Part shown: one piece after another, positions 1-64,000 of the stretch
Position numbering within the stretch: position 1 is the first letter of the stretch
Layout of the letters: every line of letters starts with the position of its first letter
DNA from: a virus
Lineage: Duplodnaviria; Heunggongvirae; Uroviricota; Caudoviricetes
Reading direction: 5' to 3' (one strand)
Length of the DNA: 64,000 nt
IMG/VR virus record: IMGVR_UViG_3300027896_000028
Position numbers and translations under genes: made by a program
The notes under the pieces: generated by a model
The model's database searches: none
Told to the model about the DNA's origin: nothing
The model's input: only the letters and a program-made list of their open reading frames with translations

Positions 1-26
1 TTTCATATAGTTATAGTAGTATGTTT

Positions 27-356
27 TTATTGTTTAATCAACTTCTCTTTTTGTTCTCTCATCCAAGGCGTGCCTTCAAACCAAGGCTCGATATATTCTA
101 CGATATCCTTACGAGAGAATGAAGCAAAGTTATCGTTAGGACAACTCTCCAACACTTGGGTCATCATGAAAGCTAGCTTGGTAGACTTGTCGCTTTGTTT
201 ATCAGCGAAAGCTTTAACACCTTCCGTGGCTGCATCAATGATATGCTTCACCAGAGAGGGGTCTTCTTTACAAGACTGGTATACCCATTGTGTAATGGCT
301 TCTTTATTATCCATATTAGCAACCTCCAAAAATGCTACAGATAATAATGATTGCAA
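27..356 (-). CDS. hypothetical protein
   Basis: 109-aa ORF in the six-frame track, co-oriented with the flanking minus-strand genes. No recognisable motif. Confidence 0.45.
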   Translation of the reverse strand: MQSLLSVAFLEVANMDNKEAITQWVYQSCKEDPSLVKHIIDAATEGVKAFADKQSDKSTKLAFMMTQVLESCPNDNFASFSRKDIVEYIEPWFEGTPWMREQKEKLIKQ

Positions 357-448
357 TGATTGCAGCCCAGAAGCTGCTGTTATCCTTTGTACTGGTTGAA
401 TAACCTTTATATCTGCCGTGTCTGTCGTAATGATAACGTTTACTCATA

Positions 449-634
449 TTATTCTATCAATTTTGCCTTATAGAGCACCGTTTCAAGTTCCATGCGTTCA
501 GTCTGAACAGCCTCCGCTTTGATAAGTGCATCATCAGCCTCGCGACGATGTTTCGCTTCGCGATATTTCATTGATTCAATAACTTGTTCAAGAGCACGCT
601 TCCAGGCGTCTAATGTATTAGATTGATTATCCAT
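449..634 (-). CDS. hypothetical coiled-coil protein
   Basis: Track ORF 449..685. Start moved to an internal Met (MDNQSN) so it does not overlap the HIT gene. Charged helical sequence. Confidence 0.4.
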   Translation of the reverse strand: MDNQSNTLDAWKRALEQVIESMKYREAKHRREADDALIKAEAVQTERMELETVLYKAKLIE

Positions 635-635
635 A

Positions 636-1025
636 TTATTTCTTCCAGTACTTTGCTTTTTTAGGGATGACATGACGAATACCACCGCGTGGGTCTTTTA
701 CATCTCCTCTATAGCGAGGGATGACGTGACAATGAAATTGTAGCATAGTCTGACCTGCCGCATGTCCTTCGTTAAAGCCTACATTGAATCCATCAGGACG
801 AATAGGTAAACTTACATCTAGGTCACCCATTACCCAATCAACCATCCAAATCAATTCATCACGTTCATCTTTACCTAAGAGCATAAAACACTCTACTGCA
901 CGCTTAGGAACAATTAGAGTATGACCAGGTGAAATAGGAAATCCATCTCTAAAGATCACGAGCCTATCTCCTTCAAATATGAAGTCTTTCTTTTTAATCT
1001 TACCGAATATAGGTAATGTAATCAT
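636..1025 (-). CDS. HIT-family (histidine triad) nucleotide hydrolase/transferase
   Basis: 129 aa. Motif GHTLIVPKRAV resembles the HIT core, and QFHCHVIPR is a degenerate histidine-triad motif. Confidence 0.75.
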   Translation of the reverse strand: MITLPIFGKIKKKDFIFEGDRLVIFRDGFPISPGHTLIVPKRAVECFMLLGKDERDELIWMVDWVMGDLDVSLPIRPDGFNVGFNEGHAAGQTMLQFHCHVIPRYRGDVKDPRGGIRHVIPKKAKYWKK

Positions 1026-1038
1026 AATAAATTATAAG

Positions 1039-1320
1039 TTATTTCTTGTCGTTAGTCAAGCCATATTTCTTCAATTCTTTACTGTTGAGTTGGTGCTTGA
1101 GAGTAATTTTGACAAAAGGTTCTGTACCTTTGCGCCAGCTACGACCATCAGTAGTGTATGTGTCACGAACATACCAACTACGAGAGTCGACTTCACAGGC
1201 TTCACCGAAATGTCCCACAACTACGACTGGCATATCACCTGTCGGGTCGAGCTCTTTCAGTTTAGCTATGACCTGTTTAGTGGCCATAAACTTGCTCATG
1301 GCTGTTTGTTCTTTAGACAT
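1039..1320 (-). CDS. hypothetical protein
   Basis: 93-aa ORF tightly packed between minus-strand genes. Confidence 0.45.
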   Translation of the reverse strand: MSKEQTAMSKFMATKQVIAKLKELDPTGDMPVVVVGHFGEACEVDSRSWYVRDTYTTDGRSWRKGTEPFVKITLKHQLNSKELKKYGLTNDKK

Positions 1321-1476
1321 ATCAGTAACTTACGTATCCACCATCGTAATTACATCTGCTGCAAACACCGCGAGGTGAAGGGTCTTCAGGACCACGGTCG
1401 ACAATCTCAAAGTCGTGCCCACCTTTGTGTAGGTTCTCACACAACCATTGAAACAATTTCCACTTCAATTTGCGTA

Positions 1477-1725
1477 TCATGACCTCAGATCCCTTTCATA
1501 TGAATTGTTTATCGCTTCTTCGCGCAGCCTGTCTAACTCTTCTGCATGTTGTATAGCATTTTCACGTGCTTGATGGACTGATAGCTTTAGATGTTCAATC
1601 TCCATTGCTAATCGATAGTTTTCTTCAGTTAACACATCAATCCGCTGCTCACGCTTGGTGATTTGTTTTAACATAGAATAAGTATAGACTATTCCGCTGG
1701 AACAGGCCAGAATTATTTGACGCAA
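1477..1725 (-). CDS. hypothetical coiled-coil protein
   Basis: 82-aa ORF with heptad-like charged sequence. Confidence 0.4.
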   Translation of the reverse strand: MRQIILACSSGIVYTYSMLKQITKREQRIDVLTEENYRLAMEIEHLKLSVHQARENAIQHAEELDRLREEAINNSYERDLRS

Positions 1726-2156
1726 TTAGGAAAAATCTTAGCAAGAATCCTTTGATCTGCTTTCACTCTGTGCTCATTAAGCTTTTCTTCTTTGTAATCT
1801 AACATACTCTCTATAGCTGCTCTGATACGTTTGGCATCAGCTCGCTCAAATTTGAACATATCTGTATTGGTTAACCAAGCTTCGATGGGGCACGGGTTAT
1901 CCGCTTCTATCCCATAGATCCTGTCACCATCACAAAATGTTAATCTACGTTCTACTGTCTGACTAACTTCATCCGTCCACTTATCGTGGTTCTCAGGCCG
2001 GAGATCAACCAAAATTTGATTCACAATGCATTCATAGGAAACATCTTTCGGTGGTTCAGGTACCGGTGATGCAACTGGTGCAGGTTTCTTAAACGCAGTT
2101 GCAAATACTTTGTATGTATTACGTATATTTTGGAACATAATATCATTTAGCGACAC
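1713..2156 (-). CDS. hypothetical protein
   Basis: 147-aa ORF immediately upstream of the NAMPT-family gene on the same strand. Confidence 0.5.
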   Translation of the reverse strand: MSLNDIMFQNIRNTYKVFATAFKKPAPVASPVPEPPKDVSYECIVNQILVDLRPENHDKWTDEVSQTVERRLTFCDGDRIYGIEADNPCPIEAWLTNTDMFKFERADAKRIRAAIESMLDYKEEKLNEHRVKADQRILAKIFPNCVK

Positions 2157-3759
2157 GTGCCCGAATGTCTGCGAGCGTTTCGTTGATCAACAGTTTACCA
2201 TCGAGGAACACCGACTTGAGTTCACCCTTGGCTTCCTCTTCCGGAGTAACGCGATCGGTGTAGGTATAGTGGCCATCCACCAAGTCGACACGAACCATAC
2301 CTCTGGCAGACTTCTTCATACCATCATCCGACACCGGATCTTTGTACACATCGATCGCAGTGCCATTGACAATACCGTGAGTAGCTTTAATAGCCAGACC
2401 AAACGTATCGCGCGTATTGAATTGATACGTATAGCTACCAATGCCATAGACTGCGTTGGTGGAAGCAAAGCCCTTATCCTTGAGGCGGATACTGATCTTC
2501 TCTGCACGTTCCACAGTAATCGAATCACCATAGATAGCACCGATATGCGAATCCAACATCTTATAACCCTTCGGACTAACAGTACCATCGAAGATGTCCC
2601 AAAGAGATTCAATGAGACCCTTGCGTACCACTTCCTTCTCACGAGGCGTCAGCTTCTCCATCTGAGGATGGTAACCATCAAAGCCGCAGAGACAGTCCAC
2701 CGGATCAGTCCAGAACGAGTCGGGACGGATAACCAGCTTATCCACCGGGAAGCCTCCAGTACGGGCCATGATCTCAGGTTTCAACCGCGGAAGAATCTCA
2801 GATACAACACTGAAGAGGTTATATGTATCACCGACATACGACACAACACCACTCGGAAAGCCTTCAGTGATATACCATTTGAGGAAAGCGTACTCACGGA
2901 TGAGCATCGGATTGATAACCACTGGGTCGTGATCTTCTTGACCTTGACCTTCAGGTGTGCGATCAATAAATTCCTTCATCGACTTACCAAAGTATTCATC
3001 GTTATAGATGATGTTAAAGCTGGCCACAGCATGTTCAGAAGCTGGAACGCTAGCACCAACCAGTTCCTTCTCCACATCCGCATTGTAGTAGTGTTCCAAG
3101 AACTCAATAGCCGGAATGGTATCGGTCCCAGTGAAAGACAACAAATGTCCACCACCACTCGTACAAGCCGACTCCATGCTGCTCATACCACGGAAGCTGA
3201 AGTCATGACCCTGCCATTGACAGAAGCTGGTATCACCAACTGTTTCCATAGCGTACTTGTCGAGCACAGCCCGGAAGGTCTTGGCGATGGTAGCACTAGT
3301 CATCGGCTGCCAAGTGATACAGCTCCAGATGCTCTCCAGATAGTTCACCAACCAATAAGCATGATCAACGGTGTTGGTGATAGTCGTACACGGAGTACGA
3401 ATAGACACGCTAACACCTTCAGGAAGCGATTTGATATGAAGCGGGAGATAGCCCAAGTCGTGGAGCTTCTTGATGTGATCCGTAGTCACCGCACCCTTAC
3501 CGAGCGTGGCGTTAATCATACGGAGATACTTGGCTTCCACTTCAGCCCAAGGCTTACGGAAGAAGTTCACCTCCCATTGATTCAAGAGATACTCCTTGAT
3601 GAAGTATTGCAGGCCGAAGACAACAACCGTATTCGTACCTTCGATACGGCTCTTGCGTGGAGTGAGATTGGAATATACCTTCGTGGTGCCTTTCGGGTAC
3701 ATTTTATAATGTCCCTGTTTGTAGAAATCGTTTTGAATCAGTGGTTGGATATGTTTCAT
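2143..3759 (-). CDS. nicotinamide phosphoribosyltransferase family protein (NAMPT/NadV-like; candidate Namat of an NAD+ reconstitution pathway)
   Basis: 538 aa. The N-terminus MKHIQPLIQNDFYKQGHYKMYP and the overall length are typical of the NAMPT/NadV family. The long antisense ORF 2110..3894 is rejected. Confidence 0.85.
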   Translation of the reverse strand: MKHIQPLIQNDFYKQGHYKMYPKGTTKVYSNLTPRKSRIEGTNTVVVFGLQYFIKEYLLNQWEVNFFRKPWAEVEAKYLRMINATLGKGAVTTDHIKKLHDLGYLPLHIKSLPEGVSVSIRTPCTTITNTVDHAYWLVNYLESIWSCITWQPMTSATIAKTFRAVLDKYAMETVGDTSFCQWQGHDFSFRGMSSMESACTSGGGHLLSFTGTDTIPAIEFLEHYYNADVEKELVGASVPASEHAVASFNIIYNDEYFGKSMKEFIDRTPEGQGQEDHDPVVINPMLIREYAFLKWYITEGFPSGVVSYVGDTYNLFSVVSEILPRLKPEIMARTGGFPVDKLVIRPDSFWTDPVDCLCGFDGYHPQMEKLTPREKEVVRKGLIESLWDIFDGTVSPKGYKMLDSHIGAIYGDSITVERAEKISIRLKDKGFASTNAVYGIGSYTYQFNTRDTFGLAIKATHGIVNGTAIDVYKDPVSDDGMKKSARGMVRVDLVDGHYTYTDRVTPEEEAKGELKSVFLDGKLLINETLADIRARVAK

Positions 3760-3790
3760 AGTAAAATAATAAAGGATTTGGTTGTGATAG

Positions 3791-4042
3791 TCAAGATTTA
3801 TTTGCGAATCTCTCTGACTGTTCTTTTAAGAAGGTCGAGATGGCCTGCTTCTGTGCAACAGACATTTCAGTGGCAATCATCTCATCCGATATAGCTTTCA
3901 GATACGCAGCGACATTGTTTAATCCGATGAATACAGCTTGATACCTATCTGTATCGACTTCCATAATAGCATGGGCGATATCTTCAGAGGATACGTGGAC
4001 TTCTACCTCCACGTCCACGTTTACTGTTTTTGTGATTTTCAT
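3791..4042 (-). CDS. hypothetical protein
   Basis: 83-aa ORF. Confidence 0.45.
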   Translation of the reverse strand: MKITKTVNVDVEVEVHVSSEDIAHAIMEVDTDRYQAVFIGLNNVAAYLKAISDEMIATEMSVAQKQAISTFLKEQSERFANKS

Positions 4043-4043
4043 A

Positions 4044-4253
4044 TCAGGTTTCTTTCGCTAAAATGGCATAAACAGCACCAATGCATTTTTCTTTGGCCCA
4101 GTCAACCCACACTTGTTTATCAATGCAATCACTGGCTTCGATAGCAGATTGTGTAAACCTAATAAATTCACCGCTCATGTCGCAGATAACGAAGCCTTTA
4201 TCATCGATGTATAGCATGTATCTCGTCATAACATTAGGGATTTTCTTCGACAA
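4044..4253 (-). CDS. hypothetical protein
   Basis: 69-aa ORF. Confidence 0.4.
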   Translation of the reverse strand: MSKKIPNVMTRYMLYIDDKGFVICDMSGEFIRFTQSAIEASDCIDKQVWVDWAKEKCIGAVYAILAKET

Positions 4254-4731
4254 TCTTCATATACATCGTGTTCAAATCAGAATACACACGAGCCAGTAGA
4301 GATGGGTTAACCAATTCAGTCTGGATCAATACATCGTTCTTACGCTTGTACTCTGGATGGATACAGACATAAGTCTTGCGATAGGGAGCATACTGACACT
4401 TGACAAGCTGCTTACCATATTCCAGAAGGGTAATGGGTGCCAATGTCTCAGGAGCGAAATAGAATAGAGTAATCTCCGCCAAGTCGAGATGCTTAAACTC
4501 CCAAGCAATCTGCTCGCGTTCTGCTTTAGGGTCAAGAGTGGAATAGTTATCACGGCGTGGATTAAAGATGTTAAAGTGAGGTAACAAACGATTCGCAGCA
4601 TCATCTTGCCAATTGGAGGCACCAGTAATGGAGCCAGCTAGGAAGATGGTATGCTTCAAATCGAGACCAGAGTAGTGTTCAATGCTATTAGGAGCTTCGA
4701 GATATTTCATAAGTTTAAGATATGGCATCAA
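4234..4731 (-). CDS. nucleoside 2-deoxyribosyltransferase-like protein (putative)
   Basis: 165 aa. The motif IFLAGSITGASNWQDD resembles the Rossmann-type N-deoxyribosyltransferase N-terminus. This is an inference from motif recall only. Confidence 0.4.
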   Translation of the reverse strand: MMPYLKLMKYLEAPNSIEHYSGLDLKHTIFLAGSITGASNWQDDAANRLLPHFNIFNPRRDNYSTLDPKAEREQIAWEFKHLDLAEITLFYFAPETLAPITLLEYGKQLVKCQYAPYRKTYVCIHPEYKRKNDVLIQTELVNPSLLARVYSDLNTMYMKIVEENP

Positions 4732-5206
4732 TCGTTGTTCCGAAAGTGCGTACAGCCATTAACGTTTTCCCAAGGAGATTTAATCCTTGCCAATTCTTTT
4801 CATCGAGAATAAGATCATCATCCTCTGCAAGACCTACACCCCATATCTTATCTGTAGGTGAAGCTTCTACTAAAGTCCGTGAGCCTGTAGCTTTTAATAG
4901 TTCCCACAAGCCTAGATTCTGCCGAAACTTCGCAAGCACAGCAGTATGCATGGCGCGCTCACGTAATTTTTCCCATTTAGCATTGTTAAATCCTTTAACC
5001 AGTCTGCCTAGCTTCTTAGCTTCTGCAGGATGCTTAACACTTGCAATCTGCGTCATGATATCAGCATCGTTAAAATGGTAAGCCTTCAACCACATAAAGG
5101 CGTGCTCTGAAGTATAGAATGGTATATCGTCAATGTGTAACGGCGCAGGATAGAAGTTACTCATAAACCCACCGTAGAAATAGATATGTGTGTCAGTGGT
5201 CCTCAT
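4715..5206 (-). CDS. NADAR-domain protein (YbiA-like; NAD- and ADP-ribose-associated)
   Basis: 163 aa. IYFYGGFMSNFYPAPLHIDDIPFYTSEHAFMWLKAYHF matches the conserved YbiA/NADAR signature. Confidence 0.8.
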   Translation of the reverse strand: MRTTDTHIYFYGGFMSNFYPAPLHIDDIPFYTSEHAFMWLKAYHFNDADIMTQIASVKHPAEAKKLGRLVKGFNNAKWEKLRERAMHTAVLAKFRQNLGLWELLKATGSRTLVEASPTDKIWGVGLAEDDDLILDEKNWQGLNLLGKTLMAVRTFGTTIDAIS

Positions 5207-6099
5207 AGTTTGTCAAAGAATTTGTTCACTAACCCAAGGACGTGAATATTTGGGTGTTGCGTATCTACCAAATCATGGTAGTAACTATCAGTAGTCCATA
5301 TCTGATCAATACCGTTACATAACAATTTCTCAAGTGTAGTGGTTAGATTGGTATCTCCACCGAAGACTCCATGAGTAACGTAAAGAATAACCTTACCACA
5401 GTTCTTCTTCTTCAGCTCAGCAGCGAGACCAATGAATGTACCACCCATTTCGCAGATATCATCTACAATAACAACATTCCTACCTTTGAGATCATCGCAG
5501 TAAACAGCAATCTCTTTAATCTTTCCGTTTGTTAGATCGCGAAGCTTATCGGCCCGAACGAAATTGTCATGAGCCAACCAACCAGCCACTTCGGCTGTCT
5601 TCTTATTGCTACCAGCATCCGGACTGACGAGTACACTACCCATCAGAGTAGGAATGAAATCGGTATACTTGTTGAGTACATCGAGCTGAGAGATAATCTG
5701 AACCCGATCGATAACAGCTTCGCTAACCAAGCTATGAGGGTCGACAATGGTTACCTTGTTGAAGTTCAAGCTGTTGATGTAGTTAGCGAATACCTTCAAG
5801 CTAAAGGATTCACCTCTATCACAAACCCTATCCTGCCGAGCATAAGGCAGATAAGGCATGAACAGATTGATAGGGTTCTTGTCAAAGCGTTCAAGAGCGT
5901 CCTTCAGATTAGCCAGCTTGAACAAGTCATCGCTGTTCTGAATGCGAGCAACAATCACATTAGGCTGTTCAATAGATTGGTAAGCATAGTCAGCAGCATT
6001 AAGCTTGACAGACACTTCACCAGCAGGGAAGATGAATTCCTTGAAGTAAAGAGAACTTTTAATGCCAGTTGTGAGGTTAATTTTGTGGATGTTAAACAT
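5203..6099 (-). CDS. ribose-phosphate pyrophosphokinase (PRPP synthetase)-like protein; candidate Adps of an NAD+ reconstitution pathway
   Basis: 298 aa. The PRPP-binding loop NVVIVDDICEMGGTF is diagnostic of the Prs family. The long antisense ORF 5569..6120 is rejected. Confidence 0.8.
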   Translation of the reverse strand: MFNIHKINLTTGIKSSLYFKEFIFPAGEVSVKLNAADYAYQSIEQPNVIVARIQNSDDLFKLANLKDALERFDKNPINLFMPYLPYARQDRVCDRGESFSLKVFANYINSLNFNKVTIVDPHSLVSEAVIDRVQIISQLDVLNKYTDFIPTLMGSVLVSPDAGSNKKTAEVAGWLAHDNFVRADKLRDLTNGKIKEIAVYCDDLKGRNVVIVDDICEMGGTFIGLAAELKKKNCGKVILYVTHGVFGGDTNLTTTLEKLLCNGIDQIWTTDSYYHDLVDTQHPNIHVLGLVNKFFDKL

Positions 6100-6100
6100 A

Positions 6101-6283
6101 TTATTTGGGTGCGTGTATAAAGAGATAAAGGATACCTACAAATAGGCTGACAGTCATCGCGATCTGCAAAGGACTATCAGCGTCTTTGTTGTTACGGAGA
6201 AATCCAGCAATGCTGCACAGGCCACAGATGGACCAGATGATGGTAATTAGCATCAACCAATTGTTGTGAAGTATGATGTCCAT
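6101..6283 (-). CDS. small membrane protein
   Basis: Track ORF 6101..6379 trimmed to an internal Met. Two hydrophobic helices. Confidence 0.4.
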   Translation of the reverse strand: MDIILHNNWLMLITIIWSICGLCSIAGFLRNNKDADSPLQIAMTVSLFVGILYLFIHAPK

Positions 6284-6284
6284 A

Positions 6285-6467
6285 TTATCTTCCTTTGATG
6301 AAAGCAATGAGCAAAACCACCGCAAGAGCTGCTGCTCCAATGATAAAGAGCCAGTAGAAGAATGTAGGATACGTATCAATCAGCTGCTGGAAGCAGTACT
6401 GTTGATACGACATAACAACGACGGGTTGATTGTTCATATTAGTTCTCTTGAACGACGAATGTACCAC
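6285..6467 (-). CDS. small membrane protein
   Basis: 60 aa with a hydrophobic core (FFYWLFIIGAAALAVVLLIAFI). Confidence 0.4.
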   Translation of the reverse strand: MVHSSFKRTNMNNQPVVVMSYQQYCFQQLIDTYPTFFYWLFIIGAAALAVVLLIAFIKGR

Positions 6468-6696
6468 TGATGATTACAGCCTTGTCATTGTTGTCAATGA
6501 AGAAGCAGCTTCCACCACGATCTTCCACCTTGGACTTAGCTTTCCAAGTTTGGATAGCTGTACCGTTTGCGTTGTAGAGGGTGATGGTGCGATTCAAGCC
6601 GAGCCAGTCAGACTTCTCGTGCTTGAGTGCGTTGTTAATTTTACCACAACCGGTCAGAACAACCAGGAGAGGAGCGATGATGAGTAGTTTTTTCAT
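6439..6696 (-). CDS. putative lipoprotein
   Basis: 85 aa. N-terminal signal with lipobox LVVLTGC. Confidence 0.5.
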   Translation of the reverse strand: MKKLLIIAPLLVVLTGCGKINNALKHEKSDWLGLNRTITLYNANGTAIQTWKAKSKVEDRGGSCFFIDNNDKAVIISGTFVVQEN

Positions 6697-7289
6697 TTTG
6701 TTAGTTGATAGATAGATATTCCGAACTTGGTTTTGTCAGCGAACACTTTTGTAAATTCTCCAGTCTTCTCGAAAGCTTCGAGAGCGTTAGAGACACCGCT
6801 ACAGAAAACAGAATCATGGAAAATCATGTAACCATCTTTCGCAACGAGTGATTTGTAATTCTGGATGTCTCTCTTCACACCCTCTTCAGAGTGGTCTGCA
6901 TCAATATAAACTAAGTCGAAGAGCTGGTTATGAGACAATGCCCACGCTTGAGCTTCTTTTGACTGAGAGTCACCGATGTACTCTTCCACGTTCTTACCTT
7001 TGAGGTTATCCTTCCGATAGACGTGAGCAGAGTGTTGATTGTTGTCGATGATTTTGATCGTATCAATACCGAGAAAGTCAGAGAACACTCTTGCATTTCC
7101 ACCAGCAGCAGCACCAACCTCCAAGAGGTTCTTAAAGCTTTTATTAGAAGCCATTAAGAAAGCTACCACATTAGAAATCTCATCCAGGTTCTGCTGCAGA
7201 CGAATACCACCTACAAACTTACCACCAAACATTTCCAAGTTATCAGAACCCAGATCTGCGATTTTGTCTTTAATTTCTTGAATGTCCAT
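6693..7289 (-). CDS. class I SAM-dependent methyltransferase
   Basis: 198 aa. Motif I is LEVGAAAGG, and VYIDADH is typical of O-methyltransferase-like Rossmann enzymes. Confidence 0.7.
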   Translation of the reverse strand: MDIQEIKDKIADLGSDNLEMFGGKFVGGIRLQQNLDEISNVVAFLMASNKSFKNLLEVGAAAGGNARVFSDFLGIDTIKIIDNNQHSAHVYRKDNLKGKNVEEYIGDSQSKEAQAWALSHNQLFDLVYIDADHSEEGVKRDIQNYKSLVAKDGYMIFHDSVFCSGVSNALEAFEKTGEFTKVFADKTKFGISIYQLTK

Positions 7290-7327
7290 ACAAAGAGTGT
7301 AGATGATTTAGTTAATATGTGCAAGAG

Positions 7328-7549
7328 TTAAATTGAATATTCTGGTACAAATTCTTTGTTAAAGCAGTTCACTAGATGCTCCTCGTTAATGAAACCATAT
7401 CCATTGCGATCGAACTTGAATGTGCAGTCTTTATTCTCTGGTGTACCAGCACCACAATAGAAGTACTTGTTGACAGAGTGTAGATACATACACCTACCAA
7501 TCTTTAACTCTTCATTACACAATGGACATTTAGGATTCATAAGTCTCAC
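7328..7549 (-). CDS. cysteine-rich small protein (zinc-ribbon-like)
   Basis: 73 aa with CPLC...C...C...C spacing. Confidence 0.45.
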   Translation of the reverse strand: MRLMNPKCPLCNEELKIGRCMYLHSVNKYFYCGAGTPENKDCTFKFDRNGYGFINEEHLVNCFNKEFVPEYSI

Positions 7550-7763
7550 GCATTTGTACCCAGAACCGTAGGTTAGTAGCTACCGGTAGTCTTGCACTAT
7601 CAGCTACTGCTGTAGCAATATGAATACCGAGATGTGCATATGCATTATCATTCCATGAAGTTATTAGGTCATCGAGGTGTGCACCTGGACTTATAAACAC
7701 CCTGCGAGTGACATAGTCACGTTGCTTAAAAGGTTTACTAACTATTACATCTTCAGCTTCCAT
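7530..7763 (-). CDS. hypothetical protein
   Basis: Track ORF 7530..7832 trimmed to an internal Met to avoid overlap with the ligase gene. Confidence 0.35.
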   Translation of the reverse strand: MEAEDVIVSKPFKQRDYVTRRVFISPGAHLDDLITSWNDNAYAHLGIHIATAVADSARLPVATNLRFWVQMRETYES

Positions 7764-7764
7764 A

Positions 7765-8880
7765 TTAATGCTTAAAGCAATTGTCAATATCGATGCGAGC
7801 GAAGTTTGGAGTACCCAAACCAGTAAGACCATTGTAAAGGAACGTAACTGTCTTCCCTATCCAACCACCCACCTCAAAGAGAACCTTACGGTCCTCATAG
7901 CAACCTTTAAACGTTGCATCAAACTCTATACCCTCCCACAGCAATGTAGCTGTGACTGCAGAACCGTCCATCGTCTTGCCTTGATGGATAGCGAGGATCT
8001 TAGCTTCTGCGTCATCTTCGGGTTTAACCTTGAGTAGATCATATGAGCGACCGTGCTTGTAAGGAGCAGTGATAGACCGATACATAGCACCCTCGTACCC
8101 ATCATCTACATAGGATTGATACACTTTGTATGTCTCATCAACACTCTTCACCATCTCGTAGTCGACAACAACAATGTATTTGATATCCTGTAGAAAAGTC
8201 TTCAGAGCTTCACGACGCTGCAGGTTTCCGGTCTGCTCAGTAACGCCATTGAAACCGTAACCATCATAAACATAGAGCCGAACAAACTCTTCGCTCTCCT
8301 TTAAAACAGCTGGTGTGATCTTCTTCTCCTTCTTTTTGAGAATGCTCATCAACTTGTTGAGCTTATAACGGAACTCGTGATTGTAACCTTCACCATCAAT
8401 AACGAGATCAGGATATCTCTTAAAAAGAGGCTCCAAGGCTTTGATGATGTGTGGAATGGTAAGCCAGGTCTCACCCTTGCGAGTGAATGCACCATCCTTA
8501 GTAACAATGACACGACCACCGTTGTACTTGCGATCCAACATCGCCGGGAAAGTGATTGTATCAAGACGATCTTTGAGATGATAAGCGAGCATAGGCTCAA
8601 CGTACTGAAAGTTGTCAACATCATTGATAGAAAGGAAGTAACCAGTCTTGAGCTGTTTCTTGTATTTCGACTTGACCTCAGCTTCAGCTTGCTCTTCAGC
8701 AGTAGTAGCATTTGCCTTGCCGATGTTCTTCGGCTTAGCAATGACCCAATCTGATTCAACTAGATTAGGGCTACCCTTCACTCCAGCGACAGTACGAAAC
8801 TTATCACCATCACGCTGCTGATACCAGATGCGAATATTACCTGTTGAATCCTTACAATAGAGGGTGTCGTATGTTTTCAT
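7765..8880 (-). CDS. ATP-dependent DNA ligase (T7-like)
   Basis: 371 aa. Motif I is KYNGGR (compare T7 KYDGQR), motif IV is DGYEGAMYR and motif V is LLKVK. Confidence 0.8.
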   Translation of the reverse strand: MKTYDTLYCKDSTGNIRIWYQQRDGDKFRTVAGVKGSPNLVESDWVIAKPKNIGKANATTAEEQAEAEVKSKYKKQLKTGYFLSINDVDNFQYVEPMLAYHLKDRLDTITFPAMLDRKYNGGRVIVTKDGAFTRKGETWLTIPHIIKALEPLFKRYPDLVIDGEGYNHEFRYKLNKLMSILKKKEKKITPAVLKESEEFVRLYVYDGYGFNGVTEQTGNLQRREALKTFLQDIKYIVVVDYEMVKSVDETYKVYQSYVDDGYEGAMYRSITAPYKHGRSYDLLKVKPEDDAEAKILAIHQGKTMDGSAVTATLLWEGIEFDATFKGCYEDRKVLFEVGGWIGKTVTFLYNGLTGLGTPNFARIDIDNCFKH

Positions 8881-8908
8881 TATTAAAATTATAGCTTATT
8901 TTTCGAAA

Positions 8909-9142
8909 TTAGTCAAGAGTTTTTTCAAGTTGTTCACTGAGTAGATGTTGAACAAGTAGATGTTGAACAGTCTGGCTTACTTCCCATGCAACTGGAGATT
9001 CGATGCCAATACGTACCAGCATCATACCATCATCTACTACTGAGAAGGCATTGTACATATCATCATACATAGACATAGCCAACCTTTTCACTTCGTCCAT
9101 CTCAGCTGGTCTAGGTATTATATATGTTGTCATCTTTTCCAT
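8909..9142 (-). CDS. hypothetical protein
   Basis: 77-aa ORF. Confidence 0.4.
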   Translation of the reverse strand: MEKMTTYIIPRPAEMDEVKRLAMSMYDDMYNAFSVVDDGMMLVRIGIESPVAWEVSQTVQHLLVQHLLSEQLEKTLD

Positions 9143-9354
9143 AGGTTACATAAGACAGCTCTCAGTACAGATTGAACAGGTACTCTTGTATTACTGTACG
9201 TGGTTACGAATACTTGTTTATTGACCTCTTGGAAGATACCAATGTCAAAGTGGTTGAAGGTGTCTTCACTACACTGATGTTCTATTGACAGCATAACATC
9301 TGTACCAAGAAAGATATTTGTATCATCCATAATTAAAAAACCGGGCCCAGCCAT
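9130..9354 (-). CDS. hypothetical protein
   Basis: 74-aa ORF. Confidence 0.4.
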   Translation of the reverse strand: MAGPGFLIMDDTNIFLGTDVMLSIEHQCSEDTFNHFDIGIFQEVNKQVFVTTYSNTRVPVQSVLRAVLCNLWKR

Positions 9355-9376
9355 ATCATGTACTAGACCCGGTTGA
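9341..9376 (-). terminator. possible intrinsic terminator
   Basis: CCGGG...CCCGG hairpin with a long loop, followed on the minus strand by a T6 run, downstream of gene 9395..10255. Confidence 0.3.
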
Positions 9377-9394
9377 GTTGGCTACAAACTAAAC

Positions 9395-10255
9395 TTACGT
9401 GAGAATGTCAGCGTTTTCAAACAGGTTCTGATTGCGCCATTTGAGCGCTTCAGCGACAGTTTTGATTTCCGGTGCCACACCCTCAAGGTGGAAGCAGCCG
9501 ATCGATGGATTCGTCATCTTGAGATAACGAGCGTCTTTCAGCTCCTCACTCAGTTCGATGCTGTACAGCTCGTATGTATCCCGTTTGTCGAGCAGCTTGT
9601 GTGGAAGCGCACTGATCACGCGATCCATACCCACCTTGCGAATCAGCTCGCGACGAACTTCAACGTTGGTTTCCTTCAAGACCGTATTGGTGTCTAGCTT
9701 CTCAGCGGGAGTCAACACATACTCTTTCTTCAGCATCACACCGTTGAGTGCGAAGATTTCGTTATCGCCACTGTAAGACAGCGCCGGGCCATCTTCGCAG
9801 TTGAGACCGCTAGCGTTCTTCTTGACAATCGACATCGGTTGGCACACGATGCATTCCTGGTCGAGAGGAAACACCATGCCATACTTCTGGCAGTTGCGAA
9901 GAGCATCGTATTCCGCGCGGTTTTTGTAAACCACGTCGAGTTCATTCGCGCAATATTCGTAGAACGCGAACCACGACGCCCAGAACTGGCAGTCGAAGTA
10001 CGGATACACGAACTTCAGTTGATCGTCTTTCTTGCGACCAAGAACTTCATTGACGCGATCCCAACACGCCTTCGGAGACTGAAAGAGTGAAACCGGTGCC
10101 GGTTTATCCTTCTTCAGGACGAGGCGCTGAAACACTTCGAAGTCAGCTTCCGCATCTTCGAGTTTCAATTGCTTTGTGGTGAGCCCCTTCGCAGTCCATT
10201 CCGCAACGTATTGCGGAAACTTCGCTTGCTGCTCTTCCGTTAGTTTAGTGATCAT
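9395..10255 (-). CDS. hypothetical protein (GC-rich gene)
   Basis: Track ORF 9395..10300 begins at TTG. The start is set to the first in-frame ATG (MITKLTEEQ). Local GC is about 50% against roughly 37% background. Confidence 0.5.
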   Translation of the reverse strand: MITKLTEEQQAKFPQYVAEWTAKGLTTKQLKLEDAEADFEVFQRLVLKKDKPAPVSLFQSPKACWDRVNEVLGRKKDDQLKFVYPYFDCQFWASWFAFYEYCANELDVVYKNRAEYDALRNCQKYGMVFPLDQECIVCQPMSIVKKNASGLNCEDGPALSYSGDNEIFALNGVMLKKEYVLTPAEKLDTNTVLKETNVEVRRELIRKVGMDRVISALPHKLLDKRDTYELYSIELSEELKDARYLKMTNPSIGCFHLEGVAPEIKTVAEALKWRNQNLFENADILT

Positions 10256-10289
10256 AGTCTGAGTGTTATTTGTTGTTTGTGTTGGCGAT

Positions 10290-10610
10290 TTAGTCAACAA
10301 CCTGACGGGTCATCTTGCTGAACCAATCGTATTCTTGAACACGACCAATCTCGTACAAGCCCTTGTCGAGCTTGATGTGACCGTGCTCTTGGTGAGTCAG
10401 AGTAGCCGGCCCCTCGAGCTTCAAGAGCATCTTCTCACCAATCTGGATGAGTTCGGAGTCGGTCTCTTCGATGCCGTGATAGTGACCAGTCACTTCACCT
10501 TCAGCGAGCACGAGCTTGCCTTTGGAAATGACCTTCTGTTCACCAGCAGGCATCTTCGTGATGCGACGGAGAAGCACGTCGCCCTGTTGTACTGTTTTAA
10601 GTTTCTTCAT
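10290..10610 (-). CDS. hypothetical protein
   Basis: 106 aa with GDVLL...GEVTGHYH motifs. GC-rich like its neighbour. Confidence 0.5.
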   Translation of the reverse strand: MKKLKTVQQGDVLLRRITKMPAGEQKVISKGKLVLAEGEVTGHYHGIEETDSELIQIGEKMLLKLEGPATLTHQEHGHIKLDKGLYEIGRVQEYDWFSKMTRQVVD

Positions 10611-10687
10611 AATTTAATTTGTTTATTTTTGTTTGTTAATTCCAACTGTTCCTAAAAGTATAACTTCTTTTCCGGTATAGGCAATAA

Positions 10688-11113
10688 TTATTTAAGACTA
10701 TCTGTAGGTACCAGAAGACCTTCTTGGATGCCTTTGCAGTTGTATGCATACTCACCGATATCAGTTAAGGGAGCAACTAACATAGTTGTAGAGCTCGCTG
10801 CTGAATGAGATACCTTATCCGTATAATTTACATAACGACGAGCTTCGATATAGTTCGTGGTACACCCCATCAAAGATAAAATCCAGTTAGTAGTTGCTAC
10901 AGCAGCAGCAGCAGTATTTACTTGAATTGGTGCAAAGTAAATCTCGTTAGTTACATAGACTGTATTGGTAGTAGGGTTGTGAAGCAAGGTTTGATATTTG
11001 CTCTGTATAGAACCAGCGTATAGAACCACACCAATTGCAACTGCGATTAACAGGCCCACTGCGATATTGTTTTTAGTTTGTTCAGTTAACATAAAATTAG
11101 ATGCACCTGCCAA
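10688..11113 (-). CDS. membrane protein
   Basis: 141 aa with an N-terminal TM helix (IAVGLLIAVAIGVVLYAG). Confidence 0.45.
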   Translation of the reverse strand: MAGASNFMLTEQTKNNIAVGLLIAVAIGVVLYAGSIQSKYQTLLHNPTTNTVYVTNEIYFAPIQVNTAAAAVATTNWILSLMGCTTNYIEARRYVNYTDKVSHSAASSTTMLVAPLTDIGEYAYNCKGIQEGLLVPTDSLK

Positions 11114-11219
11114 TAATGAAACCAGCTACGAGGATGATTATAACCTGCCAGCTAAGAAAGCTGACGAGATAAGCTGCACCTATGATAGCAAATGAAATCA
11201 GAATAAGATGTTTCATATT

Positions 11220-11540
11220 TTAGCGAGTTGAGGTGATTGCTTCGTTTGAATAATAAATTGTTTCAGTAGGTGTGACAACTGTGCAACTCCGTTGAGCGCA
11301 TTGCTTAATCAAATGTTTAGCTAGCTCCTTTGCTTTAGCATCAATCGTATCTGTTTCGCTAGGAAACCGAGGATAGTTAATCAAACCAACACAAACACCT
11401 GACTCCATTCCACCAGTAAAAACAAATAACGTTTTTGTGATGCTCACACAAAAACCAGATAGACAGTAGAAGCTACAAGCATTGACAACTGCATCGTAGT
11501 TACCAGCAATGTATATTTTAACTTCGTATGTCTTTACCAT
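11220..11540 (-). CDS. hypothetical protein
   Basis: 106-aa ORF. Confidence 0.45.
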   Translation of the reverse strand: MVKTYEVKIYIAGNYDAVVNACSFYCLSGFCVSITKTLFVFTGGMESGVCVGLINYPRFPSETDTIDAKAKELAKHLIKQCAQRSCTVVTPTETIYYSNEAITSTR

Positions 11541-11565
11541 GCCACAATAATAATAGAAGAATAAA

Positions 11566-11608
11566 AAAAAGCAAGAAAAACCCTGCGGAGTCTTATAGCT
11601 CCGCAGGG
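11566..11608 (-). terminator. rho-independent terminator
   Basis: Perfect 10-bp GC-rich stem CCCTGCGGAG/CTCCGCAGGG with an 8-nt loop, followed on the minus strand by a T-run. Lies immediately downstream of the pilin-like gene. Confidence 0.7.
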
Positions 11609-11628
11609 TTGCTAACTACACCAAGCTC

Positions 11629-11997
11629 TTATTGCATTGCGTGAGCTGGCGTGGCTGTTGACAGTGTGCATGTAGGTGAAGTACCTACGTTCACTGTGTC
11701 GTTGTACGTCCCGCCACCAGGGCAGCCAGGGACTTTATTATTAGCATTCAGTTTGATATAAACTGAAAGGCTAGCAGATACTGAAGCAGTAGTGCCAGCA
11801 GCCTTGTTGTTCTCTATCGCATACTCCTGCGCTGCATTGTCAATCTGCTGAAGATTGTTAATGCATGCATTAGCTTGCGTCGTTGCACGAGCTCTCACGA
11901 AGTTGGGAATAGCAATAGCAGCAAGCAATCCTATAATTGCGACAACTATCATTATTTCAACAAGCGTGAAGGCGCTTTGTCTTTTGGTCGTTTTCAT
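11629..11997 (-). CDS. type IV pilin / pseudopilin-like protein (prepilin-type N-terminal cleavage/methylation domain)
   Basis: Leader MKTTKRQSA followed by FTLVEIMIVVAIIGLLAAIAIP, the class III signal / N-methyl-Phe hydrophobic helix. Strong SD (AAAGGAGAG) 6 nt upstream of the chosen ATG. GC-rich. Confidence 0.75.
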   Translation of the reverse strand: MKTTKRQSAFTLVEIMIVVAIIGLLAAIAIPNFVRARATTQANACINNLQQIDNAAQEYAIENNKAAGTTASVSASLSVYIKLNANNKVPGCPGGGTYNDTVNVGTSPTCTLSTATPAHAMQ

Positions 11998-12204
11998 GTT
12001 ACTCTCCTTTGAACATGGCGTGGAACAATGCAGCAAGCGGGTTATATGTAGTATGTATTTGTTCCAGTTTATTGCTCGCTGCTACCATATAAATAATTTA
12101 AGCTACTATTTTAAAAAGGTCAACTAAATAGTTTTACTTCTACCTCATCACTCTGGTTGATTCGTGTAAAGCTTTAATAAATATAAGATAGGAACCTAAA
12201 GAAG

Positions 12205-14820
12205 ATGTCTGACAAAAACAACATTGTGGGTGCATTTCGTCACAAAAATACACTCATTACACCTACAGTAGTGAATCGAGGTAATAGCGTCATCTTTTAC
12301 ACATCAAAAAAGAGAATGACTCTCTCTGATGGTGCCTCACCCCTGTATGAATATACTGTACGCGGTAAAAGCCTTATTATTGAGTCCCATACAGTAAAAC
12401 CAGGTGTTGAGGTTGGTGTATTAACAATCGAGAATGCTAATTATGAGTTTCTTCTCCAGCCTGCCGGGAATCGGGAGTCGGCTATTATAATTAACCCAAA
12501 TCAAAAGAAAGTAGTCATTGATAATAGCAGCGTTGCATCCTATTTCACTAAAGATACCGACCACCCGAAATCAATAGAACAAAACAACGGACCTCTCAAG
12601 TTCAATAATTACGAGACAAAGCATCTAGTATATGAAGCACTCACACCACTCTCTGCTCTTATAGCAGAGAGTGTGAGCAATCAAAATGAGTCAATATCAT
12701 TAGCTCTCACAAATCTTAACAATTTCGTCAAAGAACAGCGAGTTGCCTTGGAAGGTGTAATCCAGAAGGATTTTGTCAAGATAAAAGAGTCTCAGCAGAC
12801 ATCATTTACTAAAGGATGGGAGAAGGTTCTCGAAATAACTGACAAGAAGACGTCCGAATGGTTTAAGGTTTATGGTGAGAAGACAAACAAGAAGGTCTCG
12901 TCCGAATTACAATCGTTCGCAAGGAATTTAATAAACGAAGCTGTTGAGAAGCAAGGTGAGGAACTGTTAAAGGAATCTCATACTCACCTAGCATCACTTA
13001 GTGCTTTAACATTCAAATGGTTTAAGGAGCAGGTTAATAACATTGAGAAGATGTCTGATCAACTGCTAGTCGAAAAGAATGAGCAGACTGAAACAGAATT
13101 GGACAAGCGAATAGAGAAGTTGACAGAACAGGTTACCCACAAGCTGCAACATCTTACAGATAAAGTAACGTCCGAATCCACAAAGATTGAACAGTCCTTG
13201 ACATCTAAAGTAGACAAAAAGACAAATGCTATTGACACGTTGTCTAAGTCGCTAGAGAAGATCATTAAGGAGACACCTGGTAATGTTACAGAGCTATTTG
13301 AGAGTGCATCTAGGAAGTGGACGAAGGCGCTCGAAGATAAGGTAACTGAGCTCGAAACATTCAAAGAGAGCATTTACAGTGGTAATAAAGATGTAGTAGA
13401 TAAGTTCAATAAGCTTTCACATAAGGTTACTGAAACAGAGACAGAGCTAGAGAAGCAGAAGAAGACTGTTAACAGGGAAGTAAAGACATATATCGACAAG
13501 CAGACTGCTGAGATGAAAATCTTGATTGGTAAGTCTCTGGAGTCTGGTGGTGGCTCTGCTACTAACCCATTCATTAACGGTGGCACGATGAATGGTGACC
13601 TAACTGTTAAGGGTAACTTAAACGTTGAAGGTATATATCTATCTGCTGGTATTAGTTTATTCACGCTACTATCTGGTGCGGGCGGTGGAACTGGTAGAGA
13701 TGATGTTAACACAGTTGTTATATCTAGCTCAGCTAACTGGAATAGTGTATTCTCAACGGTTAAAGCTAATAGCGCTGAATGGGAAGCTGATTTTACAGTT
13801 GTAAACACTAACTCAGCTAATTGGGATACTGCATACGGTTACTCTACAGTGTACAGTTCTAACAGTGCGTCTTACGGTTCAACATATTCTACCGTTAACA
13901 CTAATAGCGCTAGCTGGGATATATCTTCTGCATACGCAACGGTATACAGCTCTAACAGTGCTAAGTACGAATCTAATTATAGTACGACTACCACTAACTC
14001 AGCTAACTGGGGTAGTGTATACACCACAGTAAATAATACTAGCGCTAATTGGAATATTGGTTATGATTTTGGTACAACGTTCAGTGTTATTAGTGCTTCA
14101 TATGATTCGTCTTATTCAACTGTTAATGCTAACTCCGCTAACTGGGATATCAGTTTTAAATACAGCACAGTTTATAGTGCCAATAGCGCTACATACGCCA
14201 CAATCGCTTATACAGCAAATTATCTGCCTCTCAGTGGTGGTAGCGTAGTAGGTGATGTTACAATTTTCGGTAATCTAACAGCATACGGCACAATTACCTT
14301 CTTAGACACACAGGTAATTGTTGCCAGTGCAATGCATATTACCAATACAGGTACTGGCCCTGCATTAGTAGTAAATCAAACAGGCCCTCAACCTATTGCA
14401 GATTTCCAAGATGACGGTTTTACTGTTGTTCGTATCGCTGATGATGGCTTTGTTGGTATTGGGACAATTACACCGAATGTTGAATTGACGGTTAAGGGTG
14501 CTATCAGCGCTACTGGAGACGTTACATTTAATAGCAGCCTAAACTTAATGCCGGTCGTTTCGGGGGCTGCTGTTGTCTTAGGTGCTAAATCATTCTACGT
14601 ATATTCTGGTGCAGGTGATATTACTTGGACGCTACCTGATTTAGCATCATCACCTAATAGAATGTATTTTATCAAGAATCGTAGTGCGGCTGGTAACATT
14701 TCCCTAAATGCTAGTGGAGCTGATAATTTATACTACACCTCTGTAACGCCTTCTTACAACGTAGGGCCTGGTGAAGCTTATATCATCGCAAACGATGGCA
14801 CATACTGGGAGATCATGTAA
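12205..14820 (+). CDS. tail fiber-like protein (long coiled-coil stalk, NSANW-type repeats, C-terminal beta-rich domain)
   Basis: 871 aa. A roughly 250-aa heptad-rich coiled coil, then GGTMNGDLTVKGNLNVEG and TITPNVELTVKG fiber-type motifs. At least 10 degenerate N(S/T)(A/S)NW repeats (aa 510-650). Confidence 0.65.
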   Translation: MSDKNNIVGAFRHKNTLITPTVVNRGNSVIFYTSKKRMTLSDGASPLYEYTVRGKSLIIESHTVKPGVEVGVLTIENANYEFLLQPAGNRESAIIINPNQKKVVIDNSSVASYFTKDTDHPKSIEQNNGPLKFNNYETKHLVYEALTPLSALIAESVSNQNESISLALTNLNNFVKEQRVALEGVIQKDFVKIKESQQTSFTKGWEKVLEITDKKTSEWFKVYGEKTNKKVSSELQSFARNLINEAVEKQGEELLKESHTHLASLSALTFKWFKEQVNNIEKMSDQLLVEKNEQTETELDKRIEKLTEQVTHKLQHLTDKVTSESTKIEQSLTSKVDKKTNAIDTLSKSLEKIIKETPGNVTELFESASRKWTKALEDKVTELETFKESIYSGNKDVVDKFNKLSHKVTETETELEKQKKTVNREVKTYIDKQTAEMKILIGKSLESGGGSATNPFINGGTMNGDLTVKGNLNVEGIYLSAGISLFTLLSGAGGGTGRDDVNTVVISSSANWNSVFSTVKANSAEWEADFTVVNTNSANWDTAYGYSTVYSSNSASYGSTYSTVNTNSASWDISSAYATVYSSNSAKYESNYSTTTTNSANWGSVYTTVNNTSANWNIGYDFGTTFSVISASYDSSYSTVNANSANWDISFKYSTVYSANSATYATIAYTANYLPLSGGSVVGDVTIFGNLTAYGTITFLDTQVIVASAMHITNTGTGPALVVNQTGPQPIADFQDDGFTVVRIADDGFVGIGTITPNVELTVKGAISATGDVTFNSSLNLMPVVSGAAVVLGAKSFYVYSGAGDITWTLPDLASSPNRMYFIKNRSAAGNISLNASGADNLYYTSVTPSYNVGPGEAYIIANDGTYWEIM
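13720..14200 (+). repeat. degenerate coding tandem repeats (about 45 nt; NxSANW(D/N)xxY motif)
   Basis: Repeated TNSANW / NSASW / NSAKY units are visible in the translation of 12205..14820. Confidence 0.5.
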
Positions 14821-14828
14821 ATATTCAT

Positions 14829-16961
14829 ATGAAGAACATTGTAGTTAAATTCATCTTAGCAGCAGTCTTGGTGTTGTTAGGCATCGCAGACAGTCAAGCA
14901 GCTTTGCAGACAACGTTTCCTGCGAGCGCTATTACTAATGCTCCCTGGACAACAACACAAACTGTATCCCAGATTATTAGCACATCATCTATCTCTGTAC
15001 AGCAGATTACTAATTTTAATCAAGTCATATCAACCTCATCAGTTCCGGCCAATACTATTACTAATCCAATTTGGGTTAATACTAATGGTGGATTTGCATG
15101 GGGTCTTACTATTTTTGGTGGTGTATTCAACGGCAATGGCGGAGGGCTAACCAATCTTAATATTAGCGGCATTTCTAATTTTCCAACAGCATGGAGTTAT
15201 ACGGCTATAACTAATCCACCATGGTGTACAACCGGAGCAGTTAGTAGCATAATTTCAACATCAGCTATTCCAGCTGCTAATATAACTAACCCTACTTGGT
15301 TGACTACTCAGCAAGTTGGTGGTATTATAGCCACGTCAGCAATACCTGCAGCCAATATAACTAACCCCCCTTGGACTACTACAGGAGCAGTTGGTGGAAT
15401 TCTATTAACATCTCAGTTGCCTAATACGGTCATCACTAACCCGCCTTGGACAACAACTGGAGCAGTGCAATCAGCCATCTCATCGTTCGCTTCTACAGGT
15501 ACAGTAGCTTATGCTAACACATCATCAGTCGCAATGAACCTTTCAGCTGATCTAACTAACTGGGTTTTATCATCTGGTGTAGGTGTAGATTTCTATCAAA
15601 CTTCTACTACTAATAACATATCAGCTTCAATCTCCAATTGCTTTATGTTCTCTGTAAGCCCAGTAATAAACATGATGACAAATTCAGTTGTACCTACTGC
15701 AGGTTCTTATGGGCAGACTTGGCTAACTCCAATAACTGTTTCTCGTCTTGAAGTAGGTTACATATACATTAATTCCATGTTCTCGATAACAGGTAACGGT
15801 GGACCATCCACCACTGCTCAATATGAATTGTGGACTTGGAACACAAATGGTACATTTACACAATTCCCTGGTGGTTACTGTTCTGGTATGATGGTTAGTT
15901 CCGCTACGCCCGCCAATACAGGGCCAATGTCTATATCTATACAAAATGCAACCAACTTAGCAAGCGGAACTTATCTCGCACTACGATTAAAATTTGTTAC
16001 AACTAGCGGAAATAATCTAAATTTCTCTACCTATTCTGGAGATGGATATATCTCTGTTATTGCTGTAAATGCTGGTAACTCATTACAGTCAATAGCAACA
16101 AATAACCCATTTAATGGTGCATTCTTAGGGTCAGACGGTATCAACTCTTTCTGGTCGATTAATGCTTATTGGTTAACTAATCTAAACGCTACAAACTTGA
16201 CAGGTATAATTCCTCTAACGAAAATACCATCACTACCGAGTTCAATCATTACTAACCCCCCTTGGTTGACTACTCAGCAAGTTGGAGGTATTATAGCTAC
16301 ATCACAGATACCAGCAGTTAATATTACTAACCCCCCTTGGACTACTACAGGAGCAGTTGGTGGAATTCTATTAACATCTCAGTTGCCTAATACGGTCATC
16401 ACTAACCCGCCTTGGACTACTACAGGAGCGGTTGGTGGAATTCTGCTTACATCTCAGTTACCTAATACGGTAATTACTAATCCACCTTGGACAACTACAC
16501 AAGCAGTAGGTGGCATTGTTGCTACATCCGCGATACCAGCTGCTAATATAACAGGCACTTTGCCTTATATCAGCAACAATAATGGTGCTGGTACAAACAC
16601 TACGCTCGTCACTGTTACTATAACTAATGGTAACTGGACAGGCCTGTTCTCATTAACGAATGTGACATTTACATTTTCAGGTAACATTAGGTATGCTGTT
16701 ACAAACGTATCAGCAAACTATACAGTATCAACGAACGACAACACTGTTAACTGCCTATCTAATTCCTTTAACGTAACCTTACCAACTGCTGTCGGAATTG
16801 AAGGTCTGGAGTATGATGTTAAGAATTCAGGTAACGGTGTTATCACTTTACTAACTACAGCTGGCCAAACGATAGACGGTAACGCTAGTGGAACAATTAA
16901 GTTAGGTACTATGGATAACTATACATTACGTGTAGCCAATACAAACTGGATGATAAGATAA
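14829..16961 (+). CDS. repeat-rich secreted or structural protein (fiber/adhesin-like)
   Basis: 710 aa. N-terminal signal-peptide-like MKNIVVKFILAAVLVLLGIADSQA. At least 10 copies of a roughly 25-aa unit ITNPPWTTTGAVGGILLTSQLPNTV. C-terminal domain similar to that of 12205..14820. Confidence 0.65.
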   Translation: MKNIVVKFILAAVLVLLGIADSQAALQTTFPASAITNAPWTTTQTVSQIISTSSISVQQITNFNQVISTSSVPANTITNPIWVNTNGGFAWGLTIFGGVFNGNGGGLTNLNISGISNFPTAWSYTAITNPPWCTTGAVSSIISTSAIPAANITNPTWLTTQQVGGIIATSAIPAANITNPPWTTTGAVGGILLTSQLPNTVITNPPWTTTGAVQSAISSFASTGTVAYANTSSVAMNLSADLTNWVLSSGVGVDFYQTSTTNNISASISNCFMFSVSPVINMMTNSVVPTAGSYGQTWLTPITVSRLEVGYIYINSMFSITGNGGPSTTAQYELWTWNTNGTFTQFPGGYCSGMMVSSATPANTGPMSISIQNATNLASGTYLALRLKFVTTSGNNLNFSTYSGDGYISVIAVNAGNSLQSIATNNPFNGAFLGSDGINSFWSINAYWLTNLNATNLTGIIPLTKIPSLPSSIITNPPWLTTQQVGGIIATSQIPAVNITNPPWTTTGAVGGILLTSQLPNTVITNPPWTTTGAVGGILLTSQLPNTVITNPPWTTTQAVGGIVATSAIPAANITGTLPYISNNNGAGTNTTLVTVTITNGNWTGLFSLTNVTFTFSGNIRYAVTNVSANYTVSTNDNTVNCLSNSFNVTLPTAVGIEGLEYDVKNSGNGVITLLTTAGQTIDGNASGTIKLGTMDNYTLRVANTNWMIR
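15190..15480 (+). repeat. about 75-bp coding tandem repeats (first block)
   Basis: Near-identical DNA units encoding ITNP(P/T)W(T/L)TT...GGI..TS.(I/L)P. Confidence 0.55.
16240..16560 (+). repeat. about 75-bp coding tandem repeats (second block, 4 units)
   Basis: Units such as actaaccc(c/g)ccttggac(t/a)actaca(g/c)gagc(a/g)gttggtggaattct recur at 16243, 16321, 16396 and 16471. Confidence 0.6.
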
Positions 16962-16968
16962 TAAATTT

Positions 16969-18267
16969 ATGAAGAAAATATTAGCAACAATAACATTAAT
17001 AGTATTTGCCTGTTTTATGGCAGGTGCAACAATCATTAATAATCCAACAGTTGATTTCAACCCAGGTAACGAATCTGCCTTCGGTGTGCTTGAGACAGGT
17101 GAGTTGACACCAGTCTTGCAAATGGACTTTATCTACGGTATTAACATCCAAGTAGGTAAGACAAACATAAGCGGTTTAACCGGCGGTGGTAACGTAGATA
17201 CTTCTGCGAACCGTCTTCGTGTTCAATCTGGAACTAATACGGCAGGATTCGGCACTTTTCAATCTGTGCGTGGTGCTAAATACCGCGCAGGACAAGGCGT
17301 CACAGCCCGTTGGACATCAGTATTCGCTCAGCCTGTAACCAATAACTTACAGGAGATGGGTGCTGGTAATGAATCTGATGGTTATATGTTTGGATATTTT
17401 ACTAATGGACAATTTGGTATCATTTACCGTGGATGGGGAACAAATTCATTCATTCCGCAAACGAGCTGGAATGGTGATAAATCTGACGGTACCGGTAAAA
17501 GTGGATTTGCGTTAATACCCACGAATGGTAATGTGTACATGGTGAAATACCCTTTCCTGGGTTATGGTAATATTGAATTTTTTATTGAAGATGGATCGGC
17601 TGGATTCGTATTGGTGCATACAATTCTATATGCAAATACATCAACCAATACATCTATCAGCAACCCGAATCTGTCATTCTGGGCTCGTAGTATTAACTAT
17701 GGTTCTCAAAGCAATGTTGTTATGTACTCTGGTTCGGTGGGTTTCTTCTTATCAGGTCCTCGTTCATTCTTAAGCAATCCTAAATGGGCTGCAAACTCAG
17801 GTTATCTAACTGCTGCGACTGCATATGAAACTAATCTAATAACACTGCAAAATTGTACAAACTATAACGGTATACCAAACCGTTCATTAATCAGATTAAA
17901 CTCAATGACGATTAGTACTACAGTGACTGCATCTGGAGCTGCTACATATTTTGTTCGATATAACCCAAACTACACTATAGCGCCTACATTCGTAGCTATC
18001 AATGGTACAACTAACCTAAATGGTTTGGTTATAACAAACGGTAACTCTATAACAGGTATATCAACAAACAATACTGGTATATCGGGAGGTCAATTAATAT
18101 TCACTAGTTGTGTTTCTGGTCCTAACAACGGATCTCAGAATCAACTTATTGACCTATCGCCATATGACCTCTATATCGCACCAGGTGATAAGATTACAGT
18201 AAGTGTGCAAGCTGTGGCTGGTACTACAATAAGCATCATCAGCTTAACTTGGACAGAAGATATCTAA
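16969..18267 (+). CDS. secreted or structural protein (signal-peptide-like N-terminus)
   Basis: 432 aa. MKKILATITLIVFACFMAGA, then a Gly/Asn/Thr-rich beta-type sequence. Confidence 0.55.
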   Translation: MKKILATITLIVFACFMAGATIINNPTVDFNPGNESAFGVLETGELTPVLQMDFIYGINIQVGKTNISGLTGGGNVDTSANRLRVQSGTNTAGFGTFQSVRGAKYRAGQGVTARWTSVFAQPVTNNLQEMGAGNESDGYMFGYFTNGQFGIIYRGWGTNSFIPQTSWNGDKSDGTGKSGFALIPTNGNVYMVKYPFLGYGNIEFFIEDGSAGFVLVHTILYANTSTNTSISNPNLSFWARSINYGSQSNVVMYSGSVGFFLSGPRSFLSNPKWAANSGYLTAATAYETNLITLQNCTNYNGIPNRSLIRLNSMTISTTVTASGAATYFVRYNPNYTIAPTFVAINGTTNLNGLVITNGNSITGISTNNTGISGGQLIFTSCVSGPNNGSQNQLIDLSPYDLYIAPGDKITVSVQAVAGTTISIISLTWTEDI

Positions 18268-18272
18268 ACTTT

Positions 18273-19139
18273 ATGAAGTATATTACGTCTCTATTAACAG
18301 TTGGTATATTGTTATTAACCTTTTCAGTAATGGGTCAATCTACAATGACTGTGTCTAGCTTTTCTGGAACCATACAGCAAGGTGTAGTAGTGACTATTGC
18401 GCAGCAGGCTAACTCATTAACTGCCGGGAGTACTAGTACTAATCCGACTTTTGTTGGTACTACAATCTTGAATAGCAATTTGGTAATAAATGCCGACACC
18501 ACTACCAGCCCCATCACAATTACAAACAGCAAATTCGTAACAGTCATAACGAACAGTCTTATAGGAACAACTTTGTACGTAAGTTATGGAGCTAATAAGC
18601 CATTAATATCCTGGAACACTAATGGCAATATTATAATAACACCTGCGACTGGAAGTTCTGTCAGCCTTAATGGTAATACTTCAATAGGTACTACTACGAC
18701 AACTAATACAGTTCGTGGAACAACTATGTTTACCGGTGAAGGTACTACTACAATTGGTGGATCGGTGACAATTTCAAATGGATATGTAGATACTCCGGTT
18801 TACGTAAGCTATACAGGTGTCACAAATGGCATATTAGATTTATCATTGGGATCAACGTTTATGATCACAAATTTAACCAATCACATCTATATATCATTAA
18901 CCAATACTACTGGTTTAATTGGTACGCATAGGAACATAACTCTATTGACTCAACAGAATGGTGTGGGTGGTTGGTTTATTACTTGGAATACTAACGTGGC
19001 TGTAGCTTGCTCTAAGTTTAGTTATGGAGTAATCCCAGTTAACACGACAAATAGTAATGCCCGTACTGTATACTCAGGTACTACATCGCCAAGTAGTACA
19101 AACGTTTTCTGGATAATGACAGACAATTTCCAACCTTAA
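18273..19139 (+). CDS. secreted or structural protein (signal-peptide-like N-terminus)
   Basis: Track ORF 18249..19139. Start moved to MKYITSLLTVGILLLTFSVMG to avoid overlap. Thr/Asn-rich. Confidence 0.5.
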   Translation: MKYITSLLTVGILLLTFSVMGQSTMTVSSFSGTIQQGVVVTIAQQANSLTAGSTSTNPTFVGTTILNSNLVINADTTTSPITITNSKFVTVITNSLIGTTLYVSYGANKPLISWNTNGNIIITPATGSSVSLNGNTSIGTTTTTNTVRGTTMFTGEGTTTIGGSVTISNGYVDTPVYVSYTGVTNGILDLSLGSTFMITNLTNHIYISLTNTTGLIGTHRNITLLTQQNGVGGWFITWNTNVAVACSKFSYGVIPVNTTNSNARTVYSGTTSPSSTNVFWIMTDNFQP

Positions 19140-19142
19140 AAT

Positions 19143-21641
19143 ATGAGATACATATATGCTATACTTGCTGCACTACTCATATTCATTCCTAGAGTAGGAG
19201 CGGTATCTAAGACTGCAGTTTCTACTGGTAACTGGAATGCCGCTATTTGGAGTCCCACTGGAGTTCCAGTCTCTACAGATTCCGTTATTATCTCTAACGT
19301 TACAGTCACCATTACTAATAACATAACGATTACAAATCTCTGGTTGACGAATGCAGTATCAGTTTTAGTAGTTACAAACCCAAATGGCCCAGCTTCCTTA
19401 ACGGTGAAAGGTAACCTCACGAATGAGTCTGGATCAACACTGTCACTCGCCGCGAATTGTACTTGTACGAACCTTGTCATCAATGGTGTTGCTAATAGCA
19501 CAGGTGGACTGATTCTTTTATACAACAGCATATCGCTTACTGCTCAATCAATTACTACGACTGGATTTGGTTCTGGTTCTGGTTCGATTAATAGTGTGAC
19601 TGGAAATAACGTTTGTACCAATCATGGCCAATTTGTTTCTGGCGCTGGTGGGTTTCAGTTGGGATGTGATTCAGGCTCATTTACTCATTCAGGAGGAACT
19701 GGCTCAATAGGATTTAACAAATATGGGGCGGGAACGAATATTCTATATGGGGCGGATGGTACAACTGGCGCACATACTATAAATGCAGGTGTGTGGCAGC
19801 TAAGTCCAGGAGCTTCAATGCAAGCAGTATCTTGGACTATAAAAGGAGTTTTGGACTTGAATAATAACAACTTAGCAGTTGGCGCAGTGGCAAATAAAAC
19901 AATCACACTAGGTAACTCTACAGTTTGTGATATCAAAACAGGAACTGGCACAATGAGTATTTTTTATCCTGATACTATAATTTCAACCTCAGGTGCGGTA
20001 ACTAGCACCATTAGTGGAAACTTAGATATTAATAAGTTTACGAATAATAATGGCGGTCTTCGATTTAATACAGTTAACTCTGCCGCATACATAAAACTTC
20101 AAGCGGTAGTTTCGGGTGGAGGGTTTGTTAAGACTAATGTAGGTACTCTAGAACTTTCTGGTGCAAACATATATACAAATCAATTAGAGATAGCGCAAGG
20201 GGTATTAGTGTTAACTGTCGCTCCTAATAGTAACAACGTTGCTGGTCCATTTGGTAGTAACGCACTCCCGGTGCTTCTTGGAAGCTCAAGTACAATAGCT
20301 AATGCCACTTTGACCTTTGGATTTGATGGATCATCAGATAAAGACTTCTATGTAGGTGTTTCAGGTGAGAGCGGTCCTGCAAATGCTATTAATACGAGTG
20401 GTGGTAACATAGAATTATCAGGATTTATCACTGCTCCTGGTGGAGCTACATCTAAGATGATAGAAAAACGTGGAGGATTAACTCTTACACTTTCCGGAAT
20501 AACTGATAATCTTTGGGTTAAGTGGTATTTAATAGGTGGAACGTTAGTTCTCAATAAATCAAATCCGGCTACTCGAGCAGGTGCTGAGTTATGGCTTGAT
20601 GGTACTTTTAGTACTACAGCTAGACTAGGTCCTGATAGTGGTGGTGATCAAATAGGTACTGGAGGACTAGGAGGAAACCTTAACTTTACTAATCAGAATC
20701 CTGGATCTTTCTCAGTGTTTGATATGAATGGTCAGAATGAAGCTATTGATATTATAAGCGCACCGGTCTCTACTAATTTTATCATCTGTAACAATAGCAA
20801 CAATACCATCTCTACTCTTACTGTAGGTACATCAACTCCTGGCGGTAGTTCATCTTACGGCGGACTATTCTTAGATAATACAAATGGAAGTGGAGGGGGT
20901 TTGGCTTTAAGGAAATATGGTACCGGTATATTCACCTTCTGTTATTCTAATCTATCAGCGTTTACAGGAGGAGTCTTAGTTAGTAATGGTATCTTATCTG
21001 CTACCAACGGGTTCAGGTTTGGTGAAAGCAATAATATCACAGTGGTTCAAGGCGCATATCTATCCCTATTTTCATCATCTAGCGTGCTCGGTACAAACGC
21101 TTGGTTATTTTTAGGTACAAATGCGGGTTCGTTTGTAACTAATAGTTTTAATGGAACTAACTTTATTGGTGCATTGTTCACCAATGGTGTTCGCCTAGCA
21201 AACGGCACCTACGGTGTATCCAACTCTCCTGCAGCTAATAAGATTAACGTCTTCGCAGCAACTAATGTAAATGGTAACGGTATATTGAGTGTGGGTAACG
21301 TTCCTAATGGTATAGCACCGGTTATCACAAACGTTACAGCTAGCTACTTCGAAAATCGCAGTCACTATCCTTGGGCCATACTAACTGGAGTAATCAGCAA
21401 TTCACAAGGTATCTATCCAGCACAAGGAGAAACAGTAACAGCCAAGATAGATGGATTCCCAGCTTATAACGGAACAGTAACTAACAATACAGGCAGATTC
21501 GTAGTAACTAATAGAATTGAGTCTATACCTGGAGGTATATTTCCTATACTATACTCTTATACAGGAGGAACAAACCTCTTAGCTGCACCTACAAATAGCA
21601 GCACAATATTAACCAATGTAGGTTCATTCATGACTTTTTAA
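19143..21641 (+). CDS. autotransporter-like beta-helix repeat protein (PATR-type repeats)
   Basis: 832 aa. Signal-peptide-like MRYIYAILAALLIFIPRVGA. Repeated G-x-GTL-x-LSGAN-x-YT motifs (VGTLELSGANIYTNQLEIAQGVLVL; LRKYGTGIFTF...NGILSATNG) match passenger-associated transport repeats. Confidence 0.55.
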   Translation: MRYIYAILAALLIFIPRVGAVSKTAVSTGNWNAAIWSPTGVPVSTDSVIISNVTVTITNNITITNLWLTNAVSVLVVTNPNGPASLTVKGNLTNESGSTLSLAANCTCTNLVINGVANSTGGLILLYNSISLTAQSITTTGFGSGSGSINSVTGNNVCTNHGQFVSGAGGFQLGCDSGSFTHSGGTGSIGFNKYGAGTNILYGADGTTGAHTINAGVWQLSPGASMQAVSWTIKGVLDLNNNNLAVGAVANKTITLGNSTVCDIKTGTGTMSIFYPDTIISTSGAVTSTISGNLDINKFTNNNGGLRFNTVNSAAYIKLQAVVSGGGFVKTNVGTLELSGANIYTNQLEIAQGVLVLTVAPNSNNVAGPFGSNALPVLLGSSSTIANATLTFGFDGSSDKDFYVGVSGESGPANAINTSGGNIELSGFITAPGGATSKMIEKRGGLTLTLSGITDNLWVKWYLIGGTLVLNKSNPATRAGAELWLDGTFSTTARLGPDSGGDQIGTGGLGGNLNFTNQNPGSFSVFDMNGQNEAIDIISAPVSTNFIICNNSNNTISTLTVGTSTPGGSSSYGGLFLDNTNGSGGGLALRKYGTGIFTFCYSNLSAFTGGVLVSNGILSATNGFRFGESNNITVVQGAYLSLFSSSSVLGTNAWLFLGTNAGSFVTNSFNGTNFIGALFTNGVRLANGTYGVSNSPAANKINVFAATNVNGNGILSVGNVPNGIAPVITNVTASYFENRSHYPWAILTGVISNSQGIYPAQGETVTAKIDGFPAYNGTVTNNTGRFVVTNRIESIPGGIFPILYSYTGGTNLLAAPTNSSTILTNVGSFMTF

Positions 21642-21645
21642 AACT

Positions 21646-21879
21646 ATGGCAAACCTTAACCTTAGAGAACCAAACAATATAACTAGCAATTGGTATGTTG
21701 ATACAACATGCACACATTGCCATAAATGCACTAGAACTTGCTCTGCTGTGTTCTACGGCAACGAAAATGCTACATGGGTATTTGCCGGCCCGCATACTCC
21801 TGAGGATTTGGCTCTGTGTGAGAAAGCTATGGCCGAATGTCCAGTCGGTGCAATAGGTAATGATTGGGTAGAGCCTTGA
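21646..21879 (+). CDS. 4Fe-4S ferredoxin-like protein
   Basis: 77 aa with CTHCHKCTRTC (CxxCxxCxxxC) and a distal ECP cysteine. Confidence 0.55.
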   Translation: MANLNLREPNNITSNWYVDTTCTHCHKCTRTCSAVFYGNENATWVFAGPHTPEDLALCEKAMAECPVGAIGNDWVEP

Positions 21880-21909
21880 TTCGTATTAAGCAGGTACTAC
21901 AATACTACT

Positions 21910-22455
21910 ATGAAAGCAATTGTAGCAATGGATTTAAACCGAACCATTGGTAATAACGGTAAACTCCCCTGGCCAAAAATTAAAGAAGATTTCGCGTTCT
22001 TCAAGAAGATGACTATAGGTGACAATCTTATCATGGGTCGCAAGACTTTTGACTCTGTAGGTGAGTTACCTGGACGCTTCACTTGGATCTTAACTAATGA
22101 TCAATCTAAGATGGCTAAGAAGTGCCTTAATATGGCTGGTGAGAGTTATGCCTACAATAATAACAGCGCTTATGTTGAGCGAGCTGATATTGATAAATTT
22201 ATAGCGACTGAAGGAAAAGATCCTCGATACACTAGCGATTTATGGGTTTGTGGTGGTGCCCAAATCTACAAAGATCTGATTCCCCTCTGCACAGATGTTT
22301 ATGTTACTCTAGTATTGAACGAATACGAAGGTGATACATTTCTACCGGAGTTTGAACATCTCTTCATTGAGCAAACTATTATTAAAGAACATAAAGACTT
22401 CTGGATCATTAGATACCACACACCTACTGCGATACCGGGAACACAATTGGTATAG
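21910..22455 (+). CDS. dihydrofolate reductase
   Basis: 181 aa. AIVAMDLNRTIGNNGKLPW and WVCGGAQIY are the DHFR signature motifs. Confidence 0.85.
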   Translation: MKAIVAMDLNRTIGNNGKLPWPKIKEDFAFFKKMTIGDNLIMGRKTFDSVGELPGRFTWILTNDQSKMAKKCLNMAGESYAYNNNSAYVERADIDKFIATEGKDPRYTSDLWVCGGAQIYKDLIPLCTDVYVTLVLNEYEGDTFLPEFEHLFIEQTIIKEHKDFWIIRYHTPTAIPGTQLV

Positions 22456-22576
22456 GTTTACCTTCGGAGTCAGTTAACACTGTAGCGTCTCCGTTACTGT
22501 TGATAGCATTCGGCATTGTTTGGCAACCTTGCATTAACACTAAAAGTAGTGGTATAGTAATAAACAGAATCTTCAT
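22424..22576 (-). CDS. putative small lipoprotein
   Basis: Track ORF 22424..22630 trimmed to MKILFITIPLLLVLMQGC (lipobox). Confidence 0.35.
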   Translation of the reverse strand: MKILFITIPLLLVLMQGCQTMPNAINSNGDATVLTDSEGKPIPIVFPVSQ

Positions 22577-22908
22577 ATAGCCTCGACAGTATTTATTACT
22601 GGAGGTAGCTCTGGCAATGTAGTCCACCACTTAACCTGGATATCCGCTGCATTCTGATTGTCAAATATCCAATAGAAAACATTAGAGTCTGAGTTATCAG
22701 GCATCTGTCGAGCAATGGTAATTGTTTCACCATCGCTAATAAGAACACGCTCATGCTTCGGAGGAGGTGAGGCATGAGTATACCTATTCCAGTTAACGTT
22801 CATATCAATATTTAATATGTTTTCTTTCATAATCAAAGGATATAACCGATTTGGACGAAGTGCAAGTCTATTAATACGTCCGAATTTACTAGTTGATTTA
22901 TGTTTCAT
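22573..22908 (-). CDS. hypothetical protein
   Basis: 111-aa ORF. Confidence 0.4.
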   Translation of the reverse strand: MKHKSTSKFGRINRLALRPNRLYPLIMKENILNIDMNVNWNRYTHASPPPKHERVLISDGETITIARQMPDNSDSNVFYWIFDNQNAADIQVKWWTTLPELPPVINTVEAI

Positions 22909-22924
22909 ACCTCTAAATAGTAGT

Positions 22925-23404
22925 ATGAAGAAGATTACTGCTTACGCCGCTATCGCGCTTGTCGCAACGATGTTTATTATTGGTTGTTCTACCACCAAGG
23001 ATCTTGCACCAAACGGTGCATATAATCAAGATGCATACCTGTATAACATTGATCAAACCGTTGTTGTATCATATAACGTGATTGATCAATTTCTCATATT
23101 TGAAATGAAGAATAACGACTGGATTAAAACCAATTCACCTGAGGTCTTTAAGATTGCTAACGACATCAGAGATAAGACACCGAACGTCCTGAAGAATATC
23201 TCAACAGCTCGTAACTTGTATATCAAGTATCTAGGTAACACCAATGAACTAGCAGCCAATAAAGAATTGGCAAAAGCACAGCTGTCATCAGCTGTCGGTG
23301 ATCTTAGCAACACTGCATTGATCGCTCAAAGCGCTATTGGCGCAGTCAGTATAGGTGCACAAGCTCCGGTTGCTACGAATGTTGTCAACATCCTACCCCA
23401 ATAA
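22925..23404 (+). CDS. putative lipoprotein
   Basis: Track ORF 22817..23404 trimmed to MKKITAYAAIALVATMFIIGCS (lipobox). Confidence 0.5.
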   Translation: MKKITAYAAIALVATMFIIGCSTTKDLAPNGAYNQDAYLYNIDQTVVVSYNVIDQFLIFEMKNNDWIKTNSPEVFKIANDIRDKTPNVLKNISTARNLYIKYLGNTNELAANKELAKAQLSSAVGDLSNTALIAQSAIGAVSIGAQAPVATNVVNILPQ

Positions 23405-23407
23405 TTT

Positions 23408-23692
23408 ATGTCAAATCAAACTACTGAAACAATTGCGACAAATGCATCTGCAATCTTGAATGCTGTTAACGGTGTTCTACCTATCGTCGAAGCTCTTGTA
23501 CCTGCAGCTCAAGGTAACGCTCAGGTTATTAAACTCGCTACCGATGCTGCAGCTGCGTTGATACCTCTTATTAGATGTATACCGACCGGTGGTGAAGTAA
23601 CTGTGCAAGAGCAAGCTGCTCAATTCGCTCGAGTTTACGCTATCCTTGCTGGTACACCACTAACTGGACCGCAGTGGCAGAAACAGGTCTAA
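23408..23692 (+). CDS. hypothetical protein
   Basis: 94 aa, Ala-rich. Confidence 0.45.
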   Translation: MSNQTTETIATNASAILNAVNGVLPIVEALVPAAQGNAQVIKLATDAAAALIPLIRCIPTGGEVTVQEQAAQFARVYAILAGTPLTGPQWQKQV

Positions 23693-23694
23693 CA

Positions 23695-23922
23695 TTACCA
23701 GTTAATCGTTGTAGTTTCACTATCCATGTCTACATGGACCTGGTAACCTAACCTCAAGAGCTCCCTCTTGACTGTAGCTTTAATGCGGTAAGCTAGTCTA
23801 CATTCGCGTAAATTAGTATTAATACTGCGAAGGATATTCTCTTCTACGTTCTCAAGCTGACCTTCGAGGCTACCCTCAACCATGTCAGCTGCTTCCTGTG
23901 CTGTAGGTAATTTTTTAAACAT
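23695..23922 (-). CDS. hypothetical protein
   Basis: Track ORF 23695..24021 trimmed to an internal Met to reduce overlap with the next gene. Confidence 0.35.
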   Translation of the reverse strand: MFKKLPTAQEAADMVEGSLEGQLENVEENILRSINTNLRECRLAYRIKATVKRELLRLGYQVHVDMDSETTTINW

Positions 23923-24250
23923 ATACGATTTTGATTTTATTTTGTTCTGCGAATTCAATCTCGGCTTTAACACCGACAGATACATCCCAGCCTGGGAGCT
24001 GATAAACGAATAAACCATCACACAAGCTCAAAAAATGTAGATCGTGCTCTGACCAGAACTCCCATGTGTGAGGTAATTTAGGCTCAGCAGCGAGAGCAAT
24101 TGGACGACCGTGTGATATCGGAGAGTATACGCGATACCCTTCTAACATCAGAGCAGCTGCCTTCTTGTTGATGAGGTTAAACCTGCTCTCCATCTCCTTA
24201 GGGTCTGGATGTGAGTATGGTGCTGCCAGATAGATGAATAGCTTTTTCAT
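23915..24250 (-). CDS. nucleoside 2-deoxyribosyltransferase-like / DUF4406-like protein (putative)
   Basis: 111 aa. MKKLFIYLAAPYSHPD...CDGLFVYQLPGWDVSVGVKAEIEFA matches the small Rossmann NDT-like fold pattern (inference). Confidence 0.4.
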   Translation of the reverse strand: MKKLFIYLAAPYSHPDPKEMESRFNLINKKAAALMLEGYRVYSPISHGRPIALAAEPKLPHTWEFWSEHDLHFLSLCDGLFVYQLPGWDVSVGVKAEIEFAEQNKIKIVYV

Positions 24251-24251
24251 G

Positions 24252-24482
24252 TTATTTGCGTCTAGCTAGATTGTGAATAAAACCATCCATGTCCGTTCCT
24301 CTCCAGACATCATAACCAGTTGCACCTTTAGGAAGCGCTCTATTCTCTTTGCGAGCTTCTTCTACAAGCTGTTTAACTACACATGGCTTCAGCACTACGG
24401 ACCAGTCATGTATTTGCTTGTATTGCATCTTCAGACCGTCTTGAAGAGTGAACGATTTATTGATTAAGTCTTCGACTAACAT
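24252..24482 (-). CDS. hypothetical protein
   Basis: Track ORF 24252..24527 trimmed to a downstream Met so it does not overlap the tRNA. Confidence 0.4.
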   Translation of the reverse strand: MLVEDLINKSFTLQDGLKMQYKQIHDWSVVLKPCVVKQLVEEARKENRALPKGATGYDVWRGTDMDGFIHNLARRK

Positions 24483-24493
24483 ATGATTTAAGT

Positions 24494-24569
<76 letters not shown>

Positions 24570-24779
24570 GAGATTATTTTTTCTTTTTCTTTATTGGCAT
24601 GTACTTCCGGTCTCTACCGTTAAGTGCAAGGGCGTAGTTCAGCGTATTGGCGACACTATCGCTCATCGTATATACAGCTTTAAACACCTTTTGATTAGTA
24701 TCCGTGTTAATCAAATTGTACTTTCTTTCCATAACAATAATGTAGTATCAAAATGAAAATTAAGCAACTGAATTTTAGA

Positions 24780-25580
24780 CTATTTTAAGAGGTTGAAGTA
24801 TTCTCGCCAATCACATTTAATGAGCTTGCATTGTCTAGGGTCAGACAGATATAAGAAGTCTAAAATCTTTTCATCACTACCAATGTAGCCATTTGCAATG
24901 CAGGCTTCTACAATCATGTTAAATGTAGTAACCATTGAGTCTATCATTTCAATAGGTACAATGAATGCTGTACCTTGAATAAAGCGCATCTGCGACAAAG
25001 CATGATCTCTCGGTACTTGTATGCTAATATCTGAATGATGAGAGAAGAATGTAATTCGTTCTTTATCGATCTTAGCTTCGTTAGGCCATACCACACCCTT
25101 GTAGTTTTTTATATCTTCTCTCAAGCCACCAGCGTCAACCCAGAATAGGAACTGCTGACCTGGGAAAGCTGCAGCTTCTGCTGCAATCTCCAGAAAGCGT
25201 ACCTTATTAAACATCACTACATTGTATAGGGGTTTAGACATCTCTGGTACATGGTGAAAGGACACTTGCTTCTTGAATGCTTCAGAAGACATCAGCTCTT
25301 CAAGTTCATCGTTAAACTGAACATAGGCATCTAGCTCTTTAAGAGGTGTAATTAGTAGATGCGTCTTACAACCTGTAGGGTCAACCTCTCTACGAGATCT
25401 TATGATCTCCTCTTTAAATTTCTCTTCAGTAAAGATGACCATATTGCAGTCGATAGCTAACGTATTCTTCATCCAGTGGAGATACGTGTTGTAAGACATA
25501 GTGTGATGTTGCCATTTATCCCTCTCAATATCATAGAGAGCTGTAACTAGAGTAGTGTGTTTATTCATATCCATTGCCAA
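24780..25580 (-). CDS. hypothetical protein (possible nucleotide-sugar transferase-like)
   Basis: 266 aa. An LFWVDAGG motif lies in a glycosylation gene cluster. The family assignment is uncertain. Confidence 0.45.
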   Translation of the reverse strand: MAMDMNKHTTLVTALYDIERDKWQHHTMSYNTYLHWMKNTLAIDCNMVIFTEEKFKEEIIRSRREVDPTGCKTHLLITPLKELDAYVQFNDELEELMSSEAFKKQVSFHHVPEMSKPLYNVVMFNKVRFLEIAAEAAAFPGQQFLFWVDAGGLREDIKNYKGVVWPNEAKIDKERITFFSHHSDISIQVPRDHALSQMRFIQGTAFIVPIEMIDSMVTTFNMIVEACIANGYIGSDEKILDFLYLSDPRQCKLIKCDWREYFNLLK

Positions 25581-26323
25581 TTTACAATTTGATTTTTGTG
25601 AAGTATATTTACCTTAGACACATCAAAATGTCTAGAGGTGTTATCAGGGCTGTATAGAGAGTCTAATTTAAAGCCTACATGGTTAAGCATAGTGGGTACA
25701 AAACCTTCACCGTAACCAAAATAACCAGCATCATTGAAATCTAACAAAGCTTTAAACGCTTCATTTGAATATCGAGTGATAGCAAAGAATGAACCGAATA
25801 TGTCTTTGACATCAGCAGGCATAGTATCTGTCGGGCCAGGATATCTACGAAACCAATCGGTACCTGAGTGAGTATTATTGTCAATCAACGGTACTAGAGG
25901 TTGTTCAGTGATACCAGCATTCTTGAATATGAAGTAGCTTAGGAAATCTGAATCATACTTTACATCTTTAAAAAATGCATCCCAGTCATTGCAGAGTATA
26001 TCATCATCAAAGAACCAATAGTAGTCGAAATTTGGATTAGCTTTATAGAAGTTAAGCATCCTTAGATAAGCATAGAACCATATGATGTTACGATTACCAT
26101 AAGCATTCCAGTAATGCTGCTTGCTTACCTCGTGTGGAAATTTCAGATTCTTTCGTACATCTGCTTCTGTGTAGATAAATGAGTTACCGTTGATAGGAGA
26201 AACTGGATTACTCTGACTATCGATAATAGCGTAGGTATTAGGTTTTTCAAGAAATGCCTTCCAGTGTGGGATATAGCTATTAATTGAATGGTTAGCAAAG
26301 CATGCACAATAACTGTTAATCAT
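25565..26323 (-). CDS. putative glycosyltransferase (DxD motif)
   Basis: 252 aa. YWFFDDDILCNDWD is a DXD-type motif. Confidence 0.5.
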   Translation of the reverse strand: MINSYCACFANHSINSYIPHWKAFLEKPNTYAIIDSQSNPVSPINGNSFIYTEADVRKNLKFPHEVSKQHYWNAYGNRNIIWFYAYLRMLNFYKANPNFDYYWFFDDDILCNDWDAFFKDVKYDSDFLSYFIFKNAGITEQPLVPLIDNNTHSGTDWFRRYPGPTDTMPADVKDIFGSFFAITRYSNEAFKALLDFNDAGYFGYGEGFVPTMLNHVGFKLDSLYSPDNTSRHFDVSKVNILHKNQIVNWQWI

Positions 26324-27122
26324 ACGAAGTTCTTAGAATTTTATACCATGTAGGTATCCGGTTAAATTGATGTACAATAGCATAAGGTGACCTCTGTTTA
26401 TTTACTATGCGACCATTGTATAGTTCAGGTACACAGTACTTCTCTTTTATGATGTTAAAGAATCCCCACACATTGAAGAATTGTGTTGGTCCAGCTACTG
26501 CACAATGCATAGCCCAGCTGTCATTTAAATTATAAATCTTCAGCTTATCTACCTGCTTCTTAGCTACCATGACAATGAGAGCTGCCTGGTCTTGTATATC
26601 ATGCTTATTAGTGCTACCTTCACACATAGCGTACATCCGCTTAAGCAATGAACTTAGAGGTGCGCGATTACCAGCAATGACACCAGAGTTGATGACTTCT
26701 TGATCTGAACATACAGCTCTATCACCTGGAAATAGCTTGCTTATGTTATCGGCATTCCATGGTTCCTGGTTAACCGTAACACCTTCACCACTTACAAAAA
26801 TATCATATGTACTGAAATCGAGCAAGAGCGGATTATCTTGAAATACGACATCAAAGACATCTGTGTACAGGATATGTTCATCTGTAATTGTGTCTAGATA
26901 ATCTGCAGCTACCTTCAACCGTGTATGATTAATAGATTGCTCGTGTGGTAGATTAACAGATATAACTTTCAACGGTAGATCGGCTACAGACTGCAAATCT
27001 CGTTCAGTCGCGTTAATAGCAAGTAAAACTACTGCATCTGGGCTGAAACGCTTGAAGCTCCTACTCCAGAGGCTTATTTTCGCTTTGTTATTGAACAGTT
27101 GATTACAAACACCTAAAAGCAT
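26316..27122 (-). CDS. putative glycosyltransferase
   Basis: 268 aa. ILYTDVFDVVFQDNP is a DxD-like motif. Co-oriented with neighbouring GT genes. Confidence 0.45.
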   Translation of the reverse strand: MLLGVCNQLFNNKAKISLWSRSFKRFSPDAVVLLAINATERDLQSVADLPLKVISVNLPHEQSINHTRLKVAADYLDTITDEHILYTDVFDVVFQDNPLLLDFSTYDIFVSGEGVTVNQEPWNADNISKLFPGDRAVCSDQEVINSGVIAGNRAPLSSLLKRMYAMCEGSTNKHDIQDQAALIVMVAKKQVDKLKIYNLNDSWAMHCAVAGPTQFFNVWGFFNIIKEKYCVPELYNGRIVNKQRSPYAIVHQFNRIPTWYKILRTSYD

Positions 27123-27123
27123 A

Positions 27124-28362
27124 TTAAAGTTTACCTATAATTTGGTTACACCATCCCTTGCTCATACTATGAGGCCAAACAATCCAGCTAGCAGGTTTTT
27201 CAACTACATCAAACTCTCTCCAAATTTTAACCCATTGATCATCACCAGCGAGACAAGCCTTCACCTCTTCTAGATTAGCATCCTTACGATATAGATCGCG
27301 ACCGTCAGCAGCCTTGAAAGCAACACACCAGAAATCATAATCAGTCTCAGTAAACTGTGGTCTATGAGCATCTATACAATGCTTGAAACGACGTGTGAGC
27401 GATGCTTCCCAATTTTCAACTGGTGGATTAGGAGCTATCTTATTCTCTAATGTATATTGCTGAACTGAGCGATTCTTGAAGCTGATACCAGCATACAGCT
27501 CGTAATCGCGAAGTGTACGCTTAGTACCGAATCCGTAGATACCAAAATCAATATCCTGTACTTCGTTATCCATACCGAAAAGCTTACGATTTCTTAAATG
27601 AGATTCCTTATTCTGTTCACCCCATTTAGGTGCATCATCCCAATGCTTTGTACGACCCTTTCTAGTATACTCGTGCCAGCATATAACCTTGTGCGGACAG
27701 AACAAATCATATCCATGTGTAAATGACCTCACAGCAAGGTTAATCTCTTCACCATGAAAGTAATAATGTGGGTCATAAATCACCTCTTTATTCCATTGAC
27801 CTAGAGTGAAGATAAAATGAGCTGAGAGAAAACGAGCTGGTAACGGTGAATTATAACTCTGCCAATTCGGTATAGTAGCTGGAAGAAAGAATACAGCTCC
27901 TTCAGGAATGAATCTATCAAAATTCATCAACCACGGAACCTCTGTTCTACCAGCTGGATAAGTCTCCGGGTTAAATGATGGTATATAAGATGTCAGCAAA
28001 GGTTTCTCATGTCCTTTAGCTCTCAACTCCTCGAGCATGTTGATACAAGTTTCATCCCAGTTCGGTGTAAACCTGTGATGTGAATCCAAACATAACGAAT
28101 ACTTCTCATTTGTATACTGCTGTTGAATGAGATTACGTGCCCAGCAACAGCCACCTGTTTTGTCATGGGGTATATCAAGTATCTTTACATTCGGCAGATC
28201 TTTAATCTCGTCAATTTTCTCATCCGGTGAATGCTGCCATGCAATGCAGATTGTAATATTCTCTGGATTCTTAGCGTTTGAAAGTAGGTGCTGAATTGTC
28301 GACACCAACAGAGGGTCTCGGTAAGCAGCGATCTGCACAAAAATAGTATTTGGTTGCGCCAT
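27124..28362 (-). CDS. glycosyltransferase (GT-A fold)
   Basis: 412 aa. N-terminal IFVQIAAYRDP...ICIAWQHSPDE...CLDSHHRF follows a GT-A Rossmann pattern. Confidence 0.6.
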   Translation of the reverse strand: MAQPNTIFVQIAAYRDPLLVSTIQHLLSNAKNPENITICIAWQHSPDEKIDEIKDLPNVKILDIPHDKTGGCCWARNLIQQQYTNEKYSLCLDSHHRFTPNWDETCINMLEELRAKGHEKPLLTSYIPSFNPETYPAGRTEVPWLMNFDRFIPEGAVFFLPATIPNWQSYNSPLPARFLSAHFIFTLGQWNKEVIYDPHYYFHGEEINLAVRSFTHGYDLFCPHKVICWHEYTRKGRTKHWDDAPKWGEQNKESHLRNRKLFGMDNEVQDIDFGIYGFGTKRTLRDYELYAGISFKNRSVQQYTLENKIAPNPPVENWEASLTRRFKHCIDAHRPQFTETDYDFWCVAFKAADGRDLYRKDANLEEVKACLAGDDQWVKIWREFDVVEKPASWIVWPHSMSKGWCNQIIGKL

Positions 28363-28383
28363 GATAATAATTACGTATAAATA

Positions 28384-28635
28384 ATGTATATGCCACTTAA
28401 ACCAGGTTCAAGTAAAAAAACGATTAGTTCTAATGTTGGTGAGTTGATGAGCTCTTACAAAAAGAAAGGTACGCTCGGTACTTCCCACCCAAAAAGCAAA
28501 GCAAAAGCTCGCAAACAGGCTATAGCTATTGCAATGAGCAAAGCCGGTAAAAATAAGAAGACTCATAATGAGTGCTTTAATAACGCTGTTAACAGAGTGC
28601 TGTCCGAGGCTTTCGAGTTTAAAATTGAAAGCTGA
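28384..28635 (+). CDS. small basic protein
   Basis: 83 aa, Lys-rich. Confidence 0.4.
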   Translation: MYMPLKPGSSKKTISSNVGELMSSYKKKGTLGTSHPKSKAKARKQAIAIAMSKAGKNKKTHNECFNNAVNRVLSEAFEFKIES

Positions 28636-28639
28636 GTTG

Positions 28640-29460
28640 TAAATCCTTCTGACTCCATCGCCGGAATCAAAGCTCATAAACAAGACGATCTGCTTACAAA
28701 CTCTCAGCAAAATTATGTTTATTGTTAGAGCACAAAAACGCTTATTTAAAAAAGCTGGTGACTGTTTTCGCGTGGTCACGGCAGCGGCTAGTTCGCGTAA
28801 CTAGCGGACGGAATAGTGAATGTCCATATTAGGGTCGGCTCACCACGTGCTCAAGCCTTGTTAGGTTTTTAATTTAGCGCTATGCCTAACGAACGCGTCT
28901 CCGTCGAGATTTAAATTGGACTTGGTGGGGGTTTAGATTACCCACAACTCACCTGTTCAACGATCTTTTCAGTCACACCAGCAAGCTTAATTACTTCTTG
29001 CCTTTTTAGGTGATGGGATTGATTACCCACAGTTCTCGGCAGCTATCTAATATATTTTAGAATAGCCTGAACCCCTTCTCAGTACCAAGTTGGCCAACTC
29101 AATACCTCCAGGACTTTAACCATCAAACAGACTCTGTACTCGTATCTGCTCTTCGCAGCTCCGATGCGTTACCCCTTGCTTCAAAGGTTGTTCCGCCACA
29201 AAAGTCCAAATTGTCTGTTCATGAGCCGGTTGATGGGCTTGCACACATGCTGTCCGCTTGGTCACGGGTATGGCCAGCTCACAAACAAATTTTAAAAGAA
29301 CAAAACTACAAAATTGCGGTAGGTTTTTAAACCGATGCACCTACAAAATCGGTCGGGTTAGACTTTCTATCACCCGCAGTTCCGAGTCATTATAGCATTC
29401 ACATCCTCGCGCGCTGTTGAGTTTTTAGTTTAAGGTAACGCACTCAACGAACCTAAATCG
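28640..29460. other. about 0.8-kb structured non-coding region (possible ncRNA, origin or regulatory region)
   Basis: No credible ORF. GC is elevated against background. Multiple hairpins (GCTAGTT-CGCG-AACTAGC; GTGGG...CCCAC) and two copies of GATTACCCACA at 28936 and 29021. Confidence 0.4.
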
Positions 29461-29461
29461 A

Positions 29462-29788
29462 TCAATGCGCAGTCGACAAATAGTGACTGTGCAAACCAAC
29501 TACCTTGTTACCCATTTCCGGGAACGCGACAAAATAGCGAGTAAATTGCCGGTTGCTATTACCACGGATATGGACACCATCCTGAGTCGAGACCGCGACA
29601 ACCGTACCGGTCAAGCCAACATACTTCTTGTAACGACCTTGCTCACTCTTGCGAGTATTGCGCGTAACCTTCACCGTTTGAGCGGGGGTAAATTTGCAAT
29701 TGCGGTTCGTGCTTTGGTCCCACTCAGTGAGCACCGAGGCATAGATGTTGTTCTTGTCGAGTAATTTGATACGTTTCGTTAAGTTCAT
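29462..29788 (-). CDS. hypothetical protein
   Basis: 108 aa. GC-rich. Confidence 0.45.
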   Translation of the reverse strand: MNLTKRIKLLDKNNIYASVLTEWDQSTNRNCKFTPAQTVKVTRNTRKSEQGRYKKYVGLTGTVVAVSTQDGVHIRGNSNRQFTRYFVAFPEMGNKVVGLHSHYLSTAH

Positions 29789-29835
29789 ATTTTTATTATA
29801 CTGTATTGTTTTTGTTTTTCAACTGTTTTTTCCGT

Positions 29836-30366
29836 TTAAACCGTTTTAAAGTATTTGACCTCTTTACCTTTTTTATTGCAAGCTTTCATCTCTGTAAAGA
29901 CGATCGTCTTAGCTTTGACACCATCCTTGATAGCTTTGTAAGCTTCCATGTAACTGATGCCGAGCTTCTCAGACAACTCCTTACAGCTGTATTCACCTTC
30001 AGGTAACTTTACAGCTACCTTTACGACCTCTTCTTCGTCTTCAGCAGCCAGCTTCGCAACACCTGCTGCAGTCAGCTCTTCAAATTTAACCTTGGCAGCA
30101 CCACGAGCTCCATAGCTCCAAGCCGTGCGACCAAACGTATTAGCTGACGGATAAACTTCACGATCTTCCGGTTCAAAAGCACCACCAGGTAATGGGTCAC
30201 CTTTCTTGCGCTTCTTGATTATGAAGACTTCGTATCCCATTAACAAGTCTTTCTGACGACGTTCGTAAATTGCAACGTTCTCGTTGCGCATGACTTGATT
30301 CAAAGTAACAGGGTTACCGACAAAACCATCACCAGTCCAAATCTTAGTTTTCGGTAATTCAATCAT
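29836..30366 (-). CDS. hypothetical protein
   Basis: 176 aa. GC-rich, with a charged Ala/Glu/Lys-rich C-terminus. Confidence 0.5.
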   Translation of the reverse strand: MIELPKTKIWTGDGFVGNPVTLNQVMRNENVAIYERRQKDLLMGYEVFIIKKRKKGDPLPGGAFEPEDREVYPSANTFGRTAWSYGARGAAKVKFEELTAAGVAKLAAEDEEEVVKVAVKLPEGEYSCKELSEKLGISYMEAYKAIKDGVKAKTIVFTEMKACNKKGKEVKYFKTV

Positions 30367-30613
30367 ATGTAAATTATAGTCGCTTCTCTCACTTAGTCAA
30401 GAAAATATTTTGTGTGAATGGAGGTATCACCCTCTTGATGCATTTTGGCCAATGCTGGTTACTTCTGTCGAGTCGATATCAAACTACTTACGGGTTATAG
30501 TCTGCAGGTATATACGCCGCCTGTTTTACATTTCCATTGCCGGCTGCAGCGAGCAACGTTTGCCGTTTTGGTTTGTCGTGGTGAGTTGTCCACGTTTCAT
30601 TCACACAAAAAAT

Positions 30614-30835
30614 TTAAAAAGTCGTAGTCAGTTGACTGCGTATTGAGTCGACATCCTCAATCCCCTTGGGTTTGGTCGCGTCAATTTCAGCGTGAATTTC
30701 GCGGAGCAGTTTCCAGCTATTTCTGGTCACGGCCCAGCCAGCCATACGCTCACGCAATCTTTTTGCCGACGGACGACCGTAGTTGGGGTTTTGGGAGAGT
30801 TTGGTACCGACGTAGACAGCTTTCGAATCAGACAT
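30614..30835 (-). CDS. hypothetical protein
   Basis: 73-aa ORF. Confidence 0.4.
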   Translation of the reverse strand: MSDSKAVYVGTKLSQNPNYGRPSAKRLRERMAGWAVTRNSWKLLREIHAEIDATKPKGIEDVDSIRSQLTTTF

Positions 30836-30994
30836 AATAATTTAGTCAGTTGAGGTTTAGGTTGTTACGGCATGAATGTCAAAACAAATATCATCGCGAT
30901 AGCGTAGGCAGTATTCGGTGAACCTGACCACGCCGTCCAAGCGATGGCGACTAAGAGTACAACTCTTAGCAGCCAAAGCCAGTTCGACAAAAAC

Positions 30995-31318
30995 TTAAGC
31001 AGCAGCGGGCTCATTGTTAATCTTTTTGTCGAAGTGGAAACGCAGTTTGTTGCCAGCTGTCCAAATCGTCAGGATGCCCTTCGCGACTCCAGCTGCGTTG
31101 ACCACCAGTGTACAACCGATTTCGTCGTTGTACCGGTAATTGTATTCAGACGACTCAGCAACGTGCTGGTCGTAACGTTTGAGGATCCAATCCTTGGCGA
31201 CTTTTGCGTATTCGGTTAATTGTTTATCGATCATGTTTATATTTTGGCTCATAAATTGTGTTTGTGCAAGTTGTTTCTTTGTATTTCTGTATTTTTCTTT
31301 AGACACCCACGGAATCAT
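30995..31318 (-). CDS. hypothetical protein
   Basis: 107-aa ORF. Confidence 0.4.
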   Translation of the reverse strand: MIPWVSKEKYRNTKKQLAQTQFMSQNINMIDKQLTEYAKVAKDWILKRYDQHVAESSEYNYRYNDEIGCTLVVNAAGVAKGILTIWTAGNKLRFHFDKKINNEPAAA

Positions 31319-31727
31319 TGGAGTCTTGAGATTTGGTCTGCTTAGATATCAAGTGATCTAGGTTAATTTTCAGGGGATTTTGGTTTGTTTCACTGTGTTT
31401 TTCCATCTGACTATACATACTCTCACCCAGTTCTGTCAACTTAAAGACTGGTTCTCCGTATTTGTCAACCTCAGTTGGATGTGGTTCTAGCAAACCAGCC
31501 TCCTGTAATTTGTCGGTGACTTCTTTCATAGCTTTGTCTTTTTCTTCCATGATAATTAGTCGAGCTTTCCACCTCGTACAGCCTAGTTGCTCCATAAGGA
31601 ACGTCTCAGCATCTGCGTCCGACATTATCGTTTTTTGTTTCTTCTCCGAAGTATAAATCCAGAGCAGAAATAAATTTGCAGCTATAATTGCTACAACCAG
31701 ACCATATTGTATGAACGTGTATAACAT
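31299..31727 (-). CDS. membrane-anchored protein
   Basis: 142 aa with an N-terminal TM helix (LVVAIIAANLFLLWIY). Confidence 0.45.
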   Translation of the reverse strand: MLYTFIQYGLVVAIIAANLFLLWIYTSEKKQKTIMSDADAETFLMEQLGCTRWKARLIIMEEKDKAMKEVTDKLQEAGLLEPHPTEVDKYGEPVFKLTELGESMYSQMEKHSETNQNPLKINLDHLISKQTKSQDSNDSVGV

Positions 31728-31732
31728 ATTTT

Positions 31733-32059
31733 CTATCCACTGCAGTTAAAGGTTTGAGTCGATTTCGTTGCTCCCACCTTATGACAGATTTCTTTAAAGA
31801 CATTTGTCGCGACATCATTGTCAGTAATCGACAATATTCTCTTAACTTTGTCGCGACCCTGATCTTCAGTCAAGTTGGTCCATTCTGGGTCACCAGATGT
31901 AAATACGTTGACCGTAGCAGACTTACTTATTTGGACGTCAGGAAATAGCCTTGCAATCTCCCTCACGAACGCTTCGTCAAAATCTCTTTCATACGCCGCG
32001 TTCATCATACTCTCAAGTAGGTTACCAGCGCTTAGAGTCTTACTCTTTTTTCGTCTCAT
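31733..32059 (-). CDS. hypothetical protein (paralog family, member 1)
   Basis: 108 aa. Shares GDPEW(T/S)NLT(E/D)D and a ...ICxxxG core with 32063..32371. Confidence 0.5.
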   Translation of the reverse strand: MRRKKSKTLSAGNLLESMMNAAYERDFDEAFVREIARLFPDVQISKSATVNVFTSGDPEWTNLTEDQGRDKVKRILSITDNDVATNVFKEICHKVGATKSTQTFNCSG

Positions 32060-32062
32060 ACG

Positions 32063-32371
32063 TCAAAAAGGTGGTTCTGATATGTCGACTGCTTTCCACT
32101 CGCCATTGTATCCTGTGTATATCCAGGTCTCGTCTGCAGTGCTCTCGTCGTTATTATACGACGTTACTGACAGTGCTTCAGCATCGCGCTTGTCACGAGC
32201 TTGACTGCAAATTTCATTGAAGAGGTTTAAAGCGGTTTTATAGTCTAGACCGGGAAACATTGCCTGCACCTTAATGACACCAGCATCATCAGTCAGATTA
32301 CTCCACTCTGGGTCGCCGACCTCACCGGATGTTTTGACAGGTTTGACTACACCTGGTTTACCTCGCTTCAT
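32063..32371 (-). CDS. hypothetical protein (paralog family, member 2)
   Basis: 102 aa. GDPEWSNLTDDAG...LFNEICSQ. Confidence 0.5.
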   Translation of the reverse strand: MKRGKPGVVKPVKTSGEVGDPEWSNLTDDAGVIKVQAMFPGLDYKTALNLFNEICSQARDKRDAEALSVTSYNNDESTADETWIYTGYNGEWKAVDISEPPF

Positions 32372-32454
32372 TGACTCTAGTATTTGGCGAATAGCATCTG
32401 TTGCTTCTTGCTTCTTGCTTCTGTTCGTCAGTTCTGTAGTCTGCGTAGTAGTCT

Positions 32455-32781
32455 TTAATCTTCATACGACTTGGTAATGTTATAGATTGACTGATCTATT
32501 GTATAAGCACCTGTCAGAGTTACAAAATTAGTGCTTTGAAAAACCGCTTTCATACCTGCATTCTTAATTTCCTGTTTACACAATTCTTTAAAAATTTCTG
32601 CTGCGGTTATGTTATTAGGTATAGACAACAACTCTGATACTGCTTTGCTACCCTCTGGTGTTGTCATATGACTCCAAACTATCGGGGTATTTGGAACCAT
32701 AGCAATCTCTAAACAAGGATTAGGCACACTACCGGGTGTGTTCAATGTCCATTCTTCATCTGTTATTGGGTCTTCGTTCAT
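32455..32781 (-). CDS. hypothetical protein (paralog family, member 3, divergent)
   Basis: 108 aa. TDEEWTLNTPG...IFKELCKQ. Confidence 0.45.
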   Translation of the reverse strand: MNEDPITDEEWTLNTPGSVPNPCLEIAMVPNTPIVWSHMTTPEGSKAVSELLSIPNNITAAEIFKELCKQEIKNAGMKAVFQSTNFVTLTGAYTIDQSIYNITKSYED

Positions 32782-33257
32782 TCAGAGTCGATTTCATCTA
32801 ATGTGGAGTCAAAATCAACCGAGCTGTTAAGCCTCTTAATAATCTCGTCCTTGCAGCTATCTATCAAACCGACATCAGTATCAGTCTGAACTAGATGAGA
32901 TGTCAGATTAGACATATCGTTGTCATCATCCACAATTACAAAGCAAGTCACATCCGGGTTCTCGTCGAGCCAGTGTTGTATCTCACCACCTCTATCGAGG
33001 TGCGGCAGACTTGCTGTCTTACCAATGACTACACGACGAGTAGCTGGGCTGAGTTTTGAGAACAGATAATTAACTGATGCTGGGTGATGTCTCCATGTAG
33101 ATGAAAGAACGATGTCGCAGCCTGTTTCTGCAGCAATTTGATCTAACATTGCGCATTTATCTTTTTCTACCCCTACCAAACCATCAAATGATTCGGTCGT
33201 AAACCTGTTGTTGAGAACTCCATCAACGTCTAAGAAGAGTACTTTCCTTGATTGCAT
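32778..33257 (-). CDS. HAD-superfamily phosphatase
   Basis: 159 aa. Motif I is FLDVDGVLN, and the acidic motif is FVIVDDDND. Confidence 0.7.
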   Translation of the reverse strand: MQSRKVLFLDVDGVLNNRFTTESFDGLVGVEKDKCAMLDQIAAETGCDIVLSSTWRHHPASVNYLFSKLSPATRRVVIGKTASLPHLDRGGEIQHWLDENPDVTCFVIVDDDNDMSNLTSHLVQTDTDVGLIDSCKDEIIKRLNSSVDFDSTLDEIDSE

Positions 33258-33323
33258 AATTAGTTTTTTTGTAGTGTGATTTCCATTGTTGTAATTATAT
33301 TTGACAAATTTAAAAAGTCAATG

Positions 33324-34799
33324 TTATTTTTTAATTTGGTCTTTCCAGAATATCGATAGAGCGAGTTGAGTACAGCGACTCTGGAATTGAGCTGCACTTT
33401 CACCTCTGCCTGCTTCGATAGTTTTCTCAACCAGTTCAGGGTAATCAGAGAGTATATATTTCGCAACTTTTTCGCGCTCTGTTTGCTCCATCTCGTGCAG
33501 CTCGATAATACGGTCTACACGCCCTGGTCGAGTTGATTTGACTTCGATATCAGCCTTATCTGGTATACCAAGTGCAGGGTCAAGACTTGATATGTCGTTA
33601 GTTGTAATAACCAAGAACACACCATCTCCATTATTGACACCTGAAATAGTATTCAAGAGACAATCGAATGTGAGTGAGTCTATCAACTCCTTAGCCGTAA
33701 TATTTGCTCTACCGCTGAACACGTTATCAATATCTTCAATCAGAGCTATAGCAGGTGCATTTTGTTGAACCTCCTGCCATGCTTCGGTAAAGGAGTTATT
33801 GTCTAACCCGCTTAAGTCGAGAACATATACAGGTAAATCCAAATCCATCGCAATAGAACGAACAAGTGTACTCTTACCAGTTCCAGGTTTACCGTGTAGG
33901 AGCCAGCCCATGCGCCAGGTAATACCTTTTTCTTTGAACCACTTTTCGTGTTTAAGCCACAACCGAATTTCTTTAACGGCTTCCATAACATAGTCAGGGA
34001 AGAAGAAAACATTAAAAGCTGTGTTCTTACCTTTCTTGGTTCCAATATCGCCAATCTCCCAGTTAAGTAGGCGAACTACGTTTGTGCGTATATTTGTTTC
34101 ATCTGAAGATACACCAGTGTGACCACCTCTACTCGACACTTCATCGCTACCATTCTTTCCACCTGAGCCCTTCATAGAGCGACCAATACGCGTAATGCTA
34201 AAGCGATTATTCTTTTCTACAAGGTTTTCAAAGCCTGTTACACACTTCAACCCGCTATTAGAGCTTATGCGGTGTAGGCTGTTATAATAGTCGATCGACT
34301 CTAATACAAGTTTATTGATATCAAATAGGCCTCTGATTGTGCTGACGTTAATAATAAAGTCGGAGCTATATTCACCAAAGCCGCGAGAATCCTTCTGACC
34401 ATTAAAACCGTATACAATTGGTCTCTTATTAAGCCATACTAGGATGCTTTCAGACGAGAAGCTTTCAAAACCAACAACCTCAACGCGTTGAACAGGGTTA
34501 ACAAACAGCTTACTACCACCAAAGACTCGAGGTCCAAATATGCTACGCTTTGCTTTAGCGTTTAAGTAAGCGCTTATTGCTTTAGCTGAATCATCCTTAA
34601 GAGTAACCTTGACAAACAATATGCTGCTCAAATTGCGCACAAAACCGGTAATATGGCCCCATGCAGTAACAACTATCGCGATTACAGCAGCGATACCCGC
34701 ATATCCACCAGCACTAGTTAAGTATGCAGGTATATTTGAACTTGCTGCATGAACAACAGGGACTGCGTTAGAAGCTTGAATAATGAAGTTAGTTGTCAT
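33324..34799 (-). CDS. membrane-anchored AAA+ ATPase (BCS1-like)
   Basis: 491 aa. N-terminal TM segment, Walker A LLHGKPGTGKST and Walker B ALIEDID (the IEDID form typical of BCS1). Confidence 0.65.
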   Translation of the reverse strand: MTTNFIIQASNAVPVVHAASSNIPAYLTSAGGYAGIAAVIAIVVTAWGHITGFVRNLSSILFVKVTLKDDSAKAISAYLNAKAKRSIFGPRVFGGSKLFVNPVQRVEVVGFESFSSESILVWLNKRPIVYGFNGQKDSRGFGEYSSDFIINVSTIRGLFDINKLVLESIDYYNSLHRISSNSGLKCVTGFENLVEKNNRFSITRIGRSMKGSGGKNGSDEVSSRGGHTGVSSDETNIRTNVVRLLNWEIGDIGTKKGKNTAFNVFFFPDYVMEAVKEIRLWLKHEKWFKEKGITWRMGWLLHGKPGTGKSTLVRSIAMDLDLPVYVLDLSGLDNNSFTEAWQEVQQNAPAIALIEDIDNVFSGRANITAKELIDSLTFDCLLNTISGVNNGDGVFLVITTNDISSLDPALGIPDKADIEVKSTRPGRVDRIIELHEMEQTEREKVAKYILSDYPELVEKTIEAGRGESAAQFQSRCTQLALSIFWKDQIKK

Positions 34800-34800
34800 A

Positions 34801-35103
34801 TTATTTTACCTTTTCAAAAACGTGAGCTACAAATGCACCTTCCTTAAGAGTATAAGAGCCAATAAATAAGACCCCTGTGTCAGAGCAAGGTGTATCTACT
34901 CCTACTGTAATTATCTCTTTTGGTATATATGGATTGTTAATATTCTCTGCAACATACAAGTTAACTGCTGGTCTAATACCATACGCACCAGATACTGGTT
35001 TTGATTTATCAGTATGAATGCTTAAGAACATGGCTCCCTCTCTCACATGAATATTCTGTGAGTTGCTGACGCTCAGTTCTATAGCTCTAATTTGCATGCT
35101 CAT
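34801..35103 (-). CDS. hypothetical protein
   Basis: 100 aa. Confidence 0.4.
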   Translation of the reverse strand: MSMQIRAIELSVSNSQNIHVREGAMFLSIHTDKSKPVSGAYGIRPAVNLYVAENINNPYIPKEIITVGVDTPCSDTGVLFIGSYTLKEGAFVAHVFEKVK

Positions 35104-35725
35104 AATTTGTCGTGAATGTCGTTGTTTGATTTATTTCCAGACACTTATAATACACACCATCAATAGTAATTTCAAGATTTTTATGGTGGTGTCCAAAGAA
35201 AACTTGTTTCGGTTTGCGTCTCTCAATCATTCGCTGGAGAGCTAACCTAGTACGAGATTTTGCAGTAACCCACGGCCACGCACCCTGTACAATATTCTGA
35301 GGGCCATCGTGTGAAAGAAGAGTATCAGCAGAGCTGTGTTCCCATTGATTAATAGCTTCTTCGAGTTGTTGGTATGTCAACTCTTCATCATCCCACCAGT
35401 CGATACCAATTGTGCGAGAATCCTTGTCATGACTATCTGCACCAGAAACAAAGAAGAAGCCTTTATACTCACCGAAATCACCTAGACAGTTTGGAAGGGT
35501 ATGGCACTCTTTGCGATTGTCGTGATTACCTGGGAAGAACTTAAAGGTAGGTGGTAACTTCTTAAACTTGTATGTATCCGGTACACCATCAACAATAAAG
35601 CCAACACCTAAGTCTCCTATCTGGATAACCTCAGTTTTAGTAGGTACCCTCTTCTGAGCTTTTTGGTGCACCTTATGGCACCTATCTAGGTAACCATGTA
35701 CATCGCCTAAAATTGTAAATGTCAT
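35087..35725 (-). CDS. metallophosphoesterase (calcineurin-like / lambda PPase-like)
   Basis: 212 aa with GDVHG, GDLGVG and GNHDN motifs. Confidence 0.75.
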   Translation of the reverse strand: MTFTILGDVHGYLDRCHKVHQKAQKRVPTKTEVIQIGDLGVGFIVDGVPDTYKFKKLPPTFKFFPGNHDNRKECHTLPNCLGDFGEYKGFFFVSGADSHDKDSRTIGIDWWDDEELTYQQLEEAINQWEHSSADTLLSHDGPQNIVQGAWPWVTAKSRTRLALQRMIERRKPKQVFFGHHHKNLEITIDGVYYKCLEINQTTTFTTNYEHAN

Positions 35726-35922
35726 ACTATTGGTGATCTTAGATCTAAGAGATCAAAGTCGTTCTTGTTGACAGTTAGTTTTCCGTGGTCTTTAAACTCT
35801 ACAATGTAGTAGTAGTCATCGCATACTCTAGTATCTCGAGTAACAGCAATTAAGGTACCTTCTTCATGCTTCTCTATTCTGTTACCTTCAACGGTAACAG
35901 CTTTGCGTGCGCACACCCTCAT
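35722..35922 (-). CDS. hypothetical protein
   Basis: 66 aa. Confidence 0.35.
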   Translation of the reverse strand: MRVCARKAVTVEGNRIEKHEEGTLIAVTRDTRVCDDYYYIVEFKDHGKLTVNKNDFDLLDLRSPIV

Positions 35923-36022
35923 TCTATTGTAGATTCTTCAGCTTTGATAGCTTCCTGTTTTTGTTTCTCGAGATAGATGTTGTATTCCGCTTCTTGTTCA
36001 GTTTGTTCTTCAGTCGTCATAT

Positions 36023-36205
36023 TTACCTTTTTAATAGGATGTTGATCCAAGTGATTAATGTAATTAAAAATGGTGCTGTAATCAAGGCGAAAATCACGCC
36101 ACCTACTGGCCCGGAATCACAATGCCAGAAATGGAACCATTTAGTCTTCTTGACTATTACAGTTGGTTTGGTAGGTACTATCGGTTTTGATGTTTGTTGT
36201 ATCAT
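36023..36205 (-). CDS. small membrane protein
   Basis: 60 aa, hydrophobic. Confidence 0.3.
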   Translation of the reverse strand: MIQQTSKPIVPTKPTVIVKKTKWFHFWHCDSGPVGGVIFALITAPFLITLITWINILLKR

Positions 36206-36420
36206 GCTAGTTCGTTAATAGTTGGTAAATGGTTTCCTTGGACATTACGTGTATATACAAAAGTCGACGGTACTAGGTCCCATGGATTATATCCAATATA
36301 AGCTGTATGCGAAGTTGTATCCGGTTTAGGGAATTCAATCTTCTGCGGTCCAGGTGGTTGAAACAGTGTGTTCAAACCAACTGGTCTCAGGATATTAGGG
36401 TTAATAGCTCCTACAGTCAT
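36202..36420 (-). CDS. hypothetical protein
   Basis: 72 aa. Confidence 0.35.
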   Translation of the reverse strand: MTVGAINPNILRPVGLNTLFQPPGPQKIEFPKPDTTSHTAYIGYNPWDLVPSTFVYTRNVQGNHLPTINELA

Positions 36421-36872
36421 ACAGGTAGTTTACAGATAAACAAAGTACCTTCCCACTCTTCGAAGATAACTTTGAGCATCGTTTCAATAATTCTCCAGTC
36501 TCCTCCACCGAGGCCACACCCGATAAAGTAGGGTACTGCAGCACTTCTCAAACCTACAGTTTCAAGATGACTGCGAATACCTGTCATCCCGGTAAAGAAG
36601 GCTTCATAGTCGGTATGACGTTTATCACTTCCATACCGATATTGACTGTATAGGTTATAGATGTACTTAGCATCATAAGCTTTAACACAGCTATAGTGGC
36701 CCATCTTAGCTTTGTCTCCACAAGTGGTATGATTATCTGCCTCAGCAGCTTCAGGGTACCTATCACGAATTAACCTAGCAATGCCGCCACCCATCTTCCC
36801 AAAGCAATTGCATTGGTGAATGATAGCATCACTCTCCATTTTAAAGATGTCCATTTCAACATTTGTAATCAT
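36417..36872 (-). CDS. Macro-domain protein (ADP-ribose binding/processing)
   Basis: 151 aa. IIHQCNCFGKMGGGIARLI matches the macro-domain core (NAAN...GGGV). Confidence 0.7.
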   Translation of the reverse strand: MITNVEMDIFKMESDAIIHQCNCFGKMGGGIARLIRDRYPEAAEADNHTTCGDKAKMGHYSCVKAYDAKYIYNLYSQYRYGSDKRHTDYEAFFTGMTGIRSHLETVGLRSAAVPYFIGCGLGGGDWRIIETMLKVIFEEWEGTLFICKLPV

Positions 36873-37522
36873 TTCTTTTCCTCTAGTCTTCCAGCTGTAT
36901 TGTCAATTTCCTGTCTACGTTTAGCTGCTTTAGCTCTGCATTCAGCGCAGCGAATAGTAACCCAGCCCAGACTAGCTGTTACATCCTTTGTGGAACCGCA
37001 AGTCTCACAAATCTTATAAGACATAGATTCCGCGAAGTCGATATACGCCATGGTGGTCATATCCCCACCCCTAACATAGAAGCACAACCCGCCGAACTTT
37101 TCTTTAACCTGCAAAGCAACCACTTGAGATCTGGGGATCTTGGATTCCTTATGGTGTTCATGCAAGCTGAAATGGCTTTGAATCCACTGATACAATCTCC
37201 ACTCTGTACTCTTAAAATATCCCGCAGGTCTAGGGCCCTTGTTGTCGTCCAACAATATGTTGTGTGCTAACGGATACACGATATGATTCCACACCAAGGC
37301 ATTCCACAATCTCTTCAGCTTACGAATGACTATATTTTCAGGGACCCAATCCTTCTGGTCGCAATGCCATTGAATCTTGCGACAGGTTAGATCAAGAAGA
37401 TCATACCATCCATCTCCGCATTCAAACCCCCAGTACATACAACTTTCAGTCATTGGCTTATCTCTGTCAGCAAAGATCTTAGGGTACTTGTCGTATAACT
37501 TCTTTGTATTTTCTTCGTTCAT
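36869..37522 (-). CDS. hypothetical protein with C-terminal zinc ribbon
   Basis: 217 aa. CETCGS...CAEC at the C-terminus. Translationally coupled to the macro gene. Confidence 0.5.
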   Translation of the reverse strand: MNEENTKKLYDKYPKIFADRDKPMTESCMYWGFECGDGWYDLLDLTCRKIQWHCDQKDWVPENIVIRKLKRLWNALVWNHIVYPLAHNILLDDNKGPRPAGYFKSTEWRLYQWIQSHFSLHEHHKESKIPRSQVVALQVKEKFGGLCFYVRGGDMTTMAYIDFAESMSYKICETCGSTKDVTASLGWVTIRCAECRAKAAKRRQEIDNTAGRLEEKK

Positions 37523-37525
37523 ATA

Positions 37526-37843
37526 TTATGTCGATTTAATCGGACCACACCAAGGCCCATTAGGCACTGGCCAACCTGGACCTGGGTTTATAATAGGCGG
37601 ATAATGCACCTGTGGTGGACTACAAGGACAGACAGATGTAAAGGGAGACAACCCAGCGCCACATCGCGGACAAATCCAACCTGTTAAGCCACCAGCTGGT
37701 CTAGAGTTCGGGCTCGGGTTCTGTATCAGCTCTTTTTTATCACCACTAGCTTCTTGTATTATTTGCAGCCACGTCTTTCCGCAGCAGGTACAAGAGCCAC
37801 CATCAGACTCAAAATTATGTTCATTCCAGATACATTCGCTCAT
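37526..37843 (-). CDS. cysteine-rich zinc-finger protein
   Basis: 105 aa with CTCCGK...CPRCGAG...CPCS. Confidence 0.45.
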
Positions 37844-37893
37844 AAGACATATTAACCTATTCTATCGTCATAATCAACTTAAAATATTGACAT

Positions 37894-37930
37894 AAAAAAC
37901 GCGTACTATTTCTAATACGCGTTTTGTGTT
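37894..37930 (-). terminator. rho-independent terminator (bidirectional hairpin)
   Basis: 10-bp stem AAAACGCGTA/TACGCGTTTT, 10-nt loop, flanked by A6 and T-runs. Downstream of gene 37942..38190. Confidence 0.6.
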
Positions 37931-37941
37931 TATCTGTTTGG

Positions 37942-38190
37942 TTAGTTAAATGCAGTTAATGCATTCACAACTGTAGCGAGGCGAGCGTTAGCCTGAGCCT
38001 GCGTCCAGTCACCAGCAGCATCGTAAGCAGCTCCACTCCACAACACAACCGGTTGCGCGAGTTCTGCGACGAAAGCGCGGACGATCTTCTGACTTGGAAG
38101 ATCGACAACGCGCTCAAGCGTTACAGAGGAGATAACTACAGCCTGCTTAATCGTCTTAGGAGACGATAGGTCTATTTTAATGGCAGCCAT
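37942..38190 (-). CDS. hypothetical protein
   Basis: 82 aa. Confidence 0.45.
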   Translation of the reverse strand: MAAIKIDLSSPKTIKQAVVISSVTLERVVDLPSQKIVRAFVAELAQPVVLWSGAAYDAAGDWTQAQANARLATVVNALTAFN

Positions 38191-38301
38191 ATTTGGTCCT
38201 TTTTGTTATGTCCGATTGTCTACGCGATCAGCTTTCGTTCGGACGCCGTGCTAATCGTTTATAAGGTTACCACTCAGTAACCAAAATTGTTAAATTATTT
38301 A

Positions 38302-39516
38302 TTAAACCCCAGCACCTAAGTCCCAGGTTCTGATAGTACCTGCATTATTGTATTCAGCTATTAAGTTGCCAGATGAAACGTCAATACGGAAAGCTAAACC
38401 ACCACGCATCAAAGTACCATCTATTTCGTTACCCACTATCGCACCACCATCTGTAAGAGCGGATAGCGTAGGAACTGTCATCGCCACAGTCCCAGTTTGA
38501 TGTATACGTATACTACTACGTGAATTAGTACTGTTGTGTCTACCAAATTCCATAACACGGAAAGGGGCTGGCCCTATGTTTACAGCCATACCAACTACAA
38601 CCGATTCGTTTGCGGAAACTGAATTTTCCCAACCGAATATTTGTGAGGAAACGTTTCCAGAAGCTATCTGATTAAATCCGCCAATCACTGTAGAATTCGT
38701 ACCTAGCAGTTGGTTATTACAACCTACTACAGTTGATGTATTACCGCTACCGTTTATTGTATTAATAGAGCCAACAATTGTAGCATTATCGCAGGTATCA
38801 TAATTGCTAGATGTCATTGTATTACCATAACCGACTACTGTCGCATTATCAAAGTATTTTGCAGACATTGTATTACTACAACCAACAGCTGTAACATTCA
38901 GTTGAGGTATATTGCCGTAACCATTTGAAACTGTATTGTTGTACCCAAACACGGCGGCATTTTCACCGTGGACTGTATTCTTATAACCAAATGCGCAACC
39001 TTTCTGACCGTCTGCAATTGAATTTTTGTAACCAATTGCTGTAGACCGATAAGCTGATGCAGTGTTATTATAACCGAAGGTAGAAGTATAATAACCACTA
39101 GAAGTGTTGCCATGACCAAAAGCCGAACTATACGGACTACCGACTGTGTTGCTATGACCAAATGCGGAGCCACCCGAAAGGTAAGTTGGGTAAGACCATG
39201 TCGTCGAGTGAACTACATTACGAAAACCGACTGCAGAGCTTTCATTAAAGTAATTCGAAACGGTGTTATTGCAACCAACCGCAGAACCGTTCACACTACC
39301 CGCATAATTACCCCATCCCATTGCAACTGCATGAGCATACATACCTGCCGTCGTATTACTACTACCCACTCTAATCTCACCGCTTGGTAATCCATTAACA
39401 ACAGAGACTGCTGTAGCTCTAAACTCTGTGTTAGAGTTAGTATTGTAACCAACTAATTGAGCATCAGTTAGCTGTGTATTATCTTTCGATGCGAAGTTAG
39501 TAAAATTCTGTGACAT
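38302..39516 (-). CDS. fiber/adhesin-like repeat protein, paralog A (YadA-head/Hep_Hag-like repeats)
   Basis: 404 aa. Starts MSQNFTNFAS. Central S(A/T)(A/F)(F/I)GY.NT degenerate heptad-ish repeats. Conserved C-terminal domain ...DGTLMRGGLAFRIDVSSGNLIAEYNNAGTIRTWDLGAGV. Confidence 0.55.
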   Translation of the reverse strand: MSQNFTNFASKDNTQLTDAQLVGYNTNSNTEFRATAVSVVNGLPSGEIRVGSSNTTAGMYAHAVAMGWGNYAGSVNGSAVGCNNTVSNYFNESSAVGFRNVVHSTTWSYPTYLSGGSAFGHSNTVGSPYSSAFGHGNTSSGYYTSTFGYNNTASAYRSTAIGYKNSIADGQKGCAFGYKNTVHGENAAVFGYNNTVSNGYGNIPQLNVTAVGCSNTMSAKYFDNATVVGYGNTMTSSNYDTCDNATIVGSINTINGSGNTSTVVGCNNQLLGTNSTVIGGFNQIASGNVSSQIFGWENSVSANESVVVGMAVNIGPAPFRVMEFGRHNSTNSRSSIRIHQTGTVAMTVPTLSALTDGGAIVGNEIDGTLMRGGLAFRIDVSSGNLIAEYNNAGTIRTWDLGAGV

Positions 39517-39537
39517 ATATGTGATTATTTAATGCTC

Positions 39538-40347
39538 TCAGTAACCAAAAGCATTAAAAAACCAGGTGTGGTCGTTACGAATCATGTTGGCCAAGTCTTT
39601 GCCTAAAACATCATTATAATCAGGTTTAACGGCTTTAAGCGAAGTTGCTACCTGATGATTACCATACACGCCAAAATGCGAGTCGTCTTCAAACACTTCT
39701 TTCTTCAGATTATTGAAGTCATGAGTGAATGGATCTATGCCAATATATTCGTACACCTTATTCATTGTCTCTTGCGGTGCCATGCAAAGATCCTCGTATC
39801 GGACGAATAGAATCTTCTTATCTATACCACGTTGAAATGAATCGGCTGTACGTAATAACGCTAATCCGATAGGTTGAGTATTCAACCAATGCTGAATGCG
39901 CTGGCCTGTAGTCATGTTAGTTAGATTAACTGGATTATCTGTACCAACAGGCAAATGACGAGTCTTGCGGTAAACCTTTTCCATACTAGCAATAGAAGCT
40001 CTCAAATCTCTAACCATACAGATCATCTTCGGGTTAGGATTCCATTGGTCTACCCATTCATAGTAATGAGACCAACCTCTATTCTTATCGCATACAATTG
40101 GACGATTAGTAATAGGCGCGTAATAGGAATCTGCCATTCCTTTGCACATGTTGATGAAACCTTTTAACATCAACTCGGGATCTTGAGATTTGACTTCAGG
40201 AAGATTGTAGTTGCCACGAGCCGCAAATTGATATTCAAGCAATGGTGAGGTGGCGCTACCGTAGATATTAGGATTCTGGTGCAGAATGACTTGAAGTAGT
40301 TCGGAGCCACTACGGGGCATCGATGTATTAAAAATCAGCTTTTCCAT
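39538..40347 (-). CDS. sulfotransferase-family protein
   Basis: 269 aa. The 5'-PSB-like loop SMPRSGSELL and the 3'-PB-like RDLRASIAS are arranged as in PAPS-dependent sulfotransferases. Confidence 0.6.
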   Translation of the reverse strand: MEKLIFNTSMPRSGSELLQVILHQNPNIYGSATSPLLEYQFAARGNYNLPEVKSQDPELMLKGFINMCKGMADSYYAPITNRPIVCDKNRGWSHYYEWVDQWNPNPKMICMVRDLRASIASMEKVYRKTRHLPVGTDNPVNLTNMTTGQRIQHWLNTQPIGLALLRTADSFQRGIDKKILFVRYEDLCMAPQETMNKVYEYIGIDPFTHDFNNLKKEVFEDDSHFGVYGNHQVATSLKAVKPDYNDVLGKDLANMIRNDHTWFFNAFGY

Positions 40348-40385
40348 ATGCTGATTATTTAATTAAAAGTTCTAAAAATCAAATG

Positions 40386-40643
40386 CTATACACCTACACC
40401 TAAATCCCAAGTTTTGATAGTACCGCCACTGTTATGATCAACCATTAAGTGGCCAGTAGACGGATCAATTCGAAAACCCAAACCATTACGCATTAAAGTA
40501 CCATCTATCTCTTGACCTAAACTGCTGCCGCCGTCAGCAAATGCGGATGCAGTTAACGTTGTAAAGGTTGTAGCACCTGTATTAGTATGCATACGAATGC
40601 CTGTGCGGGATACGAAGTTGGTAAAATTCTGCGACATACGCAA
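40386..40643 (-). CDS. truncated fiber paralog (shared N-terminus and C-terminal domain only)
   Basis: 85 aa. MRMSQNFTNFVSR... then directly the conserved GTLMRNGLGFRID...WDLGVGV C-domain. Confidence 0.5.
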   Translation of the reverse strand: MRMSQNFTNFVSRTGIRMHTNTGATTFTTLTASAFADGGSSLGQEIDGTLMRNGLGFRIDPSTGHLMVDHNSGGTIKTWDLGVGV

Positions 40644-40647
40644 TTAT

Positions 40648-41784
40648 TTATACTAACAAACCTAAATCTAATGATGTGACATTGCCAGACGCATTATTGA
40701 ATTGTAGTATCGCGTGATTGCTTGTGCTAATACGAACAGCAATACTGCCACGCATTAATGTACCATCGACTTCGCTGCCTGCAGTAGATCCACCGTCTGT
40801 AAAGGCTGTATCGGTTTGTGGAACGGTAAGGTTAGTCATACCACTTGCAGTATGCATACGAACCGCTGCTCGAGTAGTGCTCCAATCACCGAGCTCTAAT
40901 GCCCCTTTAGTTGAATGTACGCTACGACCGATAGCTGTACTATTCGTATCTTCACTGTTACCGTAGCCAACTGAACATCCTATCCCGATGGCTATTAAGT
41001 TGTTAGTACCATTACCATCAGGGTCTACTACATTACTATTACCTAATATCAAACAGTTAGTACCATTAAGTGTATTGCTGTTACCAACCACTACTCCTCC
41101 TTGATTCACAATTGCGTAATTGCTATTACCTACAACGAAAGCATTTACAAACCCTGCTTGTTGAGCATGAGTAGAATTACCAAATATACAATTACCAGGA
41201 CCGATTGGGACGTTGCTATTACCAACTATAATAGTACCAGTATCATCAGCTGTGCTTCGATTATTGTAACCAAATATTGCACCATGATTACCGGCTAATA
41301 TATTATTACTTCCAACCGCTGTTGAAAAGTATCGAAGATTCGTATTGACTGAGTTATTATAACCTATAGCGACTGTGTTGTAACCATGAGCTGTGTTATT
41401 AATACCTAGTGCTGTGCTGTGATCAACAGTAGCGCTATTACCTGCACCTACAGCAACAGCGTTAGTGTAACCGTTGGCTGTGTTGGCATTACCTATTGCT
41501 GCTGAACTACCTGTTCCGTATCCGAAATTACTAATACTGTTATTGCTGATACCTATAGCTGTTACTAAATTACCTGAATACCCTGAATTAAAGGAACCTG
41601 TATTACCATCACCTATCATCACCATCTGACTGCTACTACCATCAGGTGTGCTTAAATGGTTGACAACATTTAATAAATCAGCTCGGAATTCAACATTTGC
41701 AGCCGGGCTATAACCTACAATCTGAACCCCAGAGAGTTCGGCCGATGTTGTTCTCTCTGTGAAGTTAGTGAAATTCTGCGACAT
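40648..41784 (-). CDS. fiber/adhesin-like repeat protein, paralog B
   Basis: 378 aa. MSQNFTNFTE N-terminus, GNSN/GYNN repeat core and the same C-terminal domain. Confidence 0.55.
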   Translation of the reverse strand: MSQNFTNFTERTTSAELSGVQIVGYSPAANVEFRADLLNVVNHLSTPDGSSSQMVMIGDGNTGSFNSGYSGNLVTAIGISNNSISNFGYGTGSSAAIGNANTANGYTNAVAVGAGNSATVDHSTALGINNTAHGYNTVAIGYNNSVNTNLRYFSTAVGSNNILAGNHGAIFGYNNRSTADDTGTIIVGNSNVPIGPGNCIFGNSTHAQQAGFVNAFVVGNSNYAIVNQGGVVVGNSNTLNGTNCLILGNSNVVDPDGNGTNNLIAIGIGCSVGYGNSEDTNSTAIGRSVHSTKGALELGDWSTTRAAVRMHTASGMTNLTVPQTDTAFTDGGSTAGSEVDGTLMRGSIAVRISTSNHAILQFNNASGNVTSLDLGLLV

Positions 41785-41859
41785 ATGAAGTATTTATTCT
41801 TCATATAACAGAATTGTTGGTATGTAGTGAGTAGAATTTAGTCTAAGCTATCACTAACA

Positions 41860-42087
41860 CTACCCTTTATAATCAGCTAGATCTTTAAAATCAGTCAAAT
41901 AAACAAAATTTTCGATGATTATGTATGTCCCTAAATCACCATCAGATTCGGACTGCTCGATAGCTACACAAGGAAATTGTGCAGGTTTACCTATGGAATA
42001 TCTGGTATAACTATCATTCTTCCAATATTTGGCTTGGTGCTGCTTGAACGCCTTCTCGTCTGCTAAGTATGTTTTTTCGACGATCAT
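41860..42087 (-). CDS. hypothetical protein
   Basis: 75 aa. Confidence 0.4.
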   Translation of the reverse strand: MIVEKTYLADEKAFKQHQAKYWKNDSYTRYSIGKPAQFPCVAIEQSESDGDLGTYIIIENFVYLTDFKDLADYKG

Positions 42088-42088
42088 A

Positions 42089-42556
42089 TTATCCTTGAGT
42101 TATCGGTGTACGAATTAAAGGATCTTTAAAAGTCTTCTTGCTCATGATCTCTTGCACCTTTTCAAAACTGATAGGGAAGTAGTTATGACAGTCAACACCT
42201 ACGTCGATTGAGAGAGCATGTGGATCATCTGGTAACGTATTGTGAGTATGACCGTACAAGTGCCAAGCGCCGCGATGAGATTGGTTCCAAACGCGCATAG
42301 CATAATGACACAATGTAATACTCTTATCGCGACAAGTGATCTCTCTATAGCTATCAGAGTATGAGTAAAACTTCTCTCTATTCTGCCAAGCTATATGGTC
42401 ATGATTACCTTTAACAAGTACAATCAAACCGTTAAGGCGTTTGAGATAACTATCAAAACCATACTCAGTCTTGGTAAAAGCGAAATCACCGAGGTGATAA
42501 ATTAGGTCATCTTTCTTCACAACACTATTCCAATTAGCGATTAAAGCCTCATCCAT
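42089..42556 (-). CDS. metallophosphoesterase
   Basis: 155 aa with LGDFAF, GNHDH and GHTHN motifs. Confidence 0.7.
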   Translation of the reverse strand: MDEALIANWNSVVKKDDLIYHLGDFAFTKTEYGFDSYLKRLNGLIVLVKGNHDHIAWQNREKFYSYSDSYREITCRDKSITLCHYAMRVWNQSHRGAWHLYGHTHNTLPDDPHALSIDVGVDCHNYFPISFEKVQEIMSKKTFKDPLIRTPITQG

Positions 42557-42670
42557 TTCAACAGAGCTCTTGAACGGGCGATTACAATACTTGATTATGT
42601 TAGAATGTCCGAAATGAGCTAGGTGTCAGCGGTGAACCAAGTATGGTACCCGCTGACATCACCTTTCTCT

Positions 42671-43539
42671 TTAAATTGTTGATTCATAATATTTGTTTAT
42701 ATACTCTTCTTTGTTATATCTCTCTCCTCGTTTGTATCTATCTATAAGTATAACACATAGCTGCTGCTCTTGCCACTCTTTTTTGAAAGATAAAATTTTA
42801 TCAAACAATTGATCCAGGGTCATGCCATCAGCATCTGTATATCTCCCTTTCTTTTTACTGACATTTTCACTATGGGTCAGTATTTGGCAATTACAAGGAT
42901 GGCGCAATATCTCCGGAAACACTTTATTTTGGAATCCTGTTCTTCTAGAATATATGTGATCTCGTACAACCCCATCAATATTTGTTGTGTTATTAAAAAC
43001 ACCACAATTTGATAATTTATTTTTAGTATCCTTTACAATATCAAACATTCTTTGATTCCAATTGGCGCAATCACGATAAAAAATATAATCATCCTTTTGA
43101 TTGAGTGGGACCCAGTAACCCTTCTCTTCGTATTGTTTTCGTTGTCTCGATTTATATTCAGGTGTAAATTTATTTCTCGATTTAATACCTATGAGCTGTT
43201 TTATTTCATCTGTATGTTTGTGTGAATACGATTCAGCGTCACGATGTTCATGCATAGCGCGAATGCGTTGTTTAGAGAATTTTTTCCTCTGTTCGCAGTA
43301 CCCGCCTTAAACCTATATTCATCGTTAACCTTGGATTTTACAAGTCGTGATTGCTCTTGTTTTTGCTTCAGGGACCATTTGTTTTTGTAATTGGGGTTAT
43401 TAGCCCCACGAAGAGCAGTCTTATACAATATCCTTTGGCATTCTTTTGAACATACAGGGGTATTTGAATTCACTTGGCATGCGTATCGTTTAAATGATGT
43501 TTTACAGACCGCACATTTATATGTAGACTGATTCTTCAT
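42671..43539 (-). pseudogene. HNH homing endonuclease, split into two frames (frameshifted or programmed)
   Basis: ORF 43201..43539 carries an N-terminal zinc finger and a GANNPNYKNKWS NUMOD-like motif. ORF 42671..43255 in another frame carries the HNH core (HIYSRR...HPCNCQILTHSEN). The overlap region contains a T-rich run. Confidence 0.5.
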
Positions 43540-43739
43540 ATAAATATTTAGTCATATCGCGTGTCCAAAATGGGTATCAGATGTGAACCAAGTGCTCATA
43601 TTATTTTTTAAGCCATTCCAGTATAAAATGTATCCACCAAAGCACACCATTGACAAGCATTAGCCAGTAAGCTAACACAGCTGCCATTTTAGTAAAATCA
43701 TTTTGTCTATCTAAATACCTGGCTAATGTTTTCATCATA

Positions 43740-43994
43740 TTATTTCCTAAACCAACTCTCAGTAATATCCATAATACGGAATACTCTGGGAGCCACTATG
43801 TCACTTATAAAAATACAAAACCAAACTATCGGTCCATGTAGAGCTTTATAAAGAAGCCTCTTACGTGGATTGGGTATCTCGTTTTCAGCGGCATACCTAC
43901 CATTACCATCATAATACATCGCCGCGCCTATGCAGCTATATGTTATGATTGCAAATGCAATTAGAAGATTTATCAATATTCTTATGTCTGACAT
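43740..43994 (-). CDS. membrane protein
   Basis: 84 aa with two TM helices. Confidence 0.4.
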   Translation of the reverse strand: MSDIRILINLLIAFAIITYSCIGAAMYYDGNGRYAAENEIPNPRKRLLYKALHGPIVWFCIFISDIVAPRVFRIMDITESWFRK

Positions 43995-44009
43995 ATTAAG
44001 ATTATATCT

Positions 44010-44573
44010 TTATTTCAGATAAGTGGCAAGTGTTTTTAGCGTTTCACTAAAGGAAACTGAAGACACTTTACAAATACCACCTAGCTTGCGTTCCACCATG
44101 CCGTATAGCCATTTACAGAGATTTTCCGAAGTTGGTACAAATTGCACCAATACTAACCCACCCGCCACTTCAATATGATGGGGCGCCGTTGATGGTGTTG
44201 GCGCGATACAATACTCTACGTGATCATTTACAACAACCGCTTGAACGGCATTGAGATCTAGTGCTGATACCTTATCGAGATTTGTTCGCGTGGAATTGAC
44301 AAAATCAATCGCCCACGGGTCTTCGAGATCTAAAATGGTTTTATGGTCCAGCTGATCATCTATAAACTTCTTAAACCAATTCAAATTAACATAATCAAGA
44401 AGCATGCCTTGCGGGTTAACCATTTCCCCTTCTAACTCCACTGTGATGATAGAGTTGTGGCCATGGCACCTCTTACATTTGCAAATAGAATTGTTTGAGA
44501 GTTCATCAGAAAGCTCTTGTTTCCAGACACGATGGGTGTAGCAGAGTTCGAATTGTTTTGAGATTTTATACAT
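44010..44573 (-). CDS. 6-carboxytetrahydropterin synthase (QueD/PTPS)-like protein
   Basis: 187 aa with a CxxxHGH motif (CKRCHGHNSIITVELEG). Confidence 0.6.
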   Translation of the reverse strand: MYKISKQFELCYTHRVWKQELSDELSNNSICKCKRCHGHNSIITVELEGEMVNPQGMLLDYVNLNWFKKFIDDQLDHKTILDLEDPWAIDFVNSTRTNLDKVSALDLNAVQAVVVNDHVEYCIAPTPSTAPHHIEVAGGLVLVQFVPTSENLCKWLYGMVERKLGGICKVSSVSFSETLKTLATYLK

Positions 44574-44585
44574 ATCATTATTATA

Positions 44586-45287
44586 CTATATTTTTTTCTT
44601 AAATCCACAAGAAGGTGTTGAAGTTCCGTAGATTTCTAAATACGATTTCCCTATTTTAGAGTGATTAGGACAATAATAATGTCCAGGTGTTTTAACCATT
44701 TTATTACAACCGCATAAACAAGCTCGAGGTTTTTTGCATTCTACACAAAAACGACCTTTGATATCTGCTGACATAAATTCATTCTTACAGTTCTCACATA
44801 TATGTTTAAATTTTTTATCTTTAAGCTTATACGGCCCTTTCTTTTGCCCTGTTCGACTTAGAACCATCTTTAATCTACTCTCTGCAGAGTGAACTTTGCC
44901 TTTATTGCTTTGAGATATCTTTCGTCTAGTCTCATCAGATATAGTGCGTATTGAATTATTTTGTGATACCATTTTACTATGTTGTATTTTTAATTTTTCG
45001 TATACAACTGATGTAACTTTATAATCTCTTAATACTCTACTATTTTCTGTATTCAGTTGATTACACATGGCCCATAGGGCAAATTTAAGTTTGTTGTTAT
45101 CAGGGTATATCCTTGTCAGTAATTGATGGCATATAAAATGCTCTCTTGCTGTTAAAGACACCTTGTTTGTTTTGCTATTATTGCCGCTCAGGCATTTTGG
45201 TATAATGTGATGTTTTTCGGTGTAACCTTGTAGTACTCGTTGTTTAGCCCTTTCAATGATGTCGTCGTAAATCTTCTTATATTTCAT
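44586..45287 (-). CDS. HNH homing endonuclease
   Basis: 233 aa. HNH core EKHHIIPKC...REH, NUMOD3-like repeats (ETRRKISQSNKGK.HS) and a C-terminal Cys cluster. Confidence 0.7.
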   Translation of the reverse strand: MKYKKIYDDIIERAKQRVLQGYTEKHHIIPKCLSGNNSKTNKVSLTAREHFICHQLLTRIYPDNNKLKFALWAMCNQLNTENSRVLRDYKVTSVVYEKLKIQHSKMVSQNNSIRTISDETRRKISQSNKGKVHSAESRLKMVLSRTGQKKGPYKLKDKKFKHICENCKNEFMSADIKGRFCVECKKPRACLCGCNKMVKTPGHYYCPNHSKIGKSYLEIYGTSTPSCGFKKKI

Positions 45288-45324
45288 ATTAATTATTTAT
45301 ATGAAATGCTTTAATATACACGTA

Positions 45325-45624
45325 TTATTTGGGTGACATATCTGGATTTATAGCCCATTGAATGCATTTCATATCTGTGATATCCACTAAGCGGATACCG
45401 TTCTTCGTTTTAAAGGTAACATGGTTATCTACCTTAGGCGGTTCTATTTTAGGCTGACAATTATCGCAACGTTTGATGTGAAAATCCCAATGGCCACAAA
45501 CATCACAAAAAAAGCCACACGAAGGTTTCCCTTCATGCGGCTTGGACGGATCTGTATTGCCAGAATAAGGCATAAACAGTTTGAAAATGTAGTAGCTAAT
45601 ATCTGTTGTAGGATTTGTAGTCAT
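45325..45624 (-). CDS. cysteine-rich small protein
   Basis: 99 aa with CGFFCDVCGH...CDNC. Confidence 0.4.
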   Translation of the reverse strand: MTTNPTTDISYYIFKLFMPYSGNTDPSKPHEGKPSCGFFCDVCGHWDFHIKRCDNCQPKIEPPKVDNHVTFKTKNGIRLVDITDMKCIQWAINPDMSPK

Positions 45625-46694
45625 TACTTCTTGCTGTCATAGTGTTTGTTAATGATTTTAAAGCTCTTACCGCCTTTCATTTTAACGACAACACCCTCGA
45701 AAGGTACACCATTAATATTGTCAATACCTTCATCGTACTTCTTAATCAATTCAGGTGTTAAGACAACATCCTTCTCAATCATAGGAACTGTTTCAATGCC
45801 AAGAGCTTCGGCTACCTTTACATAGTAGTGTGGAGACTCAATACCTTCATACTGAAGTGTATTGAAATTATAAACGCTGAACAATGCAAAGCCTAATGGT
45901 TTACTAGAATGGGGGTTGATAGACATCTTCTGAATACCATTACCATACATCTCACCGCGTAAGGCTAAGCTGACTTTATGCTTAACGCAGTAATCTTTAA
46001 GCTTCGCAACCAAATCCTTTTCTTTAGCAATAGTGGTGTACTTGTTAACACATTCTGTCTTCAACTCCATGCTTCGAGTGGTGATACCAATATGGTAATG
46101 ACTCGACCAATCTGATGTCTCTAATTGAGCTGCTACCTCTTTACAGAAGACTGTCATGCTACTTCCATCGATTTTCAAAGTAACATCTACAACCTCGCCA
46201 TAAGGAATAGCATCCAAGTTCTGGTAACGCTCTTCATCTGTCTTGCCTAAGCCTGTAGGCAACGGACCTTTAGCATCCAAGTCTTGCGGTATTGGTGGCT
46301 CATATTTAGTGACACCAAGAATATCAGCAACATCCGCACCTTCTAAACCACCAACAACAGTTCCAGAGAATGCATTCATTCGCTCTATTTCAACCGTAGG
46401 AACAATACCCAATGATTCAACAATACCCATACTCCAACTGCCGCGAAGCTTTACAGCTTTCACGCGACTGGATTTGGCTTTGTAGAAAGCAGCCCATTCT
46501 TTATCAGGGAGAACAGTATCAGGCTGGATGAATACAATCAGTTCACCAACTTTATATTGATCACGCTTAACGATACACTGATAGCCCAACACCTTGACAA
46601 TGTCTAAAGTATCTGCATTGCTGTGATGAGCTACTTCTAAAATTTTTTCAATAGATGCGAGTTTCATATTCAAATTATAGCGATTATTTAGCAA
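45624..46694 (-). CDS. ATP-dependent RNA ligase (DraRnl/Rnl5-like: N-terminal OB/tRNA-binding-like domain plus C-terminal nucleotidyltransferase)
   Basis: 356 aa. The N-terminus EVAHHSNADTLDIVKVLGYQCIV resembles the tRNA-binding OB fold. Motif I is KIDGSS, motif IV PFEGVVVK and motif V KIINK. Confidence 0.65.
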   Translation of the reverse strand: MLNNRYNLNMKLASIEKILEVAHHSNADTLDIVKVLGYQCIVKRDQYKVGELIVFIQPDTVLPDKEWAAFYKAKSSRVKAVKLRGSWSMGIVESLGIVPTVEIERMNAFSGTVVGGLEGADVADILGVTKYEPPIPQDLDAKGPLPTGLGKTDEERYQNLDAIPYGEVVDVTLKIDGSSMTVFCKEVAAQLETSDWSSHYHIGITTRSMELKTECVNKYTTIAKEKDLVAKLKDYCVKHKVSLALRGEMYGNGIQKMSINPHSSKPLGFALFSVYNFNTLQYEGIESPHYYVKVAEALGIETVPMIEKDVVLTPELIKKYDEGIDNINGVPFEGVVVKMKGGKSFKIINKHYDSKK

Positions 46695-46817
46695 AAGACA
46701 AGATTAAAGTTGTGACACCATATAAGAAGTATACAATAGCCATCTTGTAGTTACATTTAATGATGGCTTCGATAGCTGCTCCGAAGAGCATGAAACCAGC
46801 TGCAGTATTACATATAT

Positions 46818-47027
46818 TCACTGTACAACCTCCTCTTTCCATTTAGTCCCGTCAAACCAGTTAAGTTTCTTTTGCGCCTCTTCTAAAGTATAGAAGGTGT
46901 CAGTACACCAAAGATCGGTATTATACGAAGCGTCTACCCAGCACCATCTAAACAAGCAATGCTTTTGCTGTATAACATATGTAACCTTACCTTCCGGATT
47001 TTCTCTTTTAATGATTCTAGCTTTCAT
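46818..47027 (-). CDS. hypothetical protein
   Basis: 69 aa. Confidence 0.4.
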   Translation of the reverse strand: MKARIIKRENPEGKVTYVIQQKHCLFRWCWVDASYNTDLWCTDTFYTLEEAQKKLNWFDGTKWKEEVVQ

Positions 47028-47028
47028 A

Positions 47029-47247
47029 TTATTTCAACCACATTGTTAATCCCCACACAATCCAAGCAATAGCAGTACCTACAAAGCATATAATCATAAC
47101 AAGCGCTGTGAACATACCAGCAAACCACCCCGTATCTTTTCGTTCCATGTATGCCATAATGTATGCCATAATAAGTGTCGCAGCGAAACCTAGCAGTGTT
47201 ATAAATTCTGGTACAACCCAACTTGTCAAATGTATTGTAATATTCAT
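47029..47247 (-). CDS. membrane protein
   Basis: 72 aa with two TM helices. Confidence 0.4.
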   Translation of the reverse strand: MNITIHLTSWVVPEFITLLGFAATLIMAYIMAYMERKDTGWFAGMFTALVMIICFVGTAIAWIVWGLTMWLK

Positions 47248-47249
47248 AT

Positions 47250-47564
47250 CTAGGAGTTTTTAAGGTGTGACAAAGTCTGCTCCATCTCTTTGATGTCAGC
47301 TTCGTACGTCTCAGCTAACATCTTATTCTTTCGAGTAGTTCGACCTAAGCTTATATCATGAAATGCTAGAAGCTCCTTCGTACTATCCAACCCATTTTGA
47401 ATACATCGTATAGCTGCATAGATATAATCCTTCTGTATCGTTCGCATCTCTGGCTGATAAGAGATAGGATTAACAAATTCAGCTGCGTGATATTCACTTA
47501 AACCGTGCGTTGGACAGTTACGACCTTCCCCGCAGCAGCAATTCGCTATATTTGTAGTATTCAT
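47250..47564 (-). CDS. hypothetical protein
   Basis: 104 aa. Confidence 0.45.
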   Translation of the reverse strand: MNTTNIANCCCGEGRNCPTHGLSEYHAAEFVNPISYQPEMRTIQKDYIYAAIRCIQNGLDSTKELLAFHDISLGRTTRKNKMLAETYEADIKEMEQTLSHLKNS

Positions 47565-47569
47565 TATGT

Positions 47570-47609
47570 TAAAAGTAGAAAGCTGGCCTCTAGATCTCTA
47601 GAGGCCAGC
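47570..47609 (-). terminator. rho-independent terminator
   Basis: Perfect 12-bp palindromic stem GCTGGCCTCTAG/CTAGAGGCCAGC with a 4-nt loop, just downstream of the SPFH gene stop. T-rich on the minus strand. Confidence 0.6.
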
Positions 47610-47621
47610 TATTGTTGTTGA

Positions 47622-48905
47622 TTACTTCTTCGTCGTAGTCGTCATATCCAAGCTCAGCTCCTTGGCCGTCTTAGCCGTAAGCAGACTGATCAAGTCGGAC
47701 GCACCGCCTGCAGGTCCAGCACCTCCACCACCGAGAACGGTAGTCGGGACCCAATTGCCTTGGTACTTGGCGATGGACTCAGCATAGGCTTTATTAACCT
47801 CAACCCAAGCCGAGAGCTTCTGTTCCAATGCACCGTTAGCCTGCATGACCAACTGTGCAGCTTGCGCTTGACCTTCACCGATCAAGATCTGTGCAGCCTT
47901 GGTAGCTTCAGCAGCCTTAGCGGAGAGTTCAGCTTCATTCACTTTCTTCTGTGCGATAATGATAGCGTTCGTCATTTCAGCTTGAGCATTAAGGCGTGTG
48001 ACTTCCAGGTTCTTCTGTGCAATCGTAACTTCCTTAGCTTTGATTGCTTCCTGTTCCCACTTCGCCTGTGCAGCGCTAGCTTTACCCTGCTGTTCGATCG
48101 TCAGAGCATCCTGTTCAGCTGTCTTAGCTTTCGCAATAGCAGTCTGAACTGCCATGATTGCTTGCTGTTGGTTTGCAATCTGATTCTTAACGACATCAGA
48201 GTAAGCAATACCATCGATAGTCAAGTTGAACGTACGGAGACCGAGAACACCAATCAAGCTCGTGTCTTCACGAACCGGGTTTCCATGGCTATCCATCGAG
48301 ATGTCAACTTGGCGAACGGTCTTCTCCTGACCAGTCAACGGATCGATACTACGAACATCGCGCGACAGCGTTTTATACGCACCCTTTTCAATCTGGTCAT
48401 AAACCAAGCTCAAGAGGTCGTTACGACGAGAAGCGTACGATTCAGCAGATGACATCAACGGACCTGTCATATACACTGCTTTACCGATGTTCTTCACGAT
48501 AATCTGCTGTTCGATAGCAGAGGGTGAGCCATACGTCTTGTGCAACGTAATGACCTGATCCATTGTAGCTGGCATTTCCCAGGCCAGAGACCCAGAGATT
48601 TCAGCTTCAGCACCGTCGTTGAAACGGATGTCCAATTTCGGAATGTGATACACTCCGTCGTTATCATCTTTATCCTTGGCATTGTCGAAGTCGATCTGAC
48701 CCCGACGCGGATAGAAGGTGACTTTACCACCCCAGCGCTGGTGAATACCAGGATTGAATGATACTGTAAGAGTACCATCAATCGGGCTTTGCAGCACTGC
48801 GATTTGATTTGCGTCCTGATGATACCATGCGGTATTACACACGACGATGATTGCGATTAACGCTACTGCAGCAAGGCAGAGCCCGACGATTTGACGAGTT
48901 GTCAT
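47622..48905 (-). CDS. SPFH/band-7 domain protein with C-terminal coiled coil
   Basis: 427 aa. N-terminal TM, beta-rich core, then an Ala/Gln/Glu-rich helical tail. Confidence 0.55.
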   Translation of the reverse strand: MTTRQIVGLCLAAVALIAIIVVCNTAWYHQDANQIAVLQSPIDGTLTVSFNPGIHQRWGGKVTFYPRRGQIDFDNAKDKDDNDGVYHIPKLDIRFNDGAEAEISGSLAWEMPATMDQVITLHKTYGSPSAIEQQIIVKNIGKAVYMTGPLMSSAESYASRRNDLLSLVYDQIEKGAYKTLSRDVRSIDPLTGQEKTVRQVDISMDSHGNPVREDTSLIGVLGLRTFNLTIDGIAYSDVVKNQIANQQQAIMAVQTAIAKAKTAEQDALTIEQQGKASAAQAKWEQEAIKAKEVTIAQKNLEVTRLNAQAEMTNAIIIAQKKVNEAELSAKAAEATKAAQILIGEGQAQAAQLVMQANGALEQKLSAWVEVNKAYAESIAKYQGNWVPTTVLGGGGAGPAGGASDLISLLTAKTAKELSLDMTTTTKK

Positions 48906-48911
48906 ATTTTT

Positions 48912-49244
48912 TTATTTCTTGTTGTTTTTGTTGTTTGTTTGTTTACTACCCCGCTCTTTAGGAGCAGGAGATTCTTTGGTAGTACTGAATAGATCATCCA
49001 CTACTTTCTTCCGTTTAAGCTCAGCTTTGAGTCTGGCGATTTCAGCCTTCATCTCTTCTTCGTCCATCTCTTCTTTAACACTCGCAATTTCCTTAGCGAG
49101 TTTAGGCTTCTTACTGAAGATAGGAAACATCGGTCTATATGTAAGCAGAGGCCAGATGATTTGAGACGCAAATGTAATCAGCATGGTAGCAACCATGATG
49201 AATTCAATGAACCGTACCGGTGAACCAAATAGAATTTTGTACAT
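48912..49244 (-). CDS. membrane protein with charged C-terminal helix
   Basis: 110 aa. Confidence 0.4.
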   Translation of the reverse strand: MYKILFGSPVRFIEFIMVATMLITFASQIIWPLLTYRPMFPIFSKKPKLAKEIASVKEEMDEEEMKAEIARLKAELKRKKVVDDLFSTTKESPAPKERGSKQTNNKNNKK

Positions 49245-49350
49245 AGGAAAATGATATATGTTTTTTTGTTTTAATCAACGTCTTTTTCTACGCGGACCAG
49301 AAATAGATGTTGTGATTGTTTTGCGTATCTTATAGCTACCAACACGCTTT

Positions 49351-49749
49351 TCATACCGCCTTGTTTTTGTTATTTTCATAAAGCTCTGGGTTTTCAAACT
49401 CGTTACCGACAACAATCATATCCTGTGTCGTCATATATGCTAATTCTTTTTCTGTCTGGTCATCCCAATTACAGACGAACATACCCGCCAAAAAACTAAC
49501 CCATCCAATTCTTTTAGAAAAATCAATTCCGTATTGAATAATATCTCCCTCGTAGATCTCTTTACCATTCTTATCCTTGACTCCTGTATATTGTAGAGCG
49601 GCACAGTCATTCAATTCTTCAATACCCACTTTATCCATAAAACCACCCATGAGTATTATCTCACCGAAGAGATTGACCTCGTAACCTGGTTTATGAATCC
49701 ATTCGTTAGTCTTTGTGTTTCGCACTCTAAATTTAATTTCTCTATTCAT
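49351..49749 (-). CDS. YopX-family protein
   Basis: Track ORF trimmed to an internal Met. KEIYEGDIIQYG motif. Confidence 0.5.
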   Translation of the reverse strand: MNREIKFRVRNTKTNEWIHKPGYEVNLFGEIILMGGFMDKVGIEELNDCAALQYTGVKDKNGKEIYEGDIIQYGIDFSKRIGWVSFLAGMFVCNWDDQTEKELAYMTTQDMIVVGNEFENPELYENNKNKAV

Positions 49750-49750
49750 A

Positions 49751-50167
49751 TTATTGTAATTTCCAATATCCGTAAACTCGTCTCCATCCCTTTGTTGTGT
49801 GAATTTTGTCATCATTCATCACACCATAAATGATTGCAACGACATGCTCTCTTAAGCTACAAATGATCTTACCTCTGGGCACCTTTCCATCTTCTAGTAT
49901 GAATGAGGGGGCTGTATACCAAACAAACCCCAGCTCTTTCATGTATCGCTTAAACCAAGCAGCTCGTGTCGAGATACCATCCATCACCGTACATGATGGA
50001 GTATGGTGTATAGATTTGCGCTGCTTAGCGTTACCTTCTGCTAGTCTATTGTACACCTGCTGATAAGGTAGGCCTGTAGCGATTGCTATAGAGCGACAAA
50101 CACAGTCTCCACCCTTACTGCGATAACCAGCAGCAGCTCTACCACCATCATTGAATTTAAATTTCAT
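49751..50167 (-). CDS. hypothetical protein
   Basis: 138 aa. Confidence 0.45.
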   Translation of the reverse strand: MKFKFNDGGRAAAGYRSKGGDCVCRSIAIATGLPYQQVYNRLAEGNAKQRKSIHHTPSCTVMDGISTRAAWFKRYMKELGFVWYTAPSFILEDGKVPRGKIICSLREHVVAIIYGVMNDDKIHTTKGWRRVYGYWKLQ

Positions 50168-50742
50168 TATACAACAGGTACAACCTTTAAAATAGCGTGG
50201 TGGTGTTTGTGCATAGGCTTTGGATTAAAAGCCTTCAACTTCTTCAGCTTAGGCCTCTTCCAACCCATCTCCTCAGGAGTCTTGCTACCCTTCTTGTTAT
50301 TACGCTTCTTATGCAACAGAGCAATATTGTTAGGGTCCTTCCTGCTACCACCACGGCTAATTGGGTCAAGATGGTCAAGAGATCTATCCTCAGGAGCAAG
50401 AATCTCACCAGTTACATAATCTCTACCACCATCGCGTTCAGAGATAGTCTTTAAGTTCACCTTAGCAGAACGCTTCGGCACTCTGTCATAGTTGACAGCA
50501 ACAATAACAGTTGGCATCCTAATCCTAGATACAGTGGTGTGGAGAGTCTCTTCAGCAGAGAGTGGTTCGAGCTTAATCCAATCTTCCCACTTGACAGGGT
50601 AGTACTCATCGTCATTGCGAAAGTCAAGAGCAGTCGCAGCGTCAATGAACATCTGCTTAATAGCGTCCTCGACAGTTACCTCATTAATGAGCTGCCAGTT
50701 CGAATTAAGTACAAATACTTTGCGTCTTAGAATATCAGACAT
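50167..50742 (-). CDS. HNH endonuclease
   Basis: 191 aa. RDGGRDYVTGE...LDHLDPISRGG...NIALLHKKRN follows the HNH His-Asn-His pattern, with a basic tail. Confidence 0.65.
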   Translation of the reverse strand: MSDILRRKVFVLNSNWQLINEVTVEDAIKQMFIDAATALDFRNDDEYYPVKWEDWIKLEPLSAEETLHTTVSRIRMPTVIVAVNYDRVPKRSAKVNLKTISERDGGRDYVTGEILAPEDRSLDHLDPISRGGSRKDPNNIALLHKKRNNKKGSKTPEEMGWKRPKLKKLKAFNPKPMHKHHHAILKVVPVV

Positions 50743-50830
50743 ATTGTTAATACAAAGAATATATGGTTTTCAGTCACTAATCAACTAAATTACACCGCGA
50801 AAAACAATATTTCGGGATTAAATATCTAAA

Positions 50831-51124
50831 ATGGCCTTTACAAATCAAAATTTATGTCGCAGCTTTAATGTAGCTGTAACCAACAGCCTTGTTTCTTTAA
50901 CTGCTCAGGATTGTACTGAAGTGGTGATTTATAATCAAGGACCATCTGCAGTATTGTTATTTGATAATGGATACACAGATGCATCTAATAGCTATATTGT
51001 TGCACCCTCTGCTTCATTCACAGTCAGGGGTATTACGAATAGTTCAGCGTTGAGCGCCCAGAGCATAGGGACATCTCAAGTGTATTACCGTACTCAGTAT
51101 TATCATGCACACGTGATTCGGTAA
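50831..51124 (+). CDS. hypothetical protein
   Basis: 97 aa. Confidence 0.45.
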   Translation: MAFTNQNLCRSFNVAVTNSLVSLTAQDCTEVVIYNQGPSAVLLFDNGYTDASNSYIVAPSASFTVRGITNSSALSAQSIGTSQVYYRTQYYHAHVIR

Positions 51125-51143
51125 GATTTCTAAACACAAAAAA

Positions 51144-51176
51144 AGCCTGTAGATTTCTCTACAGGCTTTTTTATTT
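51144..51176 (+). terminator. rho-independent terminator
   Basis: 10-bp stem AGCCTGTAGA/TCTACAGGCT followed by TTTTTTATTT, immediately after the stop of 50831..51124. Confidence 0.7.
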
Positions 51177-51283
51177 GGTCACCTCGACTAGACTCCCACT
51201 AGCATCTTCAACGTTAGGACCGTTGCGCTCTATTAAATTGAGCTACGAGGTGAAAAAGTGATTTTTAAGACTAAATATTTGAT

Positions 51284-51745
51284 ATGGCAACTATACGTCG
51301 TTCAGAAGAAAAGGTGCTCTCAGAAGCATACACTCAAGTTTTAAACACCGAAGGCTTCTTTGATCGAGTTGCTGCTACCGGAGCGGGTGTTATGCAGACA
51401 GCTAAGAATGTTGGTTCTGGTATTAAAGCTACTGGACAAGCTCTTACTGGTAATCTCGCAGGTGCACAAGCAACTGTTGCTAAAATGTCACCAGCAGACG
51501 ATGCTAAGATGCAATCTATTTTAAAGAATTCAGCTAAAAACTTTCTTACGGACATCTTCAAGCTTAAATTGATACCAGGTGCAGAAAATCTTCAACCACA
51601 GGATGTTGATATTAAGGCATTCATCACTGCTGTTGAACCTTTCCTTCAACAGTTAAAGGCTTCAAAGGCACCGGCTCCAGCCGCACCAGCAACTGGAACA
51701 ACTCCAGCAACTCCGGCCGCACCAGCAACTCCACCGGTAGCTTAA
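51284..51745 (+). CDS. Ala/Pro-rich protein
   Basis: 153 aa with a C-terminal PAAPATGTTPATPAAPATPP low-complexity tail. Confidence 0.5.
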   Translation: MATIRRSEEKVLSEAYTQVLNTEGFFDRVAATGAGVMQTAKNVGSGIKATGQALTGNLAGAQATVAKMSPADDAKMQSILKNSAKNFLTDIFKLKLIPGAENLQPQDVDIKAFITAVEPFLQQLKASKAPAPAAPATGTTPATPAAPATPPVA

Positions 51746-51749
51746 TAAA

Positions 51750-51782
51750 TGGCGGATGAGGAGGGAGTTCCACCCCCGGACG
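51750..51782 (-). other. tRNA 3'-end fragment (T-arm + acceptor 3' strand + CCA; Ser-like)
   Basis: The minus strand reads GGGGG-TGGAACT-CCCTC-CTCATCC-G-CCA. This closely resembles the 3' end of tRNA-Ser at 63778..63871. There is no 5' partner. Confidence 0.35.
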
Positions 51783-51847
51783 TTTTTTAGGCGTCGACTG
51801 TTTAGCAAACAGTTGTGTAAATGTGACATACACGTCTCATCCAAAAA

Positions 51848-51923
51848 TGGTACCCTAGGCCGGTCTTGCACCGGCACTTGACAGATTTTAAGTCTGTTGA
51901 CTCTGCTTTTGGTCTACTAGGGC
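51848..51923 (-). tRNA. tRNA-like gene, anticodon UAA (Leu-type anticodon but class I length; non-canonical D/T loops)
   Basis: 76 nt with an encoded CCA. Acceptor GCCCTAG/CTAGGGT (G1-U72), D-loop AAAAGCAG without GG, anticodon stem ACAGA/TCTGT, loop CUUAAAA, T-arm GCCGG-TGCAAGA-CCGGC, discriminator A. Confidence 0.55.
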
Positions 51924-52012
51924 GTCAAATAAACTCCCCCAGGATTACGCTTTGTTATAGGCCTCAGGGTCACCTGATTATTAGCTTTACAAGAGGCGCT
52001 GGAGGATTAAAA

Positions 52013-52089
52013 TGGTACTCCGGGTAGGACTTGCACCTACAACATTTGAGGTTTGAGCTCAACGACTCTTCTAATTGGTCTACCGGAGC
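52013..52089 (-). tRNA. tRNA-like gene, anticodon CAA (Leu-type anticodon, class I length; non-canonical D/T loops)
   Basis: 77 nt with CCA. Acceptor GCTCCGG/CCGGAGT (G1-U72), anticodon stem TTGAG/CTCAA, loop CUCAAAC, T-arm GTAGG-TGCAAGT-CCTAC, A73. Confidence 0.55.
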
Positions 52090-52090
52090 A

Positions 52091-52600
52091 TTAGTTGCTA
52101 CTAAAATCAGGATCAGTGAAATGAACGTGACCAGTCTTGTAATGTCTACGAGCTATTATCACATTTTCAAGTTCATTGATTGCATTCTTATCCGCTTCAA
52201 CTGTTTTAAATTGCTTGGTCGCTAACGACGTAATCAAGGGTATCGCTTGCTTTTGTACACCCTGTACAAACTCTTGAATTTTATCTAACTCTTCAGGGCT
52301 GAGAGTAGTTGGATCAAGTTTTAAGTGCTCTGATATATCGAGAAGAGCATCACCTAAGAGTCTACTAGTTATATCATCTACAACAATGTGGCTAGTAAAG
52401 AACCCTGCAGCGTCTCTAATCTCACCAGCAGCACAACTAGCGGCTACTTCTTCCTTTTCGTAATACTCACCTTCGATAATATCCTCTATTACTTTAAGAG
52501 TTCTGTCAATCAACATTCGAGGTGTAATATACCGCTGAGCATACTTCATCAGATCTTTACCGTTGTATGCTTCATTTATTAGATGATTGTCCAAGTTCAT
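52091..52600 (-). CDS. hypothetical protein
   Basis: 169 aa, acidic. Confidence 0.5.
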   Translation of the reverse strand: MNLDNHLINEAYNGKDLMKYAQRYITPRMLIDRTLKVIEDIIEGEYYEKEEVAASCAAGEIRDAAGFFTSHIVVDDITSRLLGDALLDISEHLKLDPTTLSPEELDKIQEFVQGVQKQAIPLITSLATKQFKTVEADKNAINELENVIIARRHYKTGHVHFTDPDFSSN

Positions 52601-52619
52601 AATATTATTTAGGCAAAAG

Positions 52620-52675
52620 TGGTCCTCCCAGCGAGACTCACACTCGCAACCTAGCCCTTATCGAGGGGTAGCTCT
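52620..52675 (-). other. tRNA 3' half (class II: anticodon-stem 3' strand, long variable arm, T-arm, acceptor, CCA)
   Basis: The minus strand reads GAGCT-ACCCCTCGATAAGGGCTAGG-GCGAG-TGTGAGT-CTCGC-TGGGAGG-A-CCA. It pairs with the 5' half at 53171..53200 (acceptor CCTCCTG/TGGGAGG and anticodon stem AGCTC/GAGCT). Confidence 0.45.
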
Positions 52676-52688
52676 ATTAAATAATTAT

Positions 52689-53087
52689 ATGAAGACATCT
52701 AATTGTTTAAATTGTAAAGTAACATTTAATTATAATGGCTCTAACTATCATGGTAAGTATTGCTCAAATAAATGCCAAGGAGAGTATAGACAGAAGCAAT
52801 ATCTGATAAATCTCAAATCTGGAGCATTAAACGGTAAGACTATAAATAGACCTAGTGTATATGCTCATTTAGTTCGTGAGAACGGTAATAGATGCGCTAT
52901 ATGCCTTACAGAAGGTATATGGAATGAAAAACCGTTGAGGTTATGGGTAGATCATATAGACGGCAATGCCTCCAATAATACCTGGACTAATTTTAGATTA
53001 ATATGTCCTAACTGTGAATCACAGTTAGATACATGCAGAGCTAAGAATAAAGGTAAGGGCAGAAAAGCCATCGGTATGAAATGGTAG
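52689..53087 (+). CDS. HNH homing endonuclease
   Basis: Track ORF 52587..53087; ATG chosen at MKTSNCLNC. N-terminal Cys4 finger, then NRCAICL...WVDHIDGNASNNTWTNFRLICPNCES (HNH). Its stop overlaps the 3' end of the tRNA at 53082. Confidence 0.7.
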   Translation: MKTSNCLNCKVTFNYNGSNYHGKYCSNKCQGEYRQKQYLINLKSGALNGKTINRPSVYAHLVRENGNRCAICLTEGIWNEKPLRLWVDHIDGNASNNTWTNFRLICPNCESQLDTCRAKNKGKGRKAIGMKW

Positions 53088-53156
53088 TCCTGGCAGGATT
53101 TTCGCCCGCAACCTGAGGGTTATATGCCCACTGCTCTAAAATTGAGCTACAGGACC
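53082..53156 (-). tRNA. tRNA-like gene, anticodon loop CAUAUAA (UAU, Ile-like, if canonical numbering applies)
   Basis: 75 nt with CCA. Acceptor GGTCCTG/CAGGACT (G1-U72), D-arm GCTC-AATTTTA-GAGC (TT in place of GG), T-loop CGAAAAT. A sits at position 33, which is atypical. Confidence 0.45.
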
Positions 53157-53170
53157 GTTAAATTTATAAA

Positions 53171-53200
53171 GAGCTTGCTCTACAATTGAGCTACAGGAGG
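53171..53200 (-). other. tRNA 5' half (acceptor 5' strand, D-arm, anticodon-stem 5' strand)
   Basis: The minus strand reads CCTCCTG-TA-GCTC-AATTGTA-GAGC-A-AGCTC. It is followed directly by an intact tRNA and is complementary to the 3' half at 52620..52675. Confidence 0.4.
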
Positions 53201-53203
53201 AAA

Positions 53204-53279
53204 TGGTAGACACGACAGGTCTTGCACCCGCACTAAGCCGGTCCTAAGCCGACTGCCTCTGCTTTTGGGCTACGTGTCC
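53204..53279 (-). tRNA. tRNA-like gene, anticodon UAG (Leu-type anticodon, class I length)
   Basis: 76 nt with CCA. Acceptor GGACACG/CGTGTCT (G1-U72), D-loop AAAAGCAGA, anticodon stem GTCGG/CCGGC, loop CUUAGGA, T-loop TGCAAGA, A73. Confidence 0.55.
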
Positions 53280-53286
53280 ATTAAAA

Positions 53287-53362
53287 TGGCAGCCTGTGAA
53301 GGACTTGCACCCTCAATTACCGTTCCGAAGACGGTAGTGATATCTAATTTCACCAACAGGCC
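53287..53362 (-). tRNA. tRNA-Arg (anticodon UCG), non-canonical D/T loops
   Basis: 76 nt with CCA. Acceptor GGCCTGT/ACAGGCT (G1-U72), D-arm GTGA-AATTAGATA-TCAC, anticodon stem ACCGT/ACGGT, loop CUUCGGA, T-arm GAGGG-TGCAAGT-CCTTC, G73. Confidence 0.6.
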
Positions 53363-53441
53363 ATGGAGCTGAATGTCGGTAATGCTCCGACTTATCTAGT
53401 TTACGAAACTAGTGCATCACTTTATATGCTTATCCAGCAAA

Positions 53442-54077
53442 TCAACTCTTTATATATTTAGAAGGAGGAAACTCTTCGTGGTAGTGATTTACACCACTTG
53501 TAAATAAACTCTTGTATGTATCATTCTTACCTAAACTAAGCAACCACTTTTCAGATGAATAATAATCAGTTGTATCACAGGTTGGCAACTGTTTGATATA
53601 CGAACTCTTTGCCCACCAAAAATTACCTGAGTAGTGTAATCCAAAACCAGGTGCATCCTGTTTATTAACACCAACTGTATTCATCTCCTCCAAAGCTTTA
53701 AAACACTCTTTCCACTCTTCTATAAGAAAGTACTCCATATAAGCTATCCAGCTATTAACAGGTACACTATCACATTTAGTAACACCTTTCGAGTGGATAT
53801 AAAGTATATTAGCTTCTGATTCTAAGTTTCGGCAAAACTCTCTAATGTAGTTAGTTGTTAACGATTCATTAGAAAACATAACCGGTGACAAACTGATAAC
53901 CTCTATCTTCGGATGCACTTTAAACTTCGGTGCATTTGACATATCACCGTTCAAGGAAACATATATCTTATCTACTGCGTCAATGAGACCACTCGATACG
54001 ATTTTATTATACGTCTTCAGGAAGCGTTCGTGGTAATCGTTTAAAGTTGATGAATGATAAAATATGTAACTTTGCAT
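53442..54077 (-). CDS. hypothetical protein
   Basis: 211 aa. Confidence 0.5.
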   Translation of the reverse strand: MQSYIFYHSSTLNDYHERFLKTYNKIVSSGLIDAVDKIYVSLNGDMSNAPKFKVHPKIEVISLSPVMFSNESLTTNYIREFCRNLESEANILYIHSKGVTKCDSVPVNSWIAYMEYFLIEEWKECFKALEEMNTVGVNKQDAPGFGLHYSGNFWWAKSSYIKQLPTCDTTDYYSSEKWLLSLGKNDTYKSLFTSGVNHYHEEFPPSKYIKS

Positions 54078-54131
54078 ATGGTTATTTTATAACATCTCTA
54101 TTTGTTATCAACTTTAATAAATGGCGGGAAA

Positions 54132-54392
54132 TTAATCAGGTTCAATGAATGATAAATCGTTTTGAAACCAAGATTCACCTTCATGATGTTTACAGCACTT
54201 ATTTGAGCAATAACCCCACCAATCTCCTTCATATTGAGGATGATCTTTGGTATCCCAATTACAGCAAACATGGATGATAGGCCAACCACAATCTTTGCAA
54301 TGTATACCTTCTGAAATTTCTATCGTCTCTGTGCTAGTTTTATATTTCAACTTATGCATAAATGGTGGGAATGATAGGATTTGCACATACAC
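54132..54392 (-). CDS. Cys/His-rich small protein
   Basis: 86 aa with CKDCGW...HVCCNW...CSNKCCKHHEG. Confidence 0.4.
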   Translation of the reverse strand: MYVQILSFPPFMHKLKYKTSTETIEISEGIHCKDCGWPIIHVCCNWDTKDHPQYEGDWWGYCSNKCCKHHEGESWFQNDLSFIEPD

Positions 54393-54446
54393 TGTTTACC
54401 TCCTCAAGGTAACGTCTCCTGCTAGTTGGACTACATTCCCGTAAAT

Positions 54447-54523
54447 TGGTGCGCTCGGAGGTAGTTGCAACCTCACCATATCCGGTTAAGAGCCGGGTGC
54501 CGGTCTACTGTAGCTTCAGGCGC
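54447..54523 (-). tRNA. tRNA-like element (anticodon loop CUCUUAA, CUU Lys-like); poor D-arm
   Basis: Ends in ACCA. T-arm GAGGT-TGCAACT-ACCTC, anticodon stem CCGG/CCGG, acceptor with one mismatch. The D-arm cannot be folded canonically. Confidence 0.3.
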
Positions 54524-54529
54524 ATTAAA

Positions 54530-54952
54530 TTATAACGACGATATACTCTGCGATAAGGCTGATTGTTTAAATGCTTCCATCTCTTCTTTGCTTGGTCGCA
54601 CTTCGACTCTTTCAGTCTTAAATTCTAGGTTAATAGACATATCAACATCAGAACCATCCAATGCTTTGATAGTCTTACCTTTAACAGGTCTCTCGTAAAC
54701 ACATTGCATATAGAAGACTTTGCCCATCTTCTTTGGTTTGATATCATCTAGTTGTTTACCTATCTCGAGCTGCTCTGTAAACCACTTATCACCGTCACGC
54801 ATTTCTTTCGGGCGCCCATTAGAAAAGTGAGCATTGAAGTATTCGAGGAGTTCTTCCTTTGTACCGACTAATATTTCAGCTTTTTGTATCATGGAATCAA
54901 TATAACAGATAAAGATATAAATGCAACTGAAGTTTAGAAATGGTCGCAGCAC
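54530..54952 (-). CDS. hypothetical protein
   Basis: 140 aa. GTG start, N-terminal hydrophobic segment. Confidence 0.45.
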   Translation of the reverse strand: MLRPFLNFSCIYIFICYIDSMIQKAEILVGTKEELLEYFNAHFSNGRPKEMRDGDKWFTEQLEIGKQLDDIKPKKMGKVFYMQCVYERPVKGKTIKALDGSDVDMSINLEFKTERVEVRPSKEEMEAFKQSALSQSISSL

Positions 54953-55015
54953 CCGGTGCTACCCCGGACTGAACTGGCTTATGAAACCTGCTCGATCGTT
55001 GGATCTACTGCGAAA

Positions 55016-55090
55016 TGGAGCCACCAGAAGGATATGCACCTTCCTGTCTGACTTACCAAGTCAGTTCATCGCTGTCTATGAGTTGGCGGC
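55016..55090 (-). tRNA. tRNA-Thr (anticodon GGU), non-canonical D/T loops
   Basis: 75 nt with CCA. Acceptor GCCGCCA/TGGTGGC, D-arm TCAT-AGACAGCG-ATGA, anticodon stem CTGAC/GTCAG, loop UUGGUAA, T-arm GAAGG-TGCATAT-CCTTC, U73. Confidence 0.6.
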
Positions 55091-55097
55091 GTTGTGA

Positions 55098-55499
55098 TTA
55101 ACAATTAATCAAATCAATATTCTGATCACCTGCAATGTTTACCAACCCGTTATCACCTGCGATGTTAAACAACTGACATGAATCACCAGGTGTTGGAGTA
55201 GGTGTTGGGGTAGGTGTGATCTCTGTCGGTGTCGGAGTCGGCAAAATCTCTGTCGGTGTTGGTGTGATCTCTGTCGGTGTCGGAGTCGGCAAAATCTCTG
55301 TCGGTGTTGGTGTGGTACCTGGTGTGGGTGGAACGTACAAGGTATGGCCTACTGTAGTAGCAGATGTGTTAGATATCTTAGGTTGTATACCTCTTGCTCT
55401 TCCACCAGCTCGCACTGATGCCGCTGCAGCTATTCTCGCCTCTGAACGCGTAGCTCTTGCTATTCTAATACTATCAAATTGTGATGGTGACTGTGCCAT
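55098..55499 (-). CDS. Pro/Thr-repeat protein
   Basis: 133 aa with TPTPTEILPTPTPTEITP tandem repeats. Encoded by a perfect 2 x 48-bp DNA tandem duplication. Confidence 0.5.
   Translation of the reverse strand: MAQSPSQFDSIRIARATRSEARIAAAASVRAGGRARGIQPKISNTSATTVGHTLYVPPTPGTTPTPTEILPTPTPTEITPTPTEILPTPTPTEITPTPTPTPTPGDSCQLFNIAGDNGLVNIAGDQNIDLINC
55213..55308. repeat. perfect 48-bp tandem duplication (2 copies)
   Basis: ggtgtgatctctgtcggtgtcggagtcggcaaaatctctgtcggtgtt occurs twice, back to back. Confidence 0.8.
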
Positions 55500-55518
55500 A
55501 CATATATTTATCTAAAAC

Positions 55519-55592
55519 TGGAGCTCAGTATTGGATTTGATCCGTCGTTTCAGTCTTACCAAGACCGTGTTCTGCTATTGAACTAACAAGGC
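55519..55592 (-). other. chimeric tRNA-like element (Thr-GGU-like 5' two-thirds + unrelated T-arm/acceptor 3' end with CCA)
   Basis: The 5' part is GCCTTGT-TA-GTTC-AATAGCA-GAAC-A-CGGTC-UUGGUAA-GACTG. The 3' part GGATCAAATCCAATACTGAGC-T-CCA does not pair with the 5' acceptor strand. Confidence 0.35.
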
Positions 55593-55595
55593 AAA

Positions 55596-55624
55596 TGGAG
55601 CTCAATATTGGATTTGCACCAATG
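55596..55624 (-). other. tRNA 3'-end fragment (T-arm ATTGG-TGCAAAT-CCAAT + acceptor 3' strand ATTGAGC + U + CCA)
   Basis: A direct repeat of the 3' end of the chimera. There is no 5' partner adjacent. Confidence 0.35.
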
Positions 55625-55655
55625 AATAATCGTTTTGAGTTCATTAAATAATTAT

Positions 55656-56435
55656 ATGACACAAAAAACAGGTATTTATACTAATTGTAAGCAATGTAAT
55701 AAGTCTATATATGTTACAAGAGGTGCAGCGAAGAAACGTCAAAATCATTTTTGTTCGCAGACATGCTCAGCAAAATACAATAACGCGCATAGAGCACCTA
55801 TGACAAGCAAGCAGAAGCAACAGAGATCAGATACCCTACGCAAATTTCATGGATTGCCTACACGAATATTGACACAACCAATTATGCCACTCGAACATCG
55901 ACTTAGTATATCTCGTGCTCACAGGGAAGGTAAGATTATGCAAAAGGAATATACTTGTAAGGTGTGCAATCAACTATTCATTTCACATAGGCAAGGCAAG
56001 GCATATTTTCCTACTGTTTGTTCAGATGAATGTCGCGGGCAACAATTAATTAAAAACGCGCACGGATGTAGATACATCTATAAAAACACCCATATGCAAT
56101 CTAGCTGGGAAGTTAGTATTGCAAAATTTCTTGATGAACAAGGTATAGAGTGGGTACGCCCTAAGTGTATACCTTACAAATATCTAGATGGAAAGATGAG
56201 AAATTATTTTGCTGATTTTTTTATACCATCTCTTAATTTATATGTAGATCCTAAAAATCCGATAATTGCCCGCATTCAAAAGGATAAGCTTCTTATTTTA
56301 GAAAAACAGATTGATCTTATCTATGGTACGGTGGATTTTCTCAAACAAGAAATACTTAAACGGGTTAAGAAGATGGAGCTAGGTGTCGGTGCTGCCCCGA
56401 CTAACTTCCGCTTTGCAGGCGGTGCCGTTTGCTGA
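55656..56435 (+). CDS. putative homing endonuclease (N-terminal Zn fingers + C-terminal Vsr/DUF559-like PD-(D/E)xK domain)
   Basis: Track ORF 55635..56435 (TTG start); ATG at MTQKTGIY chosen. It shares the upstream leader TTAAATAATTATATG with the HNH gene at 52689. The motif YFADFFIP...LYVDPKNP resembles the Vsr-like nuclease core. The C-terminal 20 codons run antisense through a tRNA. Confidence 0.55.
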   Translation: MTQKTGIYTNCKQCNKSIYVTRGAAKKRQNHFCSQTCSAKYNNAHRAPMTSKQKQQRSDTLRKFHGLPTRILTQPIMPLEHRLSISRAHREGKIMQKEYTCKVCNQLFISHRQGKAYFPTVCSDECRGQQLIKNAHGCRYIYKNTHMQSSWEVSIAKFLDEQGIEWVRPKCIPYKYLDGKMRNYFADFFIPSLNLYVDPKNPIIARIQKDKLLILEKQIDLIYGTVDFLKQEILKRVKKMELGVGAAPTNFRFAGGAVC

Positions 56436-56449
56436 TTCGGTAACCTAGC
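56374..56449 (-). tRNA. tRNA-Cys (anticodon GCA), non-canonical T-loop
   Basis: 76 nt with CCA. Acceptor GCTAGGT/ACCTAGC (perfect), U8 A9, anticodon stem CCGC/GCGG, loop CUGCAAA, T-arm GTCGG-GGCAGCA-CCGAC, U73. Confidence 0.5.
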
Positions 56450-56550
56450 TTAAGACGAGTCCCTTAGCTTCTTGGGTAACTGAGCATTAAATGGGGTGAC
56501 CGGTGGGTAATTACTTCGATTTTATCACCCCATCAGATATAAGTATTAAT

Positions 56551-57282
56551 ATGAAGACAACAGTAAGCTGTCCGATGTGTAAAACGGCTTTCAAACAACT
56601 AACTAATAGCCATTTTAAGCGGTGTCATAATACTACAATACACGATATAAAAATACAATTCCCTAATATTCAATTAAAATCGGATGCAACATATTCATTA
56701 GAATGCAAACAAATGGTATTAAAACGCCATTTAGCTGTTAAATTTAAAAATACAGAAAAGAAACAACGAGTTATTGAATATAATTCTAATCCTAAATGCT
56801 GTCAACAATGCTCAAAACCTATTTCATATACGAATAAGCGTTATGCTGATTTTTGTTCACATAAATGTGCAGCTGTTTTTAATAAATCACATCTCAGTTT
56901 TTCAGTTAAACGTAGTAAGGCTGAGATGTATATGGAACGGTTACTAACGAAATCTTTTCCTCTTATACCCATTGAAACAAACAACAGAAGTGTGCTCTCA
57001 ACTAAATTTGAAATTGATATATTATTACCAACGATTAAACTAGCTATTGAAATAAATGGGCCGACTCATTTTATACCAGTTCATGGTGATGAGATTCTTA
57101 AAAAAATACAGAATAGAGATTTACAGAAGGTATTAGAACTCCAGAAATTAAATTATACTTTTTTTGTTATTGATATAAGTCAGTTTACAAATTTTGAAAA
57201 GACTGTGAAATATCTTGATATTATATTCATTAAACAAATTAAGCCTTTTATTGAGCAGTATCAAAAAGAAATGGTCAGGTAG
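56551..57282 (+). CDS. putative homing endonuclease (Zn finger + Vsr/DUF559-like PD-(D/E)xK domain), paralog of 55656..56435
   Basis: Track ORF 56503..57282 (GTG start); the ATG at MKTTVSCPMCK has the same ATGAAGACA context as the HNH gene at 52689. The motif FEIDILLP...LAIEINGPTHF is a D...(E/Q)xK-like core. Its stop overlaps the tRNA at 57272. Confidence 0.55.
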   Translation: MKTTVSCPMCKTAFKQLTNSHFKRCHNTTIHDIKIQFPNIQLKSDATYSLECKQMVLKRHLAVKFKNTEKKQRVIEYNSNPKCCQQCSKPISYTNKRYADFCSHKCAAVFNKSHLSFSVKRSKAEMYMERLLTKSFPLIPIETNNRSVLSTKFEIDILLPTIKLAIEINGPTHFIPVHGDEILKKIQNRDLQKVLELQKLNYTFFVIDISQFTNFEKTVKYLDIIFIKQIKPFIEQYQKEMVR

Positions 57283-57348
57283 GTGGGATTTGCACCCACA
57301 CAGTTCCCTTCACAGAGGAAGATGCTAACTATTACATCACGTACCTGA
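57272..57348 (-). tRNA. tRNA-like gene with enlarged or irregular anticodon loop (anticodon unresolved)
   Basis: 77 nt ending in CCA. Acceptor TCAGGTA/TACCTGA, D-arm GATG...CATC, T-arm GTGGG-TGCAAAT-CCCAC. The anticodon region TTCC-UCUGUGAAG-GGAA folds only with an 8-9-nt loop. Confidence 0.4.
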
Positions 57349-57354
57349 ATAATC

Positions 57355-57423
57355 TGGAGCCAAGCCGGACATTGCAGTCCGCATCCTCGTTTACAAAACG
57401 AGCGTAGGTAGCTTACGCAAGGC
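57355..57423 (-). tRNA. tRNA-Thr-like (anticodon UGU), 5' region shortened (possible pseudo-tRNA)
   Basis: 69 nt with CCA. Perfect anticodon stem CTCGT/ACGAG with loop UUUGUAA, T-arm CGGAC-TGCAATG-GTCCG. The acceptor has two U-U mismatches and a 3-bp D-stem. Confidence 0.4.
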
Positions 57424-57427
57424 AAAA

Positions 57428-57502
57428 TGGAGCCCCATGAAAGATTTGCGCTTTCCTTTCCGGATTACAAAGCCGGTGCATCGCTGTCTATGCTTATAGG
57501 GC
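57428..57502 (-). tRNA. tRNA-Thr (anticodon UGU), non-canonical D/T loops
   Basis: 75 nt with CCA. Acceptor GCCCTAT/ATGGGGC, D-arm GCAT-AGACAGCG-ATGC, anticodon stem CCGG(C)/(U)CCGG, loop UUUGUAA, T-arm GAAAG-CGCAAAT-CTTTC, U73. Confidence 0.55.
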
Positions 57503-57539
57503 GTAAAATATGCAGATGTTTTGCTAACACTTGCATAAA

Positions 57540-57613
57540 TGGTAGGGGATAGAGGTAACGCTCCTCTGTCCTGTCGGTGTAAGCGACTCGCTCTGCTTTT
57601 GAGCTAACCCCCC
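57540..57613 (-). tRNA. tRNA-Val (anticodon UAC), non-canonical D/T loops
   Basis: 74 nt with CCA. Acceptor GGGGGGT/ATCCCCT (G1-U72), D-arm GCTC-AAAAGCA-GAGC, anticodon loop CUUACAC, T-arm AGAGG-AGCGTTA-CCTCT, A73. Confidence 0.55.
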
Positions 57614-57620
57614 ATGAAAA

Positions 57621-57923
57621 TTAAACTTGGCCTGGTCCCGTATTCTGCATCTCACAATCCTCATCTCCACCTACTTCTTCTTTTGCAGACCATTTTTCAT
57701 CGGCTTCGACTGTGTGCATGCCAATAAGTTCTTTAGCAAGGTGCAATATATCCTCTAAAACATACACCGGGTCTTGGCGTTCATCATCACTATTGAGATG
57801 ATCTTCGATTAAAGAAATAATTGCTTTACCAATCTGAACCTCACGCTTCTCTTCAGGATTAGACATATTGGTTTCATCATGCTCTACGTACAATCTATAA
57901 ATTTTGTCGGAATCGTTTGTCAT
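57621..57923 (-). CDS. acidic hypothetical protein
   Basis: 100 aa, Asp/Glu-rich. Confidence 0.45.
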   Translation of the reverse strand: MTNDSDKIYRLYVEHDETNMSNPEEKREVQIGKAIISLIEDHLNSDDERQDPVYVLEDILHLAKELIGMHTVEADEKWSAKEEVGGDEDCEMQNTGPGQV

Positions 57924-57943
57924 ACTAATATTTATGTATTTTA

Positions 57944-58609
57944 TTACAACTTTAAGGCTTTATCAACTTCTGATTTTTGTTTTTTACTGACACCCGCTTT
58001 ATGCATCACTTCATTACGCTTCATAGTGTCCATTATATTATCATCTATATGAATGACATCTGCAGCGGTTTTTGTTATCGCATTTGGTATTGCGGTCTTA
58101 CTAGTTACTACTGTTGTATCAATATTACACGTTTGTTTAAGATCCTCTATACACGATAAGAGCTCAGAAGTAAACACTTCGTCTGTCACAATATACAAGT
58201 GAGATATGTCATTAAATTCATTGTCTCTATCGCGAACCCAATCATGTAGGCATACAATATTTGAATGTGAGTTAACACGTACAGTATTCAATATTTTGTT
58301 CATTGCCTTGTATGGGTTTGAACTATGCTTAATTTCATGAACAGAGCGTACTTCGTTATCATATATTACAACGGTTACATCAGTGTTCAACTCTCCTATC
58401 TTATATGAAACCCACTGTAACTGAGTCATTATTGCCCAACCGTTTGATCTAGTTCGATATGACAGTGAAGCACTGGATGTATCAACAGCAATAACCAGTC
58501 TCGATTTCTTAGCTTTCGGTTTAACAAATTTCTTACCTGGTTCAAGCTTGAGCTCGGGTTGTATTGTTTGATAGGCTTCGACTAGAAGCGATGTATCCTT
58601 ATTGCTCAT
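57944..58609 (-). CDS. VWA-like domain protein (putative)
   Basis: 221 aa. LVIAVDTSSAS resembles a MIDAS DxSxS motif. Confidence 0.45.
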   Translation of the reverse strand: MSNKDTSLLVEAYQTIQPELKLEPGKKFVKPKAKKSRLVIAVDTSSASLSYRTRSNGWAIMTQLQWVSYKIGELNTDVTVVIYDNEVRSVHEIKHSSNPYKAMNKILNTVRVNSHSNIVCLHDWVRDRDNEFNDISHLYIVTDEVFTSELLSCIEDLKQTCNIDTTVVTSKTAIPNAITKTAADVIHIDDNIMDTMKRNEVMHKAGVSKKQKSEVDKALKL

Positions 58610-59421
58610 AAATTCATTGCATCAATTACGGTACCCATATCTTCCGGTTTAACACCAGATGAAATTGCATCGTGTTGCTTCTTAGATAGCTCTTTACCGT
58701 TTATATAGTAACCATGATGCAAATCGACCCGCTTAAATTCTACTGCTGGTCCATCCATACGGTGGTTTATAGTACAACCAGCATCTTTATAGTATAGTGT
58801 TACGAATCCTTTATCATCTTTACACAATTTTTCACCAGAAACTTTGTCAGTATAACCTACTATGTTTATAACATCTGTCATCTTTTTCCAACCTGTTACA
58901 AAGTATATACGAGTTTGACCTGCACCCCGTGATGTAAATTCCTTACGGGCATATATAAATGGTTCGCCATCTATTGTACCTGGTATATAAAACGATAATA
59001 GGTATCCTTTAGGTCCTTTTATCGGGTCGTAAGTCTCACCTTTATATAGAGAAGGTACAGTGTAAACAATACCTTGATACTCAACTTTTTGATCTATTGT
59101 AGATCTATTTACCTTAAATTTATTGAGATTATTGCGTGTTACAGAGCTCAGAGGTGCAGTATCAAGTGGAAATATCCAACCCGGTGAATGCTTTACAACT
59201 TTAGATTTACCAACAGTTAAGTTGATATCGTTATCAAAGATTTTGTCGCTGTACTTTGCCCACTTAGCTTCAGTAGCAGTACCCTCATACAACATTACCA
59301 GATTCTTATTGTCCGTCTTGTTTGCGCATCTCATTGACATACGGTAAATTCTTAACTTTTCTTTTAGCAGGGTTTCTGATACGCTTTGTAGGTGTTTCTT
59401 GATCCTCTTCCTGAGGTGCAC
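58606..59421 (-). CDS. hypothetical protein
   Basis: 271 aa, basic N-terminus. Confidence 0.5.
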   Translation of the reverse strand: MHLRKRIKKHLQSVSETLLKEKLRIYRMSMRCANKTDNKNLVMLYEGTATEAKWAKYSDKIFDNDINLTVGKSKVVKHSPGWIFPLDTAPLSSVTRNNLNKFKVNRSTIDQKVEYQGIVYTVPSLYKGETYDPIKGPKGYLLSFYIPGTIDGEPFIYARKEFTSRGAGQTRIYFVTGWKKMTDVINIVGYTDKVSGEKLCKDDKGFVTLYYKDAGCTINHRMDGPAVEFKRVDLHHGYYINGKELSKKQHDAISSGVKPEDMGTVIDAMNL

Positions 59422-59487
59422 GATGGGGCACAGGCATTGCTGCTATATTGTTAATGTGCTGCTGTATCTTATTAATATCCATCATAA

Positions 59488-60870
59488 TTATTTGGTACCT
59501 TTATCTAAAGATGCTTGAGCACGTGTCCAATCCTTTGACATAAACGATTTAAACGGCTCAACGTTCTTATTATCAAGTATAGTCTTAAATAGCGTAGCAG
59601 TTATCATATTATCCACTCTATTAAGTTTACTAAAGAAAACGTTCATCCATTCTTCATCAAGTTCGTGTAGGATACCGCACATCTCAGCGGCAACTTTTAT
59701 CTGTGTTTTCTTATCAGCTCCCATCAGTCTCTTTTGAAGCTCTGATGTGCAGCGTGAAAGAACACCATGGAGTTGATCAGTGCTAACACCTTCCGTCTCC
59801 TTGGTGTTCTTTTTCAAACCGATATGCTTCTTAGGGTTAGATACTAACTTATCCCAATCGAAATGACGCATATAACGCAAGTGCGCCATAAATCTACGAG
59901 ACCATGCTGGGCCACATGACTCACCAGCAGCTATTTCAATCTCTGTCATCGGATCGTAACTCAACTTACCATTACTCGCTTTGAAATCTTTATAGATTTC
60001 CTCCATATCTTCACTCAATGTAACAAACGAGCGAGGACATGCAAACTGATTATCGAAAGAAGGTTTCTCGTAGAAATTCTTTTCTGGATCAATTTCAACA
60101 AACTCACAGATGTATTCACTAATATTATTCATTCGTGCCCACTTTAGCCAAGTTGGAGCATCTGCAACCATTATACCAGCTTTAAAACGACTGGTTAAAG
60201 CGATCGGAAGTGGTTCATTGAAATCTGCACCTAAGTTACCTGCAGCAACAATACCCCAATCATCATTCATCTTCAAGTTACCAATCTTGCGATCTAATAC
60301 TAACTGAAATAGCGCCTTTTGTACAGCTTGGTGACCTTGATTTATTTCATCAAGGAAAAGCATACCAGATGAAGAAGGTATACCCATGATATATGCATAA
60401 AGCTGTGGCTTCATCTCGAGATATTCCTTCCTGCTTCTGATATCAATAATACCCGTAATGTCAGAAGGTTCTAACATCGCTGTGCGAATATCCCAAAAGA
60501 AGAAGTAATCTTTATAGAGGTTGTTATCGATAATATGACGCTGTTCATCAACACTTAATAATGCCCAGTCAACTACTTTACGCTTACCACCAAGTTTCTG
60601 ATCGACTATTCTTGCTAAATCGTTAGCTGATTCTTTAATCACAGCAGTTTTACCAAGACCAGGATCACCATAAACAAGCACAGATCTATGAGTCTTAAAA
60701 CCTCTGACAATAGAACGAACGGTTTGTTCAATTGAACGCTCAACTAGGTTCTTTTCCGCATGAGAGTGTGTAGGTGTATTAGTATCTGGAAACTCAGAGA
60801 TATCGATAGCATCTTCCTCTGCATATTCACAGAGTTTTCTAAAAGTATCGATTGTTTTGAAGGCTCTCAT
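59488..60870 (-). CDS. AAA+ ATPase (MoxR/AAA_5-like)
   Basis: 460 aa. Walker A VLVYGDPGLGKTAV, Walker B MLFLDEINQG and a sensor AAGN. Confidence 0.65.
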   Translation of the reverse strand: MRAFKTIDTFRKLCEYAEEDAIDISEFPDTNTPTHSHAEKNLVERSIEQTVRSIVRGFKTHRSVLVYGDPGLGKTAVIKESANDLARIVDQKLGGKRKVVDWALLSVDEQRHIIDNNLYKDYFFFWDIRTAMLEPSDITGIIDIRSRKEYLEMKPQLYAYIMGIPSSSGMLFLDEINQGHQAVQKALFQLVLDRKIGNLKMNDDWGIVAAGNLGADFNEPLPIALTSRFKAGIMVADAPTWLKWARMNNISEYICEFVEIDPEKNFYEKPSFDNQFACPRSFVTLSEDMEEIYKDFKASNGKLSYDPMTEIEIAAGESCGPAWSRRFMAHLRYMRHFDWDKLVSNPKKHIGLKKNTKETEGVSTDQLHGVLSRCTSELQKRLMGADKKTQIKVAAEMCGILHELDEEWMNVFFSKLNRVDNMITATLFKTILDNKNVEPFKSFMSKDWTRAQASLDKGTK

Positions 60871-60874
60871 ATAT

Positions 60875-62254
60875 TTATTTAATGTCGATAAGAAAGGTTT
60901 TGAGTCTAGTTTCAGGTTGTAGAGTTTTAATACCTTCCGCTGTGGTAACTAATGCAAAGTTCTTTGTCGGTGGTGGTAATAGATTAATAGGTGGATGCTC
61001 GACAAAACCGTCAGTTATATAAACAACTGCAGTAGCCTGCTTTTCTAGTTTATTCTTTCTAAGATATTCAGCTACCGACCCCATTGTAGTTCCACCACTC
61101 CTGAGATTGTTTAAAATAGTTTGTAACAACGTTGGAGCAGTACCTTTAGTTACGTTGATATGATAGTAAGCAACGTCATGCCACAACACTATGCATATGT
61201 TAGCTTGAGGGTAATGCCTGAAGACGTTAAGAGTTTCTGTGACAAAAGCTGAGAGTTCTTGTTGACCGATAGAACCTGAGGTATCGATAGCGATCACAAT
61301 GGGCGGTAAAATATCTTCATTGTGCATCTTTGGTAATATAACACCAGCTGCAAGAGGTCTCTTAGCAAATTTTCGCTGATCGTATCTTGCAACCGTCTGC
61401 ACTATAATCTGTTTCAACACAACTCGCCAATCAACGCGAGGTTTATGGATATCCATGATGTGTTCTCTCATGCCGCCTTCACCAGTACCTCGCTGTTTAC
61501 CCCTTCCAGCATCTTCATCATTTTTAGATGATTGGCTAGCTTGGCTAACCGCACGTCTAATATCATCAGCAGATTTATTACCAATTTCACCATCAACAAT
61601 AACGATCGGGGTACCGTCATTTGTTTTTCCTGGTGTACCCAGGACAATATCGAGAGGTGCAACTGCATTAAACTTCATTTGCTTATCAAGAATTTTATAC
61701 AAATATTCTGCACTCTTATTGCTAACGTCTATAGATACTGCCTTACCTGATGCTGTTAGCTTTGAATTTAACACAACCTTAGCTGTAGCACCATTGTTAC
61801 TCATTACAGGTATACAGCCCGCAGATGGCAGTTTAAAACCATTGCGGAGTAGGTCTCGGTTCATAATGAAATCTGTAGCAATATTCCACAACTGGTGGTG
61901 ACGACCCTTCTTGCGATCAGATGTCATTGTTGCAATGTGAGATGCTTCATGAGCAAGTACACCTATGCATTCGTCAAAATCTAAAAATTCAAGAGCGAAT
62001 CGAGGATTTATATAAATGTTACCTTGGGTATCAACTGCCATTGTTGGTAAACTATAGGTAGTTACTACGTTAAGCTTCTGTAGAAAGTGACCTAGAAATG
62101 GTGCATGTTTATAGATTTGAAACTTAGAACCCTTTAATCTAAGTCTAAACTTATCTTCCTGTTCTGGTGTAAGTGGTACCGACATCTCGTCGTAATTAAG
62201 CTCACGCTTAGAAGCTTCAGTCAAAATATTCGCAACTGTGTCGTTAAATTTCAC
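60875..62254 (-). CDS. zinc-metallopeptidase (HExxH) + VWA domain protein (DUF2201-like partner of MoxR ATPases)
   Basis: 459 aa. VLAHEASHIATM is an HExxH motif. The C-terminal VIAIDTSGSIGQQEL is a VWA MIDAS motif. GTG start. The antisense ORF 61455..61901 is rejected. Confidence 0.65.
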   Translation of the reverse strand: MKFNDTVANILTEASKRELNYDEMSVPLTPEQEDKFRLRLKGSKFQIYKHAPFLGHFLQKLNVVTTYSLPTMAVDTQGNIYINPRFALEFLDFDECIGVLAHEASHIATMTSDRKKGRHHQLWNIATDFIMNRDLLRNGFKLPSAGCIPVMSNNGATAKVVLNSKLTASGKAVSIDVSNKSAEYLYKILDKQMKFNAVAPLDIVLGTPGKTNDGTPIVIVDGEIGNKSADDIRRAVSQASQSSKNDEDAGRGKQRGTGEGGMREHIMDIHKPRVDWRVVLKQIIVQTVARYDQRKFAKRPLAAGVILPKMHNEDILPPIVIAIDTSGSIGQQELSAFVTETLNVFRHYPQANICIVLWHDVAYYHINVTKGTAPTLLQTILNNLRSGGTTMGSVAEYLRKNKLEKQATAVVYITDGFVEHPPINLLPPPTKNFALVTTAEGIKTLQPETRLKTFLIDIK

Positions 62255-62277
62255 ACTATTATTTATGTCTTCTTAAA

Positions 62278-62353
62278 TGGCGCTTGTATCTGAAGTTGCA
62301 TCAGAAATTTAACCTTCGCAGGGTTATGTGATATCTATTTTCACCATACAAGC
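62278..62353 (-). tRNA. tRNA-Arg (anticodon GCG), non-canonical D/T loops
   Basis: 76 nt with CCA. Perfect acceptor GCTTGTA/TACAAGC, D-arm GTGA-AAATAGATA-TCAC, anticodon stem TAACC/GGTTA, loop CUGCGAA, T-arm TCTGA-TGCAACT-TCAGA, G73. Confidence 0.6.
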
Positions 62354-62387
62354 AAACCGGCGCTCTATCTAACTGAGCTACTCGAGC
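62354..62387 (-). other. tRNA 5' half fused upstream of tRNA-Arg(GCG)
   Basis: The minus strand reads GCTCGAG-TA-GCTC-AGTTAGATA-GAGC-G-CCGGT-UU and then runs directly into the next tRNA. There is no 3' partner adjacent. Confidence 0.35.
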
Positions 62388-62388
62388 A

Positions 62389-62580
62389 TTAAATTTTTTC
62401 GAAGTTATCAAGAGTATCCCATTCAAGCAACCTCTTGTGTGCACTATACTCTATTACAAGACCTCTAGATTCACGTTTAACAACACGGACCGTGTAACCA
62501 AAGCCTTTATGTTGAAGGACGTCACCAACACCCCACTCTTTAGGGGACTGTGTTTGTTCATAAAAGACCTTGAAAGTCAT
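62389..62580 (-). CDS. hypothetical protein
   Basis: 63 aa. Confidence 0.4.
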   Translation of the reverse strand: MTFKVFYEQTQSPKEWGVGDVLQHKGFGYTVRVVKRESRGLVIEYSAHKRLLEWDTLDNFEKI

Positions 62581-62599
62581 ATTATTATTTAGTCTTAAA

Positions 62600-62674
62600 T
62601 GGTAGCGCGTAGGGGTTACGCTCCCCTGCCTTAGCCTTGAAAGGGCTCTATCCTAACTATTAGACGAACACGCC
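62600..62674 (-). tRNA. tRNA-Glu (anticodon UUC), non-canonical D/T loops
   Basis: 75 nt with CCA. Acceptor GGCGTGT/ACGCGCT (G1-U72), anticodon stem AGCC/GGCT, loop CUUUCAA, T-arm AGGGG-AGCGTAA-CCCCT, A73. Confidence 0.55.
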
Positions 62675-62675
62675 A

Positions 62676-62999
62676 TTAAATTTGTCGAGCTTGGCAAGCT
62701 GGGCACCTGCGAAGCAGCTCAGTGTAGTTAGCTTTAACATCGTACCAACCTACATGATTAAAATTTTCTAAAACACTGCAATCTAGGGGTGTCTTATGCT
62801 TCATATTGCGATTCAACATCTCTTCTGCAATCTCATCGTGTCGAGTTTGCAATGTCTTTGTATCGACTAAGCCAGTAGAAGCATACTTACCAAGTGCAAC
62901 ACCTTTTTTGATAGAACCAATAAACATATGATGTTCTACGTGCTCACCAAGCAGGTGTTTATTGCACATTAATTTAGGATTTACATGCCATTGTCTCAT
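62676..62999 (-). CDS. pyrimidine-dimer DNA glycosylase (T4 endonuclease V / DenV-like)
   Basis: 107 aa. LMCNKHLLGEHVEHHMFIGSIKKGV aligns with the DenV motif [24 protein letters not shown]. Confidence 0.55.
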   Translation of the reverse strand: MRQWHVNPKLMCNKHLLGEHVEHHMFIGSIKKGVALGKYASTGLVDTKTLQTRHDEIAEEMLNRNMKHKTPLDCSVLENFNHVGWYDVKANYTELLRRCPACQARQI

Positions 63000-63040
63000 A
63001 GATTTAATGTATAAAATCTATGAAGTAAAATCAATGCATT

Positions 63041-63499
63041 TTACCCGTTTTGATTCTTTAGGTTGGAGATGTAGTCACCGTAAGAGTTATAATCAGTAAA
63101 GATTCTTGTCCAAATAAAGAGGTTGTTCTTTCCTCCGTTAACAGTCTCTTTAATACCAATTACATGGAAAGGTGGTTGACGTTTTTGTACTTCTACACCG
63201 TAAATGAGGGTAGTAGGTTTACTAGGTCCCTCTGTCTTAAATCTGATAGATGCTTTCAATTCGAAAATTGCATCTTGTCCTCGGCTAGCTTTCCACGCTC
63301 GAAAATATCGACGCATAATAGCTCGCTCGTTAGGCTTCAACTTCTTCTTATCTGATAAGAACTGTTTAGTTACCTTTTCACGATCACCGGCACCTCGGTC
63401 ATATCGAAGAGCTACCTTGGATGGTCTATGAGCCTCTGCTAGAATAAACGACTTAAAGCTTTTCATTTTTAACCTCTGGTTTAGCAGCTGCATCAGCAA
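63041..63499 (-). CDS. hypothetical basic protein
   Basis: 152 aa. Confidence 0.45.
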   Translation of the reverse strand: MLMQLLNQRLKMKSFKSFILAEAHRPSKVALRYDRGAGDREKVTKQFLSDKKKLKPNERAIMRRYFRAWKASRGQDAIFELKASIRFKTEGPSKPTTLIYGVEVQKRQPPFHVIGIKETVNGGKNNLFIWTRIFTDYNSYGDYISNLKNQNG

Positions 63500-63650
63500 A
63501 AGCGTCTTGGGTATCTACAGCTGTATCAACACCTAGAGCATGTTTAAAATCCTCTTCAGAATTAAACGTCAACACCGGGATATCTTGGACATCATAAGTG
63601 CTTTCAAGCATCAGTTGACCATCTGCGGCTTTTTTCAATTTCTTGCTCAT
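63453..63650 (-). CDS. hypothetical protein
   Basis: 65 aa, overlapping the previous ORF by 47 nt. Confidence 0.35.
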   Translation of the reverse strand: MSKKLKKAADGQLMLESTYDVQDIPVLTFNSEEDFKHALGVDTAVDTQDAFADAAAKPEVKNEKL

Positions 63651-63697
63651 ATTATTATTTATATGATATTGACAAATTAACCAATAGTCAATAAAAA

Positions 63698-63772
63698 TGG
63701 TCCACTAGGTTGGTATCGCACCAACGTCCACGGGGTTTCAATCCGTTGCTAATCTATCTCAGCTACTAGTGG
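63698..63772 (-). tRNA. tRNA-Phe (anticodon GAA), non-canonical T-loop
   Basis: 75 nt with CCA. Perfect acceptor CCACTAG/CTAGTGG, U8 A9, anticodon loop UUGAAAC, T-arm GTTGG-TGCGATA-CCAAC, A73. Confidence 0.65.
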
Positions 63773-63777
63773 TTAAA

Positions 63778-63871
63778 TGGCGGATAAGTGAGGTGCTGCC
63801 CCCCAGTCCGAGTGGATACGGCTCCGATCGGTTTTCAAGACCGCCCCGAACGCTGGTCCGGATACTCATCC
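63778..63871 (-). tRNA. tRNA-Ser (anticodon UGA), class II with long variable arm
   Basis: 94 nt with CCA. Acceptor GGATGAG/CTTATCC, anticodon stem CGGT/ACCG, loop CUUGAAA, long variable stem-loop, T-arm TGGGG-GGCAGCA-CCTCA, G73. Confidence 0.6.
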
Positions 63872-63877
63872 ATGAAA

Positions 63878-64000
63878 TGGAGCGGCCGAAGGACTTTCAC
63901 CTCATCAATCGGGTATAAACCGATTATCTTATATACTTCAGAGCCCAAGCCGGGTCACCGGTACGTTGGCCCACGTGTATTATTAGACGATTACCGCATA
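63878..64000 (-). other. partial class II tRNA-like gene (3' end with CCA and a long variable arm); 5' end beyond the window
   Basis: The minus strand ends ...ATCGG-TTTATAC-CCGAT...GAGG-TGAAAGT-CCTT-CGGCCGC-T-CCA. The anticodon could not be assigned. Confidence 0.3.

What the first reader, a model, noticed from the sequence alone, without database searches (positions are those of the whole stretch)
11566..11997. Type IV pilin-like moron with strong Shine-Dalgarno and GC-rich terminator in an otherwise SD-less, AT-rich genome
The gene has a canonical prepilin leader and N-methyl-Phe helix. It is preceded by AAAGGAGAG-N6-ATG and followed by a 10-bp GC-rich terminator. Neighbouring phage genes show A/T-rich leaders without an SD. 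The GC content and expression signals suggest recent acquisition from a different lineage. A phage-encoded pilin or pseudopilin could alter host pili or type II secretion, or cause superinfection exclusion.
Basis: seen in the sequence. Interest (0 to 1): 0.6.

Follow-up and report, generated by a model that had tools for sequence, protein, structure and literature searches.

The report
Phage pilin cassette with structured leader
A large phage carries an old, well-preserved copy of a pilus-subunit gene from its likely hosts (Verrucomicrobia), along with that gene's folded RNA leader and terminator, so the "foreign-looking" signals belong to the gene family and do not indicate a recent import.

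Summary
The gene is real: a 122-aa type IV pilin-like protein at window 11629-11997 (-). It has a GGAG six bases before the ATG and one of only three strong terminators in 64 kb, in a phage whose other genes show no Shine-Dalgarno (SD) signal.

The "recent import from another lineage" reading fails.
- The closest relatives (79-91% identity) sit on low-GC contigs; one encodes a close homologue of this window's DNA ligase. Each gene's GC follows its own contig.
- Synonymous sites between these copies are saturated while the protein is conserved.
- The gene's GC3 is ordinary for this window.
- The next relatives (about 60-73%) are chromosomal genes of Verrucomicrobia subdivision 3/Limisphaerales, whose loci also show no SD enrichment.

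The bacterial genes are single-gene cassettes: sigma-54 promoter, a roughly 75-nt leader RNA, a purine-rich (GAAAG) start region, the pilin ORF and a GC hairpin terminator.

The leader has three covarying helices, two interleaved, and matches no Rfam family. The phage copies keep leader and terminator and lack the sigma-54 promoter; here TTGACC-17-TAAATT stands in its place. The GGAG is a local variant of the purine-rich tract.

Most likely (inferred), the pilin is made in infected cells and enters the host's type IV filament, changing a surface receptor. The leader's role is unknown.

The parts
12095..12123 (-). Sigma-70-type promoter-like site, TTGACC (12123-12118), 17-nt spacer, TAAATT (12100-12095). 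It occupies the position where the bacterial homologues have a sigma-54 promoter.
   Evidence: Consensus scan; coordinates checked. Bacterial copies carry TGGCAC-N5-TTGCT at this place: GG-N10-GC in 57 of 63 and the strict motif in 46 of 63, against 0 of 4 phage copies. Promoter activity is inferred and was not shown.
12015..12088 (-). Conserved structured 5' leader RNA. P1 is ATGG 12088-12085 with CCAT 12018-12015. P2 is GCAGCGAGC 12082-12074 with GCTTGCTGC 12038-12030. P3 is TGGAACAA 12066-12059 with TTGTTCCA 12028-12021. P2 and P3 are interleaved, giving pseudoknot topology.
   Evidence: Covariance models score this stretch at 82.2 bits (E 2e-20) and 63.6 bits (E 1e-15). On 68 copies, 91.3% of cells pair and 15 of 20 pairs show changes on both sides. 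The covariation score is 0.317, against at most 0.082 when partners are slid, and 0 of 500 shuffles reach it. RNAalifold and an unbiased mutual-information scan both recover P1 and P2. P3 variants are compensatory. No Rfam family matches. Coordinates were checked.
11998..12014 (-). Purine-rich translation initiation region, GTTCAAAGGAGAGTAAC, with the SD-like AAAGGAGAG at 12002-12010 (GGAG at 12004-12007, 6 nt before the ATG).
   Evidence: Across the family this region is purine-rich: GAAAG occurs in 43 of 67 cassettes, an SD-like 4-mer in 11 of 67 and a 5-mer in 7 of 67. Phage relatives have CAGAGGAAAC (L091) or GAAAAGAAAGAAGAA (L088, L092) here.
11629..11997 (-). Pilin coding sequence, 122 aa. 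Leader peptide MKTTKRQSA, then FTLVEIMIVVAIIGLLAAIAIPNF and a small C-terminal domain with three conserved Cys.
11566..11610 (-). Intrinsic terminator: stem ACCCTGCGGAG / CTCCGCAGGGT (11609-11599 and 11590-11580), loop CTATAAGA, then TTTTCTTGCTTTTT.
   Evidence: A comparable hairpin plus T-run follows 57 of 67 family cassettes, including the phage relatives, with unrelated stem sequences.

Best explanation
WHAT IT IS
- This is a complete single-gene expression cassette for a small (about 123 aa) type IV pilin. The same kind of cassette is chromosomal, often in tandem copies, in Verrucomicrobia subdivision 3/Limisphaerales.
- An ancestor of a group of low-GC phage-like contigs, to which this phage belongs, captured it. 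It has been kept under purifying selection long enough for its codon usage to drift to phage composition.
- The cassette consists of a promoter, a roughly 75-nt leader RNA with three covarying helices (two interleaved), an unstructured purine-rich start region, the pilin ORF and a strong intrinsic terminator.
- The phage copies kept the leader and the terminator. They lack the host's activator-dependent sigma-54 promoter; in this window a sigma-70-like site stands in its place.
- The GGAG is a local variant of the family's purine-rich tract. It is not an imported ribosome-binding strategy.

HOW IT MOST LIKELY WORKS (inferred, not shown)
- During infection the pilin is made at a high level and inserted in the inner membrane.
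- The host's prepilin peptidase cleaves it, since no peptidase gene was seen in the part of this window that was annotated.
- It is then polymerised into the host's type IV filament in place of, or mixed with, the host pilin.
- That changes the filament surface, so that phages using the filament as a receptor, including the phage's own progeny, no longer adsorb to infected cells.

THE LEADER RNA
- It probably sets mRNA stability or translation of this very abundant message. Whether it senses a signal is unknown.
For: SHOWN
- Pilin identity.
- Phage nature of the window. It encodes NAMPT, PRPP synthetase, DNA and RNA ligases and a virion structural protein, and carries 10 tRNA genes. It has no close GenBank relative.
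- Closest bacterial relatives are Verrucomicrobia subdivision 3/Limisphaerales metagenome-assembled genomes at 60-66% identity, plus an unnamed chromosomal contig at 73%.
- A closely related group of six (79-91% identical to the window pilin, all others at most 73%) lies on low-GC contigs. One carries a DNA ligase homologue 78-89% identical to that of the window. The contig of the closest one (91%) encodes similar nucleotide-metabolism genes.
- Gene GC tracks the carrier: 38-46% in the low-GC contigs and this window, against 53-62% in bacteria.
- pS is 0.76-0.85 and pN 0.07-0.13 between the window and the related copies.
- All family-invariant residues are retained, including Phe+1, Glu+5 and three Cys.
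- The leader RNA occurs 68 times in 884 kb, always on the pilin strand; in 67 of the 68 hits a FTLVE-type pilin ORF follows directly.
- Covariation of the leader helices.
- The leader core is 64-76% identical between phage copies. The flanking promoter region is 29-43% identical and the start region 35%.
- Sigma-54 promoters stand before 57 of 63 bacterial copies (GG-N10-GC) and before none of 4 phage copies.
- Terminators follow 57 of 67 cassettes.
- No SD enrichment in the phage or in Limisphaerales-like loci, consistent with SD-less Verrucomicrobiales in the literature.
- The cassette sits in four different contexts or orientations in related contigs, as expected for a self-contained moron.

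BY ANALOGY
- Prophage FimU proteins are built into the Pseudomonas pilus and block phages that bind its tip. PilA-like genes occur in virulent phages and were proposed to act in the same way (PMC12952977).
Against: - No expression, processing or assembly data exist.
- The host is inferred only from the cassette, the absence of SD signals and a PATR repeat in a neighbouring protein.
- Position -1 of the cleavage site is Ala in 5 of the 6 low-GC copies, against Gly in 113 of 119 family members. From my own recollection of Strom and Lory 1991, Ala at this position lowers cleavage by Pseudomonas PilD. That would fit an inhibitor better than a building block. One bacterial lineage also has Ala.
- The bacterial cassettes are not next to pilus or secretion machinery genes, so a type IV pilus versus a type II secretion pseudopilus is unresolved.
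- The globular domain of the model has only moderate confidence (pLDDT 63-71). Foldseek found nothing significant.
- Nothing shows that this phage or its competitors use pili as a receptor.
- The two interleaved helices have only 1 nt between their 3' strands, so they may be alternative states and not form together.
Confidence: 0.6

Rival explanations
1. The gene was acquired recently from a lineage that uses SD sequences and has higher GC. Its SD and GC-rich terminator are undigested foreign signals.
For: The gene's GC (45.8%) is above the window mean (40.7%). It is the only gene in the window with AAGGAG at the right distance from a start codon. Its terminator has the most G-C pairs of the three strong ones.
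Against: - GC and GC3 lie within the spread of the phage's own genes (88th and 72nd percentile).
- The closest homologues are on related low-GC contigs with matching low GC.
- Synonymous sites are saturated between these copies.
- Bacterial homologues have 53-62% GC and no canonical SD: 'gaaagaaag' leaders, with an SD-like 5-mer in 7 of 67.
- The donor group shows no SD enrichment.
- The terminator is a family trait.
Confidence: 0.04
2. A poison or decoy pilin. The phage protein is a poorly cleavable prepilin that occupies the host prepilin peptidase or caps and blocks assembly. This shuts down type IV pili, and possibly type II secretion, in the infected cell without the protein being built into filaments.
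For: - Ala replaces the near-invariant Gly at -1 in the window and in P0001, P0002, P0004 and P0005. That is 5 of the 6 low-GC copies, against 2 of 114 others.
- Two of four distinct pilin-like genes on IMG/VR viral contigs also have Ala at -1.
- Published phage strategies often disable pili instead of remodelling them (abstracts listed).
- Truncated PilA-like proteins in Pseudomonas phages were suggested to inhibit assembly.
Against: - All assembly-relevant invariant residues, including Glu+5, and the whole globular domain are conserved under purifying selection. A mere plug would not need them.
- One of the low-GC copies (P0003/L091) has Gly at -1.
- A bacterial lineage with 53% GC also has Ala at -1, so Ala seems tolerated in this family.
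Confidence: 0.2
3. A moron that boosts host fitness or phage yield. Extra or variant pilin increases adhesion, twitching, aggregation or DNA and nutrient uptake of the infected or lysogenic cell. It would have no role in excluding other phages.
For: The cassette keeps the full set of host expression elements and an assembly-competent protein. Bacterial genomes themselves keep several tandem paralogues, which suggests variant pilins are useful.
Against: No integrase or lysogeny genes were looked for or seen in the annotated part of the window. The gene content (tRNAs, nucleotide and NAD metabolism genes) resembles large virulent phages, which leaves little time for host-level benefits. The sigma-54 promoter is absent from the phage copies, which uncouples the gene from host signalling.
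Confidence: 0.12
4. The conserved upstream element is a DNA operator for a repressor or activator and not an RNA, or it is conserved in phages only because too little time has passed for it to decay.
For: The element consists of inverted repeats downstream of a promoter, which could bind dimeric regulators. Single-sequence folding of the window copy is not better than shuffles (z = -0.38).
Against: - The arms vary freely in sequence but keep complementarity. One pair shows AU 41, GC 10, CG 8 and GU 5. A compensating base insertion occurs in P3 of the window copy.
- In the table I count 49 G-U or U-G cells against 15 A-C or C-A cells. That asymmetry points to the sense-strand RNA.
- Between phage copies synonymous sites are saturated and the flanks are 29-43% identical, yet the core is 64-76% identical with compensatory changes.
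- The nested-only folding used cannot score interleaved helices.
Confidence: 0.07

Closest known systems
Phage-encoded type IV pilus components: prophage FimU (P-FimU) and PilA-like proteins of prophages and virulent phages (Sztanko et al., Cell Rep 2026, PMC12952977)
   Same: A phage genome carries a homologue of a host pilus subunit. For P-FimU, incorporation into the pilus and protection against tip-binding phages were shown. PilA-like genes were noted in non-temperate phages and proposed to act by superinfection exclusion.
   Different: - Those are Pseudomonas and Xylella systems. This one belongs to a Verrucomicrobia-type pilin family.
- The function here is untested.
- Here the phage also retains the host gene's structured RNA leader and terminator and lacks its sigma-54 promoter. 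I did not see either feature mentioned in the abstract or in the section on other phage pilus components, which are the parts of that paper I read.
- Ala at -1 is typical of this group of copies.
PHROG families phrog_27437 (unknown function) and phrog_3433 ('pilin', moron category)
   Same: Both match the N-terminal half of the protein, with E 2.3e-11 and 4.2e-10. Pilin-like genes in phages are therefore already catalogued.
   Different: The matches cover only residues 2-78, essentially the shared N-terminal helix. The closest real relatives are Verrucomicrobia genes and five uncatalogued metagenomic copies on low-GC contigs.
Sigma-54-dependent major type IVa pilin genes such as pilA of Pseudomonas aeruginosa and Myxococcus xanthus (my own knowledge)
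   Same: The bacterial members of this family have a canonical TGGCAC-N5-TTGCT promoter and are monocistronic with a strong terminator. The best sequence matches among solved structures are PilA proteins, over the N-terminal helix.
   Different: All NCBIfam equivalog scores are far below their cut-offs (PilA_Myxo 48.6 against 400). The protein is much smaller. The phage copies lack the sigma-54 promoter. No PilS/PilR or machinery genes are nearby.
Riboswitch control of a pilin gene: the c-di-GMP-II riboswitch before Clostridioides difficile pilA1 (my own knowledge)
   Same: A conserved, pseudoknot-containing 5' leader RNA directly precedes a major pilin gene.
   Different: No Rfam model, including the cyclic-di-GMP models if present in release 15, matches either the phage or the bacterial copies. 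No terminator or start-site-masking helix follows the element. No ligand is known or implied.
Classical phage morons: an extra gene with its own promoter and terminator between essential genes (Hendrix and colleagues; my own knowledge)
   Same: A self-contained transcription unit with a promoter-like site and a terminator. Its position and orientation vary among related contigs, and it stands out from the phage's own expression signals.
   Different: It is not compositionally foreign any more. It also carries a conserved host-derived regulatory RNA.
Isolated SD sequences in organisms whose ribosomes ignore SD, such as rpsU of Flavobacterium johnsoniae (PMC13000453; abstract)
   Same: A lone strong SD-like sequence in a genome that otherwise avoids them.
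   Different: In Flavobacterium the SD is conserved and has a shown autoregulatory role. Here it is not conserved even among the closest copies. Whether Limisphaerales ribosomes can use it is unknown.

Membership tests
Type IV pilin / class III signal peptide (prepilin) proteins | Short basic leader peptide ending in Gly at -1, the prepilin peptidase site | tested here: not met
   The leader MKTTKRQSA is short and basic, but -1 is Ala. Gly occupies this position in 113 of 119 close family members.
Type IV pilin / class III signal peptide (prepilin) proteins | Phe or Met at +1, Glu at +5, and a hydrophobic N-terminal helix of about 20 residues | tested here: met
   FTLVEIMIVVAIIGLLAAIAIPNF. Pfam N_methyl scores 33.4 bits (cut-off 21.2) and TIGR02532 28.1 (cut-off 16.3). 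The model has a helix at residues 12-62.
Type IV pilin / class III signal peptide (prepilin) proteins | A globular alpha/beta head packed on the helix, usually with a C-terminal disulphide | tested here: inconclusive
Type IV pilin / class III signal peptide (prepilin) proteins | Cleavage and N-methylation by a prepilin peptidase, and polymerisation by an assembly ATPase and platform | not testable with these tools
   No second prepilin motif occurs in the window. The annotated part of the window shows no machinery genes. Biochemistry is needed.
Small (about 123 aa) pilin family of Verrucomicrobia subdivision 3/Limisphaerales | Full-length similarity with all family-invariant residues | tested here: met
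   60-74% identity over 95-100% of the length to thousands of members. All 43 invariant columns are shared.
Small (about 123 aa) pilin family of Verrucomicrobia subdivision 3/Limisphaerales | The cassette's structured 5' leader RNA (P1, P2, P3) | tested here: met
   The window copy scores 82.2 and 63.6 bits with two models. Its helices are kept through compensatory changes.
Small (about 123 aa) pilin family of Verrucomicrobia subdivision 3/Limisphaerales | Sigma-54 promoter TGGCAC-N5-TTGCT immediately upstream of the leader | tested here: not met
   GG-N10-GC is present in 57 of 63 bacterial copies and the strict motif in 46 of 63. Both are absent from all 4 phage copies. The window has TTGACC-17-TAAATT instead.
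Small (about 123 aa) pilin family of Verrucomicrobia subdivision 3/Limisphaerales | A strong intrinsic terminator right after the ORF (monocistronic unit) | tested here: met
   57 of 67 cassettes have one. The window hairpin folds at -23.1 kcal/mol, followed by a T-run.
Type II secretion major pseudopilin GspG | Score above the curated cut-off of TIGR01710, and linkage to gsp genes | tested here: not met
   39.5 bits against a cut-off of 88.85, matching the N-terminal 60 residues only. No gsp genes were seen near the bacterial homologues examined.
Any described RNA family (Rfam 15, 4227 models) | A covariance-model match to the leader | tested here: not met
   Nothing relevant at E up to 10 in the window (11500-12250) or in L014 (4800-5100). 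Nothing at gathering thresholds in 14 loci that hold the element.
SD-led translation initiation | A GGAGG-like core 5-10 nt before the start codon, in an organism whose genes are enriched for it | tested here: inconclusive
   Motif and spacing are met (GGAG-N6-ATG). There is no enrichment in the phage (5% against 5%) or in Limisphaerales-like loci (9% against 10%). The motif is not conserved in the closest copies.
Phage superinfection-exclusion by replacement of a pilus subunit (P-FimU type) | Incorporation into the host filament and a block of adsorption of pilus-dependent phages | not testable with these tools
   Only analogy is available.

The most novel reading that the evidence does not exclude
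The roughly 75-nt leader would be a new class of signal-responsive riboregulator, binding a ligand or a protein, with interleaved helices. It would control major-pilin synthesis in Verrucomicrobia (Limisphaerales). Phages would have kept it while discarding the sigma-54 promoter, so that their own pilin variant stays under the same post-transcriptional control in the infected cell.
Probability: 0.3. Interest if true: 0.8.

Novelty: new variant of a known kind. Interest (0 to 1): 0.55.

Why it matters
Phage genes for pilus subunits are known, but their functions are mostly guessed. This case adds four things.

1. It links an uncultured large phage lineage to Verrucomicrobia subdivision 3/Limisphaerales, a group from which I know of no isolated phage. 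The link rests on a captured gene together with its non-coding signals and on a shared lack of SD sequences.

2. It exposes a widespread structured leader RNA, well supported by covariation and absent from Rfam, in front of a very abundant pilin gene family. It therefore points to an unknown layer of pilus regulation in a poorly studied phylum.

3. The phage copies serve as a natural experiment. Promoter, codon usage and start-region sequence all changed, while the RNA helices, the terminator and the protein's invariant residues were kept. This shows which parts of the cassette matter.

4. It is a caution for sequence-only reading. Expression signals that look foreign can be family traits of a long-resident gene.

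Tried and rejected
- Megablast of window 1-25000 against GenBank phages found only tRNA-Met matches, so there is no close relative there.
- A protein-seeded scan of IMG/VR found 5 pilin-like loci at 43-60% identity. They belong to a different subfamily and have no leader RNA.
- A back-translated pattern specific to the six closely related copies (QE[YW]AIENNK) was scanned. The IMG/VR scan returned nothing.
- The contig of the closest homologue (P0001, 91%) has no DNA on file. Its leader and terminator could not be examined.
- Single-sequence folding of the window leader is not better than shuffles (z -0.38). The tool cannot model interleaved helices. It did predict P2, plus a non-conserved hairpin that buries the AUG.
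- I looked for further covarying pairs, such as tertiary contacts or an anti-start-site helix, with an all-against-all mutual-information scan. Nothing appeared beyond P1 and P2.
- I looked for pilus or secretion machinery next to the bacterial cassettes. I found housekeeping genes, TPR proteins and HisKA_3 histidine kinases instead.
- PHROG and Pfam gave no function for the large repeat-rich proteins next to the cassette. The exceptions are one virion structural protein hit and one PATR repeat, so calling them "tail fibres" remains a guess.
- A second weak model hit in the window (21056-21163, 19.8 bits, E 0.087) was treated as noise.
- A library search for papers on Gly-to-Ala at -1 of prepilins found nothing directly usable. 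That point rests on my memory of Strom and Lory 1991.
Full report
1. THE OBSERVATION

The finding's coordinates cover a minus-strand gene. The ATG is at 11997 and the stop codon at 11629-11631, giving 122 aa. The longest ORF starts at a TTG at 12036, but the ATG start matches the N-termini of all relatives (MKT.K...).

- The protein matches the prepilin N-terminal methylation motif above the curated cut-offs: Pfam N_methyl 33.4 against 21.2 bits, and TIGR02532 28.1 against 16.3.
- AAAGGAGAG lies at 12002-12010, just outside the stated range, with GGAG six bases before the ATG.
- The terminator has a perfect 10-11 bp stem with 8 G-C pairs, an 8-nt loop and a T-rich tail.
- With a strict definition, only three such terminators exist in the 64 kb.
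- The phage's other genes have no SD. SD-like 4-mers occur upstream of 5% of 101 ORFs, the same as at a control position inside genes.
- Positions -10 to -1 before those genes are 2-12% G.
- AAGGAG is not enriched in the window (24 observed, 27 expected), and only this copy precedes a genuine start.
- A perfect AGGAGGT before a GTG ORF at 54392 lies inside a tRNA-Leu gene and is spurious.

Two points are weaker than stated.
- The cleavage site has Ala, not Gly, at -1.
- The GC contrast is small. The gene is 45.8% GC against 40.7 +/- 4.0%. GC3 is 40.7% against 37.4 +/- 8.2%. The excess sits at codon position 2.

2. THE WINDOW

The window belongs to a large phage.
- It encodes nicotinamide phosphoribosyltransferase, PRPP synthetase, DNA ligase, RNA ligase, a glycosyltransferase, an HNH endonuclease, ATPases, dihydrofolate reductase and a virion structural protein.
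- It carries ten tRNA genes.
- GenBank phages share only a tRNA-Met-like stretch with it.

3. RELATIVES OF THE PILIN

The homologue search was saturated: 7999 of the 8000 scored candidates had E <= 0.001.

- Five proteins are 79-91% identical to the window pilin. Everything else is at most 73%.
- The 91% relative lies on a 14.9-kb contig full of small ORFs. That contig also encodes PRPP synthetase, NADAR, HIT and nucleoside deoxyribosyltransferase genes, which is phage-like gene content similar to this window. No DNA was available for it.
- The 84% relative (L091) lies next to a DNA ligase gene whose product is 78-89% identical to that of the window.
- The 79-86% relatives (L088-L090, L092) lie on 33-37% GC contigs. 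One sits within an array of six tRNA genes.
- In these relatives the gene's GC is 38-43% and GC3 25-33%, so it follows the carrier.
- Between the window and these copies the proportion of synonymous differences is 0.76-0.85, which is saturated. Non-synonymous differences are 0.07-0.13.

The gene has therefore been in this group of low-GC, phage-like contigs for a long time under purifying selection.

- The nearest bacterial gene (73%) is on a chromosomal contig with argB-like, hisB, RNase E/G, FtsW and PBP2 genes.
- In a species-representative genome collection the best 80 loci are mostly labelled Verrucomicrobia subdivision 3, Verrucomicrobiae, Limisphaerales or Pedosphaera. More distant members are in Kiritimatiellia, Planctomycetia, Armatimonadota and Lentisphaerae.
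- Bacterial copies have 53-62% GC.

4. THE CASSETTE

Printing the upstream regions side by side showed that about 100 nt before the ATG are conserved between the bacterial and the phage copies. Two covariance models were built from these. One encodes helices P1+P2 and the other P1+P3.

- The second model gave 68 hits at E <= 0.001 in 884 kb, all on the pilin strand. The first gave 73 hits at E <= 1 in 897 kb, one of them on the opposite strand in the window and treated as noise.
- In 67 of the 68 hits a FTLVE-type pilin ORF follows directly.
- Several bacterial loci hold two or three cassettes about 600-680 bp apart.
- The window has one strong hit, at 11992-12109 (-).

The structure was counted on an alignment that was not fitted to P2.
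- 91.3% of cells pair, and 15 of 20 pairs show changes on both sides.
- The covariation score is 0.317, against at most 0.082 when the partners are slid by 1-3 columns. None of 500 shuffles reaches the observed values.
- RNAalifold independently predicts P1 and P2, with compensatory changes in 10 of 14 pairs.
- An all-against-all mutual-information scan ranks four P2 pairs first, second, third and fifth.
- P3 is GUGAAC/GUUCAC in most copies. Compensated variants are GUGGAC/GUCCAC (nine copies), GUGAGC/GCUCAC, CGGAAC/GUUCCG, UGGAAC/GUUCCA (the window, with a compensating insertion on both strands), AGGAC/GUCCU (L091) and AGAAC/GUUCU (L088, L092).
- In the table I count 49 G-U or U-G cells against 15 A-C or C-A cells. 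This points to the sense-strand RNA and not to a DNA site.

P2 and P3 are interleaved: P2-5', P3-5', P2-3', P3-3', with only 1 nt between the two 3' strands, and P1 encloses both. I cannot tell whether they form together as a compact pseudoknot or alternately.

No Rfam 15 family matches the element in the phage or the bacterial copies. Two literature searches on related terms turned up no description of it.

The element is present in 45 of the 80 genome loci. All loci labelled Kiritimatiellia, Planctomycetia, Armatimonadota or Lentisphaerae lack it. This ties the phage cassette to the Limisphaerales-type lineages.

5. PROMOTER, START REGION AND TERMINATOR

- Immediately upstream of the leader, 57 of 63 bacterial copies have GG-N10-GC, and 46 have the strict TGG[CT]A-N6-NTGC[TA]. 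This is the sigma-54 promoter consensus. More than half of all strict matches in 831 kb are at these sites.
- None of the four phage copies has it.
- The window has TTGACC-17-TAAATT at the same place. That would start transcription at about the first base of P1. This start point is inferred.
- Between P1 and the ATG the family has 20-27 purine-rich nucleotides. GAAAG occurs in 43 of 67 cassettes, an SD-like 4-mer in 11 and a 5-mer in 7. The window is the only copy I saw with AAGGAG.
- The low-GC relatives have CAGAGGAAAC or GAAAAGAAAGAAGAA here. The "strong SD" is thus a local variant of a purine tract, and even the closest relatives do not conserve it.
- Limisphaerales-like loci show no SD enrichment (9% upstream against 10% control; crude gene starts).
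- Verrucomicrobiales are reported to lack SD sequences genome-wide, and some Verrucomicrobia are listed as SD-scarce (PMC10798248, PMC10783764).
- A hairpin of at most -10 kcal/mol followed by a T-run follows 57 of 67 cassettes. The stems differ in sequence, and in the low-GC relatives they contain fewer G-C pairs.
- Between phage copies the leader core is 64-76% identical. The promoter region is 29-43% identical and the start region 35%. The RNA is therefore under selection in the phages too.

6. THE PROTEIN

- It keeps all 43 invariant positions of a 66-sequence alignment. These include Phe+1, Glu+5, the whole N-terminal helix, three Cys and the CP.GG.Y motif.
- The AlphaFold2 model (pLDDT 73.8) is a long helix plus a small, less confident head.
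- Ala at -1 occurs in the window and four of its five closest relatives. Among 114 other family members it occurs in only two sequences of one bacterial lineage.
- It is the only prepilin motif in the window.

7. MECHANISM

Shown:
- a host-type pilin cassette;
- long residence in this group of low-GC contigs;
- absence of the sigma-54 promoter from the phage copies;
- retention of the leader RNA, the terminator and the assembly-relevant residues;
- variable position in related contigs.

Inferred:
- The pilin is expressed in infected cells independently of the host's sigma-54 activator.
- It is processed by the host peptidase and built into the host filament.
- That alters a receptor. This matches what was shown for prophage FimU and proposed for phage PilA-like proteins, including those of virulent phages (PMC12952977).

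The main rival is a poison or decoy pilin, suggested by Ala at -1. A benefit to host adhesion or uptake is possible but less likely for what looks like a large virulent phage.

The leader's role is open. It could stabilise the mRNA, keep the start region unpaired in an SD-less host, or respond to a signal. No terminator or start-masking helix follows it.

8. COMPARISON AND NOVELTY

- Phage-borne pilin genes are a known kind (PHROG 3433; PMC12952977).
- New here are the host group, the long-conserved group of related copies, and above all the co-captured structured leader RNA, which is not in Rfam.
- Bacterial pilin cassettes with a sigma-54 promoter fit classical major type IVa pilin genes (my own knowledge). 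Membership in any named pilin subfamily, or a choice between pilus and pseudopilus, could not be established.

9. VERDICT

- The interpretation of recent foreign origin is wrong.
- The gene is an ordinary kind of phage accessory gene in an unusual host group.
- Its most interesting part lies just outside the reported coordinates: the leader RNA at 12015-12088.

Noticed in passing
window, upstream of 56 ATG-start ORFs (for example 7765-8880, 29462-29788, 44010-44573): Phage gene starts are preceded by A/T-rich, G-depleted sequence. T occupies -1 in 75% of cases. TAnnnT hexamers such as TATAAT or TAAATA end at -6 in 10 of 56 cases. This suggests very short or absent mRNA leaders.
   Followed up: partly
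window 54363-54440 and ORF 54132-54392 (-): A perfect AGGAGGT five bases before a GTG ORF lies inside a tRNA-Leu gene. It is not a real ribosome-binding site.
   Followed up: yes
window 45512-45543 (-) and 51143-51168 (both strands): These are the only other strong perfect-stem terminators in the 64 kb. The one at 51.15 kb reads as a terminator on both strands, next to tRNA-Arg.
   Followed up: no
window 19143-21641 (+): An 832-aa protein in the block of large repeat-rich proteins next to the cassette carries a PATR repeat (PF12951, E 1e-6). From my own knowledge this repeat is common in Verrucomicrobia and Planctomycetes surface proteins, so it is a weak extra hint to the host.
   Followed up: no
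window 2143-3759, 5203-6099, 7765-8880, 45624-46694, 21910-22455; tRNAs at 24494-63772: The window encodes NAD salvage genes (NAMPT and PRPP synthetase), DNA ligase, RNA ligase and dihydrofolate reductase, and carries ten tRNA genes (four Leu, three Arg, and one each of Met, His and Phe). This is typical of large virulent phages.
   Followed up: partly
L003-L007 (IMG/VR contigs), pilin-like genes near position 10001 (2445 in L005): Other viral contigs carry a different subfamily of PVC-type pilins (LNSI.NNLRI.EGAKDQWALE) without the leader RNA. Two of the four distinct genes also have Ala at -1. Four of these contigs have 52-58% GC and may be prophages or bacterial fragments.
   Followed up: partly
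L012, L013, L018, L020, L021, L024, L056, L059 (bacterial loci): Pilin cassettes occur as tandem arrays of two or three paralogues about 600-680 bp apart. Most have their own sigma-54 promoter, leader RNA and terminator.
   Followed up: partly
L009 3081-4151 and L024 3706-4824: HisKA_3-type histidine kinase genes lie directly upstream of pilin cassettes in two bacterial loci. They are possible regulators. No pilus machinery genes are nearby.
   Followed up: no
L088 97-2372: In one related low-GC contig the pilin cassette sits inside an array of six tRNA genes. In L091 it lies divergently next to the DNA ligase gene. In the P0001 contig it is on the opposite strand to all its neighbours. The cassette has therefore moved within these genomes.
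   Followed up: partly
window 11995-12017 (-): In the window copy only, CAUGUU (just after P1) can pair with AACAUG, which includes the start codon, leaving the GGAG in the loop. The relatives do not conserve this.
   Followed up: partly
leader alignment A3, region between P1 and the ATG: A GAAAG motif lies 10-17 nt before the ATG in 43 of 67 cassettes. It could be the real ribosome or protein contact in this SD-less group.
   Followed up: no
L013, L028, L033, L056, L057, L081, L086 (genome contigs record titles): Several loci with this Verrucomicrobia-type pilin, six of them also carrying the leader RNA, are labelled Acidoferrum, Klebsiella, Akkermansia, Bifidobacterium, Angelobacter or Saccharimonadales bins. 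These are probably binning or labelling errors.
   Followed up: no

Follow-up and report, generated by a model that had tools for sequence, protein, structure and literature searches.

The window analyzed here, i.e., the whole 64,000-nucleotide stretch of viral DNA, carries five consecutive plus-strand genes (A to E), in which a conventional fiber gene is followed by four genes whose products start with predicted Sec-type signal peptides and are fiber- or adhesin-like. Our leading reading, proposed with reserve, is that proteins B to E are exported into the envelope of the host, where they would act on glycans of the surface and probably mask receptors. The export is well supported but still an inference, as are the place where the proteins end up (the periplasm or beyond), their binding to glycans and the masking of receptors. 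The features concerned are the following (a slash marks a predicted cleavage site).

12205–14820, plus strand: gene A (871 aa), a conventional fiber-like protein, cysteine-free and with no signal peptide
14563–14817, plus strand: knob of A, an "A-type" TLP...Y.IKN...W.I domain (aa 787–871)
14829–16961, plus strand: gene B (710 aa), with a signal, two ITNPPW repeat blocks, a beta-rich center and a C-terminal knob
14829–14900, plus strand: B signal peptide of predicted Sec type (aa 1–24, cleavage SQA/A)
15207–15506, plus strand: repeat block 1 of B, four 75-bp (25-aa) ITNPPW units
16248–16547, plus strand: repeat block 2 of B, four 75-bp (25-aa) units
16707–16958, plus strand: knob of B, "B-type" (aa 627–710)
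16969–18267, plus strand: gene C (432 aa), with a predicted signal (aa 1–20, AGA/T) followed by a two-domain all-beta protein
18273–19139, plus strand: gene D (288 aa), with a predicted signal (aa 1–21, VMG/Q) and then an almost uncharged protein rich in T, N and S
19143–21641, plus strand: gene E (832 aa), with a predicted signal (aa 1–20, VGA/V), a G/N/T-rich short-strand region and an Ig-like C-terminus
20124–20213, plus strand: the only PATR unit of E that is significant (aa 328–357)
21306–21614, plus strand: C-terminal domain of E (aa 722–824), related to repeated Big_3_5 Ig-like domains (P0125, P0128)
21646–21879, plus strand: Fer4_13 gene, small and ferredoxin-like (77 aa), separated from the end of E by 4 nt

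The five genes form a tight operon with 3–8 nt between genes. The ORF coordinates of the initial annotation held for all five, D being read from ATG 18273, the start taken by gene callers and in a relative, rather than from TTG 18249, where the mechanical ORF begins. The description of the proteins as giant was overstated, as their sizes range from 288 to 871 aa. The upstream neighbors of the block lie on the opposite strand, and a host-like pseudopilin gene adjoins it. In a related phage, the B–E set is present at about 56–73% identity and the Fer4_13 gene is again adjacent to E, while the surroundings of the block differ from those in the window. No capsid or tail gene was found within the window, the gene content of which is otherwise that of a large tailed phage; its host probably belongs to Verrucomicrobia subdivision 3 (Limisphaerales). 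The T4-type late promoter motif shows no enrichment, with 8 copies in the window vs. 6 expected, one of which, TATAAATA, lies 110 nt upstream of A, and scans for sigma-70 promoters and terminators stayed at background level. No matches to A, B, D or E were obtained by tblastn against 50,697 GenBank phages, megablast with the whole A–E block found no relatives, and B had no relative in IMG/VR, where the window itself was not found either. Besides, sequence searches of the PDB were negative for A, B, E and the C family, and neither Pfam nor NCBIfam nor PHROG revealed an enzyme domain in A–E.

A basic n-region followed by a hydrophobic core of 10–20 residues at the extreme N-terminus is the target of the Sec and SRP pathways. 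In the window, the N-termini read MKNIVVKFILAAVLVLLGIADSQA/A for B, MKKILATITLIVFACFMAGA/T for C, MKYITSLLTVGILLLTFSVMG/Q for D and MRYIYAILAALLIFIPRVGA/V for E, and in each protein this segment is the most hydrophobic 19-residue window. All four open with MK or MR, and a core of 10–20 hydrophobic residues and an AXA-type site follow. No hydrophobic signal-type N-terminal segment was found in A. A hydrophobic N-terminus of any kind occurs in about 13 of the 107 candidate ORFs of the window, B–E being the only large consecutive ones. The four consecutive signal-peptide-like N-termini reported in the initial annotation were confirmed, and the pattern is kept in diverged homologues. Signals were called in a set of 17 proteins, comprising B–E and homologues from five other contigs, by heuristic criteria (at the extreme N-terminus, a basic n-region, a hydrophobic run of 7–15 or more residues and an AXA-type site with small residues at -3/-1), the last of which is permissive in A/S/G/T-rich sequence. 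By these heuristics, a Sec (SPase I) signal was recognized in 17/17 proteins. The n-region is charged +1 or +2 and devoid of acidic residues in all of them, and it precedes an uncharged hydrophobic run of 10–23 residues and an AXA-type site at residue 17–24. P0122 deviates in part, as its uncharged run extends into the mature part (33 residues by script) and its TFA/A site was read by eye. In three pairs of proteins, identity was 0.37, 0.44 and 0.48 in the signal vs. 0.63, 0.71 and 0.56, respectively, in the mature part, and the signal appears to be retained as a feature while its sequence drifts. No conserved lipobox (SPase II, L-x-x-C) was found among the 17 proteins. C alone has a Cys (Cys15) in a lipobox-like setting, and a lipoprotein identity of C was discarded, this residue being replaced by Tyr in the orthologue and absent in P0007–P0009. 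N-glycosylation of B–E was likewise rejected, as the density of N-X-S/T equals the expectation from composition. The K+R content is only 1.5–3.5% in B, D and E, which are nearly uncharged, vs. 8.8% in A, the D+E content of which is 10.7%.

The relationship of these signals to virion proteins is illustrated by C, which matches the phrog_1645 profile with an E-value of 9.9e-27 (residues 31–430 against profile positions 47–438 of 440). The "virion structural protein" status of this family is a database annotation of the homologues. C shares 40–57% identity with 120 listed homologues and retains all 21 columns that are invariant over 66 family sequences, C included. Its first domain has a ConA-like lectin/GH16-like fold (beta-jelly-roll), and the phrog_1645 family has no solved structure. 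About 113 of the 120 listed homologues (roughly 94%) have no signal and start at the core MSYSLK..FDPSNLSAFGTLE, whereas C and six homologues possess some 17–20 extra N-terminal residues, and the predicted cleavage site of these signal-bearing proteins coincides with the start of the signal-less ones. The signal thus appears to be a discrete, clade-specific addition to otherwise ordinary virion-type proteins, which the initial annotation had missed. In a neighbor-joining tree, the signal-bearing C proteins fall into two exclusive, non-sister clades, suggesting that the signal was gained at least twice in the family. Scanning metagenomes with the signal-clade alignment recovered C homologues of the signal-less kind only. 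The identity of C as a GH16 enzyme was also considered and rejected. Indeed, the fold fits but the acidic catalytic motif E-x-D-x(x)-E is not conserved, the IEFFIED columns of C reading IKFYVQN, IKFFVLH and ITFWVED in homologues. At the motif-matching positions, the family has E, Q or L and D, N or H, the invariant columns contain no acidic residue, and the term "depolymerase-like" proposed for these proteins finds no support.

Proteins A and B show the characteristics of tail fibers, namely fiber repeats, a shared C-terminal domain and module shuffling. A consists of an N-terminal domain, a K/E-rich coiled coil (about aa 170–440), S-A-N-W repeats (aa 508–650) and the C-terminal knob, and the repeat search assigned families D3/D4 to it. 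In B, the 75-bp repeats were indeed found in two blocks, extending at the DNA level over about 15199–15506 and 16240–16552, and the unit at aa 177 matches that at aa 499 in 74/75 DNA positions. The previous count of about ten near-perfect repeats has to be lowered to eight clear tandem 25-aa units (4+4), and "near-perfect" is an overstatement, since three units are identical, five show 14–17/25 identity and three further copies are degenerate. In the homologue of B, P0004, the signal, the repeats and the knob are kept while the center is replaced by a SHAEGxS-repeat domain. A C-terminal domain common to A and B had also been proposed. It is undetectable when both proteins are compared directly (nothing by BLASTP, Smith-Waterman z=0.9), but it is supported through intermediates, A being linked to L008_927 (z=16.6), L008_927 to L006_740 (z=10.5) and to B (z=6), and L006_740 to B (z=32). 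The A knob also resembles a 154-aa protein of L006 (z=31). From these links, the signal-less A and the signal-bearing B appear to terminate in one knob family. This knob is found at the C-terminal end of fiber-like proteins of 135–1655 aa in 37 IMG/VR viral loci, and within the operon a profile built on six knobs matches only A- and B-type proteins, not C, D or E.

The two remaining proteins show the same retention of the signal. The orthologue of D in L002 shares 56% identity in the mature part and keeps a diverged signal, MKWIKSLFVVALLLLSLSTQA/A, and the signal of E is conserved in P0002. E had been described as an autotransporter-like protein with PATR repeats. A single unit passes the Pfam threshold (PF12951, 29.1 bits vs. 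a cut-off of 27; TIGR02601 reaches 17.2 bits, below its cut-off of 19.85), two further units being visible by eye only, and its membership in the PATR repeat proteins appears marginal, as a single-unit case. Neither a C-terminal beta-barrel (PF03797; the Pfam scan finds only PATR) nor a PEP-CTERM (no match to PF07589; the C-terminus reads ...LTNVGSFMTF) was found in E, which would therefore have no surface anchor. With no barrel, an Ig-like C-terminus and one significant PATR unit, "autotransporter-like" had to be abandoned. As for the beta-helix, structure prediction returned regular short strands in an AF2 model built on a 24-row mixed alignment, at a low pLDDT of 57, and the best PDB match of this model by Foldseek, the Ag43 passenger, was not significant (E=0.13). 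E is read as a PATR-type protein, probably a solenoid, with an Ig-like end. Its only close homologue is also phage-encoded, and its similarity to bacterial PATR proteins is weak (E-values of 1e-11 to 1e-4), P0138, P0140 and P0148 among them having PEP-CTERM. This affinity with bacterial surface proteins was counted as pointing to export.

The signals recur in other phages. In 4/4 backbones that have a signal-bearing C (those of L006, L008, L161 and the window), the gene directly upstream is a signal-bearing fiber, compared with a background of 11 signal-bearing ORFs out of 543 (2%) in the 63 loci whose C homologue is signal-less. In L171 and L175, a signal-bearing knob fiber is followed by a small signal-bearing protein. 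In L006, L008, L161, L171 and L175, the signal-bearing fiber lies within a structural module or closes one, and in some of these phages it may be the main fiber; in the last three, the signal-bearing genes adjoin lysis genes. This recurrence on neighboring partners, which appears to extend over several unrelated phages, had escaped the initial annotation.

According to the preferred explanation, A would be made in the cytoplasm as a conventional fiber, while B–E, owing to their cleavable Sec-type signals, would cross the inner membrane of the infected cell and hence leave the site of capsid and tail assembly. B, as a repeat-rich fiber with a knob of the A family, C, as a two-domain ConA-like lectin, and the other exported proteins would then bind envelope glycans, most likely the structures recognized by the virion, and this binding would hide the receptor or change it. 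As a result, the infected cell would resist further infection, and released progeny would be spared losses to cell debris. No domain for targeting to the outer membrane was found. Besides the signals, their recurrence on partners and the affinities of E, this reading draws on the knob shared by A, which has no signal, and B, which has one, and on the nearly uncharged composition of B, D and E. Among the functions suggested in the initial annotation, "secreted" is the best reading of B–E. Several points nevertheless weigh against masking. The signal-less relatives of C carry a virion annotation, and the signal-bearing C keeps the family-invariant residues, as is expected if it still joins the particle. 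The position of the fiber within the structural modules of five other phages favors a virion role, and the cysteine patterns do not point to the periplasm. For receptor masking alone, about 2,260 exported residues are a great deal, the exclusion factors Llp and Cor, for example, being small proteins.

The alternative that fares best, rather unlikely in our judgment, is that B–E are virion fibers that are exported, fold or mature in the periplasm and join the particles no earlier than the holin breach of the inner membrane at lysis. Mature C would be co-linear with full-length signal-less virion homologues and has lost none of their invariant residues, the partners bear signals together, as expected for a complex moved whole, and in five other phages the signal-bearing fiber occupies the fiber slot beside lysis genes or within structural modules. 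The exported set is also large and kept in the related phage at the identity given above. However, our full-text literature search retrieved no precedent in tailed phages, and we know of none for fibers exported and then assembled. In the signal-bearing C proteins and in B–E, no paired or extra cysteines marking periplasmic folding were found, nor any other sign that such folding is needed, B has no recognizable virion-attachment domain after its signal, and the interval from the breach of the inner membrane to dispersal is short. In its wider form, which is likewise unlikely, the present phage and no fewer than five other backbones would send their distal fibers and lectins through Sec and finish virion assembly outside the cytoplasm at lysis.

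It seems improbable that B–E are not exported at all, their N-termini being either the trimerization or anchoring helix of cytoplasmic fibers or the product of starts called too far upstream. B–E do otherwise resemble virion fibers, the AXA-type test is permissive, and in P0006, the C orthologue of the related phage, gene callers began at the internal Met17, thus omitting the hydrophobic segment. Nevertheless, this relative keeps both the upstream ATG and, in the same frame, the hydrophobic segment, and no other start codon lies near the signal end in B, D or E. The n-h-c anatomy, which matches what Sec/SRP recognize, is kept in 17 proteins despite turnover and would have been gained at least twice. 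Dual initiation at Met17 was considered as well. This residue is conserved in the C orthologue but has no equivalent in B, E or the other signal-bearing C proteins, and dual initiation is hence not a general mechanism.

We give little credence to the possibility that the block consists of host-derived morons, i.e., captured genes of autotransporter or PEP-CTERM type that alter cell adhesion and are unlinked to virion recognition. The distant relatives of E are bacterial PATR/PEP-CTERM proteins, a host-like pseudopilin gene lies beside the block, and the latter differs in strand from its upstream neighbors and in surroundings from the related phage. On the other hand, these relatives of E are few (40 weak matches among 1.84 billion representative proteins), E itself has neither the beta-barrel nor PEP-CTERM, and all five genes are translationally packed with fiber gene A. 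"Moron", as used in the initial annotation, is also a poor fit to a viral, virion-annotated C family, a knob that is a common phage-fiber terminus and a gene pair found within structural modules elsewhere. Finally, it is very improbable that B–E are egress or depolymerase factors exported to loosen the capsule or outer layers from within and aid release, as would suit the GH16-like fold of C and the signal-bearing genes beside lysis genes in L161, L171 and L175, given the variable GH16 acidic motif with no acidic invariant column and the lack of Pfam, NCBIfam or PHROG enzyme domains in A–E.

Tailed phages are thought to assemble their particles entirely in the cytoplasm, and because of this intracellular assembly secretion signals on phage fibers are unexpected. 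If B–E are exported to act on the envelope, copies of the recognition machinery would be used to manipulate the host surface, a new kind of masking or superinfection exclusion derived from fiber modules. If they are exported and then assembled, a previously unrecognized extracytoplasmic maturation step would exist in Caudoviricetes. Besides, the block opens a first view of the genes used for recognition by phages of freshwater Verrucomicrobia. To our knowledge, cultured phage–host systems are almost lacking in this group.

The closest known relatives each share part of this arrangement. C matches end to end the profile of the phrog_1645 family, which includes gp185 of Synechococcus phage S-T4 and gp65 of Puniceispirillum phage HMO-2011, and differs from about 94% of its members by the N-terminal signal. 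Fibers ending in the TLP..Y.IKN..DG.NW.I knob have the same C-terminal domain as A and B, but 35/37 of them have no signal, in contrast to B and the proteins of L006, L008, L161, L171 and L175. E shares a Sec signal and one PATR unit with the PATR/PEP-CTERM proteins of Verrucomicrobia and with type Va passengers, from which it differs by the missing barrel and PEP-CTERM, its Ig-like end and its being phage-encoded. Regarding exported phage proteins, Lom and Bor of lambda, Llp of T5 and Cor of phi80 carry Sec or lipoprotein signals and are often encoded beside tail-fiber genes. Two of them, Llp and Cor, shut off the receptor of their own phage. All are small single proteins unrelated to virion components, whereas B–E represent about 2,260 residues of fiber and lectin type, one of the proteins coming from a virion-protein family, and no sequence similarity of B–E to Lom/Bor, Llp or Cor was found. 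PblA and PblB of the Streptococcus mitis phage SM1, which has a Gram-positive host, are proteins of tail-fiber type that act at the bacterial surface too and have no signal peptides. They reach the surface after phage lysis, unlike B–E, which carry signal peptides. Our full-text literature search found no report of tail fibers with Sec signals in tailed phages. In filamentous phages, pIII and pVIII have Sec signals and are assembled outside the cytoplasm; however, these phages belong to a different realm and their particles are extruded through the envelope, whereas the signals described here occur in an element whose genes are those of a large tailed phage.

The five consecutive plus-strand open reading frames (ORFs) recognised in the initial annotation, here named A to E, were recovered and are followed by two metabolic genes:

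12205-14820, plus strand: A, 871 aa
14829-16961, plus strand: B, 710 aa
16969-18267, plus strand: C, 432 aa
18273-19139, plus strand: D, 288 aa
19143-21641, plus strand: E, 832 aa
21646-21879, plus strand: ferredoxin-like gene (Fer4_13), 77 aa, 4 nt 3' of E
21910-22455, plus strand: DHFR, 30 nt 3' of the ferredoxin-like gene

The intergenic gaps A-B, B-C, C-D and D-E are 8, 7, 5 and 3 nt, respectively. The mechanical ORF of D begins at TTG 18249; gene callers run on this sequence chose ATG 18273, which is also the start in the orthologue. In a related phage, whose E is 73% identical, the same five-gene order (812, 825, 428, 286 and 839 aa) is found with a ferredoxin gene likewise directly 3' of E, and the surroundings of the block differ from those in the window.

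The case for signal peptides was built on anatomy and comparison. As initially annotated, the four consecutive large ORFs B-E have signal-like N-termini, the signal segment being the most hydrophobic stretch of each protein, and no comparable segment is present in A. The predicted signals are MKNIVVKFILAAVLVLLGIADSQA in B (cleaved before A), MKKILATITLIVFACFMAGA in C (before T), MKYITSLLTVGILLLTFSVMG in D (before Q) and MRYIYAILAALLIFIPRVGA in E (before V). Hydrophobic N-termini occur in about 13 of the 107 candidate ORFs of the window, mostly small lipoprotein-like or membrane proteins, and B-E are the only large, consecutive ORFs among them. In the signal-bearing proteins compared (17/17), a basic n-region without acidic residues is combined with an uncharged, hydrophobic stretch of 10-23 residues, and the cleavage site, of AXA type, lies at residue 17-24; the homologue P0122 departs from this in part, the uncharged stretch extending into the mature protein and the site, between TFA and A, being read by eye. 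No conserved lipobox was found among the 17. These features stay while the sequence changes, the signal being less conserved than the mature protein in three pairs. Export of B-E is well supported by these predictions and can be considered probable. Three small ORFs carry lipoprotein-type signals:

6439-6696, minus strand: lipobox LTGC
22424-22576, minus strand: lipobox MQGC
22919-23404, plus strand: lipobox IIGC

With B-E, they show an unusually large set of predicted exported proteins for a phage.

C is assigned to phrog_1645, annotated as "virion structural protein", by an end-to-end match, and has at least 246 homologues, with relatives in HMO-2011, T4-like cyanophages (in S-T4, the gene lies between terS and terL) and other phages. 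Its AlphaFold model (66 sequences) is confident (pLDDT 89, pTM 0.83), and predicts two beta domains after an N-terminal helix (residues 2-17); the whole architecture recurs in BFVD predicted structures from many tailed viruses, from haloarchaeal viruses and from some giant viruses. The modelled fold is that of a lectin. A GH16 enzyme was considered and rejected; as the family does not conserve the catalytic motif, C is more likely to act as a lectin than as an enzyme. Among the roughly 120 listed homologues, just 7 carry the signal segment (including the orthologue, whose start was called past the segment); it is present in only one of 55 IMG/VR loci and in none of nine metagenome loci. In the alignment, it forms an extra segment of 17-20 residues, the predicted cleavage site corresponding to the start of ordinary homologues. 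Signal-bearing C proteins form two exclusive, non-sister clades, on contigs with a GC content of 41-62%, and the signal has been gained more than once. Met17 of C (17017-17019) is an internal ATG located 3 codons before the predicted cleavage site and conserved in the orthologue (L164, L165), where the gene caller chose the equivalent ATG as start. In principle, this start could yield a signal-less cytoplasmic isoform beside the exported one.

A starts with an N-terminal domain, continues with a K/E-rich coiled coil and S-A-N-W repeats, and ends in a C-terminal knob, i.e., the TLP..Y.IKN..W.I domain of fibre-like proteins. Its charge composition is ordinary, whereas B, D and E are nearly uncharged. 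B opens with the signal and closes with a knob; in between, ITNPPW repeats and further repeats flank a beta-rich central domain. Instead of the roughly ten near-perfect 25-aa repeats proposed for B, two real but less perfect blocks of four 75-bp units were found (15207-15506 and 16248-16547): three units encode the same peptide, and two of those three differ at 1 of 75 bases; five match the reference unit at 14-17 of 25 residues, and three additional copies are degenerate. The B homologue P0004 keeps signal, repeats and knob, its centre being replaced and carrying SHAEGxS (YadA-head-like) repeats, a difference that reads as the module shuffling typical of receptor-binding fibres. The proposed relationship between the C-termini of A and B was not recovered pairwise (no BLASTP match; Smith-Waterman z=0.9) but was upheld through intermediate proteins (z 6 to 32). 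The knob was found as the very last domain of fibre-like proteins (135-1655 aa) in 37 IMG/VR loci. A and B are placed in an uncharacterised knob-fibre group. Two paralogous fibre-like proteins flank a sulfotransferase gene:

38302-39516, minus strand: fibre-like protein, N-terminus MSQNFTNF, YadA-head-type repeats
39538-40347, minus strand: sulfotransferase
40648-41784, minus strand: fibre-like protein, N-terminus MSQNFTNF, YadA-head-type repeats

One of the paralogues matches YadA_head (Pfam, E=4e-6), a signal peptide is absent from both, and they may be additional virion fibres.

No relatives of D were detected apart from its orthologue among domain and family profiles and GenBank phages. 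Just 40 of 1.84 billion representative proteins are related to E, all of them weakly; the first 130 residues of E resemble G8-like starts, its middle region bacterial PATR proteins (several with PEP-CTERM, a surface-sorting motif) and its last 100 residues Big_3_5 Ig-like domains. Its reported PATR-type repeats were retained only marginally: one unit (aa 328-357) passes the Pfam threshold (29.1 vs 27 bits) and lies under the TIGR02601 cut-off, and two additional units are visible by eye only. Because neither a beta-barrel nor a PEP-CTERM was found in E, its suggested autotransporter-like nature was ruled out. The structure model is poor (pLDDT 57) and leaves the beta-helix unproven. E is best described as a marginal PATR protein, neither an autotransporter nor a PEP-CTERM protein.

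Signal-bearing fibre and C genes were found as a pair on four backbones, i.e., the window and the viral contigs L006, L008 and L161, the gene directly upstream of every signal-bearing C encoding a fibre that has both a signal and a knob of A- or B-type (4/4). L006 is siphovirus-like, with a tape-measure gene. L008 encodes terminase, portal, ClpP and HK97 capsid genes, and its pair lies between head and tail genes, followed by a third, small signal-bearing protein. In L161, such a small protein is encoded ahead of the pair, which is followed by genes for membrane proteins and lipoproteins that resemble a lysis cassette. As background, same-strand ORFs of 100 aa or longer were scored in 63 loci whose C homologue lacks a signal, and only 11 of 543 were signal-bearing-like. 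Only 2/37 knob fibres in IMG/VR bear a signal (L171 and L175); in both cases the next gene encodes a small signal-bearing protein, and endolysin genes come after it.

Small signal-bearing proteins (109-145 aa) adjoining signal-bearing fibres
L008, 11243-11614
L161, 6764-7201
L171, 6316-6744
L175, 6347-6676

These may be chaperones or partners in the same compartment. Since the predicted signals occur together on partner proteins, they indicate that the whole complex was shifted as a unit across the inner membrane.

The gene content of the window is that of a large phage, with no capsid or tail genes within it, a GC content of about 40% and no match to GenBank phages or IMG/VR. Besides DHFR, the sulfotransferase and an HNH endonuclease, it encodes NAD-salvage genes, ligases, glycosyltransferases and tRNAs:

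2143-3759, minus strand: nicotinamide phosphoribosyltransferase (NAD salvage)
5203-6099, minus strand: ribose-phosphate pyrophosphokinase (NAD salvage)
7765-8880, minus strand: DNA ligase
9395-10300, minus strand: DUF6745 protein (Pfam E=2e-11), upstream of the block
11629-11997, minus strand: prepilin-type (N_methyl) pseudopilin-like gene, divergent, adjoining the block
24494-63772, all minus strand: ten tRNA genes (Met, Arg x3, Leu x4, His, Phe)
24780-28362, minus strand: glycosyltransferase-type cluster (HtrL_YibB; GT2/GlcNAc-transferase-like, phrog_24687; others)
45624-46694, minus strand: RNA ligase
47622-48905, minus strand: 427-aa protein, N-terminal membrane anchor, weak SPFH/Band 7 match (phrog_11908)

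The NAD-salvage pair and the ligases belong to the auxiliary and nucleotide-metabolism repertoire of a large lytic phage, and the minus-strand tRNAs are typical of large phages. The glycosyltransferase cluster and the sulfotransferase suggest that the phage modifies surface glycans. The pseudopilin-like protein shares 60-66% full-length identity with Verrucomicrobia subdivision 3/Limisphaerales proteins from lake and soil genomes; the gene is likely host-derived and, as the best host clue, makes this group the likely host. Its position beside the block was noted with regard to a type II system; in the related phage it is unlinked to the block.

The role of B-E after export is inferred. Because no barrel, PEP-CTERM or lipobox was found in B-E, their default location would be the periplasm, unless a type II system takes them further. 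The reading that we tentatively prefer, with somewhat less than an even chance as a whole, is that B-E would be glycan-binding proteins of the envelope, made from the phage's own recognition modules, that would mask or alter the receptor; other phages would thereby be excluded and fewer progeny lost on debris. The knob family common to B and the signal-less fibre A is cited for it, with the lectin fold of C. The main rival, unlikely but the foremost of the alternatives, is that B-E are still virion fibres that attach to particles only at lysis: cleavage would leave C co-linear with the normal virion homologues, the signal-bearing pair lies within structural modules, and a large set of proteins would be exported. 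That B-E are never exported is less probable still, even with the conserved Met17 and the one gene call omitting the signal in its favour. Adhesin morons of host origin would be improbable, and exported glycanases helping release the least probable of all.

No precedent for Sec-signal fibre proteins in tailed phages was found in the literature, and the novelty would reside in a phage fibre cassette with coordinated, predicted Sec signals. Such a cassette matters because it is recurrent, gained more than once and directly testable. Functionally, Llp/Cor-type receptor blockers, lambda Lom/Bor, SM1 PblA/PblB and filamentous-phage pIII come closest. To our knowledge, none of these includes signal-bearing versions of tailed-phage fibre proteins.
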